From an uncultured Lachnoclostridium sp. (GTDB lineage Bacteria > Bacillota > Clostridia > Lachnospirales > Lachnospiraceae): 41,893 nt of DNA. Where the stretch lies: contig CAZOJX010000001.1 in assembly GCA_964580255.1 (NCBI GenBank), positions 1 through 41,893 of the forward strand. The letters are read 5' to 3'. Within the stretch, counting starts at the first letter, position 1. Every line of letters begins with the position of its first letter. The notes below the pieces were generated by a model, which was not told the origin of the DNA, did no database searches, and saw only the letters and a program-made list of their open reading frames with translations. This document shows positions 1-41,893 of the stretch, one piece after another. Made by a program: the position numbers and the translations under genes.

Positions 1-1
1 G

Positions 2-784
2 GATAAGGTCATTGATATCGATCAGTCACCGATCGGCAGATCACCAAGATCCAATCCTGCGACCTATACGGGCGTGTTTGATCAGATTCGTGACCTTTTT
101 GCGGCAACCTCTGATGCAAAGGCAAAAGGATACAAAAAAGGACGTTTCAGCTTTAATGTGAAAGGTGGACGTTGCGAAGCATGTGCCGGAGATGGTATTA
201 TAAAGATAGAGATGCATTTTTTGCCGGATGTTTATGTGCCTTGTGAAGTTTGTCAGGGCAAACGATACAACCGGGAAACGCTGGATGTGCGATATAAAGG
301 AAAAAATATCTTTGATGTTCTGGATATGACGGTGGAGGAAGCTGTGGAATTTTTCCAAAATGTTCCGAGTATTTCCAGAAAGATCCAGACACTGGCAGAT
401 GTAGGACTTTCCTATATTAAGCTGGGACAGCCATCGACCACATTGTCCGGCGGGGAGGCACAGCGGATCAAGCTTGCCGCAGAGCTGAGCAGACGCAGCA
501 CCGGAAGGACGATCTATATATTGGACGAACCGACGACAGGACTGCATTTTGCAGATGTTCATAAACTGGTGGAAATTCTGCAAAGACTGGCAGAAGGCGG
601 AAATACGGTGGTTGTGATCGAGCATAATCTGGATGTGATCAAAACGGCGGATTATATCATTGATATGGGTCCGGAAGGCGGAGACGGCGGCGGTACGGTC
701 GTTGCGACCGGAACACCGGAAGAGGTTGCCAAAAATCCGGCGTCTTATACGGGCATCTATGTGAAAAAATCATTAGAATCCTAG
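2..784 (+). CDS. uvrA: Excinuclease ABC subunit A, C-terminal ~260 aa (5' end lies outside the window)
   Basis: The frame is open from nt 2 ([24 protein letters not shown]...). Cys4 zinc module CEACAGDG...[12 protein letters not shown] signature LSGGEAQR, Walker [13 protein letters not shown], and [11 protein letters not shown]. Stop TAG at 782-784. Confidence 0.92.
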
Positions 785-796
785 ATTGGAGAATTT

Positions 797-1696
797 ATGT
801 TAGAAAAACTTCAAAAACTGCTTGGAACAGAAAAAGTTTTAGAAAAAGAACCCATGGCGTCCCATACCACATTTCGGATCGGCGGTCCGGCAGACTATTT
901 TGTAATGCCGGAAACAACAGAGGAACTGTCAGCGGTCATAAAGCTGTGCAGTCAGGAACAGGTGCCGTACTTTATTTTGGGAAACGGCAGCAATCTTTTG
1001 GTTGGTGACAAAGGTTATCGGGGCGTTGTGATCCAGCTGTGTAAAAATTTTTCCGGGATTACGATCGATGAAACAAAGATTACAGCAAAAGCGGGTGCCA
1101 TGCTGATTCGGGTATCGAAGGAAGCCGGAAAGGCTGGACTTACCGGTCTGGAGTTTGCTTCGGGAATTCCGGGAACCATCGGCGGAGCCATGGTCATGAA
1201 CGCCGGAGCCTACGGCGGAGAAATGAAAGATGTGGTCAGGGAAGTGACTGTGCTGACAAAAGAGGGACAGATCAAAACCTTAACCGGGGAAGAAATGAAT
1301 TTCTGCTATCGGGGCAGTGTAGTGGAAAAAGAAGGCTACATTGTGCTGGAGACGGTGCTGGAATTGAAAAAGGGAGATCCGGCAGCGATTCAGGCACGTA
1401 TGGAGGAGCTTTCTGTACAGAGAAAGACTAAACAGCCGATTGAATTTCCAAGTGCGGGAAGTACCTTTAAACGTCCGGAAGGATATTTCGCAGGAAAACT
1501 GATCATGGACGCAGGACTGCGGGGATACCGTGTCGGCGGCGCCCAGGTGTCAGAGAAACATTGTGGATTTGTGATCAACGCCGGAAATGCAACTGCCAAA
1601 GATGTTATGAAGCTGATGAAAGAAGTATCAGACATCGTACAGGAAACCTTTGGCGTAGCATTGGAACCGGAAGTAAAGAGAATCGGAGAATTTTAA
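797..1696 (+). CDS. murB: UDP-N-acetylenolpyruvoylglucosamine reductase
   Basis: 299 aa with SD GGAGA just upstream of ATG 797. FAD-binding N-terminus (HTTFRIGGPADYFV, FILGNGSNLLVGD). C-terminal MurB motifs (FPSAGSTFKRPEG, GGAQVSEKHCGFVINAG). Confidence 0.92.
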   Translation: MLEKLQKLLGTEKVLEKEPMASHTTFRIGGPADYFVMPETTEELSAVIKLCSQEQVPYFILGNGSNLLVGDKGYRGVVIQLCKNFSGITIDETKITAKAGAMLIRVSKEAGKAGLTGLEFASGIPGTIGGAMVMNAGAYGGEMKDVVREVTVLTKEGQIKTLTGEEMNFCYRGSVVEKEGYIVLETVLELKKGDPAAIQARMEELSVQRKTKQPIEFPSAGSTFKRPEGYFAGKLIMDAGLRGYRVGGAQVSEKHCGFVINAGNATAKDVMKLMKEVSDIVQETFGVALEPEVKRIGEF

Positions 1697-2581
1697 GTGA
1701 GATTTGTATTTGTGACCGGCATGTCCGGAGGGGGAAAGAGCACCGCACGAAAAATGTTGGAAGATCAGGGGTATTTCTGCGTGGATAATCTTCCGTTTGC
1801 CATGATTCCGATCTTTATGGAAATGGCGTATGCCGGTGCCGGAAAAATGGATAAGGTAGCACTTTGTGTCGACGCCCGAAGCGGCAGTGACCTGGGAGAG
1901 CTGGAGCATATCCTGGAGGAAGTGACCGTAAAGGGATATCCCTATGAGATCCTTTTTATGGAATGTGAAGACGAGGTGCTGATCAAGCGTTATAAGGAGA
2001 CAAGAAGGGCGCACCCGATGGCTCCAAAGGGACGGATTGAGACCGGGATCGCCAGAGAACGGAAGGCATTGGCATTTTTGAAGGCTCATGCGGATTACAT
2101 CATTGATACGAGTAATCTTTTGACAAGAGAATTAAAGGCGCAGCTGGATCGTATTTTTGTGGACGATAAGGAGTTTAAAAACCTGGTGATCACTGTGCTG
2201 TCCTTTGGGTTCAAATATGGGATTCCAAGCGATGCGGATCTGGTATTTGATGTAAGATTTTTGCCGAATCCATTTTATTATGAAGAAATGAGACCGCTGA
2301 CAGGAAATGATGCTCTGGTACATGATTATGTCATGGGTTTTGATGTGGCGAAAGAATTTTTGAAGAAACTGACAGATATGACGAAGTTTCTGATACCTAA
2401 TTATATTAGTGAGGGGAAAAACCAGCTTGTGATCGCTGTGGGCTGTACCGGTGGCAAACATCGTTCAGTAACCATCGCAGCGGAGCTGTATGAAGCACTG
2501 AAGGACGATCAGCAGTATGCGATCAAGATTGAACATCGTGACATTCAGAAAGATGCGAAACGGGCTGGAAATATTACCTAG
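1697..2581 (+). CDS. rapZ: RNase adapter / nucleotide-binding protein RapZ (YvcJ family)
   Basis: GTG start abuts the murB stop, with GGAGA upstream. Walker A VTGMSGGGKSTA at the N-terminus and the C-terminal VGCTGGKHRSVT motif typical of RapZ/YvcJ. 294 aa. Confidence 0.88.
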   Translation: MRFVFVTGMSGGGKSTARKMLEDQGYFCVDNLPFAMIPIFMEMAYAGAGKMDKVALCVDARSGSDLGELEHILEEVTVKGYPYEILFMECEDEVLIKRYKETRRAHPMAPKGRIETGIARERKALAFLKAHADYIIDTSNLLTRELKAQLDRIFVDDKEFKNLVITVLSFGFKYGIPSDADLVFDVRFLPNPFYYEEMRPLTGNDALVHDYVMGFDVAKEFLKKLTDMTKFLIPNYISEGKNQLVIAVGCTGGKHRSVTIAAELYEALKDDQQYAIKIEHRDIQKDAKRAGNIT

Positions 2582-2596
2582 ATTGTGAGGAGAAAT

Positions 2597-3262
2597 ATGT
2601 CATTTTCTTCAAAAGTCAAGGAAGAATTAGCGATAATTTCAAGAAAAGACTTTACTTTAAGGCAAAAAACAAGTAAGATGTCAACTAAAGGACTTATAAG
2701 GGATGCCTTTTTGCGCTCCGGCTCCATCAGTGATCCGGAGAAGTTCTATCATTTGGAGATCGTATTTCCTTCATTGGAGGAAGCGGAGGAGATGAAAGAG
2801 CTTTTGGAAGGCTTTGCATTAGATGCAAAGATTGTCGACCGGAAAGGGCATTATGTTGTTTATCTAAAGGAAGGCGCACAGATTGCTGACATGCTTCGGA
2901 TCATGGAGGCACCGGCGGCTTTAATGGAGTTTGAGAATATCCGTATTGTGAAGGAGATGAGAAATTCCATTAACCGTCAGGTAAATTGTGAAGCTGCTAA
3001 TTTGGGGAAAACAATCTCTGCCGCAGTAAAACAGGTGGAGGACATCAAGTTTATCAGCAGTACGATTGGGCTTGAGAATTTATCGGAAGGCCTGGAACAG
3101 ACTGCCAGAAAACGATTGGAATTTCCGGAAGCTACGCTGAAGGAATTAGGGGAACAGATGGATCCGCCTCTTGGAAAATCCGGGGTGAATCATCGATTGA
3201 AAAAACTGAGTGAATTCGCAGAAGATTTGAGGAGTCGTAAGGAGGAGAAGCGAAATGATTAA
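2597..3262 (+). CDS. whiA: WhiA-family DNA-binding protein, unusually short (221 aa)
   Basis: ATG 2597 is preceded by GAGGAG; the ORF-track start 2585 is an upstream GTG. Canonical WhiA N-terminus MSFSSKVKEEL. One LAGLIDADG-type motif (LIRDAFLRSGSISDPEKFYHLEI), the conserved core MRNSINRQVNCEAANLGKT, and a C-terminal HTH (ATLKELGEQM...GKSGVNHRLKKL). The expected first LAGLIDADG half appears absent. Confidence 0.8.
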   Translation: MSFSSKVKEELAIISRKDFTLRQKTSKMSTKGLIRDAFLRSGSISDPEKFYHLEIVFPSLEEAEEMKELLEGFALDAKIVDRKGHYVVYLKEGAQIADMLRIMEAPAALMEFENIRIVKEMRNSINRQVNCEAANLGKTISAAVKQVEDIKFISSTIGLENLSEGLEQTARKRLEFPEATLKELGEQMDPPLGKSGVNHRLKKLSEFAEDLRSRKEEKRND

Positions 3263-3509
3263 GAAAAATATGACAATTCAGCTCCAGTCTGGATTGGAAG
3301 CTCGTCCGGTAGCACTTTTGGTGCAGGTAGCAAGCCAGCATGAGTGCAGTATTTACGTGGAAGCCGACAACAAAAAGGTGAATGCAAAAAGTATTATGGG
3401 TATGATGACCCTGGGACTTGCTCCGGGGGAACAGGTCACTGTAACTGCAGATGGTGCAGATGAGGAAGAAGCGATTCAGAGTATTGAACAATACCTGTCT
3501 GCAAAATAA
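3255..3509 (+). CDS. crh: HPr-like protein of the Crh type (Ser46 retained, His15 position is Glu)
   Basis: 84 aa, overlapping the whiA stop by 8 nt. LQSGLEARPVALLV aligns with the HPr active-site loop GLHARPA, and codon 15 is GAA (Glu). VNAKSIMGMMTLGL keeps the Ser46 regulatory site. The position directly after whiA matches crh in the B. subtilis yvc operon. Confidence 0.72.
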   Translation: MIKKNMTIQLQSGLEARPVALLVQVASQHECSIYVEADNKKVNAKSIMGMMTLGLAPGEQVTVTADGADEEEAIQSIEQYLSAK

Positions 3510-3520
3510 CAAGGAAAAAG

Positions 3521-3555
3521 AATGGCTCTGCTACGCGTGTGGCAGAGCCATTTTG
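3521..3555 (+). terminator. Intrinsic terminator after crh
   Basis: 11-bp stem AATGGCTCTGC (3521-3531) / GCAGAGCCATT (3542-3552) with a 10-nt loop, followed by TT. The T tract is short. Confidence 0.55.
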
Positions 3556-3571
3556 TGAGGGAGAATAAAGT

Positions 3572-4912
3572 ATGGCAAAAGACATGACATCGGGAAATCC
3601 GATAAAATTGATTTTATCATTTGCAATACCGGTTTTTGTTGGAAATTTGTTTCAACAGTTTTATAATATAGTAGATACGATCATTGTCGGTCGGTTTGTG
3701 GGCGTAAATGCCCTGGCAGCGGTAGGAAGCACCGGATCGATCATGTTCTGTGTACAGGGACTTGCCATGGGGCTGACCACAGGATTTGGAGTAGTGATCT
3801 CGCAGGCATTTGGCGCCCGGGATGAAAAAGGACTGCGGCAGAACGTCTGCATGGCAAATTATCTGACGCTGATTGTTTCCGCAGCGGTTACAGTGCTGCT
3901 GCTTTGTATCAACGAAAAGATCCTGCACATTATGAATACACCGCCGGAGATCTTTGAGGGAGCAGCCACTTATCTGGCAATCATTTATGCGGGATACTTC
4001 ACGATGATGGCATATAACCAGCTGGCAGCGATCTTAAGAGCTTTGGGAGACAGCAAAACGCCTTTGTACTTTTTGATCCTGTCCTCCGTATTAAACATTG
4101 GTCTGGATCTGCTCTTTGTAATCTCCTTCCAAATGGGAGTAGCAGGGGTTGCCTACGCAACGGTGATCTCTCAGATCGTATCAGCGGTGCTGTGCTTTAT
4201 CGTTATGATGAAAAAATATCCGCAGGTAATGAAGCCTGAGAAAGAAGAACGGGCATTTTCCTTCGGAATTGCGAAAAAGCTTATGGGAATGGGAATCCCG
4301 ATGGCACTGCAGTTTTCCATTACAGCACTGGGAACCATGATCGTACAGTCTGCCTTAAATCTTTTAGGGGAAGCCGCCATTGCGGCCTATACGGCGGCAC
4401 AAAAGCTGCAGAACCTGGTGGGACAGCCATACATTGCCCTGGGAACTGCCATGGCAACCTATTGCGGTCAGAATGCGGGAGCCGGAGACTTTGGAAGGAT
4501 CAAAAAAGGTTTTCGAGACTGCATGATCCTGCTGATGGGTACTGTTGTGCTGACATTTTTGTTTGCCAGAGCCTTCAGCGGCGTGGGTGCACTGCTGTTT
4601 GTGGAAAGCAGCCAGACAGAGGTGATCGCTTTAACAAAGGAATATTTCAGGATCGCGTCCTGGTTTTATCCCTTCCTTGCCAGCATTTTCGTATTTCGAA
4701 ATGCCCTGCAGGGACTTGGTTATGGACTTGACGCAATGCTGGGCGGAATCTTTGAACTCCTGGCAAGAGGCGTTCTGGTAAAGATCATCGGAACAGGATT
4801 TGGATATGCAGGAATCTGCTTTTGTGATCCGGCAGCCTGGATTGCTGCACTGATCCCATTGATCCCATTATATTTTTATAGAATGAAAAAGACAGAAAGG
4901 AATCTGCAATGA
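3572..4912 (+). CDS. MATE-family efflux transporter
   Basis: 446 aa with about 12 hydrophobic segments. N-terminus GNPIKLILSFAIPVFVGNLFQQFYNIVDTIIVGRFVG is typical of MatE repeats. SD GGGAG upstream. Confidence 0.8.
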   Translation: MAKDMTSGNPIKLILSFAIPVFVGNLFQQFYNIVDTIIVGRFVGVNALAAVGSTGSIMFCVQGLAMGLTTGFGVVISQAFGARDEKGLRQNVCMANYLTLIVSAAVTVLLLCINEKILHIMNTPPEIFEGAATYLAIIYAGYFTMMAYNQLAAILRALGDSKTPLYFLILSSVLNIGLDLLFVISFQMGVAGVAYATVISQIVSAVLCFIVMMKKYPQVMKPEKEERAFSFGIAKKLMGMGIPMALQFSITALGTMIVQSALNLLGEAAIAAYTAAQKLQNLVGQPYIALGTAMATYCGQNAGAGDFGRIKKGFRDCMILLMGTVVLTFLFARAFSGVGALLFVESSQTEVIALTKEYFRIASWFYPFLASIFVFRNALQGLGYGLDAMLGGIFELLARGVLVKIIGTGFGYAGICFCDPAAWIAALIPLIPLYFYRMKKTERNLQ

Positions 4913-6687
4913 AAATAGAAAAATTAAGAAGTAAAATGAAAGAGTACGGGATTGACTATTATGTGATCCCGACAGATGATTTCCATGCATCAGAATATGT
5001 AGGTGCACATTTTGAAACCAGAAGCTGGATTTCCGGATTTACCGGAAGTGCCGGAACGCTGCTGGTAGGTCAGGACTTTGCCGGACTTTGGACTGACGGA
5101 AGATATTTCCTGCAGGCGGCAGAGCAGTTGGAAGGAACGGGCATCGAGCTGATGAAAATGGGTGCAGAGGGTGTTCCAACCCTGATCGCTTATCTGGCAG
5201 AGCATTTACAGGAACAGATGACACTGGGCTTTGACGGCAGATGCTTAAGCGCAGGATTTATGGAAGATTTAAAGGCTTCCTTGGGCGATACAAAGATTCA
5301 GGTCATTTATGAAAAAGATCTGGCAGGAGAAATCTGGGAAGACCGTCCTGCATTATCCAGAAAACCGGCATGGTTTTTGGAAGACGAAAACTGCGGAGCT
5401 TCTTTTAAAGAAAAGCTTGCGCTGGTAAGAGAAGAAATGAAGAAAAAATCTGCAGAGAGCCTTCTTCTGACTTCCCTGGACGACATTGCATGGCTGCTGA
5501 ACATGAGAGGTGACGATATCGCTTACAATCCGGTGGTACTGTCCTTCTGTCTTATTACAGAAAAAGAAGTGCGTCTGTTTATCCAGAGAGGATCTCTTAA
5601 TGCAGAGCAGGAAATGAAGCTTGTAATGGACGGCGTTCTTTTGGACGGCTATCTGAATGTATACGATTATATGAAGACTCTGAAAGCAGAAAGTATCTGG
5701 GTAAATGATCAGAAGACAAGCTATGCATTGATGGAAAATATCCCGTCAGGGGTTCGGATCATCAAGGGAATGACTCCGGTAGCTGCCATGAAATGTATAA
5801 AAAATGAAAAAGAGCAGGAAAACATGAGAGCGGCACACAAAAAAGATGGTGTTGCCATGACAAAATTCATGTACTGGTTAAAAGAAAACGTTGGAAAAGT
5901 GGAAATGTCAGAAATTTCTGTGGCAGAACGTGCACTGGAATTAAGAAAAGCACAGAAGGGCTTTGTAGAAGAAAGCTTTTCAACCATTGCAGGATATGGC
6001 CCTCATGGAGCAGTGATCCATTATGGAGCGACAGAGGAAAGCAATGCGAAGATTGAAGCTTCCGGTCTTCTGCTGGTGGACAGCGGTGCACAGTATCTGG
6101 AGGGAACAACCGACATTACCAGAACCTTTGCAATGGGTCCGGTAACGGAAGAAGAAAAGAGTCACTTTACAACAGTGCTCAAAGCAAACCTGCGCTTGGG
6201 AGCAGTCAGATTTAAAGAAGGCTGTACCGGTGAAAATCTCGATATGGTTGCCCGTCAGCCGCTTTGGGAAGCAGGTCTTGATTATAATCACGGAACCGGT
6301 CACGGAATCGGCTATGTGCTGAATGTTCATGAAACACCGGCAAGGATCAACTGGAAGGGAAGACCGGATTACGGTGAAAATGCTTTCTTTGTACCGGGTA
6401 TGATCGTTTCTAATGAACCGGGCTTCTATCAGGAAGGGGCTCATGGAATCCGTCTGGAAAACCTGATCCTTTGTAAAGAAGCAGAAGTGACAGAATACGG
6501 AAGATTTCTGGATTTTGAAACATTGACAGTGGTACCGTTTGATCTGGATGCAGTAGAGCCTGCGATGCTGGACGAAAAGGAAAAACAGTTATTGAATGAA
6601 TATCATGCAAGAGTTTATCAGGAACTTTCGGAAGAACTGACGGAAGAAGAACGTACATGGCTGAAACATGCCACAAGAGCCATTTAA
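4909..6687 (+). CDS. Xaa-Pro aminopeptidase (M24B, aminopeptidase P family)
   Basis: 592 aa, with an ATGA overlap onto the MATE stop. M24 metal-ligand motifs LLLVDSGAQYLEGTTDITRT, YNHGTGHGIGYVLNVHE, and IVSNEPGFYQEGAHGIRLENL. Confidence 0.86.
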   Translation: MKIEKLRSKMKEYGIDYYVIPTDDFHASEYVGAHFETRSWISGFTGSAGTLLVGQDFAGLWTDGRYFLQAAEQLEGTGIELMKMGAEGVPTLIAYLAEHLQEQMTLGFDGRCLSAGFMEDLKASLGDTKIQVIYEKDLAGEIWEDRPALSRKPAWFLEDENCGASFKEKLALVREEMKKKSAESLLLTSLDDIAWLLNMRGDDIAYNPVVLSFCLITEKEVRLFIQRGSLNAEQEMKLVMDGVLLDGYLNVYDYMKTLKAESIWVNDQKTSYALMENIPSGVRIIKGMTPVAAMKCIKNEKEQENMRAAHKKDGVAMTKFMYWLKENVGKVEMSEISVAERALELRKAQKGFVEESFSTIAGYGPHGAVIHYGATEESNAKIEASGLLLVDSGAQYLEGTTDITRTFAMGPVTEEEKSHFTTVLKANLRLGAVRFKEGCTGENLDMVARQPLWEAGLDYNHGTGHGIGYVLNVHETPARINWKGRPDYGENAFFVPGMIVSNEPGFYQEGAHGIRLENLILCKEAEVTEYGRFLDFETLTVVPFDLDAVEPAMLDEKEKQLLNEYHARVYQELSEELTEEERTWLKHATRAI

Positions 6688-6696
6688 GGAGTGCCT

Positions 6697-7455
6697 ATGG
6701 AAGCGTATAGTGGATTTGCAGAGGTCTATGATCTGTTTATGGACAATATACCGTATGAAGAATGGACGGATTATGTGAGAGAACTTTTGGCAGAGGAAGG
6801 GATTCATGAGGGAATCCTGCTGGATTTGGGCTGCGGTACCGGAAGCGGGACGGAGCTTCTTGCAAAAGCCGGATTTGACATGATCGGTGTGGACAATTCT
6901 GAGGAAATGCTGGAAATTGCCATGGAAAAACGGGCAGAATCCGGTCTGGATATCCTTTATCTTTTGCAGGATATGAGAGAATTTGAACTTTACGGAACCG
7001 TAAAAGGTGTAGTCAGCATCTGCGATTCCATGAATTATCTTCTGGACGATGAGGATCTGGAGGACGTATTTGCTCTGGTTCACAATTATCTGGACAATGA
7101 AGGAATCTTCATTTTTGACATGAACACCAGATACAAATATGAAAAGATCCTTGCGGACAACACGTTTGCGGAAGATCGGGAGGAATCCAGTTTTATCTGG
7201 GAAAACTTCTATGATGCCGAGGAGGAGATCAACCAGTATGATCTGTCCTTATTTGTCCGCGAAGAAGACGGAAGATACAGAAAATATGAAGAAACACATC
7301 TGCAGCGTGCATATGAGCAGAAAAGAGTGGAAGAATTGATAAAAGAATCCGGTCTGGAGCTTCTCCATGTGTACGATGCATTTACAAAAAAATCACCGGC
7401 AGAGGATTCTGAGCGCATTTATTTTGTGTGCAGAAGACCTGCCAGACAGGAGTAA
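6697..7455 (+). CDS. Class I SAM-dependent methyltransferase
   Basis: SAM-binding motif I ILLDLGCGTGSGTE. ATG 6697 lies 5 nt after AGGAG (6687-6691); GTG 6691 is the ORF-track alternative. Confidence 0.8.
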   Translation: MEAYSGFAEVYDLFMDNIPYEEWTDYVRELLAEEGIHEGILLDLGCGTGSGTELLAKAGFDMIGVDNSEEMLEIAMEKRAESGLDILYLLQDMREFELYGTVKGVVSICDSMNYLLDDEDLEDVFALVHNYLDNEGIFIFDMNTRYKYEKILADNTFAEDREESSFIWENFYDAEEEINQYDLSLFVREEDGRYRKYEETHLQRAYEQKRVEELIKESGLELLHVYDAFTKKSPAEDSERIYFVCRRPARQE

Positions 7456-7457
7456 AA

Positions 7458-8336
7458 ATGGGAGATTATATCGTAAGAGCCATGGCGGCAGATCAGCAGA
7501 TCCGCGCCTTTGCAGTAACCTCCAGAGAACTGGTGGAAAAAGCAAGAGAATCACATAATACAAGCCCGGTTGCAACGGCAGCTTTGGGAAGACTTTTGAG
7601 CGCAGGCGCCATGATGGGTGTCATGATGAAGGGAGAAAAGGATATCCTGACGCTCCAGATGAAGGGAAGCGGTCCTTTGGGCGGTCTGACAGTGACTGCG
7701 GACAGCAAAGGAAATGTAAAGGGATATGCGGATAACCCGGAAGCAATGCTTCCGCCGAATGCCCAGGGAAAGCTGGATGTCGGCGGTGCGATGGGCATTG
7801 GCATTTTAAACGTCATTAAGGATATGGGATTAAAAGAACCGTATAACGGATCCTGTGAGTTAAAGACCGGTGAGATCGGCGATGACCTGACTTACTATTT
7901 TGCAACCAGTGAACAGGTTCCTTCGGCAGTTGGCCTGGGGGTTCTGATGAACAAGGATAATACGGTAAAACAGGCTGGCGGATTTATCATTCAGCTGATG
8001 CCGTTTGTGTCAGAAGAAGTGGTAGACAAACTGGAAGCGAAGCTTGCAGAGGTAACCAGCGTAACTGCGATGCTGGATAAAGGTTATACACCGGAAATGA
8101 TCCTGGAAGAACTGTTAGGTGAATTTGGTCTGGAGATCACTGAAACCATGCCGACACAGTTTTACTGTAACTGCGGAAAAGAACGTGTGGAAAAAGCGCT
8201 TATCAGCGTAGGACGCAAAAGCTTAAACGAAATGGTGCAGGACGGAAAAACAATCGAGGTTGCCTGCCATTTCTGTAATACAAAATATGAATTTACGGTA
8301 GAAGAACTGAAAGAGCTGATCAGAAGGAGTAAATAG
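7458..8336 (+). CDS. hslO: Redox-regulated chaperone Hsp33
   Basis: ATG 7458 lies after AGGAG; the ORF-track start 7428 overlaps the methyltransferase. C-terminal zinc redox switch YCNCGKE...ACHFCNTKY. Confidence 0.9.
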   Translation: MGDYIVRAMAADQQIRAFAVTSRELVEKARESHNTSPVATAALGRLLSAGAMMGVMMKGEKDILTLQMKGSGPLGGLTVTADSKGNVKGYADNPEAMLPPNAQGKLDVGGAMGIGILNVIKDMGLKEPYNGSCELKTGEIGDDLTYYFATSEQVPSAVGLGVLMNKDNTVKQAGGFIIQLMPFVSEEVVDKLEAKLAEVTSVTAMLDKGYTPEMILEELLGEFGLEITETMPTQFYCNCGKERVEKALISVGRKSLNEMVQDGKTIEVACHFCNTKYEFTVEELKELIRRSK

Positions 8337-8337
8337 T

Positions 8338-10263
8338 ATGAATTACGGGTTTGTCAAAGCAGCAGTCATTACACCAAAAATCAAGGTTGCTGATGTGAGA
8401 TACAATGGAACGGAAATTGAACGTTTGATGAAGGAAGCTTCCGGAAAAGGTGCCCGGATCATAGTATTTCCGGAGCTTTGCCTGACCGGATATACCTGCG
8501 GCGATCTGTTTGCACAGGAACTTTTGATCGCTGCTGCAAAAAAAGAACTTCTTCGTCTGGTTCAGGTCAGCGAAGCCTTGGGTGGTCTCTTTTTTGTGGG
8601 ACTTCCGTGGGAACACAGAGGAAAACTCTACAATGCGGCGGCTGTTTTTGAGGGCGGCCAGCTTTTGGGAATCGTACCAAAGACATTTCTTCCGAATCAT
8701 GGAGAATTCTGGGAGAGCCGTTTGTTTGCTCCGGGAAAACCGGGCTATGAGTACATTGATGTGGAAGGAGAAATGGTTCCGTTTGGTACAAGCCTGTTAT
8801 TTACCTGTGAAAATGAAAAAAATCTGGTGGTAGCAGCTGAGCTTTGTGAGGATCTCTGGACAGCGAATCCGCCAAGTGTTTCTCATGCACTTCATGGAGC
8901 AACGGTGATTGTCAATCTTTCTGCCAGCGATGAGACAACAGGAAAGAGTGCTTACAGACGCCAGCTGATCTCTCAGCAGTCTGCAAGACTTTTCTGTGCT
9001 TACCTCTATGCTTCAGCAGGAGAAGGGGAATCCACCACAGATCTGGTATTCAGCGGACATAACCTGATCGCGGAAAACGGTACGATCCTGGCAGAATCTG
9101 AGAAATACAGAAGCGGCGCAACCTATACGGAAATCGATGTGGAACGCCTTGTAGGAGAACGAAGAAGAAGTACAACCTTTCAGACAGAGGATCCGGTGGA
9201 GGATCAGTATCTGGAAGTAGATTTTGAAATGAAAGAGACACCGCTTTTGCTGACCCGTCCGATCAGTCAGTCCCCGTTTATTCCACAGAATCAGAACGTG
9301 TGGGAAGAACGATGTGAGGAAATTCTGGAGATTCAGACAATGGGTCTGAAAAAACGTTTGGAGCATACCAACTGCAGTCAGGCGGTACTTGGAATTTCAG
9401 GCGGTCTGGATTCGACACTGGCACTGCTGGTAACAGCCCTGGCCTTTGACAGGCTTGGAAAGGACCGAAGCGGGATTACGGCAGTGACCATGCCTTGCTT
9501 CGGAACGACAGACCGTACCTACCGCAACGCCTGTGAGCTGACCAGACGTTTGGGAGCAACCCTGCGGGAAGTGGATATTAAAAATGCAGTGCGGGGACAT
9601 TTTGCAGATATCGGTCATGAAGAAAGTGTTCATGATGTAACCTTCGAAAACTCTCAGGCAAGAGAACGAACCCAGGTGCTGATGGATATTGCCAACCAGC
9701 TGGGCGGCATGGTAATCGGTACGGGAGATATGTCGGAGCTGGCATTGGGCTGGGCAACCTATAACGGAGACCACATGTCCATGTATGGCGTGAATGCAGG
9801 GGTTCCAAAGACACTGGTTCGCCATCTGGTCCGCTATTATGCACAGAAATGTCAGGACGAGCAGATTGCAGGAATTCTTCTGGACGTTCTGGATACTCCG
9901 GTGAGTCCGGAACTTCTGCCGCCGAAGGATGGAGAAATTGCTCAGAAGACAGAGGACCTGGTAGGACCTTACGAACTTCATGACTTCTTCCTGTACTATA
10001 TCTTAAAGCATGGATTTTCACCGGCGAAGATCTATCTGCTGGCACAGACTGCGTTTGCAGGTGTTTATGACAAGGAAACCATTAAAAAATGGCTCCGTAC
10101 CTTCTATCGCAGGTTCTTTGCACAGCAGTTCAAACGTTCCTGCCTGCCGGACGGACCGAAGGTCGGTTCCGTAGGAATGTCACCGAGAGGTGATCTGCGT
10201 ATGCCGAGTGATGCATGTGCGGCACTTTGGCTGGCAGAAATGGAAACATTGGACGAAGCATAA
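8338..10263 (+). CDS. nadE: Glutamine-dependent NAD+ synthetase
   Basis: 641 aa. N-terminal CN-hydrolase/glutaminase domain ([22 protein letters not shown]) and C-terminal ATP-pyrophosphatase motif [13 protein letters not shown]. Confidence 0.9.
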
Positions 10264-10274
10264 AATGATTACAA

Positions 10275-10310
10275 AAGGGAAATCCCGGACGAAGGGATTT
10301 CCCTTATTTT
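10275..10310. terminator. Bidirectional intrinsic terminator between convergent nadE and the SleC-like gene
   Basis: 12-bp perfect stem AAGGGAAATCCC (10275-10286) / GGGATTTCCCTT (10294-10305) with a 7-nt loop. Followed by ATTTT on the + strand and preceded by an A-rich tract (T-rich on the - strand). Confidence 0.75.
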
Positions 10311-10330
10311 GTATCTGACTGCTTTACGGA

Positions 10331-11563
10331 TCACCTTAGCTCTGCAATTCGGGTGACTGCCACATAAATTTCTGAAATCCGGTACCAGGTGCGGTAATCT
10401 ACGACGCCGGTCTGGGGAAGATTGAATACGGATTGGAAGATTCGCACAGCATTTGCAGTAGAAGTTCCGTAGATCCCGTCTTCGGAAACCTTCGGGATTG
10501 CCGGATAGGAATCGGAAATGGTATTCAGTTGTTCCTGTATGACCAGCACATTTTCACCATAGGAACCGATTTCCAGGTCATAGCCCGGATAGGACTGGGG
10601 AACTCCGGAAACTTCCTCGGCAGTTGCAATATAGATGCTGTCACCGTAATAGTAGCGAAGGATTTCACTGGCACTGTAGCCTCGCTTTCCAAGATCCTGA
10701 GAGCCCCACTGGGTCATCCAGTTGGGACAGGTTACCCGTTCGCCGTCACAGTACTGGGTAAGGATCGGCTGTTTGATGCCCGGGCGTGCCAGGTAATTTC
10801 CAAACATTTCATCAACCACCTGAGAAATGGTATCATAAATATTTCTTCCGTAGACGAATTTGTGGTCGAAAGCGGTGGAGGAGGTAATGGTAAAATCATA
10901 TCCGCGGTTGCGGTAGAATTCTGTATAAACCCGGTTCAGGGTAAAGGACATGATCGCCAGCACATTGGCACGGATGGCGGCATCGGTCCAGGTGGCATAA
11001 ATCTCACTGGAGGCCACATTTTTAATATAGTCCCGGTAACGTACCCAGTAATTCTGGGCAGTGCTGTCAGTGGGAACACCGTCATGGACAATGATGTATT
11101 CGGGAATTACCACCCGGTTTAAGATGATCTCCCCGGTTTCAGCAGACTGAACGATCTCAGGTTCCGCAATCTTCGGCGGATAGTTTCCAAACAGGGTATG
11201 AGGCGGAATGACGACTCTGGTAAACTGCTGGCTTTCTGCCAGAGGGGTCATGCGGACTTCCAGGATCGCTGTGGTATCCGGAAGAAGCTCCGCAGAAGAA
11301 ACCTCTGCAGGTTCATAGCCGTCGGCAGTGACGTCGATGGTATATTCCGCATAAGGCTGGGGTTCGCTGGGAGAGGTGCTGTAGGAAATATCCGGTGTTT
11401 CCAGTTCGATCTCGTCGGTCAGACCGGATTCATTGGTGGTCAGGGTAAAAAGAACATTGTCCGGAATGCCTGTGACAGAGATCTGCACTGAGGCTCCGGT
11501 CACCGGACGGCTTCCGATGATCGTTACGACATTGATTTGAAGTTTTCCTTGCAAAATACTCAC
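10331..11563 (-). CDS. Peptidoglycan-binding-domain protein, SleC-like putative cortex/cell-wall lytic enzyme
   Basis: 410 aa. N-terminal Ig/carboxypeptidase-regulatory-like beta module (INVVTIIGSRPVTGASVQISVTG...YTIDVTADGYEPAEV). A central conserved domain (IPEYIIVHDG...IKNVASSEIYATW...LNRVYTEFYRNRGYDFTITSST). A C-terminal PG_binding_1-type repeat (GENVLVIQEQLN...DGIYGTSTANAVRIFQSVFNLPQTGVVDYRTW). The start is GTG without a convincing SD, so the 5' end is uncertain. Confidence 0.5.
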   Translation of the reverse strand: MSILQGKLQINVVTIIGSRPVTGASVQISVTGIPDNVLFTLTTNESGLTDEIELETPDISYSTSPSEPQPYAEYTIDVTADGYEPAEVSSAELLPDTTAILEVRMTPLAESQQFTRVVIPPHTLFGNYPPKIAEPEIVQSAETGEIILNRVVIPEYIIVHDGVPTDSTAQNYWVRYRDYIKNVASSEIYATWTDAAIRANVLAIMSFTLNRVYTEFYRNRGYDFTITSSTAFDHKFVYGRNIYDTISQVVDEMFGNYLARPGIKQPILTQYCDGERVTCPNWMTQWGSQDLGKRGYSASEILRYYYGDSIYIATAEEVSGVPQSYPGYDLEIGSYGENVLVIQEQLNTISDSYPAIPKVSEDGIYGTSTANAVRIFQSVFNLPQTGVVDYRTWYRISEIYVAVTRIAELR

Positions 11564-11657
11564 TCTTTTTGACTCTATTACTCATAATATATGCCAATGC
11601 AAAGGAAAATGCCTTTGATGTTCACAGAAAATTAAGAAATGTTAAAAGAAAAATAGT

Positions 11658-11685
11658 TTGATTTTCTGAAATTATTGTATATAAT
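11658..11685 (+). promoter_or_regulatory. Candidate sigma-A promoter for mreB
   Basis: TTGATT (11658-11663), a 16-nt spacer, then TATAAT (11680-11685). It sits in a 184-nt AT-rich divergent intergenic region, about 60 nt upstream of ATG 11748. Confidence 0.5.
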
Positions 11686-11747
11686 AAGTAAGAATTGAGA
11701 GACTATGGCAATAATTAAAATAGAGAGCATCAAGAAAGGAAACGTAT

Positions 11748-12758
11748 ATGTTTGAAAGTATGACCGGATCTCAGGATATTGGGATTGATTTGGGAACTGC
11801 CAGCATTCTTGTATATATCAAGGGCAAGGGTGTTGTTTTAAAAGAGCCGTCTGTTGTAGCATTTGACAGAGATACAAATAAGATCAAAGCGATCGGAGAG
11901 GAAGCCAGACTGATGCTGGGAAGAACTCCGGGAAATATCGTGGCGGTTCGTCCGCTGCGTCAGGGAGTAATCTCTGATTATACAGTAACAGAAAAAATGT
12001 TAAAACATTTCATTCAGAAAGCTGTTGGCAAAAAAGGATTCCGGAAACCTCGTATCGCAGTCTGTGTGCCGAGCGGTGTAACAGAAGTAGAAAAGAAAGC
12101 AGTAGAAGATGCAACCTATCAGGCAGGTGCCAGAGAAGTTGCGATCATTGAAGAACCGATCGCAGCAGCAATCGGTGCAGGGATTGATATTGCAAAACCA
12201 TGCGGAAACATGATCGTTGATATCGGAGGCGGTACAACAGATATCGCAGTCATCTCTTTAGGCGGTACGGTAGTCAGCACTTCCATTAAGATTGCCGGAG
12301 ACGATTTTGACGAAGCAATTGTTCGCTTTATGCGCAAAAAACACAACCTGCTGATCGGGGAGCGAACAGCAGAAGATATTAAGATCAAAGTGGGTACCTG
12401 TTTCCCGAAAGAAGCGGTAGATACATTAGATGTTCGCGGACGTAACCTTGTTACAGGTCTTCCGAAAACTGTGACAGTGACATCAACGGAAACAGAAGAA
12501 GCCTTAAAAGAAACGACTGCACAGATCGTGGAAGCGGTTCACAGCGTTCTTGAAAAAACTCCGCCGGAGCTTGCAGCAGACATCGCAGACCGCGGTATCG
12601 TATTGACAGGAGGCGGAAGTCTGATCCGCGGCCTGGACGAACTGATCGAATCCAAGACAGGCATCAATACGATCGTTGCGGAAGAACCGATGACATGTGT
12701 TGCTGTCGGAACCGGAAAATATGTAGAAATGTTGTCCGGAATCAAAACGATAGAATAA
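11748..12758 (+). CDS. mreB: Rod-shape-determining actin homologue MreB
   Basis: 336 aa. Actin-fold motifs DIGIDLGTASILVY, NMIVDIGGGTTDIAVIS, and GIVLTGGGSLIRGLDEL. Confidence 0.92.
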   Translation: MFESMTGSQDIGIDLGTASILVYIKGKGVVLKEPSVVAFDRDTNKIKAIGEEARLMLGRTPGNIVAVRPLRQGVISDYTVTEKMLKHFIQKAVGKKGFRKPRIAVCVPSGVTEVEKKAVEDATYQAGAREVAIIEEPIAAAIGAGIDIAKPCGNMIVDIGGGTTDIAVISLGGTVVSTSIKIAGDDFDEAIVRFMRKKHNLLIGERTAEDIKIKVGTCFPKEAVDTLDVRGRNLVTGLPKTVTVTSTETEEALKETTAQIVEAVHSVLEKTPPELAADIADRGIVLTGGGSLIRGLDELIESKTGINTIVAEEPMTCVAVGTGKYVEMLSGIKTIE

Positions 12759-12772
12759 AAGTAGATATGTTG

Positions 12773-12799
12773 GGGGCATAACGTAAGTTGTGCCCCTTT
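12773..12799 (+). terminator. Probable intrinsic terminator after mreB
   Basis: 10-bp stem GGGGCATAAC (12773-12782) / GTTGTGCCCC (12787-12796) with one G-U pair and a GTAA tetraloop, followed by TTT. Confidence 0.5.
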
Positions 12800-12821
12800 G
12801 CGATTATTTAGGGGGAATACG

Positions 12822-15020
12822 ATGGAAGGGTATGTAGAACACATTATCTTTCGAAATGCAGAAAACGGCTATACGGTCTTTGAACTGGTCGGAAAAGACG
12901 AGGAGATTACCTGTACCGGTGTTTTCGGATATTTGAATGAAGGGGATTTTATCAGTGCAGAAGGAAAGATGGTAGATCACCCGATGTATGGAACCCAGCT
13001 TCAGGTGACCTCTTATGAGCTTCGTCCGCCGGAAGATGTGGTGGCGATCCAGCGCTATCTTGGCAGCGGTGCGGTAAAAGGAGTAGGGGAGGCACTGGCA
13101 GAACGGATCGTGAAAAAATTCGGTTCCGATACCTTCCGCATTATGGAAGAAGAACCGGAACGGCTTGCGGAGATCAAAGGGATCAGTGAGCGAAAAGCAA
13201 GAGAGATCGCCGTTCAGGTAGAGGAAAAGAAAGAACTTCGTCAGGCAATGATCTTTTTGACCCAGTACGGCATCAGCAACAGCCTTGCGGTAAAGATCTA
13301 CGGAAAATATGGTGCACAGATGTATGGAATCCTCCAGGAAAATCCGTATCGTCTTGCGGAGGATATTTCCGGTGTGGGATTTAAGATCGCAGATGAGATC
13401 GCAGCCCGGATCGGGATACATACGGATTCTGACTACCGGATTCGAAGCGGACTTCTCTATGTGCTTTTACAGGCAGTGGGAGAAGGTCATACTTATCTTC
13501 CGCGCCCGGAACTGGTCCGCAGAGGAGTGGAACTTCTGGGGGTAGAGGAAAGCGGCATCGATATTCAGCTGGGGAATCTGTGCGTTGAAAGAAAAGTGAT
13601 CATTAAGCTGGAGGAAGCAGAAGAACGTGTCTATGCTGCCAGCTATTACTATATGGAATTAAATACGGCCAAAATGCTTCATGATCTGAATGTGCCGTAT
13701 TCATATGATGAAGGAAAAACCCTGCGGAAGCTGCAGAAGATTGAAGAAAACGCAGGAATGGAACTGGATACCCTGCAGCGGGAGGCCGTTCTGGGAGCAG
13801 TCAGAAACGGTGTCTTTGTGCTGACAGGAGGTCCGGGAACCGGAAAGACCACCACCATCAATGCCATGATCCGCTTTTTTGAAAGCGAAGGACTGGATAT
13901 TATGCTGGGGGCGCCCACCGGGCGTGCGGCAAAGCGTATGCAGGAAACGACCGGCTATGAAGCCAGCACCATTCACCGAATGCTGGAACTTATGGGAGGC
14001 CCGGAATCCGGCGAAAAAGGAACTTTTATGAGAAATGAAGAAAATCCGCTGGAAACCGATGTGCTGATCATTGATGAAATGTCCATGGTAGATCTTTCGT
14101 TATTCCATGCCCTGCTGAAAGCGGTGTTGGTAGGAACGAGAGTGATCCTGGTAGGAGACAAGGATCAGCTGCCGAGTGTCGGTGCCGGAGCTGTTTTAAA
14201 AGATCTGCTTCAGTCAGAGCGTTTTCCGACGGTCATGCTGACGAAAATCTTCCGTCAGGCAGGAGAAAGCGACATTGTTGTCAATGCTCATAAGATCAAC
14301 AAAGGAGAACGGGTGGTTTTAGACAACAAGTCCATGGATTTCTTCTTTTTAAAACGCAGTGATCCTAACGTGATCATACGGGTGCTGCTGACGCTGATCC
14401 AGCAGAAGCTTCCGAAGTATGTGGATGCATCACCTTATGACATTCAGGTGCTGACGCCGACCCGAAAAGGACTTTTGGGGGTAGAACGGTTAAACGGGAT
14501 CCTGCAGCAGTATTTAAACCCGCCGGGACCGGAGAAAAAAGAAAAGGAACATGCAGGAACCATCTTCCGGGAGGGAGACAAGGTCATGCAGATCAAAAAT
14601 AACTATCAGCTGGAATGGGAGGTTCGAAACCGCTATGGTCTTCCGTTAGATAAGGGAACCGGGATCTTTAACGGTGACATGGGAATTATTCGGGAAATGA
14701 ACCTTTATGCCGAAACCATGACCATAGAATTTGATGACAGCAGGCAGGTGGACTACTCCTTTAAACAGCTGGATGAATTGGAACTTGCCTATGCCATTAC
14801 CATTCATAAATCGCAGGGAAGTGAGTATCCGGCAGTGGTCATGCCAATCTGGCCGGGACCGAGAATGCTGATGAACAGAAACCTTCTGTATACTGCGGTG
14901 ACCAGAGCAAGACGCTGTGTGACCATGGTAGGCAGTGAGGATACCTTTTACCAGATGGCAGAGAACATCAATGAGCAGACAAGATACAGCGGTCTGAAAG
15001 AAAGAATATGGGAATTTTAG
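12822..15020 (+). CDS. recD2: SF1B ATP-dependent DNA helicase, RecD2 type
   Basis: ATG 12822 lies after AGGGGGA; the ORF-track TTG 12798 is less likely. Walker A FVLTGGPGTGKTTTI, Walker B DVLIIDEMSMVD, ILVGDKDQLPSVGAG, and C-terminal YAITIHKSQGSEYP and LLYTAVTRARR. Confidence 0.88.
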   Translation: MEGYVEHIIFRNAENGYTVFELVGKDEEITCTGVFGYLNEGDFISAEGKMVDHPMYGTQLQVTSYELRPPEDVVAIQRYLGSGAVKGVGEALAERIVKKFGSDTFRIMEEEPERLAEIKGISERKAREIAVQVEEKKELRQAMIFLTQYGISNSLAVKIYGKYGAQMYGILQENPYRLAEDISGVGFKIADEIAARIGIHTDSDYRIRSGLLYVLLQAVGEGHTYLPRPELVRRGVELLGVEESGIDIQLGNLCVERKVIIKLEEAEERVYAASYYYMELNTAKMLHDLNVPYSYDEGKTLRKLQKIEENAGMELDTLQREAVLGAVRNGVFVLTGGPGTGKTTTINAMIRFFESEGLDIMLGAPTGRAAKRMQETTGYEASTIHRMLELMGGPESGEKGTFMRNEENPLETDVLIIDEMSMVDLSLFHALLKAVLVGTRVILVGDKDQLPSVGAGAVLKDLLQSERFPTVMLTKIFRQAGESDIVVNAHKINKGERVVLDNKSMDFFFLKRSDPNVIIRVLLTLIQQKLPKYVDASPYDIQVLTPTRKGLLGVERLNGILQQYLNPPGPEKKEKEHAGTIFREGDKVMQIKNNYQLEWEVRNRYGLPLDKGTGIFNGDMGIIREMNLYAETMTIEFDDSRQVDYSFKQLDELELAYAITIHKSQGSEYPAVVMPIWPGPRMLMNRNLLYTAVTRARRCVTMVGSEDTFYQMAENINEQTRYSGLKERIWEF

Positions 15021-15706
15021 AAATCTTATATCCGGCCAGATGTCCGGTATGTCATAACATTGTCCGGGGAAAAGGACGGGTCTGTCCTTCCTGTAAGAAA
15101 AAATTGTGTTACATTAAGGAACCGAAATGCAAAAAATGTGGAAAAGAGATCGAGCGTCCGGAGCAGGAATACTGTCGTGACTGTCAGCGGTTTGCCCATG
15201 CCTATGACCGGGGTGCGGCAGTGTTTGCCTACGATCCGGTTATGCGGCGATCCATTTCCATGTTTAAGTATCATAACCGGCGGGAATATGCAAAGTTTTA
15301 TGCAGAAGAAATGTATAGTCGCTGCAGCTATTTTTTAAAGACCTGCAGACCGGACGTGATCCTTCCTGTGCCGGTGCATCGTTTGAAAAAACGGCAGAGA
15401 GGATTTAATCAGGCGGAACTGGTGGCGAAAGAACTTGGAAAGCTGATGAAGGTTCCGGTGGTGACCGATTACCTGATCCGTGCAGAAAAAACGACGCCTC
15501 AAAAGGAACTGACCCGCCAGATGCGGAAAGCAAATCTGAAAAAAGCGTTTGCAGTGACCAAAACAGGGGTATCCTATGAACGAGTCCTTCTGATTGATGA
15601 CATTTACACGACCGGTGCAACCATTGATGCAATTTCGGAAATCCTAAGGGAAAATCAAACAAAGAATATATTTTTTTTAACCATATGTGTTGGAAGAAAC
15701 AGCTAA
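15008..15706 (+). CDS. comFC: ComF-family protein (ComFC-like phosphoribosyltransferase-fold)
   Basis: 232 aa, overlapping the recD2 stop by 13 nt. N-terminal Cys pairs CPVC...CPSC and CKKC...CRDC. C-terminal PRTase motif VLLIDDIYTTGATI. Confidence 0.85.
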   Translation: MGILEILYPARCPVCHNIVRGKGRVCPSCKKKLCYIKEPKCKKCGKEIERPEQEYCRDCQRFAHAYDRGAAVFAYDPVMRRSISMFKYHNRREYAKFYAEEMYSRCSYFLKTCRPDVILPVPVHRLKKRQRGFNQAELVAKELGKLMKVPVVTDYLIRAEKTTPQKELTRQMRKANLKKAFAVTKTGVSYERVLLIDDIYTTGATIDAISEILRENQTKNIFFLTICVGRNS

Positions 15707-15718
15707 ATGTGGTAATAT
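15690..15718 (+). promoter_or_regulatory. Candidate extended -10 sigma-A promoter for the operon starting at 15746
   Basis: TTGGAA (15690-15695), a 17-nt spacer, then TGgTAATAT (-10 hexamer 15713-15718 with TG at 15710-15711). It straddles the comFC stop codon, about 28 nt upstream of ATG 15746. Confidence 0.45.
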
Positions 15719-15745
15719 GATAAGATAAAATATCGGGAGTTTATT

Positions 15746-16201
15746 ATGATCAACGAGGAGAAAGTAAAGCACATGACAAGGGCTGCGGCCTATGAAAACG
15801 GACCGGAAAAAAAGAATATTGGAATCAGCAGCTACTTTCGGGGAGATTATCTGGGACTCCAGCTTTTAAAATCCGGGATTGCTTACACCTTTGCCTTCCT
15901 GATTCTGGGAGCGATGTGGGCGATGAGCAGGATTGAAGAACTGATGCTGATGGTCAGCCGTCCGGAGTATCTGGAAGGGCTCTTGAAGAGCGCTGTTCTT
16001 CTTTATCTCGCGGGAATGGCGGTCTATGAGATTGCAGTTTATACATACTATACGCAAAAATATCATCATGCAAAGCAGAGTGTGAAGGGCTTTCATGACC
16101 ATTTGAAAAAGATTCACAGATTTTATGAAATACAGGAAACTGCGGACACGATCCAGAAAATTTCCATGGATCCGGAAGCAGATGAGGAGAAACGATTATG
16201 A
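15746..16201 (+). CDS. Hypothetical small membrane protein (2 predicted TM helices)
   Basis: 151 aa with SD GGGAG 6 nt upstream. Hydrophobic segments GIAYTFAFLILGAMWAM and AVLLYLAGMAVYEIAVYTYY. ATGA overlap with the next ORF. I recognise no family. Confidence 0.55.
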   Translation: MINEEKVKHMTRAAAYENGPEKKNIGISSYFRGDYLGLQLLKSGIAYTFAFLILGAMWAMSRIEELMLMVSRPEYLEGLLKSAVLLYLAGMAVYEIAVYTYYTQKYHHAKQSVKGFHDHLKKIHRFYEIQETADTIQKISMDPEADEEKRL

Positions 16202-17163
16202 TGGCAACATTACTGGAGATCAGAGGATTTGTAAAGCGGTTTTACGCAAGAAAAGATGTGTATGTAAAACCGGTGATCAAATTTATACTGGCATTGACCT
16301 GCTTTTTGACTTTAAATGGAAAGGTAGGGTTTATGCATCAGCTGAGAAATCCGCTGATTGCAGTCGTACTGGCTTTGATCTGTGCGTTTCTGCCCTTAAA
16401 TGCCATGGTTGTAATGGCAGGGGTCATGCTGATCGCGCATGCATATGCGCTTTCCATGGAGGCTTGTGCAGTGACTGCAGGGTTGATCGCAGTTATGTAT
16501 CTTTTGTATTTTCGGATCAGTTCCCGTATGGGGATCCTGCTGCTCATTACCCCTCTTTGCTATTTTTTAAAGATTCCGTATGTGGTTCCGCTTCTGGGAG
16601 GACTTTTGTACGGTCCGGCTGCAGCGGTTCCGGCAGGCTGCGGAATAGTGATTTCTTATCTGATCGATTATATGAGTCAAAATACGACCAGTCTCGGAAC
16701 CGGAGAAATCGAAGGCAGTGCCACAAAGGTTGCCTCACTGATTGACAGCCTGGTAAATAACCGCAGCATGTTCCTCTGTGTTATGGCTATGGTGCTGACG
16801 GTGCTGGTAGTATATTTTATCAGGAGACTTTCGGTGGATCATTCCTGGGAGATTGCGATCGGGATCGGTATGGCAGTTAATATTGTGGTACATTTGATCG
16901 GTGCCCTTCTTCCGGGAGTAAGTGTAGCAATTCCGGCTCTGATGATCGGAAATGTTGTATCTGCGGCACTGGCATTTGCTGTGAAGTTCTTCGTATTCAG
17001 TGTAGATTATACAAGAACAGAACGGGTACAGTTTGAGGACGATGAGTACTATTATTATGTGAAGGCGATTCCGAAAAATGTGATCGCAGAACCGAAGAAA
17101 ACGGTCAAAAAGATCGTAAGTCAGAAAAAGCAGACAAAAACGGTCAAAAGGATCGATTCTTAA
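16198..17163 (+). CDS. Hypothetical polytopic membrane protein (about 8-9 TM helices, Lys-rich C-terminal tail)
   Basis: 321 aa, translationally coupled (ATGA) to the upstream ORF and 27 nt upstream of cdaA. Hydrophobic throughout, with C-terminal tail DDEYYYYVKAIPKNVIAEPKKTVKKIVSQKKQTKTVKRIDS. I recognise no family. Confidence 0.55.
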   Translation: MMATLLEIRGFVKRFYARKDVYVKPVIKFILALTCFLTLNGKVGFMHQLRNPLIAVVLALICAFLPLNAMVVMAGVMLIAHAYALSMEACAVTAGLIAVMYLLYFRISSRMGILLLITPLCYFLKIPYVVPLLGGLLYGPAAAVPAGCGIVISYLIDYMSQNTTSLGTGEIEGSATKVASLIDSLVNNRSMFLCVMAMVLTVLVVYFIRRLSVDHSWEIAIGIGMAVNIVVHLIGALLPGVSVAIPALMIGNVVSAALAFAVKFFVFSVDYTRTERVQFEDDEYYYYVKAIPKNVIAEPKKTVKKIVSQKKQTKTVKRIDS

Positions 17164-17190
17164 AGAAAAGATGGAAGAAAGGAAGAAAAG

Positions 17191-18069
17191 ATGAATCGGG
17201 TTACGGAGTTATTTGAAAAACTAACTTCCATCAATTTGGAAAACATTGATTGGACAGATGGAGTAGAGATCATTATTCTGGCTGTTCTGATTTATTATGT
17301 ACTGCTTTGGATCAAGCAGACACGTGCCTGGGCACTGGTAAAGGGATTTGCGGTCATTTTGGTCTTTCTTCTGTTTGCTGTAGTTTGGGAGATGGATACG
17401 ATCCTCTGGCTTGCCGGAAACGTGTTTGATATCGGAATCCTTGCGCTGGTCATCGTGTTTCAGCCGGAACTTCGAAAAGCATTGGAGCAGTTGGGACAGA
17501 AAAATATTCTGACAGATATCTTTACGCTGGATGTAGGCAAGGAAAAAGAGGATCAGTTCAATGACAAGACCATCGAGGCCATTGTAAAGGCCTGTATGGA
17601 AATGTCTAAGGTAAAGACCGGAGCACTGATCGTAATCGAAAACAATGTTCCGCTGGGAGAATATGAGCGTACCGGTATCACATTGGACGCACAGATCTCC
17701 AGCCAGCTTTTGTTAAATATTTTTGAACACAATACACCGCTTCATGATGGAGCAGTGATCGTGCGGGGAAATCGTGCGGTGTCTGCAACCTGTTATCTGC
17801 CGCTGTCAGATAATATGACCTTATCCAAGGAGCTTGGAACCAGACATCGTGCAGCAGTGGGGATCAGTGAGGTCAGCGATGCCATGACTGTGATCGTTTC
17901 CGAGGAAACAGGAGCCATTTCCATTGCACAATACAGCGAGATCAAACGGAATGTAACACCGGAGATCTTACGGGAGCAGTTAAGCGGTCTGCAGAACAGA
18001 ACAACAGAAGGAAAGCGTTTCAGACTGTGGAAAGGAAGGGAAAAAGATGAAGCTAAAATTGACGGATAA
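17191..18069 (+). CDS. cdaA: Membrane-anchored diadenylate cyclase
   Basis: 292 aa with three N-terminal TM segments. DAC-domain motifs TPLHDGAVIVRGNR and LGTRHRAAVGISE. Confidence 0.92.
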   Translation: MNRVTELFEKLTSINLENIDWTDGVEIIILAVLIYYVLLWIKQTRAWALVKGFAVILVFLLFAVVWEMDTILWLAGNVFDIGILALVIVFQPELRKALEQLGQKNILTDIFTLDVGKEKEDQFNDKTIEAIVKACMEMSKVKTGALIVIENNVPLGEYERTGITLDAQISSQLLLNIFEHNTPLHDGAVIVRGNRAVSATCYLPLSDNMTLSKELGTRHRAAVGISEVSDAMTVIVSEETGAISIAQYSEIKRNVTPEILREQLSGLQNRTTEGKRFRLWKGREKDEAKIDG

Positions 18070-19297
18070 TCTTTTTTTAAAACTTCTTTCCATTGGGCTT
18101 GCAGTGATCCTGTGGCTTGCGGTTGTCAATATCAGCGATGCCGAAGGAACGAAAACCTTTTCTAAAGAAGTAACTTTACTAAATACGGATATTATTACGG
18201 AAAACGGACAGGTGTTCCGTGTGGAAGATAACACCAATGTGGTGAAAGTAACTGTGCGTGCTAGAAAATCTGTGCTGGATAAGCTGCGTCAGGAGGATTT
18301 TATCCTGACTGCGGATATGAAAAAAGATCTGAAATATAACTATCTGGTTGGAATCAATGTGGAGTGCAGAAACAAAAGCATTTCGGTAGCAGAAGATGTA
18401 ACGCTGGACCGATACAATATCCAGGTCAGCGTGGAGGATTCTGCCACTGAGCAGTTCCCGGTGATTGTAAGATATATGGGAAAACCGGCAGATGGCATGG
18501 TTGTGGGAAGTCTTGTACCTGAGCAGACAGTGATCAAGATTACAGGTCCTGTTTCCATTGTGGAGCGGATCCGTCTGGTGGAAGCACTGGTCGATGTAAC
18601 CGGACTTCCGGGAAATACGGTGAAGACCTGTACGTTAAATCTTTATGACGGAGCTGACACTGTCATCGATACGACCTATCTGAACTTTGTAGGAAAGAGT
18701 GACGGCATTGACATTACGGTTTCGCTGCTGAATACCAAGACGGTACCGCTGAAATTCCAGTACAGCGGAACACCGGCAGAAAACTATGAAGTGACTGATA
18801 TCAGCTGTAAGCCGGAAACGGTAGATATTGCCGGAACCGCAGAGGTGCTTTCGGGAATTACCCGTCTGGAGATTCCGGGAAGTGCAGTAGATGTGGAAGG
18901 TATTGACGAGGAACTTCAGCTGGTTGTGGACATTACCGAATATCTCCCGTCAGGAATCATTTTGGAAGATGCTGAGAATGCGTCTGTGCTGGTAACCGTG
19001 GAAGTGACCTACGTGGAACCGGAGGAGGACGAAGAATCCGAAAAACCAGACAAGGATACAGACAAAGAAACTGACAAGGATACCGGGAAGGACAACGATA
19101 AAAATACAAATACGGACAAAAATCCTGTTGTGAAGCCGTCAGGTGGTTCTGAGGATAAGAAACCATCAGACAGTCAGACGGAAACGGACAATAAAACCGA
19201 TAAAAATGAGTCCGGCGGAACACAGGAAGATAAAAATAACACAAATCAAAGTGGAACGGAGAGTGGCGAGAGTGGTAAAACAGAAGGTAACAGTTAA
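18047..19297 (+). CDS. cdaR: CdaA regulatory protein CdaR (YbbR-domain protein) with a long low-complexity C-terminal tail
   Basis: 416 aa, overlapping cdaA by 23 nt. N-terminal signal anchor LFLKLLSIGLAVILWLAVVNI, followed by repeated beta-rich YbbR-like modules. It occupies the conserved position directly after cdaA. Confidence 0.78.
   Translation: MKLKLTDNLFLKLLSIGLAVILWLAVVNISDAEGTKTFSKEVTLLNTDIITENGQVFRVEDNTNVVKVTVRARKSVLDKLRQEDFILTADMKKDLKYNYLVGINVECRNKSISVAEDVTLDRYNIQVSVEDSATEQFPVIVRYMGKPADGMVVGSLVPEQTVIKITGPVSIVERIRLVEALVDVTGLPGNTVKTCTLNLYDGADTVIDTTYLNFVGKSDGIDITVSLLNTKTVPLKFQYSGTPAENYEVTDISCKPETVDIAGTAEVLSGITRLEIPGSAVDVEGIDEELQLVVDITEYLPSGIILEDAENASVLVTVEVTYVEPEEDEESEKPDKDTDKETDKDTGKDNDKNTNTDKNPVVKPSGGSEDKKPSDSQTETDNKTDKNESGGTQEDKNNTNQSGTESGESGKTEGNS
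19049..19120 (+). repeat. Six degenerate 12-nt tandem repeats inside the cdaR tail
   Basis: GACAAGGATACA / GACAAAGAAACT / GACAAGGATACC / GGGAAGGACAAC / GATAAAAATACA / AATACGGACAAA, encoding DKDT DKET DKDT GKDN DKNT NTDK. Confidence 0.8.
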
Positions 19298-19532
19298 TAA
19301 TCAGTCGGGTCTTCATTTGAGACCGGCAGGAATCTTATGCCGTACAGCCATGCAGTATAAATCTCACATTTCCTTTGCCCATGGCGATGTCAGTGCCAAT
19401 GCAAAGAGCGTGCTGAGTGTTCTCGGAGCCGGTGTGAAAACCGGTGATGAACTGGAAATTACATGTGAAGGTGTGGACGAACAGGAAGCCCTGGAGGCTA
19501 TGGTAAATCTGTTTGTGTCAGGATTGGAATAA
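19272..19532 (+). CDS. ptsH: Phosphocarrier protein HPr (canonical His15 and Ser46)
   Basis: GTG 19272 lies 8 nt after GGAGAG and gives 86 aa, with His at residue 15 (NQSGLHLRPAG) and Ser at 46 (ANAKSVLSVLGAGV). GTG 19263 is an alternative start. The 129-aa ORF-track version (19143) is a spurious extension across the cdaR tail. Confidence 0.78.
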   Translation: MVKQKVTVNNQSGLHLRPAGILCRTAMQYKSHISFAHGDVSANAKSVLSVLGAGVKTGDELEITCEGVDEQEALEAMVNLFVSGLE

Positions 19533-19535
19533 AAA

Positions 19536-22163
19536 ATGATAGAGAAGTTGAAAAAATACAGGAAATATGTCTTTTTGGCATATTTCCTGCTCTGCGTTGT
19601 GTGCTGTGCTGTAAAGATTGCCATACCGACAGAAACAACGGTCGGCGAGGGACTTGAAAATCTGGGAAGACGTCAGATCGTAGAGCGCAGTGCCTATTTA
19701 AACGAAGGCGATCGATTAACGTTTACATTGCCGGTAGAGTCAAAGAAACTGACATCTATTGGCTTTTATTTAAATACCGACCAGCTGGTGCTGGACGGAA
19801 AACTGAAAATCCAGGTGTTTGCCGGAGATTCCGGAAAACTTCTGACAGAGAGCAGTATCCTGTTAAATGAGATTGAGGTGGATCAGTTCGTACAGGTTTC
19901 GGTAGATCATTACACCGGTGAACAGGTGCAGGTGGAGCTGACGACAGAAGACTGTGCCCAGGGTCCACGATTCTGGCTCAATTCGACAACGGAAACCGGA
20001 GCTAAAAGCTGGTATAACGGAAAACAGCTTTCCTATCCGCTGGTGTACAATGCAGGATTTTCTGTGATGATCAGAGAGGTCAGATCAGCAGTTCTGACTG
20101 CTATGATGGCAGCCCTTTTTGGAGTTGTCGTGCTTCTGACGACCAGTGAGCAGAAAAAGGAAAAGAGAGGAAAGGGATCAGAAATTCTTCGGATCCTACA
20201 GAACTTTTATGAAAAATATCGTTTGGTGCTTGGAGCACTTCTGACGGTGAGCATCGTGGCAGTTCTGTTCTTTTATGTTTATGATACCCAGATCCGCATT
20301 GTCATGAATACGACAGAGCGGGAGCAGATCATTACGGCAGCAGAGCCGAAGGAACTGTTGTTTTCAAAAACAGAGGAAGCATTGGTACAGCGGGTAACCT
20401 GTGAGGAGGAAACGCTGACGGGACTTGGGGTGATGCTGTTTGTTCCGGAAGATGCAGAGAAAAAAGGAACCTTAAAGGGAACTGTAACTGATCTGACAAC
20501 AGGAGAAGTATTGTGTGAAAATGAGATGGATATGTCAGGAGCCATTGATGGAGAGTACATCAATTTCCTGTTTTCTCACGAGATTCGTGACTCAAAAGCA
20601 CACACCTTTGAAATCCGGCTGGTTCCGTCGGAAGAACTAAAAGGTACAGAGCTTGGAATTTATACAACCGAGCAGGGAGAACTGCTCACACAGGTACACA
20701 AATATTTTAACATTTTCCTGAAAAAATACTTTTTCTTTATGTTTGTGGCAGCCGAGCTTTTTGCAGTGCTGTTTTACTGGATGGTATTTATAAAGAAATG
20801 CAGGATTGAGACGACAGTGCTGGTAAGCCTGCTGTTCCTCGGTCTGATCTACAACTTTTTGCTGCTGCCGTATATGTCTCCGGACGAACGGACGCACATT
20901 GATATGACTTATCGATATAGCAATGATCTTCTGGGGATTGAATATACCGGAAGTGACATTACCATTGCAAAACGAATGGACGATACGAAGCTGAAGCTTA
21001 CGGAAACACCGACGCTGTCCAATTATTACACTGTCTACCATCATACGCTGGAGGGTGTACAGGACGACAGCCTGGTGGTGACCAATGCAACAGCCAATAC
21101 CTATGCGCCGCTCTTTGTTTATTTTCCGGCAGTGCTGGGTATGACGCTGGCAAGACTTTTAGGATTCGGAACGATTCCGATGCTGATGCTGGCAAGATGG
21201 TGCAATCTGGCATTTTTTGCGGTCTGTGTCTGGTGGTGCATGAAAAAGCTGCCTTTCGGCAAAATGCCGCTGGCGGTACTGGCATTGTTCCCGATGACCA
21301 TTCAGCAGTGCAATTCCTTTTCCTATGATGCAGTGATCATCAGTGTGCTGTTTTTATTCAGCACCTATATTATCAGCATGACCTACGAGGAAAAGCCGCT
21401 GAAAACTTCAGAGGTAGTTCTGGTGTCGGTGCTGTGTGCCTTATTGGTTTACGGAAAAAGCGGGGTATATCTGCCTCTTTGTCTGGCAGCCCTTTTGATT
21501 CCGACAAAAAAATTCGGAGCTCTTTGGAAAAAGATCGCAGCGGCAGGCTCTTTCATGGGAATTGCCCTGCTAAGCTATATTAACAGAAATTCCGGTACCG
21601 TAACTCAGGTGCTGGAGACTACGGCAGAAACCAGTGCTGTAGGGGCAACAGCAGGAAATGCCGTAGACATGGGCTATACAGTGGCATATTTTCTGCAGGA
21701 TCCATGGAAGCTGATCCAGATGCTTGCCAATACGGTGGCAGATAAAACGGAATTTTACCTGGAATCCATCATTGGACAGAAGATGGGCTGGGTGGAGATA
21801 GAGATCTCCCGAGTCGTATTTATTGGATTTTTGATCCTGTTTTTGATCTCCATGCTGAAGATCAGAGGAGAAAAACAGTATGTAACAGGCGGTCAGAAGT
21901 GGTGGATCTCCATCGTCTGCCTGTGCAGTGTGGGAATGATCCTGATGGGAATGCTGCTGACCTGGACACCGTACGGTTATGTATCGGTGGAAGGCGTGCA
22001 GGGAAGATATTTCACACCGCTGCTTTTGTTTGTCAGTCTGCTTGGAAGAAATCAGACCATTTTACTAAATAAAAATAAAGATCGGGCAATCTTCTGCGGG
22101 GCAGTCTGCCTCCAGCTCATTGCAGTGATCTATCTGATCAAAGCGCTGATCGTGGTATCCTAG
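19536..22163 (+). CDS. Large polytopic membrane protein, DUF2142-like (GT-C-like candidate) with an extended N-terminal region
   Basis: 875 aa. The C-terminal ~450 aa is multi-TM and opens with the loop motif YMSPDERTHIDMTYRYS (the PDE..H signature I associate with DUF2142). The N-terminal ~420 aa holds two soluble modules, each following a TM helix. Confidence 0.6.
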   Translation: MIEKLKKYRKYVFLAYFLLCVVCCAVKIAIPTETTVGEGLENLGRRQIVERSAYLNEGDRLTFTLPVESKKLTSIGFYLNTDQLVLDGKLKIQVFAGDSGKLLTESSILLNEIEVDQFVQVSVDHYTGEQVQVELTTEDCAQGPRFWLNSTTETGAKSWYNGKQLSYPLVYNAGFSVMIREVRSAVLTAMMAALFGVVVLLTTSEQKKEKRGKGSEILRILQNFYEKYRLVLGALLTVSIVAVLFFYVYDTQIRIVMNTTEREQIITAAEPKELLFSKTEEALVQRVTCEEETLTGLGVMLFVPEDAEKKGTLKGTVTDLTTGEVLCENEMDMSGAIDGEYINFLFSHEIRDSKAHTFEIRLVPSEELKGTELGIYTTEQGELLTQVHKYFNIFLKKYFFFMFVAAELFAVLFYWMVFIKKCRIETTVLVSLLFLGLIYNFLLLPYMSPDERTHIDMTYRYSNDLLGIEYTGSDITIAKRMDDTKLKLTETPTLSNYYTVYHHTLEGVQDDSLVVTNATANTYAPLFVYFPAVLGMTLARLLGFGTIPMLMLARWCNLAFFAVCVWWCMKKLPFGKMPLAVLALFPMTIQQCNSFSYDAVIISVLFLFSTYIISMTYEEKPLKTSEVVLVSVLCALLVYGKSGVYLPLCLAALLIPTKKFGALWKKIAAAGSFMGIALLSYINRNSGTVTQVLETTAETSAVGATAGNAVDMGYTVAYFLQDPWKLIQMLANTVADKTEFYLESIIGQKMGWVEIEISRVVFIGFLILFLISMLKIRGEKQYVTGGQKWWISIVCLCSVGMILMGMLLTWTPYGYVSVEGVQGRYFTPLLLFVSLLGRNQTILLNKNKDRAIFCGAVCLQLIAVIYLIKALIVVS

Positions 22164-22212
22164 AAATTTCCGGGAACCCATTCCGCTTTGGAATTACAGA
22201 AGGAGGATTTTT

Positions 22213-23742
22213 TTGGATAAGAAACGATTAGCGATCAATATGACGGCGCAGCTGGTCTCTTTTGTCGTGAATCTGGGTGTCAGCTTTGTTCTGACACCGA
22301 TCATTGATGCGATGCTGCCAAATACCATCGGTTTTGTCAATATGGCGAATCAGTTTGTGCAGTGGGCGCAGATCATTGTCTCAGCGTTAAATACGCTGGC
22401 GAGCCGTTATATTACCATTCATCTTCATAAAGGGGAAGAACAGGAAGCAAATGAATATTTTTCATCGGTATTCTTTGCCAATATGATCATGGCGGGAATC
22501 TTTCTGATTCCGGCACTGTTTGTTATTGTGTTTGTAGGAAGATTATTCCAGGTACCGCAGGCTTCCTTAACAGATGTTCAGATTCTGTTTGCCTTTGTAT
22601 TTCTGAACTTTTTTATCAGTATCATTACGTCGGTGTTCAGTGTGAGTACCTACAGCACCAACCGTCTGGAACTGACGTCCATCGTGACCATCGTGACAGA
22701 ACTGGTACGTGTGGGAATTCTTTATCTGACTTACCGTTTCTGTACCCCGTATCTGTTTTATGTGGGGATCGCATCGGTAGTCAGTACGGTGATCCTGGCC
22801 ATTGCCAATGCAGGCTTTACGAAAAAGCTTTTGCCGGGAATCAAGATCCGGCTGCAGAATTTCCGCTGGCCAAAGGTCATAGAACTGATCTCTTTGGGAG
22901 CATGGAATTCTGTGACCCGTTTGGGACAGATGCTGCTGGACGGACTGGATACTTTTATTTCGAATATTTTTATCGATGAAGCGGCTATGTCCCTGCTGGT
23001 TATGGCAAAGTATGTACCGACAACCCTTTCGGGCCTGATGGGTACCCTGGTAGGCGTGTTTGCGCCGAGTATTACCATCGCTTATGCCAAGGGAGACAAG
23101 CAGGAACTGATGGACGTTTTAAAAAGCTCCAACAGGATCATGATCTTTATGATGAGCATTCCGATCGCTTTTGTGACGGCATATGGGGATAAGTTTTTCA
23201 AACTCTGGCTTTGGTATAAGGATCCGGAAGAAGTACAGCTGATCTACCATCTGGCAGTGCTTTCCATGGGAGTTTTGTTTGTCAGTGCCAGCATTCAGGT
23301 GCTTTATCAGGTATTTATCATTACCAAAAAGATCAAGCTGAATTCCATTGTGATCGTAGCCAGCGGCGTGATCTCCACCGCATTGGTATTTGTCCTGCTG
23401 GAAAATACAGATCTGGGGCTATATGCCATTGCAGGAGTCAGTGTAGTTGTAGGTTTGATCCGAAATATGATCTTTACGCCGATCTATGCGGCAAAATGTC
23501 TGGAGGTCAAATGGACCACCTTTTATCATGACATTTTCCTGGGATTTGCGTCCATAGGAATGATCACGGCAGTTGCATTTGTAAGCAAATTGTTCCTGCC
23601 GATGGATCATTGGATCAGCTTTTTTGCGTCCGGCATTTTTATGGGTGTCGTTGCGCTGGGACTGAACTTTTTCATTGTGCTTGGAAAGAATGAGCGGGCA
23701 ATGGTGCTGGATAAACTTCAAAGTATGCTGCACCGCTCTTAA
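22213..23742 (+). CDS. Oligosaccharide/polysaccharide flippase, Wzx-like (MOP superfamily)
   Basis: 509 aa. TTG start lies 7 nt after AAGGAGG; ATG 22240 is an alternative. About 12-14 TM segments, with N-terminus AQLVSFVVNLGVSFVLTPII typical of polysaccharide biosynthesis flippases. Confidence 0.7.
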   Translation: MDKKRLAINMTAQLVSFVVNLGVSFVLTPIIDAMLPNTIGFVNMANQFVQWAQIIVSALNTLASRYITIHLHKGEEQEANEYFSSVFFANMIMAGIFLIPALFVIVFVGRLFQVPQASLTDVQILFAFVFLNFFISIITSVFSVSTYSTNRLELTSIVTIVTELVRVGILYLTYRFCTPYLFYVGIASVVSTVILAIANAGFTKKLLPGIKIRLQNFRWPKVIELISLGAWNSVTRLGQMLLDGLDTFISNIFIDEAAMSLLVMAKYVPTTLSGLMGTLVGVFAPSITIAYAKGDKQELMDVLKSSNRIMIFMMSIPIAFVTAYGDKFFKLWLWYKDPEEVQLIYHLAVLSMGVLFVSASIQVLYQVFIITKKIKLNSIVIVASGVISTALVFVLLENTDLGLYAIAGVSVVVGLIRNMIFTPIYAAKCLEVKWTTFYHDIFLGFASIGMITAVAFVSKLFLPMDHWISFFASGIFMGVVALGLNFFIVLGKNERAMVLDKLQSMLHRS

Positions 23743-23750
23743 GAGGAAAA

Positions 23751-24275
23751 ATGATGTTAGAGATTTACTGGCGGGTACTGGTATCCCTGCCGAAGGTTTT
23801 TTGGTGGAAAATAAAATATGCGGGAAAATGTACCCTTCCATGGATTCAGGCCTTTGGTCCGTCTACAGTGCTGAAAGTGAAAAACGGCACTGCACGCTTT
23901 GGAAAAGAGCAGATTACCAGAGGAAATGCAGTGTTTCGTGTGGAAGGCGGTCAGCTGAGTATCGGGGAAAAATGTTTTTTTAATCAGAATGTCAGCATTA
24001 CCTGCAAAAAGGAAATCGTGATCGGTGACCGATGCCAGATCGCCAACAATGTGGTGATCGTGGATCATGACCATGCAGGCTGTGAAAACTGGGGAAGCTA
24101 TGTGGAAACTCCGGTGCGGATCGGCAATGATGTGTGGATAGGAGCCGGCGCAGTGATCTTACGGGGAACAACCATCGGAGATCGTGCTGTGATCGGCGCA
24201 GGAAGTATTGTAAAAGGAAATGTTCCGGCAGGAAGTACATTTTATCAGAAAAGAGAGACGATAATCAAAGAATGA
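23751..24275 (+). CDS. Hexapeptide-repeat (left-handed beta-helix) O-acetyltransferase
   Basis: 174 aa. Hexapeptide repeats IGDRCQIANNVVIVDHDH and IGNDVWIGAGAVILRGTTIGDRAVIGAGSIVKGNVP. Confidence 0.78.
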   Translation: MMLEIYWRVLVSLPKVFWWKIKYAGKCTLPWIQAFGPSTVLKVKNGTARFGKEQITRGNAVFRVEGGQLSIGEKCFFNQNVSITCKKEIVIGDRCQIANNVVIVDHDHAGCENWGSYVETPVRIGNDVWIGAGAVILRGTTIGDRAVIGAGSIVKGNVPAGSTFYQKRETIIKE

Positions 24276-25288
24276 TCAGTATTATAGTACCGGTATATAA
24301 AAGTGAAAAAACATTGGCAGGCTGTTTGGAAAGTCTATTGGCACAGACTTATGGAGACATTGAGGTCATCTGTGTGGTGGACGGATCTCCGGATTCCTGT
24401 GGAGATATCTGTGATGCCTATGCAGAAAAGGACAGCAGGGTGAAGGTGATCAAACGGGAAAATGGCGGGGTATCCTCAGCCAGAAACAGAGGGATTGAGG
24501 AAGCTTCCGGTGAGTTTTTGATGTTTGTGGACAGCGATGATACGGTTTTGCCGGAATACTGTGAAAAAATGTGGAAAGCCCACAAAGAAAGCGATGCAGA
24601 ACTTGTAATTTGTGGATTTCATCACTGGTATGTAGGCAGAGATGTGGAAAAACGTCCTTCCAATCCGGGAATTTATAAAACCAGAGAAACAAAAGGCTAT
24701 GAAGCTCATTTTTTAAAGCTTTATCAGGAAGGCTTTTTCAATATGCCATGGAACAAGCTGTTTTGTAAGGAACTGGCAGGAAGATTTGATACTTCCCTGA
24801 GTCTGGGAGAAGATCTTTTGTTTAACATGGATTATCTGGAAAAATGTGAAAAGATTGCTGTGATCGGAGATCCTTTGATCAATTACATTCAGGAAGAAAA
24901 AGGAAATACCTTATCGACGAAAAAAAGAGAAAATAAACTGGAGCTTGCCAGACGGGTATTTAACCGGGTGCAGGCCTATGAGGAGAAAATCTCCGGCCAA
25001 AAAGAGACAAATCCTGTGATTGCGGGAAAATTTGTCATGGAATTTTTCGATGACTGTGAGCGCCTTCCTTTTGACCGGGAGATGCCGAAGGCAGAAAAAG
25101 TAGAGTCAATCCGAAGGCTTTCCAAAGATCCGGGATTTATGGAATGCTGTAAGATCGCAGAAGTCACCGTACTGGATTACCGGATCCTGCAGTGGTGCTT
25201 TGTGCATCGGTTGTGGTCTTTGATTTATCCGATCTGTGTTCTTAGAAAAGGTGTGGTAACAGCAGCGAGGTGGATATGGAAGCATTGA
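24272..25288 (+). CDS. Family 2 glycosyltransferase (GT-A fold)
   Basis: ATG 24272 overlaps the upstream stop (ATGA). N-terminus MISIIVPVYKSEKTL, then VVDGSPDSCGDICD and DxD motif FVDSDDTV. The ORF-track start 24134 is an out-of-context extension. Confidence 0.85.
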   Translation: MISIIVPVYKSEKTLAGCLESLLAQTYGDIEVICVVDGSPDSCGDICDAYAEKDSRVKVIKRENGGVSSARNRGIEEASGEFLMFVDSDDTVLPEYCEKMWKAHKESDAELVICGFHHWYVGRDVEKRPSNPGIYKTRETKGYEAHFLKLYQEGFFNMPWNKLFCKELAGRFDTSLSLGEDLLFNMDYLEKCEKIAVIGDPLINYIQEEKGNTLSTKKRENKLELARRVFNRVQAYEEKISGQKETNPVIAGKFVMEFFDDCERLPFDREMPKAEKVESIRRLSKDPGFMECCKIAEVTVLDYRILQWCFVHRLWSLIYPICVLRKGVVTAARWIWKH

Positions 25289-26274
25289 TCAGTGTGATCG
25301 TACCGGTCTATAAAGTAGAAGCTTATTTGGGAAGATGTGTGGAGTCGATCCTTGCACAGACCTACAAAAATATAGAAATTCTTTTGATTGATGACGGCTC
25401 ACCGGACAACTGTCCGCAGATGTGTGAGGCGTACGGAGAGAAGGATCCAAGGATCCGGGTGATCCATCAGGAAAATAGAGGGCTGTCCGGAGCCAGAAAT
25501 ACCGGAATCGACCATGCGAAGGGAGAATATCTCGCTTTTATTGACAGTGATGATAAATGGTCTCCTCATTTTTTAGAGAGCCTTTACCGGGCGATGAAGC
25601 TGTACGATGCCCAGATTAGCCAATGCCGCTGGGAATACATGCATGGGGACGAGATAAAGGAAGCCTATGATGCTTCTGCAAAGATTGTTTGCTGCAGCGG
25701 TCGGGAAATGCTGGGAAATCTGTTTATTCAGACCGGAGCGTATTATGTGGTAGCCTGGAATAAGCTTTATAAAAAGGAATTGTTTGAGGGAATCCGCTAT
25801 CCGGAGGGACGCATTCACGAGGACGAAGCCACCACTTACCGCTTATTTGACCGGGCAGAAAAATGTGTGCATGTGGACAACGCCCTTTACGGCTATTTTG
25901 TGGGAAGCGGCGGAACGAGCATTACAAGAAACGGATTTCAGTTAAAAAAGCTGGACTGGCGCACTGCAAATAAGGAGCGGGTACAGTATTTTATAGAAAA
26001 AGACTATCGGGAGTTGGTGGTGCCGGCCATCAAAGCCTGCAATGACGGAAGCATTGATCTTTACTATCAGTGCAAAAAATTTTGTCCGGAGGCAAAAGGA
26101 GAAATGCTGGAGATCCGTTATGGCGTGAGAAACAGCATTGGACTGATAAAGAAATACGGAATTCTGCCAAAACAGACCATGATCGGCTACCGACTGTTTG
26201 CTTCATTTCCGGAAATTTACGGAATTTTGATCAAATTTGTGGCTGACATGTCCAATGTGGAAAAATATTCCTAA
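25276..26274 (+). CDS. Family 2 glycosyltransferase (paralogue of the previous gene)
   Basis: MEALISVIVPVYKVEAYL, IDDGSPDNCPQMCE, and FIDSDDKW. GTG 25270 is an alternative start. Overlaps the upstream stop. Confidence 0.85.
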   Translation: MEALISVIVPVYKVEAYLGRCVESILAQTYKNIEILLIDDGSPDNCPQMCEAYGEKDPRIRVIHQENRGLSGARNTGIDHAKGEYLAFIDSDDKWSPHFLESLYRAMKLYDAQISQCRWEYMHGDEIKEAYDASAKIVCCSGREMLGNLFIQTGAYYVVAWNKLYKKELFEGIRYPEGRIHEDEATTYRLFDRAEKCVHVDNALYGYFVGSGGTSITRNGFQLKKLDWRTANKERVQYFIEKDYRELVVPAIKACNDGSIDLYYQCKKFCPEAKGEMLEIRYGVRNSIGLIKKYGILPKQTMIGYRLFASFPEIYGILIKFVADMSNVEKYS

Positions 26275-26301
26275 GGATGCTTTGAGTGGAGAGGAGAAAA
26301 T

Positions 26302-27327
26302 ATGACCGATATCAGTGTCATTGTGCCTGTGTACAATGTGGAAGAACTGCTGCCAAGATGCATTGACAGTATTTTAGCACAGAAAAAAAAGAATCTGGAG
26401 ATCATTCTGGTAGATGACGGTGCCACAGACGGCAGCGGTGCCATTTGTGATGCGTATGAAAAAAAGGACGACCGCATTCGTGTGATCCATAAGAAAAACG
26501 GCGGACTGACCAGTGCCTGGAAAGCGGGGGCTGCGGCAGCGAAAGGGCTGTATCTTGGATTTGTGGACAGCGATGACTGGATTGAGGAAGATATGTATCA
26601 GCGGCTGTGGGAATCCGCCTGCAAGTATAATTCCGATCTGGTGGTCTGCGGACTGACCTTTGATTATGAGGATCTGTCGATTCCGAAACGACAGGAGATT
26701 TCCGGCTTTGAAAAAGAATATTACAGCCGCCGGGAGTTGGAAGAACTCTTTCCGAAGCTTCTCAATGACGGCAGATTTTTCGGCAGAATGCTGCAGCCGG
26801 CAAGGGTGACAAAGCTTTACCGCAGAGAACTGGTGGAGAAAAACAGCATTCTCTGCAAAGAGGAAGTCAGCGTGGGAGAGGATATGCAGCTGACACTTCC
26901 GGTAATTTTAGATGCGAAGAGCATGTCTGTGGTAAAAGACTTTTATCCATATCATTACTGGTTTAATCAAAAATCTATGACGGGAAAATATGATCCGGAT
27001 TATCTTCAGAAGATTAAGATCATGGATCATCGAATGAAGCAGATCAGTGCGGAAAAGAATGTATTCGACTTTGCACCGCAGATTACTAACGATTTTCTCG
27101 GTCTGGCTGTGATCGGACTGAAAAACGGTGTAATCCGTAATACGGAAGGCCCAATAAAAGCTTTGGAAATCATTCGAAGATACTGTAATGATGAAGACGT
27201 GAGAAATGCATTGGATACACACACCATGGATAAGCTGCCGGTTACGATCAGAGTATTTTTGATGCTTATGAAGGCGAAGCAGTATCAGATCTGTTACTGG
27301 ATCTGCAAACTGTTCTTTAAAAATTAA
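26302..27327 (+). CDS. Family 2 glycosyltransferase (third tandem paralogue)
   Basis: SD GGAGAGGAG upstream. MTDISVIVPVYNVEELL, VDDGATDGSGAICD, and FVDSDDWI. Confidence 0.85.
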   Translation: MTDISVIVPVYNVEELLPRCIDSILAQKKKNLEIILVDDGATDGSGAICDAYEKKDDRIRVIHKKNGGLTSAWKAGAAAAKGLYLGFVDSDDWIEEDMYQRLWESACKYNSDLVVCGLTFDYEDLSIPKRQEISGFEKEYYSRRELEELFPKLLNDGRFFGRMLQPARVTKLYRRELVEKNSILCKEEVSVGEDMQLTLPVILDAKSMSVVKDFYPYHYWFNQKSMTGKYDPDYLQKIKIMDHRMKQISAEKNVFDFAPQITNDFLGLAVIGLKNGVIRNTEGPIKALEIIRRYCNDEDVRNALDTHTMDKLPVTIRVFLMLMKAKQYQICYWICKLFFKN

Positions 27328-27366
27328 GCAGGGATCGATCATTGATCGATCCCTGCAATTTTTTTC
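27328..27366. terminator. Bidirectional intrinsic terminator
   Basis: Perfect 13-bp stem GCAGGGATCGATC (27328-27340) / GATCGATCCCTGC (27344-27356) with a 3-nt loop. Followed by AATTTTTTT on the + strand and preceded by CTTTAAAAATTAA (T5 on the - strand). The stem overlaps the last codons and the stop of the minus-strand gene. Confidence 0.85.
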
Positions 27367-28127
27367 GGGATGCCGCCTAAGGAAGCTGCGGTGTCCGTAA
27401 AGGAGCTGCAGTAGCTTCCGATCAGCTTTTTACATGCTGCCAGACAGTAGAGATCTACCAGAGCATCGTACATGCCGTCCAGAGAATCCCGGCGAAGTGT
27501 CCGGTTTTCATTGGAAACGATGCGTCCCGGGAAGGTTTTTCGAAGAAGGGCTTCCTCGTCTTTATCGTCGGTTGCCAGGAAAAATCTTACGTTTGAATTT
27601 TTCTCGATTTCCTGATTCATCAAATGAATGAAGTTTTCTGTTTTGCTGTAGGCGATGGAGTTGACCTGATCCGTTCTTCGGATATGGACGCTGACCATAT
27701 CGGCGGTGAAATTTTTGGTCACTTCATCGATCCGTTTCTGCAGATCGGCTGTCGGCTTAAAAAGTTTAAAATATTCGTCTGCATGGAAAAAGTGCTCCCA
27801 TGTAAAAATATAAGCAGGAAGCTTGATGGAATCAAAGAAATCCTGATCAAGAACCCCGTCGGTGGTGTGAGCTTCAATGTCTTCATTACTGATACGTGTA
27901 CGGGCAGTCAACTGATACCAAAGCTTCCGAAGATCTTTCAGGGAAGTGAAGTTGATAACCCGAAATTCATCGGTCGGCTGAAACAGTGCTTCAAACGGTG
28001 CATTCAGTTCGTCTGCACAATACCACAGCACGAGAAGCCCGGTATGTTTGCGTTTTGCAAGCTCCAGCGAGGAATTTATCACACGCATTCTATTGCACAA
28101 ACCGCCGGAAGGTTGTATTATTACCAT
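27339..28127 (-). CDS. Putative fucosyltransferase (alpha-1,2/alpha-1,6/O-FucT superfamily-like)
   Basis: 262 aa from ATG 28127, with SD GAGGA 7 nt upstream; the ORF-track start 28163 lacks an SD. The motif pattern parallels GT11-type enzymes: N-terminal IIQPSGGLCNRMRVI, VSVHIRRTDQV, RFFLATDDKDEE, and C-terminal DLYCLAACKKLIGSYCSSFTDTAASLGG. Confidence 0.55.
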   Translation of the reverse strand: MVIIQPSGGLCNRMRVINSSLELAKRKHTGLLVLWYCADELNAPFEALFQPTDEFRVINFTSLKDLRKLWYQLTARTRISNEDIEAHTTDGVLDQDFFDSIKLPAYIFTWEHFFHADEYFKLFKPTADLQKRIDEVTKNFTADMVSVHIRRTDQVNSIAYSKTENFIHLMNQEIEKNSNVRFFLATDDKDEEALLRKTFPGRIVSNENRTLRRDSLDGMYDALVDLYCLAACKKLIGSYCSSFTDTAASLGGIPKKIAGIDQ

Positions 28128-28210
28128 AAGTATGTCCTCAGCAGCCCCTAGGGAAGCTGCCATTACTTTCTATAGAATCATGAGGACAGTATAACACAGG
28201 AGGAGTTCCT

Positions 28211-31200
28211 ATGAAACCTGAAAAAATGAAAAATTTATTCTTAAGTCAGAGCTACGAAGATGCGTGGACGGACTATGAGAAATCCCTGAAAAAAAGATAT
28301 TTTATCCACTGGGACTATGTGATCCTGACAGCCTCTAATGAGGATCAGGCAAAAGCATTTGAAGCCCAGATTGATTTTCGATTAAAACAAGGTCTTTTGC
28401 CGACTCAGACAAAATATGCGGTATTGCCGGATCCGGACGGAAAACGAGTAGGTTCCGGCGGAGCGACCTTTAATGTTATGAAATATATCCGGGAGGAAAG
28501 CGGTTCCAAAGACTGCTTTAAAGACAAAAGGATCCTGGTCATTCATTCCGGCGGAGATTCCAAAAGGGTTCCGCAGTATTCTGCCTGTGGAAAACTGTTT
28601 TCTCCGGTACCGAGAGAACTTCCGGACGGAAGACGTTCTACTCTGTTTGATGAATTTATCATTGGAATGTCAGGAATGCCTTCCAGATTTAAGGAAGGAA
28701 TGCTGATCTTATCCGGAGACGTTCTTTTACTGTTCAATCCGCTGCAGATCGATTTTCAGTTTAACGGTGCCGCAGCCATTTCCATCAAAGAACATGTGGA
28801 GACCGGAAAAAATCATGGCGTATTTTTAGGGGACGAAAAGGGTTATGTCAGACAGTTTCTGCACAAAATGTCAGTAGAAAAACTGACAGAGGTCGGTGCG
28901 GTCAATGATCATGGCAACGTGGACATTGATACCGGAGCCATTATGCTGGATCATAATCTTTTAAATGCCCTGTTTGGTCTGATCAGCACTGAGGGAGAGA
29001 TCGACGAAAAGAAATTTGCACAGTTTGTCAATGAAAAAGCAAGAATCAGCTTTTACGGAGACTTTTTATATCCACTGGCCGGCGAGTCTACGCTGGAACA
29101 GTATCTGAAGGAAAAGCCGGAAGGAAGCTTCTGCGAAGAACTGGAGGAATGCCGAAAAATCTTATGGGAGACCTTAAATCCGTTCAGCCTGAAGCTGTTA
29201 TGTCTGTCTCCGGCACAATTTATCCATTTCGGAACCACCAGAGAGCTCCTTCATCTGGTAACCGAAGGAATCGAGGACTATGAATTTTTGAACTGGAAAA
29301 GTCAGGTGTTCGGAATCGAAGGCAACGGCGGCAACTGTGCTTACAGCAACAGCTACATTCAGGAAGGTGCAAAAGTCAGCGCTCAGTCTTACATTGAAGA
29401 TAGCTATTTATATGGAGAAACACAGATAGAAAAGCAGTGTGTCATTTCCGGAGTGACCTTAAAGGACAAAAAAGTCCCGGCAGGCGTGACCCTTCACGGT
29501 CTGAAACTTCGCAATGGAAAATTTGTGGTACGTGCCTATGGTACCTTTGATAATCCGAAGGGCTTTTTAGGGGAGGATGCACCGTTTCTTGGAACCGGTC
29601 TGAAAAAGCTTTCCCAGCTTTTGAAGCTTTCAGAAAAAGAAATCTGGGGAGAGGAAGAACCTTACCTCTGGTTTGCAAAGCTTTATCCGGTCTGTGATTC
29701 TATCGAAGAAGCAGTGACGGAGAGCCTTCAGCTGGTGGAAGTGCTGGCAGGAAGGGCTGAAGTGACAGAAGCTTACCGAAACAGTCAGCGAATGAGCCTG
29801 TATGAAAGCTTTAATGATGCAGATACGACACAGATGCTGGCATGGCAGGAAAACTTAGAAAAGAAGATTCGTGTATCCAGATTTTTAAAGGCTATTGATG
29901 AGAGAAAAGAGATTGAAGAAGCAGCCAAAGCCTTTGGCGGAAAGGGTATTTCCCAAAGTCATCTGGAAGAACTTTTAGAGATTGCCAAAGATGCGGAATT
30001 TGGAAGAAAAATGCGCATTTACTATTATCTTTCCAAAATGACAGAAGGTCATTTGAGCGAGGATCTGGAAAATGAATGCTTCCAGTATATCTGTAAGGAA
30101 TTGTATGATTCGGTGGTTTCTGATATTGACTGCGAAGACGTATATCATATCAATCAGGAGGAAGTGACGGTAGAGCTTCCGGTAAGAGTGAATTTTGGCG
30201 GCGGCTGGTCTGATACTCCGCCTTACTGCAATGAACATGGCGGAACGGTCCTCAATGCAGCGATCAGCCTGAACGGTGTTTTGCCGATCGTTGTGGAGGT
30301 GAAACGGATCTCCAAGCCGGCAGTCGTGCTTGCCAGCACAGATTTAGGGGCAGAAGATGAATTTACCGATATGAAGGATCTGCAGAACTGCCATGATCCG
30401 TTTGATACCTTTGCCCTCCATAAAGCGGCACTGATTGCCTGCGGCATCATTCCAAGAGAGGGAGACTATCAGCTGCAGCAGCTGTTGGATAAAGTCGGCG
30501 GCGGTTTATATCTGTCTACCGCAGTGCGCGGCATTCCAAAAGGCTCCGGCCTTGGCACCAGCTCTATGCTGGCGGCAGCCTGCGTGAAAGGACTTTTTGC
30601 ATTTATCGGCAAAGAAATCAGTGAAAATGAACTCTATTCCAGAGTTCTTTGTATGGAACAGATCATGAGCACCGGCGGCGGCTGGCAGGATCAGGTGGGC
30701 GGCCTGACTCCGGGAGTAAAACTGGTGCATACAACTCCGGGAATCAAACAGAATATCCGGGTAGATCACATTGAGATTCCGGAAGAAGCCAGAAAAGAAC
30801 TGCAGGAGCGGTTTGTCCTGATCTATACCGGACAGAGAAGACTTGCAAGAAACCTGCTTCGTGAGGTTGTGGGCGGTTATATCGGTTCTAAGAAAAATTC
30901 CATAGAGGTACTCTATGAAATTCAGAAAAGTGCAGTTCTGATGAAATTTGAACTGGAAAAAGGCAATATCGATGCCTTTGCACGCCTGCTGAACGATCAT
31001 TGGGAACTTTCCAAACGACTGGACGGCGGCTGTACCAATACCTGTATTGAGCAGATTTTCCTGAGCGTGGAAGACATGCTGGAAGCGAAGATGATCTGCG
31101 GCGCCGGCGGCGGCGGATTTTTGCAGGCGATCCTGAAAAAAGGATATACGAAAGAAGACTTAAGAGCGAGAATCCACAGCGTGTTCCAGGAAAGCGGTGT

Positions 31201-31228
31201 CGCTGTCTGGGACTGCGAGTTGATTTAA
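28211..31228 (+). CDS. fkp: Bifunctional L-fucokinase / fucose-1-phosphate guanylyltransferase (Fkp-like)
   Basis: 1005 aa with SD AGGAGG 6 nt upstream. N-terminal half: KRVGSGGATFNVM and ILVIHSGGDSKRVPQYSACGKLFSPVP. C-terminal GHMP-kinase half: VRVNFGGGWSDTPPY, GIPKGSGLGTSSMLAAA, STGGGWQDQVGGL, and ICGAGGGGFLQ. Collinear with what I recall of Bacteroides fragilis Fkp. Confidence 0.85.
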   Translation: MKPEKMKNLFLSQSYEDAWTDYEKSLKKRYFIHWDYVILTASNEDQAKAFEAQIDFRLKQGLLPTQTKYAVLPDPDGKRVGSGGATFNVMKYIREESGSKDCFKDKRILVIHSGGDSKRVPQYSACGKLFSPVPRELPDGRRSTLFDEFIIGMSGMPSRFKEGMLILSGDVLLLFNPLQIDFQFNGAAAISIKEHVETGKNHGVFLGDEKGYVRQFLHKMSVEKLTEVGAVNDHGNVDIDTGAIMLDHNLLNALFGLISTEGEIDEKKFAQFVNEKARISFYGDFLYPLAGESTLEQYLKEKPEGSFCEELEECRKILWETLNPFSLKLLCLSPAQFIHFGTTRELLHLVTEGIEDYEFLNWKSQVFGIEGNGGNCAYSNSYIQEGAKVSAQSYIEDSYLYGETQIEKQCVISGVTLKDKKVPAGVTLHGLKLRNGKFVVRAYGTFDNPKGFLGEDAPFLGTGLKKLSQLLKLSEKEIWGEEEPYLWFAKLYPVCDSIEEAVTESLQLVEVLAGRAEVTEAYRNSQRMSLYESFNDADTTQMLAWQENLEKKIRVSRFLKAIDERKEIEEAAKAFGGKGISQSHLEELLEIAKDAEFGRKMRIYYYLSKMTEGHLSEDLENECFQYICKELYDSVVSDIDCEDVYHINQEEVTVELPVRVNFGGGWSDTPPYCNEHGGTVLNAAISLNGVLPIVVEVKRISKPAVVLASTDLGAEDEFTDMKDLQNCHDPFDTFALHKAALIACGIIPREGDYQLQQLLDKVGGGLYLSTAVRGIPKGSGLGTSSMLAAACVKGLFAFIGKEISENELYSRVLCMEQIMSTGGGWQDQVGGLTPGVKLVHTTPGIKQNIRVDHIEIPEEARKELQERFVLIYTGQRRLARNLLREVVGGYIGSKKNSIEVLYEIQKSAVLMKFELEKGNIDAFARLLNDHWELSKRLDGGCTNTCIEQIFLSVEDMLEAKMICGAGGGGFLQAILKKGYTKEDLRARIHSVFQESGVAVWDCELI

Positions 31229-31249
31229 AGTGAGAATAGGAGAGCTGCT

Positions 31250-32455
31250 TTGAAGATAGCACAGATCAATACAGTGTGCGGCAACGGTTCCGTTGGCCGC
31301 ATCACAGTGGATATTTCCCATGCCCTGGAAAAGGCCGGGCACGAGGGTAAAATTTATTACGGAAGAAGAACGGCACCGGAAGGCATACCGGCTGAAAAGA
31401 TCGGTACGGATCTTTCTATGGGTATGCATGTGCTTTCCACCTTTTTTACGGGAACCCATGGGTTTGCGTCTAAAGAGCAGACTCTGCGGCTGGTCGATGC
31501 CTTGAAGGCCTATGATCCGGATCTGATTCATCTTCACAATGTGCATGGATTTTATCTTCATGTGGAGATCCTGTTTGATTATCTGAAACAATGTGGAAAA
31601 CCGGTGGTGTGGACCTTGCATGACTGCTGGAGCTTTACCGGGCATTGTGCCTATTTTGACCTGGTGCAGTGCGACCGGTGGAAAACGGCCTGCAGAAACT
31701 GTCCCCAGTATCGGAACAGCTATCCGTATGCATTGTTCCGGGACGGAAGTGAAGAAAACTTTGTGCGGAAAAAGAAAGCATTTACCGGCGTGAAGGGTCT
31801 GACCATCGTGACCCCGTCCCAGTGGCTGGGAAATCTGGTAAAGGAATCTTTCCTTTCGGAATATCCGGTCAGAGTCATTCCAAACGGAATCGATCTGGAG
31901 CGTTTTGTGCCGCAGAAGGTGAAACAACAGGACAGACAGCTGATCCTCGGCGTGGCCAATGTGTGGGATCAGAGAAAGGGTCTGGAGTATTTTACGGAGC
32001 TTCGGGGGCTTCTGGATCCGAAAAAATATGAGATTGCCGTAGTAGGTGTCAGCAAAAAGCAGAAAAAATCACTGCCGGAAGGTATGATCGGAATCGAGCA
32101 TACGAAAGATGTGGAAGAATTGATGCAGCTTTATTCTAAGGCAAGTGTGTATGTGAATCCGACGCTGGAGGATAACTTCCCGACGACGAATCTGGAAGCA
32201 CTGGCCTGCGGTACGCCGGTAGTAACCTTTGCAACCGGAGGAAGTGTCGAAGCCATTGATGAAAGCTGCGGAAGAATCGTTCCTCAGAGGGATCTTACGG
32301 CATTAAAAAATGCGGTGATCGAGATTTGCGAACAAAGAGAAACTATGAGAGAAGCATGCAGAAAGCGTGCGCTCCTTTACAATAAATATGACAGATTTGG
32401 AGAATATTTAAATCTATATGAAGAAAGTATCAATCATTACAACGACTTACAATGA
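31250..32455 (+). CDS. Family 4 glycosyltransferase (GT-B fold)
   Basis: 401 aa. TTG start lies 5 nt after AGGAGAG. N-terminus MKIAQINTVCGNGSVGRI. E-x7-E region VNPTLEDNFPTTNLEALACGTPVVTF. Confidence 0.82.
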   Translation: MKIAQINTVCGNGSVGRITVDISHALEKAGHEGKIYYGRRTAPEGIPAEKIGTDLSMGMHVLSTFFTGTHGFASKEQTLRLVDALKAYDPDLIHLHNVHGFYLHVEILFDYLKQCGKPVVWTLHDCWSFTGHCAYFDLVQCDRWKTACRNCPQYRNSYPYALFRDGSEENFVRKKKAFTGVKGLTIVTPSQWLGNLVKESFLSEYPVRVIPNGIDLERFVPQKVKQQDRQLILGVANVWDQRKGLEYFTELRGLLDPKKYEIAVVGVSKKQKKSLPEGMIGIEHTKDVEELMQLYSKASVYVNPTLEDNFPTTNLEALACGTPVVTFATGGSVEAIDESCGRIVPQRDLTALKNAVIEICEQRETMREACRKRALLYNKYDRFGEYLNLYEESINHYNDLQ

Positions 32456-33149
32456 CAGTGAAGCACTGCGAAAAACCGTGAAGCAGGTGCTGGCGCAGGA
32501 TTATCCAAACATTGAATATATCATTGTTGACGGCGGTTCTACGGACGATACAATGGACGTGATCAAAGAAGCGGAAAAGCTTTTTGGCGACCGGCTGATC
32601 TGGATTTCAGAGAAAGATCAGGGAATCTATGATGCCATCAACAAAGGATTAAAGCTTGCTTCCGGAGATTATATCGGTACCTGCTTTGATCAGTTTGCAG
32701 CACCGGATGTAATCTCAAAAATGGTAGCAGTTATGGAAAAGGAAGGCACCGACGGGGTTCATGGCGATCTGGATTATATGGACGGGGAGAAGATCGTTCG
32801 AAAATGGCGAAACGGTCAGGGCTCGATCCGGACAGGCTGGATGCCGGGACACCCGACACTTTACCTGAAGCGGGAGGTATATGAAACCTACGGTCTTTAT
32901 AAAACGGATTACCGCATTTCTGCAGATTACGAGTTTATGATCCGTATCCTGAAAGACAAGAAGGTTAAATTGTCCTATCTTCCGGAGGTGCTTATTAAAA
33001 TGGCCCATGGGGGAACTAGTACCAACAGCCTTGGGGCGTATCTGGAGGGCATGAGGGAAGGACACCGTGCCTTAAAAGAAAATGGTATAAAATTTGCATT
33101 TGTTACAGATTTGTTACGAACTTTGCGTGTTTTGAGACAGTTCGTGTAG
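32418..33149 (+). CDS. Family 2 glycosyltransferase
   Basis: 243 aa. MKKVSIITTTYNDSEAL and IIVDGGSTDDT. Overlaps the GT4 3' end by 38 nt in a different frame. Confidence 0.8.
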   Translation: MKKVSIITTTYNDSEALRKTVKQVLAQDYPNIEYIIVDGGSTDDTMDVIKEAEKLFGDRLIWISEKDQGIYDAINKGLKLASGDYIGTCFDQFAAPDVISKMVAVMEKEGTDGVHGDLDYMDGEKIVRKWRNGQGSIRTGWMPGHPTLYLKREVYETYGLYKTDYRISADYEFMIRILKDKKVKLSYLPEVLIKMAHGGTSTNSLGAYLEGMREGHRALKENGIKFAFVTDLLRTLRVLRQFV

Positions 33150-33175
33150 AAATGTCAGGAAAGATATGGTACAAT
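33147..33175 (+). promoter_or_regulatory. Candidate extended -10 promoter immediately upstream of the GT2/DUF2304 pair
   Basis: TAGAAA (33147-33152), a 17-nt spacer, then TGgTACAAT (-10 hexamer 33170-33175). ATG 33183 lies only 7 nt after the -10 and has no SD, which would imply a leaderless or near-leaderless transcript. Confidence 0.3.
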
Positions 33176-33182
33176 GTAAGTT

Positions 33183-33899
33183 ATGAAATGTTTAGTGATC
33201 ATTCCTGCTTACAATGAGCAGGACAATATTGTGCGGGTTATTGAAAACCTGAAAAATAATTATTCCCAGTATGACTATGTGATCATCAATGATGGTTCTG
33301 CTGATTCTACACCGGAAATCTGTCGTGCGAAAGGTTACGAATTGATCGACCTGCCGGTAAATTTAGGATTGGCGGGAGCTTTTCAGACAGGCTTAAAATA
33401 TGCCTATCAGAAGGGCTACGACTGTGCCATTCAGTTTGATGCAGACGGTCAGCATCGACCGGAATACATTGGGGAAATGTTAAAAAAAATGCAGGAGGGC
33501 TATGATATCGTCATCGGCTCCCGCTTTGTAACAGAGAAAAAACCAAAGTCTTTAAGAATGCTGGGGAGCAATCTGATCTCGGCAGCCATGAGACTGACCA
33601 CAGGGCATAAGGTGAAGGATCCGACTTCCGGTATGCGGATGTTCAGTAAAAAAATGATCGCCGAATTTGCCCTGAATATGAACTACGGACCGGAGCCGGA
33701 TACGGTTTCCTACCTGTTGAAGCAGGGGGCAACCATTGCAGAGGTTCAGGTGACGATGGACGAGCGTGTGGCAGGTACCAGCTATCTGACGCTGGGACGT
33801 TCTGTCATGTATATGATGCGTATGCTCATTTCCATTCTGCTGATCCAAAATTTCAGAAAACGACAAAAAGTGAAAAAAATCGTAGTGGAGGAGGTCTAG
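33183..33899 (+). CDS. GT2 polyprenyl-phosphate sugar synthase-like glycosyltransferase (GacI/DPM1-like, no C-terminal TM pair)
   Basis: 238 aa. MKCLVIIPAYNEQDNI, VIINDGSADST, and IQFDADGQH. One C-terminal hydrophobic helix, VMYMMRMLISILLIQNF. Confidence 0.72.
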   Translation: MKCLVIIPAYNEQDNIVRVIENLKNNYSQYDYVIINDGSADSTPEICRAKGYELIDLPVNLGLAGAFQTGLKYAYQKGYDCAIQFDADGQHRPEYIGEMLKKMQEGYDIVIGSRFVTEKKPKSLRMLGSNLISAAMRLTTGHKVKDPTSGMRMFSKKMIAEFALNMNYGPEPDTVSYLLKQGATIAEVQVTMDERVAGTSYLTLGRSVMYMMRMLISILLIQNFRKRQKVKKIVVEEV

Positions 33900-33900
33900 T

Positions 33901-34299
33901 ATGTCACCAGTGTTTCAGGTGCTCTTGATTTTCGGAGCGGTTTTGATGACTTATTATATTATGAAAAGAATCCGCCAGTCCAAGCTGCAGATCGAATATG
34001 CGATCTTCTGGATCGTATTTTCCGGAATCCTGCTGATCTTCAGCCTGTTTCCGTTTCTTGTGGCCATGCTCACAAGACTGATCGGAATGGAGCTGCCGGT
34101 AAACTTTATTTTCCTGTTCTTTATTTTGATCCTGATCCTGAAAGCTTTTTTCCAGACCATCGAAACCTCGGTGCTGGAAAATAAGGTGCGGAATTTAACC
34201 CAGCGCCTTGCAATCGAAGAAAAGGACAGACAGGAAGAACTTGCAAAAATGCAGGAAAAGATCGAAGAATTAGAAAAGAAGCTTCAGGAGGAAAAATAA
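33901..34299 (+). CDS. Small membrane protein, DUF2304-like (GacJ-type partner candidate)
   Basis: 132 aa, starting 1 nt after the GT2 stop with GGAGGAGG upstream. Four hydrophobic segments, then a coiled-coil-like tail LENKVRNLTQRLAIEEKDRQEELAKMQEKIEELEKKLQEEK. Confidence 0.6.
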   Translation: MSPVFQVLLIFGAVLMTYYIMKRIRQSKLQIEYAIFWIVFSGILLIFSLFPFLVAMLTRLIGMELPVNFIFLFFILILILKAFFQTIETSVLENKVRNLTQRLAIEEKDRQEELAKMQEKIEELEKKLQEEK

Positions 34300-34300
34300 A

Positions 34301-35149
34301 ATGAAAAAGATCATTGTGACAGGCTGCAACGGACAGCTGGGACGTGCGATCAATGCACAGTATGCAGAAAGTACAGAATATGAACTGATCAATTCAGATG
34401 TTGATGTATTAGATATTACAGATGTGGAGGCAGTACTTGCACATGTAAGAGAGATCAAGCCTTATGCGATCATCAACTGTGCTGCTTACACAGCAGTTGA
34501 TAAATGTGAAACCGAGGAAGATCTGGCATTTAAGATCAATGCCATCGGACCGAGAAACCTTGCCATCGCGGCAGCAGAGGTAGATGCAAAGCTGATCCAT
34601 GTTTCTACAGACTATGTGTTTGCAGGAGATGCGAAGACACCGTATGTGGAATGTGATACACCGGCACCGCAGAGTGCTTATGGACGCACAAAGCTTGCCG
34701 GAGAAGAATTTGTTAAAATGTTTGCAAAAAAATATTTTATCGTTCGTACAGCATGGCTGTATGGAGATGGACACAACTTTGTAAAGACCATGCTCCGTCT
34801 GGCGGAAACAAAAGAGGAGGTTGGTGTTGTGGCAGACCAGCTGGGAAGCCCGACCAGTGCTTTAGAGCTTGCCAAAGCCATTGTAAGTCTTGTGCCGACT
34901 TCCAATTACGGTGTTTTCCACGGAACCTGTGAAGGACAGTGCAGCTGGGCAGATTTTGCGGAAAAGATCTTTGAAAAAGCCGGAAAGAACGTGAAGGTGA
35001 AACATCTTACAACAGAAGAATATCCGACACCGACCAAGCGTCCGGCATATTCTGTTTTGGAAAATCGTATGTTCAAGCTGACTTCTGACCATTCCTTTGC
35101 ACAGTGGGAAGATGCGCTGGACGTATATTTAAAGGATTTATTAGGGTAA
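34301..35149 (+). CDS. rfbD: dTDP-4-dehydrorhamnose reductase
   Basis: 282 aa. VTGCNGQLGRA Rossmann motif, HVSTDYVFAGD, catalytic YGRTKLAGEE, and VVADQLGSPT. Confidence 0.9.
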   Translation: MKKIIVTGCNGQLGRAINAQYAESTEYELINSDVDVLDITDVEAVLAHVREIKPYAIINCAAYTAVDKCETEEDLAFKINAIGPRNLAIAAAEVDAKLIHVSTDYVFAGDAKTPYVECDTPAPQSAYGRTKLAGEEFVKMFAKKYFIVRTAWLYGDGHNFVKTMLRLAETKEEVGVVADQLGSPTSALELAKAIVSLVPTSNYGVFHGTCEGQCSWADFAEKIFEKAGKNVKVKHLTTEEYPTPTKRPAYSVLENRMFKLTSDHSFAQWEDALDVYLKDLLG

Positions 35150-35154
35150 GGAAA

Positions 35155-36117
35155 ATGGATAAGAAAAATATTTTATATATCGTGATCCCTTGCTATAACG
35201 AAGAAGCGGTCATTCGGGAAACTGCCAAACAGGTAGCAGTAAAAATGCAGCAGCTCTATGAGAGAGAATTGATCTCAGAAAAGAGTAAGGTGCTGTTTGT
35301 CGATGACGGTTCCAAGGATATGACCTGGCCGATGATTGAAGCGCTTCATGCGGAAAATCCAATGTACAGCGGAGTAAAGCTGTCCAGAAATAAGGGACAT
35401 CAAAATGCGCTGGTTGCAGGACTTTCGGTTGCAGTAAAGCATGCAGATATGATCGTGTCCATGGACGCAGATCTTCAGGACGACATCAATGCCATTGACG
35501 GTTTTGTGGAAAAATATTATGAGGGCTGCGAGGTCGTATATGGCGTGCGCAGTGCGAGAAAAACAGATACCTTCTTTAAAAAATTCACTGCCCAGGGTTT
35601 CTATAAACTGATGATGCTTATGGGCGTGGACATTGTGTACAACCATGCAGATTATCGTCTGATGAGTCGTCGTGCTGTGGAGGAACTGCTGAAATTCAAG
35701 GAAGTCAATCTCTTTCTTCGAGGCATTGTGCCGATGGTAGGTTTTAAGTCTGACAGCGTTTATTATGAAAGAGCAGAGCGTTTTGCCGGAGAATCTAAAT
35801 ATCCGTTAAAGAAAATGCTCAGCTTCGCCATGGACGGAATTACCTCCTTCAGCATTAAACCGATCCGTCTGATTACCAGCCTGGGATTTCTGATCTTTTT
35901 GATCAGCCTCTGCATGCTGGTATATTCTCTGGTGAGACACTATACAGGACATACGAGTATTGGATGGTCTTCCATGTTTGTTTCCATCTGGGCCATTGGG
36001 GGTCTGCAGATTCTTTCCATCGGTGTCATTGGAGAATACATTGGAAAGATCTATATGGAAACAAAAGAACGTCCGAAATTTATTATTGAAAAAGAATTAG
36101 ACGAAGGAGCAAATTGA
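35155..36117 (+). CDS. Polyprenyl-phosphate glycosyltransferase, GtrB/CsbB type (GT2 with two C-terminal TM helices)
   Basis: ATG 35155 lies after AAGGA; the ORF-track GTG 35104 overlaps rfbD. YIVIPCYNEEAVI, FVDDGSKDMT, and SMDADLQDD. C-terminal TM pair ITSLGFLIFLISLCMLVY and MFVSIWAIGGLQILSIGVIGEY. Confidence 0.85.
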   Translation: MDKKNILYIVIPCYNEEAVIRETAKQVAVKMQQLYERELISEKSKVLFVDDGSKDMTWPMIEALHAENPMYSGVKLSRNKGHQNALVAGLSVAVKHADMIVSMDADLQDDINAIDGFVEKYYEGCEVVYGVRSARKTDTFFKKFTAQGFYKLMMLMGVDIVYNHADYRLMSRRAVEELLKFKEVNLFLRGIVPMVGFKSDSVYYERAERFAGESKYPLKKMLSFAMDGITSFSIKPIRLITSLGFLIFLISLCMLVYSLVRHYTGHTSIGWSSMFVSIWAIGGLQILSIGVIGEYIGKIYMETKERPKFIIEKELDEGAN

Positions 36118-37289
36118 TGAAACAAAGAAAGTGGGAACTTTCCGATATTTTACTGATCGTGGGTGTAACGATCTTAAGCGTTTTGATCCGGCTGGAATTT
36201 CGACATGTTGTGTCCGGTGACTGGACACTGTGGTGGGAAGGCTGGTTCCAGCATTTGTATCAGGACGGATTTCATGCACTGGCAGGAGACTGGTATGATT
36301 ATGCTCCGCCGTTCGTGTATCTTTTATGGCTGATCAGTGTTCTTCCGATCAATCGTATGACCGGATTTAAACTGCTGATGAGCGGTTTTGACCTGATGGC
36401 GGCCATCGTGGCAGCGATGATCATTTATGAAATAACAAAGAACCGTACCAAATCGATCATTACCTACGGGATTTTTATGTTAAACCCGATCTTTTTGGTA
36501 AACAGTACCCTGTGGGCCCAGTGTGATATGCTGCCAATGTTCTGGGTACTGCTCTGTGTATATTTTCTGATCAAAGAACGCCCTTCCATGGCAATGTTTT
36601 TCTTTGGGGTGGCTTTTGCATTCAAGCTGCAGCCTCTGTGGCTGGCACCGATGCTGATCATCCTCTGGATCAATAAAAAGATCGATCTGAAACATTTTCT
36701 GTGGCTTCCGGTCAATTACTGTATCGGGATCATTCCGGCATGGATCGCAGGAAGACCTTTGGGTGAGCTTTTGACGATCTATTTCAGCCAGACAGAAGCA
36801 GAGGGCTGGTCTCTGGCATTAAAATACAGCAATCTCTACTATTTGATCGGAGAGACTAATTTTATTGAGGAATATCATACAGCCGGCGTATGGCTTGCAC
36901 TGGCGGTATTTATGATCGTTTTATATTACATTGGAAGAAAGCGTTTAAAGATCAGTGCCGACTTTATTCTGATTCTGGGCGGTTTCGTAGGACTTTTGGC
37001 ACCATTTTTCCTGCCGCAGATGCATGAAAGATATTCCTTCTTTGCAGAAGTATTCCTCATTTTATATGCGGTGCGGAATCCGAAGAAATTTTATCTGCCG
37101 GTATTCCAGAGTCTGACTTCTTTTATGGGATATTCCATATTTATCGCACAGGACTGGTCTTTGCCGATTCAGTATATGCCGTTCATCACATTGACGGTGC
37201 TGTTCCTGACCGGATATGAGGTATATCAGTATCTTCAGGATCCGAAAAATCAGGAAACAGAAGAAATCCCGGAGGTGAAAGCATGTTAG
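36117..37289 (+). CDS. Polytopic membrane protein, GT-C-like glycosyltransferase candidate
   Basis: About 390 aa. ATG 36117 shares one nt with the upstream TGA; TTG 36114 is an alternative. About 10 TM segments. The first predicted external loop is Asp/aromatic-rich (SGDWTLWWEGWFQHLYQDGFHALAGDWYDYAPPFVY). Confidence 0.5.
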   Translation: MKQRKWELSDILLIVGVTILSVLIRLEFRHVVSGDWTLWWEGWFQHLYQDGFHALAGDWYDYAPPFVYLLWLISVLPINRMTGFKLLMSGFDLMAAIVAAMIIYEITKNRTKSIITYGIFMLNPIFLVNSTLWAQCDMLPMFWVLLCVYFLIKERPSMAMFFFGVAFAFKLQPLWLAPMLIILWINKKIDLKHFLWLPVNYCIGIIPAWIAGRPLGELLTIYFSQTEAEGWSLALKYSNLYYLIGETNFIEEYHTAGVWLALAVFMIVLYYIGRKRLKISADFILILGGFVGLLAPFFLPQMHERYSFFAEVFLILYAVRNPKKFYLPVFQSLTSFMGYSIFIAQDWSLPIQYMPFITLTVLFLTGYEVYQYLQDPKNQETEEIPEVKAC

Positions 37290-38197
37290 ATCAGTTTTTA
37301 AGAGAACGTCTGGTACACGGAACGATTCCGGTGGGAAAAAGACGTATTGCATTTCTGGATCTTTTGCTGGTTGTCTGCATCACAGGTGCAGCAGTGATGA
37401 TGCGCGCGGCAATCTTTGGAATTTCCAAGGAAGTGGGAGCAATCAGTGAAACTCTGAGACTTTTGTACTGTATTCTGGATTTTGTTCTGGCAATCTTTTT
37501 AGCAGTTTTTGTGTGGAAAACCACAGGTCAGCCGCTGAAGACTGTGGGAATCTATTCCCTGGCAGTAATCTGGCCGGCCATTGCAGGAAACAGTGCTTTA
37601 AACGGAGGCCCAGAGGTGATCCTGGCGGTTCTGCTGACAGGTCTTTTGATGATCTTTGCAGTGCAGAAGAATAATTCAGCAAAGAGCTTCTGGCTGTTTA
37701 CCATTGCGGCGGCTCTGTGTCAGATTTTGCAGGGAGATGGAGCGGGAACGAAACTTACAGGTTACTGGCCGAACATCTACACTCTTTTTAGTGAGACCGG
37801 CTATTGCATTGAATATGGTTATACGGGCAAGCTGCTGGTGATCGGCATCTTAATGCTCATTTTTTATTACATTTCCAAAAAGGAATTGAAGGTGACAGCG
37901 GAGCTTTTGACAGCGTCCGGATTATTTGTCACATTGTTTATCAGTGCATTCTATCCGTTTATGAATTATCGAAGCGGATTGTTTGCCAATGTGTTTGCAT
38001 TGCTGCTGTTTGTGCAGAATAAAAAGAAATTCTATGTGCCGATGGCACTGTGCATCATTTCCTATACTTCTTATGGGTATGCTCACGGAAGTGAGATTGA
38101 TCTGGTGCGCTGGATCTACGCCCTTGCGTTGGTTGGACTGATGCTGGACGCAGGTGTTTATTTCTACAGACAGCTTCAGAAAAAGGAAACTACATGA
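37283..38197 (+). CDS. Polytopic membrane protein, shorter paralogue of the preceding gene
   Basis: 304 aa. The C-terminal half aligns by eye with the upstream protein (e.g. FANVFALLLFVQNKKKFYVPMALCIISYTSYG vs FAEVFLILYAVRNPKKFYLPVFQSLTSFMGYS). It lacks the acidic/aromatic first loop. Confidence 0.45.
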   Translation: MLDQFLRERLVHGTIPVGKRRIAFLDLLLVVCITGAAVMMRAAIFGISKEVGAISETLRLLYCILDFVLAIFLAVFVWKTTGQPLKTVGIYSLAVIWPAIAGNSALNGGPEVILAVLLTGLLMIFAVQKNNSAKSFWLFTIAAALCQILQGDGAGTKLTGYWPNIYTLFSETGYCIEYGYTGKLLVIGILMLIFYYISKKELKVTAELLTASGLFVTLFISAFYPFMNYRSGLFANVFALLLFVQNKKKFYVPMALCIISYTSYGYAHGSEIDLVRWIYALALVGLMLDAGVYFYRQLQKKETT

Positions 38198-39348
38198 AAC
38201 AGACACAGTTAGCTTATATCAATGGTTTAAAAGGAATTGGTGCAGGTATGGTATATCTGTGCCATTTCGTGTTTGCGTTTTATTACGGAATGTACAGCCT
38301 GGAAGCGGCCGACTGCCATCTTCCGGGAAATTTAGAGATTTTCATCGGAAAATCTCCGTTAAACCTTTTGTTCAGTGGAAATTTTGCGGTACGTTTGTTT
38401 CTCGTAATGAGTGGTTATGTGCTCTGCCTTGGATACTTTCGAACCAAAGACAGAAAACGACTGGCAGTCAGTGCCGGAAAACGTTATTTTCGGCTGATCT
38501 TACCAATTTTGGTGACCAATGTGCTGATCTGTTTTTTAATGAAGGCGGGGGCCTTTTACAATGTGGCTGTCGCAGAGCTTACGGGCTCTAGCTGGCTAGC
38601 TGGCTTTAACCGTTGTGAACCGGATCTTTTGATGGCATTGAAGGAAGCGCTGTTTGGCTGTTTCTTATTCGGAACCAATCAGTTTAACGGTGTACTCTGG
38701 ACCATTCCGTACCTCTTTTTAGGGGCGTTGCTGGTTTACGGAACAGCCTGGCTGATCGGAGATAAAAAATGGAGATATCCGGTCTATCTGTGTATAGGAC
38801 TTGCCCTTTTAATGACAGATTATGCCGGTGTATTCTGGGGATTTGTACTGTGTGATGTGATTCATACCCAGGAAGCATTTCTGCAAAAGGTGAAAAAGCA
38901 GAAATGGCTGCTGTGGCTGGTGTTTGCCGCAGGGCTTTACTTAAGCTCTTATCCGTCAGCAGGAGCTCATCTGGAAGGAACCATTTACGGAATCCTTCCG
39001 ATCGTGATGGTTGTACCATATCATTTGGCGGGAGCGCTCTGTCTGGTAGCGGCAGTGGTTTGTCTGGAGCCTTTACAGAGATTTTTCGGACTGCCGGTAT
39101 TTGAGAAGCTTGGAAAGATTTCCTACAGTCTGTATCTGGTTCATTTTCCGGTACTGGCTACTTTGGGCTGCTTTTTGTTTAAATGTTTTTACGGAAAAAT
39201 GCCGTACTTAGCGGCAGCACTTGCGGTATTTGTCCTGACAACGGCGGCAGTACTCGGAATTTCCAAATTCTTCCAAAGCTATATTGAACCTTTGGGAAAA
39301 AAGGGAGAACAATATGTGGAAAAATTACTTACAAACTCAGAAGCCTAG
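38194..39348 (+). CDS. Membrane acyltransferase, acyltransferase-3 (OatA/WecH-like) family
   Basis: 384 aa with an ATGA overlap upstream. N-terminal YINGLKGIGAGMVYLCHF (conserved His in TM1). About 10 TM segments. Confidence 0.72.
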   Translation: MKQTQLAYINGLKGIGAGMVYLCHFVFAFYYGMYSLEAADCHLPGNLEIFIGKSPLNLLFSGNFAVRLFLVMSGYVLCLGYFRTKDRKRLAVSAGKRYFRLILPILVTNVLICFLMKAGAFYNVAVAELTGSSWLAGFNRCEPDLLMALKEALFGCFLFGTNQFNGVLWTIPYLFLGALLVYGTAWLIGDKKWRYPVYLCIGLALLMTDYAGVFWGFVLCDVIHTQEAFLQKVKKQKWLLWLVFAAGLYLSSYPSAGAHLEGTIYGILPIVMVVPYHLAGALCLVAAVVCLEPLQRFFGLPVFEKLGKISYSLYLVHFPVLATLGCFLFKCFYGKMPYLAAALAVFVLTTAAVLGISKFFQSYIEPLGKKGEQYVEKLLTNSEA

Positions 39349-40231
39349 AGAGGCATGGCTTGATATTGCCAAAGCCTACGGGATTTTTCTGGTGATCTTA
39401 AACCATATGAATGTGCAGCTTCCGCTAGTCACATTTTTTGGAGGAATGTTTTATATGCCGCTGTTTTTCATGGCAGCAGGCTATACTTATCGAAATAAAG
39501 GGGAATGTTTTGGGGATTTTCTGAAGGAAAAAGCGAAAAGACTGCTGATTCCTTACTTTGTGTGCAATCTCTTTCTGTTTGCATTTTTTACATTGCGAAG
39601 CGGATTTTCCAAGCCGAACTTTCTGGGAATCTTTTATTCCAGAAGTATGCTTATGGCAGCAGACAGCTCCTGGAATATGGGAATGATGAATTATCTGAAT
39701 GCACCAACCTGGTTTTTAACCTGTCTGTTTTTAAGCTACGGATTCTATTATCTGATCGACAGCAGAACAGGCAGCGAGAAAGAGCGAAGAAAATGGATTC
39801 TTCTGTCCATGATTGTCGGGGTGATTCTTCGGACCATTTCTCCGGTGCTCCTTCCATGGAGTCTGGAAAATGCATTATTTTTCCTGGGATTTTTAGAGGC
39901 CGGCCGTTTCTTAAAGGAAAAGGGACTTGCGTGGCTCCGTCAAAATGAGTGGATCTATGGAAATCTTCTGATTGCTTTTGTAGCACTTTCCTATTTGGGT
40001 GGTTCTGTCAATGTATCGATCAGTGCCTATGGTCGATCTATGATCCTTTATTTTTTCACCGGAACCATTGGAAGCATTCTTTGTATGAAGGCGGCAGAGC
40101 TGACTGAAAAATATGGAAAGCTCTTTGCCGGACTGCTGGCTTTTGTAGGCAGACATACCCTGCCAATCCTGTGCTGGCACTTATTTGTGATTGAAATTTT
40201 GAAAAAACTGGGAATCCTGTTTGGAATATAA
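39314..40231 (+). CDS. Second membrane acyltransferase, acyltransferase-3 family
   Basis: ATG 39314 lies 5 nt after AAGGGAGA; TTG 39284 is the ORF-track start. EAWLDIAKAYGIFLVILNHM. Multi-TM. Overlaps the upstream gene by 35 nt. Confidence 0.7.
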   Translation: MWKNYLQTQKPREAWLDIAKAYGIFLVILNHMNVQLPLVTFFGGMFYMPLFFMAAGYTYRNKGECFGDFLKEKAKRLLIPYFVCNLFLFAFFTLRSGFSKPNFLGIFYSRSMLMAADSSWNMGMMNYLNAPTWFLTCLFLSYGFYYLIDSRTGSEKERRKWILLSMIVGVILRTISPVLLPWSLENALFFLGFLEAGRFLKEKGLAWLRQNEWIYGNLLIAFVALSYLGGSVNVSISAYGRSMILYFFTGTIGSILCMKAAELTEKYGKLFAGLLAFVGRHTLPILCWHLFVIEILKKLGILFGI

Positions 40232-40247
40232 GAGAGGAATCAAAAGC

Positions 40248-41893
40248 ATGAAGAAAGACATGTGGAAAAAAATAGAATATGGGGCGGCAGCAGTTTTTTG
40301 TGCAGTCGTTTTTACAGTTTGTGTCTATCAGCTGCGCTATGGGATTGATGTACAGGATACCGCTTCCTATCTTACAAAATTCCGCTATTTCTTTGAAAAG
40401 GGAACCGGAGGAAATTCTCTGTATTATCTTTTAGGAGAATTTTTCGGAAGTCTGATCTACCATGTGTCACCGACTCTTTATGCACTCAATGCAGCAGGGC
40501 TGATCGTCTGGTCACTGACTGGCTTTTTGCTCTATCGCATGCTGCGGCCGTACCTTCGTCCCCTTCCGCTGACAGCAGCGGTGCTTGGTGGGATTGCCTT
40601 TAGTGCTTCCTGGGTTCGCTGTGTGAACTGGAATGCGTGGAGCATGCTGTTTCTGACTATGGGAATCCAGTGTCTGCTCTGCGGCTTTGATACGGAAGAA
40701 AATAAATGGTTTTATGCGGCAGGACTGATTTTAGGATGGAACGCCTTTGTGCGGATACCAAATCTCGTATTTTTAGGGCTTGTCCTGGTTGTTTTTTACT
40801 TTTTTATAGAAAAAGGGCTGAAAAAAGCCGTATGTTATTGTCTCCGTATGACTGCGGGAGGTGTTATTGCCGGAATTAGCGGACTTTTGTTTTCTGTATG
40901 CTTTCTGGGGCTTGAGAAAACATTGGCAGATATCGGCTGGCTTCTTGGTTCTACCGGAGATACGGAGTCCAGACACAATATTTTTGCTATGGTTAATCAG
41001 GTGTTGGTCGGAGCAGCAGACGGGCTTCGCCAGTGGATCAAATATGGGGTACTCCTTGGTATTTTCATAGGAATCTGTGTGCTTGTGCGGAAACGATGGA
41101 AAAAGGATCTGACTTTTACGGGGGCAGTATTGGCAGGAGCAGCAGCTACATTTATCGGATTTACGAGAGATGTTTCCACCAGCATTGCGCCTACGCTGAT
41201 CAGCGTACAGAATCTGCTTGCTTACGGTGGTATGGCGTTTGGTGTGTTCGGTGCAATCTGGTTTTATCATAAGGAAAAGCGTTTTGCTTCATTATGCCTG
41301 ATGGAGGCATTTGTAATGGTTGCGATGACTATCGGAACCGATACCGGAAGCATTTTCTTCCGGGTGTATCTGGCACTGCCGGCAGCTGTGATCGCAGCTG
41401 TTCTTTGGAAGCTGAAATTAAAAGAGCTTCGGATCCTGGCCGTTTTTATCGTCATGCTGACATTGGCGACCGGGCAAAATTGTAATCAAAATTATGTGTA
41501 TCATGACGGAGAACATGGGGAAGCTTTGGACAGCACCATCGATGCTCCGGTATTTGAAGGAGTCTATACAACGGCCTCCCGCGCGGACTATGTTAACCGT
41601 CTGATCGGGCTTTTGGCTCCTTATGAGGAAAAAGAGCTCCTGACCATCGGAGCCTTTAACATCGGTCATAATGTGACCAATATGAAGACCTTCTTTGACA
41701 GTGCCTGGTCGGATCTCGATTACCTGTCCATGAAGGAATTTGAAAGTGTATTAGAAGAAAAGCTGGCAGCAGGAAAGGCACCGGTCATCGTCATTGGGAC
41801 GGAAAAGATCAACGGTTCCTACTGGGTGCCGGAGAAAATAGAAATTTTAGAGGAACTGGTGCAAGGCGATGGATTTGAAACGTTGTATCAGGA
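40248..41893 (+). CDS. Large polytopic membrane protein with a C-terminal soluble domain (3' end beyond the window; absent from the ORF track because no stop is reached)
   Basis: ATG 40248 lies 9 nt after AGAGAGGA. I translated the frame by hand and it stays open to nt 41893 (>548 aa): MKKDMWKKIEYGAAAVFCAVVFTV... About 11 hydrophobic segments run up to ~aa 405. A hydrophilic domain follows (QNCNQNYVYHDGEHGEALDSTIDAPVFEGVYTT...). Confidence 0.6.
   Translation, partial: MKKDMWKKIEYGAAAVFCAVVFTVCVYQLRYGIDVQDTASYLTKFRYFFEKGTGGNSLYYLLGEFFGSLIYHVSPTLYALNAAGLIVWSLTGFLLYRMLRPYLRPLPLTAAVLGGIAFSASWVRCVNWNAWSMLFLTMGIQCLLCGFDTEENKWFYAAGLILGWNAFVRIPNLVFLGLVLVVFYFFIEKGLKKAVCYCLRMTAGGVIAGISGLLFSVCFLGLEKTLADIGWLLGSTGDTESRHNIFAMVNQVLVGAADGLRQWIKYGVLLGIFIGICVLVRKRWKKDLTFTGAVLAGAAATFIGFTRDVSTSIAPTLISVQNLLAYGGMAFGVFGAIWFYHKEKRFASLCLMEAFVMVAMTIGTDTGSIFFRVYLALPAAVIAAVLWKLKLKELRILAVFIVMLTLATGQNCNQNYVYHDGEHGEALDSTIDAPVFEGVYTTASRADYVNRLIGLLAPYEEKELLTIGAFNIGHNVTNMKTFFDSAWSDLDYLSMKEFESVLEEKLAAGKAPVIVIGTEKINGSYWVPEKIEILEELVQGDGFETLYQ

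Follow-up and report, generated by a model that had tools for sequence, protein, structure and literature searches.

We have analysed a stretch of 41,893 nt, hereafter the window, from a gut Lachnospiraceae bacterium, most closely related to MAGs that bear the label 'uncultured Lachnoclostridium'. On its minus strand, positions 27339-28127 encode a 262-aa GT-B glycosyltransferase, which fold, family profile and motifs assign to a large, unannotated NodZ/FUT8-like (GT23-related) family. Divergently from it, a plus-strand operon opens with a gene for a 1005-aa Fkp-like bifunctional L-fucokinase/L-fucose-1-phosphate guanylyltransferase (28211-31228). The GT4 glycosyltransferase gene that starts 21 nt downstream (31250-32455) is the first conserved core gene, and is followed by a WrtF/WcaE-type GT2 glycosyltransferase (32418-33149, the second gene downstream of Fkp), a core pair of a PpgS/GacI-like GT2 of the polyprenyl-phosphate HexNAc synthase type and its small DUF2304 membrane partner (33183-34299), RmlD (dTDP-4-dehydrorhamnose reductase, 34301-35149) and a GtrB-like GT2. 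By its RmlD gene, the locus can be recognised as a wall-polysaccharide cluster of the rhamnose-containing kind. The Fkp gene heads the core operon; it is co-oriented with the GT4-GT2 genes and not with the 262-aa gene, and is probably co-transcribed with the former rather than with the latter.

The two divergent genes are separated by 83 nt (28128-28210), as originally predicted. This spacer carries an AGGAGG ribosome-binding site for Fkp, a GAGGA site for the 262-aa gene and only weak sigma-70-like matches on both strands, and among relatives its length varies from about 0 to 240 nt. At the other end lies a bidirectional intrinsic-terminator-like hairpin (27328-27356), which had also been predicted and is indeed present, with a perfect 13-bp stem (8 G-C pairs), a 3-nt loop and T-runs on both strands. 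It sits between the 262-aa gene and a convergent GT2 gene ending at 27327, and shares sequence with the final codons of the former, its stop codon included. The 262-aa gene had further been described as the only minus-strand gene from 11.7 kb to the window end. The other minus-strand ORFs of this region that are clear, for the most part, of longer plus-strand ORFs are 23757-24074 and 40773-41270; since the first has no supporting family match and the second no Pfam match, the description stands, with the caveat that 40.2-41.9 kb holds zero confidently called genes on either strand. In agreement with the original prediction, tblastn with verified Gmd and Fcl as queries has found no gmd or fcl in the window.

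For the 1005-aa protein, all the motifs quoted earlier are present, and the pyrophosphorylase domain spans about residues 66-500 while the GHMP kinase spans about 650-985. The N-terminal half matches the Fkp-type pyrophosphorylase profile (PF07959 Fucose_pyrophosphorylase, E = 1.2e-100, 337.9 bits against a cutoff of 34), PF00288 scores 38.1 bits (cutoff 22.3), and the B. fragilis FKP structures (PDB 5yys) match at 4.7e-76. The best NCBIfam match is the bifunctional fucokinase/guanylyltransferase model PRK13412 with 487 bits, although this score is below the equivalog cutoff of 721. According to the published residue roles in BfFKP (PMC11982464), the protein keeps R592, W599, D601, T602, G717, E751, G759, Q761, D762 and A900 of the kinase, and D31, G38, S39, H73, G75, G76, S78, R80, K89, D136, H168 and H272 of the pyrophosphorylase. 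The sole changes are R79 to Lys, where the contact is through the backbone, and a displacement of K187 by 2 residues. Across 120 homologues, which are 66-100% identical, none of the conserved functional residues varies. The order of the domains, the profile scores and the substrate and catalytic residues support the earlier Fkp-type assignment, and we regard the protein, by its sequence, as a genuine and solid member of the Fkp family, with a predicted activity of this kind. It had also been suggested that this strategy is uncharacterised in the group. This holds insofar as we have found no characterised Firmicute Fkp in the literature, where the characterised prokaryotic FKPs are those of B. 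fragilis and T. xiamenensis only (PMC12732313). On the other hand, NCBI already auto-annotates homologues as 'bifunctional fucokinase/L-fucose-1-P-guanylyltransferase [Lachnospiraceae]', so Fkp is already known to be present in the group, though uncharacterised there.

The score below the equivalog cutoff leaves some room for an enzyme that activates a related sugar, such as L-galactose or D-arabinose, which the locus would then install. Indeed, BfFKP and TxFKP phosphorylate both of these sugars, and AFKP80 of Leishmania produces GDP-arabinose in vivo (PMC11982464, PMC12732313). We nevertheless consider this improbable, as the contacts to fucose O2, O3 and O4 and the Trp stacking on C4-C5-C6 are identical to those of BfFKP and invariant in the 120 homologues. 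Free L-fucose is, moreover, the abundant substrate in the gut. BfFKP itself prefers fucose 70-100-fold by Km (PMC11982464).

The minus-strand ORF extends to a first ATG that would give 274 aa (27339-28163). Since the homologues are all 259-265 aa long and start with MxIIQPSGG, and a GAGGA site precedes the ATG at 28127, the real gene is 27339-28127, in line with the 262 aa given earlier. The motifs GGLCNRM, HIRRTD, FLATDD and CSSFTDTAASLGG that had been quoted are all there: motif I is HIRRTD (148-153), motif II FLATDD (183-188) and motif III D225...S241S242, while the N-terminal GGLCNRM resembles the GGLGNQ motif of GT11/POFUT-type enzymes. Pfam FUT8_N_cat gives 22.9 bits, less than its cutoff of 27.6, which counts against the assignment. 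However, AF2 gives a confident model (pLDDT 93.8), and the top 50 Foldseek matches in the PDB are all GDP-fucose fucosyltransferases, with NodZ first (1.7e-11, TM 0.63) and POFUT1/2, FUT8 and AtFUT1 also leading. The family profile likewise finds NodZ at 7.5e-11 over nearly the full length, FUT8 at 1.4e-9 and POFUT2 at 2e-4. FUT8 H363/R365/R366/D368 align to H148/R150/R151/D153, and D409/D410, D453 and S468/S469 to D187/D188, D225 and S241/S242, all invariant in the subfamily, while Ile158 aligns to E373, the proposed catalytic base of FUT8, a second point against the fucosyltransferase reading. By its modelled fold and its motifs, the protein is a member of the NodZ/FUT8/POFUT fucosyltransferase superfamily, as had been proposed. 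It is probably a GDP-sugar-dependent (fucosyl)transferase, with both donor and acceptor putative. In favour of this, an O-antigen-type locus that houses a distant member of the family also has gmd and fcl. Against a GDP-fucose donor, neighbouring gmd/fcl or Fkp genes are rare in the wider family (3 of 40 loci, compared with 8 of 40 for RmlD), and the plant GT106 members of the superfamily use UDP-rhamnose.

In all 80 related genomes, a 262-aa-type gene is divergent to the conserved GT4-GT2-GT2/DUF2304 core. Only 33 of the 73 informative loci have Fkp inserted between them, as a single gene (sampled from the transferase side; identity 55-88% for the transferase and 63-90% for Fkp), whereas the remaining 40 carry the 262-aa gene without Fkp, and there GT4 abuts it directly. 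Sampling from the Fkp side shows the 262-aa gene directly divergent for 3 of 3 homologues, at 5 of 5 places. Fkp keeps its position between the 262-aa gene and GT4 in all 38 Fkp-carrying related loci examined (33 + 5) and in the window, in two clades. Isolates that carry Fkp include Lachnoclostridium sp. An138, Anaerosacchariphilus hominis NSJ-68 and Laedolimicola ammoniilytica, while Hominiventricola filiformis is an example with the 262-aa gene but no Fkp. Between 262-aa proteins with and without Fkp, conservation reaches 97% or more at 73 positions across both groups, and only F183/Y183 separates them. These results do not support the 'self-contained donor-plus-transferase cassette' of the original prediction: the transferase is a fixed core component with essentially the same conserved residues whether or not Fkp is present, Fkp is co-oriented with the GT4-GT2 operon, and that operon offers a second candidate consumer in the WrtF-like GT2. 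We have thus rejected a stand-alone two-gene module, as all relatives have both the 262-aa gene and the WrtF-like GT2 in their core and Fkp is accessory. Since none of the glycosyltransferase genes in the related loci co-varies with Fkp, whatever uses its product must be encoded in the core. Within 10 kb, all 80 related loci are devoid of gmd and fcl, and a source of GDP-fucose in the Fkp-less genomes therefore has to be assumed.

The insertion of Fkp as a single gene with no co-acquired transferase, together with the many otherwise identical loci that do without it, could also mean that its position is incidental, and that it serves glycans encoded elsewhere (capsule, glycoproteins) or fucose catabolism or regulation, with the wall locus not a user. 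We hold this to be very improbable, because the place of Fkp is constant in these loci of two clades, its divergence (~67%) matches that of the neighbouring RmlD (~65%), and it lies just upstream of GT4, between two fucosyltransferase-like genes.

The second of these genes, 32418-33149, has WrtF (9OMH-9OMN) as its best PDB match, at 1e-21 over residues 4-203 with 30% identity, while the next match reaches 59 bits over the N-terminal half only; its best NCBIfam match is WcaE, and among the GT2s of the window it alone aligns to WrtF across the whole domain. According to the residue roles in WrtF (PMC12595478), D66 (the guanine-reading Asp), H142 and D167 are kept, while N143 is Pro and F191 is Met. 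Across 66 loci, D66, G68/I69, H142 and D167 do not vary. By sequence, this GT2 is a candidate GDP-fucose consumer equally legitimate to the 262-aa protein. It may then be the real fucosyltransferase, fed by the co-oriented Fkp, with the 262-aa protein as a core backbone or capping transferase that uses a different donor to which all these species have access, for instance dTDP-L-rhamnose or another GDP-sugar; the 262-aa gene persists unchanged without Fkp, and the detection of RmlD in 46 of these 80 loci makes dTDP-L-rhamnose likely available there. Yet the GT2 is likewise kept unchanged in Fkp-less loci, so the supply problem is equal for it, of the 5 residues that are the signature of GT2 fucosyltransferases only 3 remain, and its DxD/N(A/S)GD motif is degenerate. 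The 262-aa protein, on the other hand, keeps the Asp equivalent to FUT8 D453 with the remaining GDP-contact set, and its structural neighbours are GDP-fucose enzymes without exception. We therefore consider such a division of labour unlikely, with a real but minor chance.

Going by protein family, fold, conserved residues and the statistics of synteny, we favour, as reasonably probable, a salvage-fed fucosylation of a rhamnose-type wall polysaccharide, by which the bacterium may put scavenged fucose on its own wall. The C-terminal GHMP kinase of Fkp would phosphorylate free L-fucose with ATP, and the N-terminal pyrophosphorylase would convert fucose-1-phosphate and GTP into GDP-beta-L-fucose. 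The 262-aa protein, a compact cytoplasmic GT-B enzyme, would most likely act as an inverting alpha-L-fucosyltransferase on a lipid-linked wall-polysaccharide precursor. Fkp would be an accessory insertion that adds a salvage route to GDP-fucose in two clades, while lineages without it would have to get GDP-fucose elsewhere, presumably de novo by gmd/fcl.

B. fragilis FKP (PDB 5YYS, 9IIT), which decorates surface glycans with salvaged fucose, shares with the window enzyme the N-terminal pyrophosphorylase with beta-helix, the linker and the C-terminal GHMP kinase, a near length (949 vs 1005 aa), the residues published as catalytic or as contacts to fucose, ATP and GTP, a gut commensal host and, around the window gene too, surface-glycan genes. 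The window enzyme differs in its phylum (Bacillota, Lachnospiraceae), its divergent N-terminal domain (31-34 bits by pairwise phmmer), its whole-protein score under the NCBIfam equivalog cutoff, ~43 additional N-terminal residues and the Lys at R79; it opens a rhamnose-type wall-polysaccharide operon, whereas the B. fragilis gene is unlinked. WrtF (Rhizobium tropici), WcaE, WbdO, Bf4306 and GtfD are GT2 (GT-A fold) fucosyltransferases, and the window GT2 shares with WrtF the alignment over the whole catalytic domain, Asp66, the GIYDAINKG segment, H142 and D167; GtfD fucosylates rhamnose (PMC12595478), which fits the rhamnose-containing polymer of this locus. It differs by two of five signature residues (N143 to Pro, F191 to Met) and by FD(R/E/Q) at the DxD-equivalent position, and is a candidate by sequence. 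The 262-aa protein has in common with the GT23 alpha-1,6-fucosyltransferases NodZ (Bradyrhizobium) and FUT8 the GT-B fold, the three motifs of alpha-1,2/alpha-1,6/O-fucosyltransferases and the GDP-contact residues, and like NodZ it is soluble and cytoplasmic. On the other hand, identity is 18-20%, NodZ (330 aa) and FUT8 (~575) are longer, the protein scores under the Pfam gathering score with FUT8 E373 not kept, and its gene is a core gene of a Gram-positive wall-polysaccharide locus, kept in genomes without adjacent Fkp. The correspondence with streptococcal genes is a presumed one, with weak profile matches behind it. Like the gac/rgp/cwps/epa loci of streptococci, lactococci and enterococci and the R. 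gnavus glucorhamnan cluster, the window has rmlD among GT4/GT2 genes, a GacI/GacJ-like (GT2 + DUF2304) pair, GT-C-type membrane proteins (DUF2142) and a conserved core with a variable region; where those loci have an RgpF-type rhamnan polymerase and an RgpC/D ABC transporter, which are not seen in the window, it has two fucosyltransferase-like genes instead, joined by Fkp in some lineages.

We have searched the protein families and solved structures for relatives of the 1005-aa protein Fkp, whose plus-strand ORF appears in the ORF listing at 28211–31228 with all the motifs quoted for it. Both halves match the families that had been proposed for them. The N-terminal half matches the Pfam family Fucose_pyrophosphorylase (PF07959) at 1.2e-100 and 337.9 bits (cutoff 34), with Fkp residues 101–496 covering profile positions 2–417 of 418, and the C-terminal half matches GHMP_kinases_N (PF00288) on the same polypeptide at 38.1 bits, against a cutoff of 22.3. 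Among the PDB entries, the structures of Bacteroides fragilis FKP (BfFKP) match at 4.7e-76, and 9iip, a crystal construct of its C-terminal domain, matches at 4.8e-57 over Fkp residues 649–978. The best NCBIfam model by far is PRK13412, the equivalog for bifunctional fucokinase/fucose-1-phosphate guanylyltransferase, which aligns over nearly the full length (residues 66–985 with model positions 48–945 of 974) and scores 487.4 bits, below its trusted cutoff of 721. In addition, NCBI gives the Fkp product name to Lachnospiraceae homologues that are 68–69% identical to the protein in the window.

The roles of the BfFKP residues have been published with the crystal structures of 2025 (PMC11982464), and the prokaryotic FKPs characterised so far are two, those of B. 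fragilis and Thermophagus xiamenensis (PMC12732313). In the alignment with 5yys, the residues of the kinase/fucose site (R592, W599, D601, T602, G717, E751, G759, Q761, D762 and A900) are all identical. In the pyrophosphorylase/GTP site, 12 of 14 are identical, namely D31, G38, S39, H73, G75, G76, S78, R80, K89, D136, H168 and H272. As for the other two, R79, which makes a backbone contact in BfFKP, is replaced by Lys, and the Lys nearest to K187 is K219, which lies two residues off the aligned position in a poorly aligned stretch. The mapped site positions are invariant across 120 homologues of 66–100% identity. Since the Trp stacking on C4-C5-C6 and the Asp, Thr and Gln reading O2–O4 are retained, an L-fucose-configured substrate is argued for, and that Fkp should activate a related sugar instead of L-fucose seems quite improbable to us. 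Overall, by its domains, profile and site residues, this protein is an FKP-family enzyme, predicted to make GDP-L-fucose from L-fucose, ATP and GTP.

On the opposite strand, the ORF listing gives an ORF of 274 aa at 27339–28163 when it is read to the first ATG. The homologues of this protein (more than 100) are 259–265 aa long and begin with MxIIQPSGG, and a GAGGA ribosome-binding site stands upstream of the ATG at 28127, so that the gene should be 27339–28127 and encode 262 aa. These starts and this ribosome-binding site bear out the length of 262 aa and the 83-nt gap to the Fkp start in the original prediction. The bidirectional terminator claimed there is present as well, at 27328–27356, with a perfect 13-bp stem, a loop of 3 nt and T-runs on each strand, and the stop codon of the 262-aa gene falls within it. 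The hairpin itself (27339–27356) encodes the last six codons of the gene and the stop codon, and because of this the C-terminus …IAGIDQ is constrained by RNA structure. The C-terminal residues differ from homologue to homologue.

When it is searched alone, the 262-aa protein gives only sub-threshold matches: Pfam FUT8_N_cat (PF19745) at 22.9 bits, under the gathering score of 27.6 and over residues 134–212 only, and FUT8 in the PDB at E ~0.003 with phmmer; NCBIfam gives nothing. Placing the protein therefore took a family profile and a structure prediction. A few homologues do have a precomputed match to PF19745 or PF10250, while the family is uniformly called 'hypothetical' (1411 clusters at 90% identity); it comprises 1425 representatives at 50% identity with E ≤1e-30 and extends into Bacteroidota. 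One homologue of 386 aa (P0057) contains an internal duplication of the HIRRTD-to-LATDD segment, probably through tandem duplication or as an artefact of the assembly.

An AlphaFold2 model of the 262-aa protein was built on 36 homologues and reached a pLDDT of 93.8 and a pTM of 0.90. In the structure comparison that the original prediction had called for, the 50 best Foldseek matches in the PDB are all GDP-fucose-dependent GT-B fucosyltransferases, with NodZ first (1.7e-11, TM 0.63), followed by POFUT2, POFUT1, FUT8 and AtFUT1. The family profile, made from 62 diverse members, likewise matches NodZ at 7.5e-11 over nearly the full length, FUT8 at 1.4e-9 and POFUT2 at 2e-4.

The protein carries HIRRTD at 148–153, FLATDD at 183–188 and D225...S241S242F243, that is, the pattern HxRRxD; (L)ATDD; D...(S/T)SF. 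Aligned with FUT8, H148/R150/R151/D153 correspond to H363/R365/R366/D368, D187/D188 to D409/D410, D225 to D453, and S241/S242 to S468/S469. We take these FUT8 residues to be the phosphate and guanine contacts in the FUT8-GDP complexes, with D453 reading guanine N1/N2. Their counterparts do not vary among 81 sequences of the subfamily, and across the whole family their conservation is 90% or higher. The proposed catalytic base of FUT8, E373, is matched in the alignment by Ile158, and family members have A, M or I there; since, to our knowledge, POFUT-type enzymes also do without a Glu373-type base, this residue does not exclude fucosyl transfer. From the profile matches and the aligned residues, the 262-aa protein belongs to the fucosyltransferase superfamily, with GT23 as its nearest family. 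The predicted assignment thus holds at the superfamily level, where the fold, the three motifs and the aligned contacts fit NodZ/FUT8/POFUT, and judging from its sequence the protein probably binds a GDP-sugar.

A one-genome-per-species scan found 383 relatives, and the best 80 loci of these were analysed; their labels are Lachnospiraceae, Clostridia or Eubacteriales throughout. Wherever the sequence extends to the relevant side, and with only 5 exceptions, the 262-aa gene stands divergent to one common block, which consists in order of a GT4 (at 31250 in the window), a GT2 (32418), a GT2 with DUF2304 (33183–34299), usually RmlD, a GtrB/PgfS-like GT2 and a polytopic membrane protein. Its opposite flank is variable and often holds housekeeping genes (glgB, amino-acid ABC transporters), so the 262-aa gene marks the edge of a conserved core. 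The pair at 33183–34299 consists of a PpgS/GacI-like GT2 and, as its partner, a small DUF2304 membrane protein, and upstream in the locus (19536–22163) lies the gene for a DUF2142 membrane protein of 875 aa; this combination is presumably the signature of lipid-phosphate-sugar side-chain decoration (cf. GacI/GacJ/GacL, Rv3631/Rv3632). For the GT4 at 31250, the comparison with solved structures, in which a clue to the donor was sought, gave generic GT4 matches only.

In 33 loci, the place between the 262-aa gene and the GT4 is occupied by Fkp, and 7 of the 80 loci are uninformative on its presence. In the remaining 40 of the 73 informative loci, the transferase gene is found without Fkp although the upstream sequence is sufficient, and one such case (L028) is an internal loss within an Fkp-positive clade. 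The self-contained donor-plus-transferase cassette of the original prediction does not survive this result. Every Fkp seen is accompanied by the transferase gene, but the converse fails, and since the transferase gene is kept unchanged without Fkp, the two genes are not an autonomous cassette. No detectable remnant of Fkp was found in the Fkp-less loci, where the intergenic spacers are short.

In the neighbour-joining tree of the transferase, the Fkp-linked loci form two clades. Between these clades the divergence of Fkp (~67%) is similar to that of the neighbouring RmlD (~65%), which is consistent with vertical inheritance of Fkp with the locus. With Fkp homologues as the starting point of the sampling, the 262-aa gene is the immediate divergent neighbour for 3 of 3 (5 of 5 places), and the downstream block is unchanged. 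With the Fkp-less loci on the one side and this fixed neighbourhood on the other, we consider it very improbable that the location of Fkp is incidental.

None of the glycosyltransferases co-varies with Fkp, and the Fkp-less locus L026 even shares the three-GT2/acetyltransferase variable region of the window. Thus whichever enzyme uses the Fkp product should belong to the core, which loci without Fkp have too. For the Fkp-less species this leaves two options, another source of that donor or core enzymes that work with a different one. The surroundings of the transferase gene out to 10 kb were searched for gmd/fcl as an alternative source of GDP-fucose, and 0 of the 80 related loci have them there; the window also gives no match by tblastn with verified Gmd and Fcl queries, in agreement with the absence claimed originally.

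When the Fkp-linked and the Fkp-less transferases are compared, conservation reaches at least 97% at 73 of the 262 positions, and the sole group-specific one is position 183 (window ~27579–27581), directly before LATDD, which is Phe in the Fkp-linked and Tyr in the Fkp-less orthologues. At the equivalent position, FUT8 has Tyr and NodZ has Phe. Two donor specificities for the two groups were considered and rejected, since F183/Y183 is the single differing residue.

The core contains another enzyme of interest, the 243-aa GT2 encoded at 32418–33149 on the plus strand. Its best NCBIfam match is WcaE, and its best solved relative is WrtF (PDB 9OMH–9OMN), matched at 1e-21 over residues 4–203, i.e., the full domain, while the next PDB match spans the N-terminal half only. 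Among the six GT2s of the window, it alone aligns to WrtF across the whole domain. [quoted passage not shown] In 66 orthologues of the WrtF-like GT2, D66, H142 and D167 are invariant, and all 66 have Pro for N143 and Met for F191; the DxD-equivalent is degenerate. This GT2, unflagged in the original prediction, is a second candidate user of GDP-fucose on its sequence. In one related locus (L056, 7562–9523) the GT4 and the WrtF-like GT2 are seemingly fused in one 653-aa ORF, which suggests that the two may act together.

With two fucosyltransferase-type enzymes in the core, a core polymer that contains fucose gains in plausibility, and the 262-aa protein is no longer the sole possible consumer of GDP-fucose. 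It is conceivable, though we think it unlikely, that the WrtF-like GT2 is the fucosyltransferase, its changed residues set beside the retained ones, and that the NodZ-like protein, with its GDP-fucose-type fold, uses another donor such as dTDP-L-rhamnose. In the glucorhamnan cluster of R. gnavus, RUMGNA_03525, described as 'with no known homologs', is located beside a glycosyltransferase and near an rfbD analogue (PMC6601261). If it belongs to the NodZ-like family, this family would serve a polymer of Rha and Glc that is free of fucose, which would argue for a non-fucosyl role.

In a check for enrichment of GDP-fucose genes around the wider 262-aa family, which covered 40 metagenome and other loci of at least 8 kb each, gmd and fcl occur together in 2, Fkp in 1 and RmlD in 8, counts that point neither way. 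In Cognataquiflexum rubidum (L081, 3405–5481 and 10001–10897), a distant homologue belongs to an O-antigen-type locus of the ABC-transporter kind, in which Gmd and an Fcl-like enzyme are encoded too; such linkage of the family to genes for de novo GDP-fucose synthesis is seen in few instances. Another distant homologue is located with a CDP-sugar pathway.

As to the rest of the window, the cdaA (diadenylate cyclase) and YbbR/CdaR pair at 17191–19297, preceded by MreB, RecD2 and ComF-like genes, is directly upstream of the polysaccharide locus, which begins at ~19.5 kb. The 262-aa gene keeps its predicted place as the sole minus-strand gene beyond 11.7 kb, the other minus-strand ORFs there being without family support; among them, the 165-aa ORF at 40773–41270 has no Pfam match and appears spurious. 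Rfam and tRNA scans found nothing across the whole window. In the last 1.6 kb (40232–41893), neither strand has a family-supported ORF, and tRNAs and Rfam matches are likewise absent; this stretch may be non-coding or a degraded gene.

Based on the above analyses, we favour as fairly probable a model in which a working Fkp would salvage L-fucose as the product of the first gene in a rhamnose-type wall-polysaccharide core operon. The NodZ-like protein would then use the GDP-fucose for transfer onto a lipid-linked precursor, and the relatives without Fkp would make their GDP-fucose de novo. The enzyme family and the strategy are already known from Bacteroides, and the Lachnospiraceae homologues are already auto-annotated, whereas the literature that we searched on Fkp, fucose labelling or wall fucose in Lachnospiraceae held nothing relevant. 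What is new is the consistent placement of Fkp in the wall-polysaccharide core of Lachnospiraceae, the finding that a fixed core gene belongs to an unannotated NodZ-like family, and the WrtF-like enzyme as a second candidate fucosyltransferase. The compact NodZ-like glycosyltransferases, with more than 1,400 clusters at 50% identity, are uncharacterised and without Pfam or NCBIfam annotation, and they are fixed in these loci.

The Fkp locus is widespread in gut MAGs from human, mouse and livestock, and several cultured isolates carry it. Fkp is present in Lachnoclostridium sp. An138, Anaerosacchariphilus hominis NSJ-68 and Laedolimicola ammoniilytica, and the 262-aa gene occurs without Fkp in Hominiventricola filiformis CLA-AA-H276, H. 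aquisgranensis CLA-AA-H78B and Clostridiaceae bacterium Marseille-Q4145. Since FKP enzymes accept alkynyl- and azido-fucose, the model is directly testable. Salvage of host fucose onto the bacterial surface by Fkp is a textbook colonisation mechanism, shown in Bacteroides only. If the Lachnospiraceae Fkp works alike, abundant gut Firmicutes would also coat their cell wall with host-derived fucose, with consequences for immune tolerance, recognition by phages and lectins, and cross-feeding on mucin-released fucose. A more specific idea, drawn by analogy and in our view distinctly unlikely, is that the 262-aa enzyme is a conserved Lachnospiraceae 'core fucosyltransferase', which would act like NodZ/FUT8 on the reducing-end GlcNAc of a lipid-linked linkage unit. 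If so, widespread gut Firmicutes would carry a FUT8-like core-fucose epitope on the cell wall, fed in some lineages with host-derived fucose via Fkp, as a Gram-positive counterpart to the fucose mimicry of Bacteroides.
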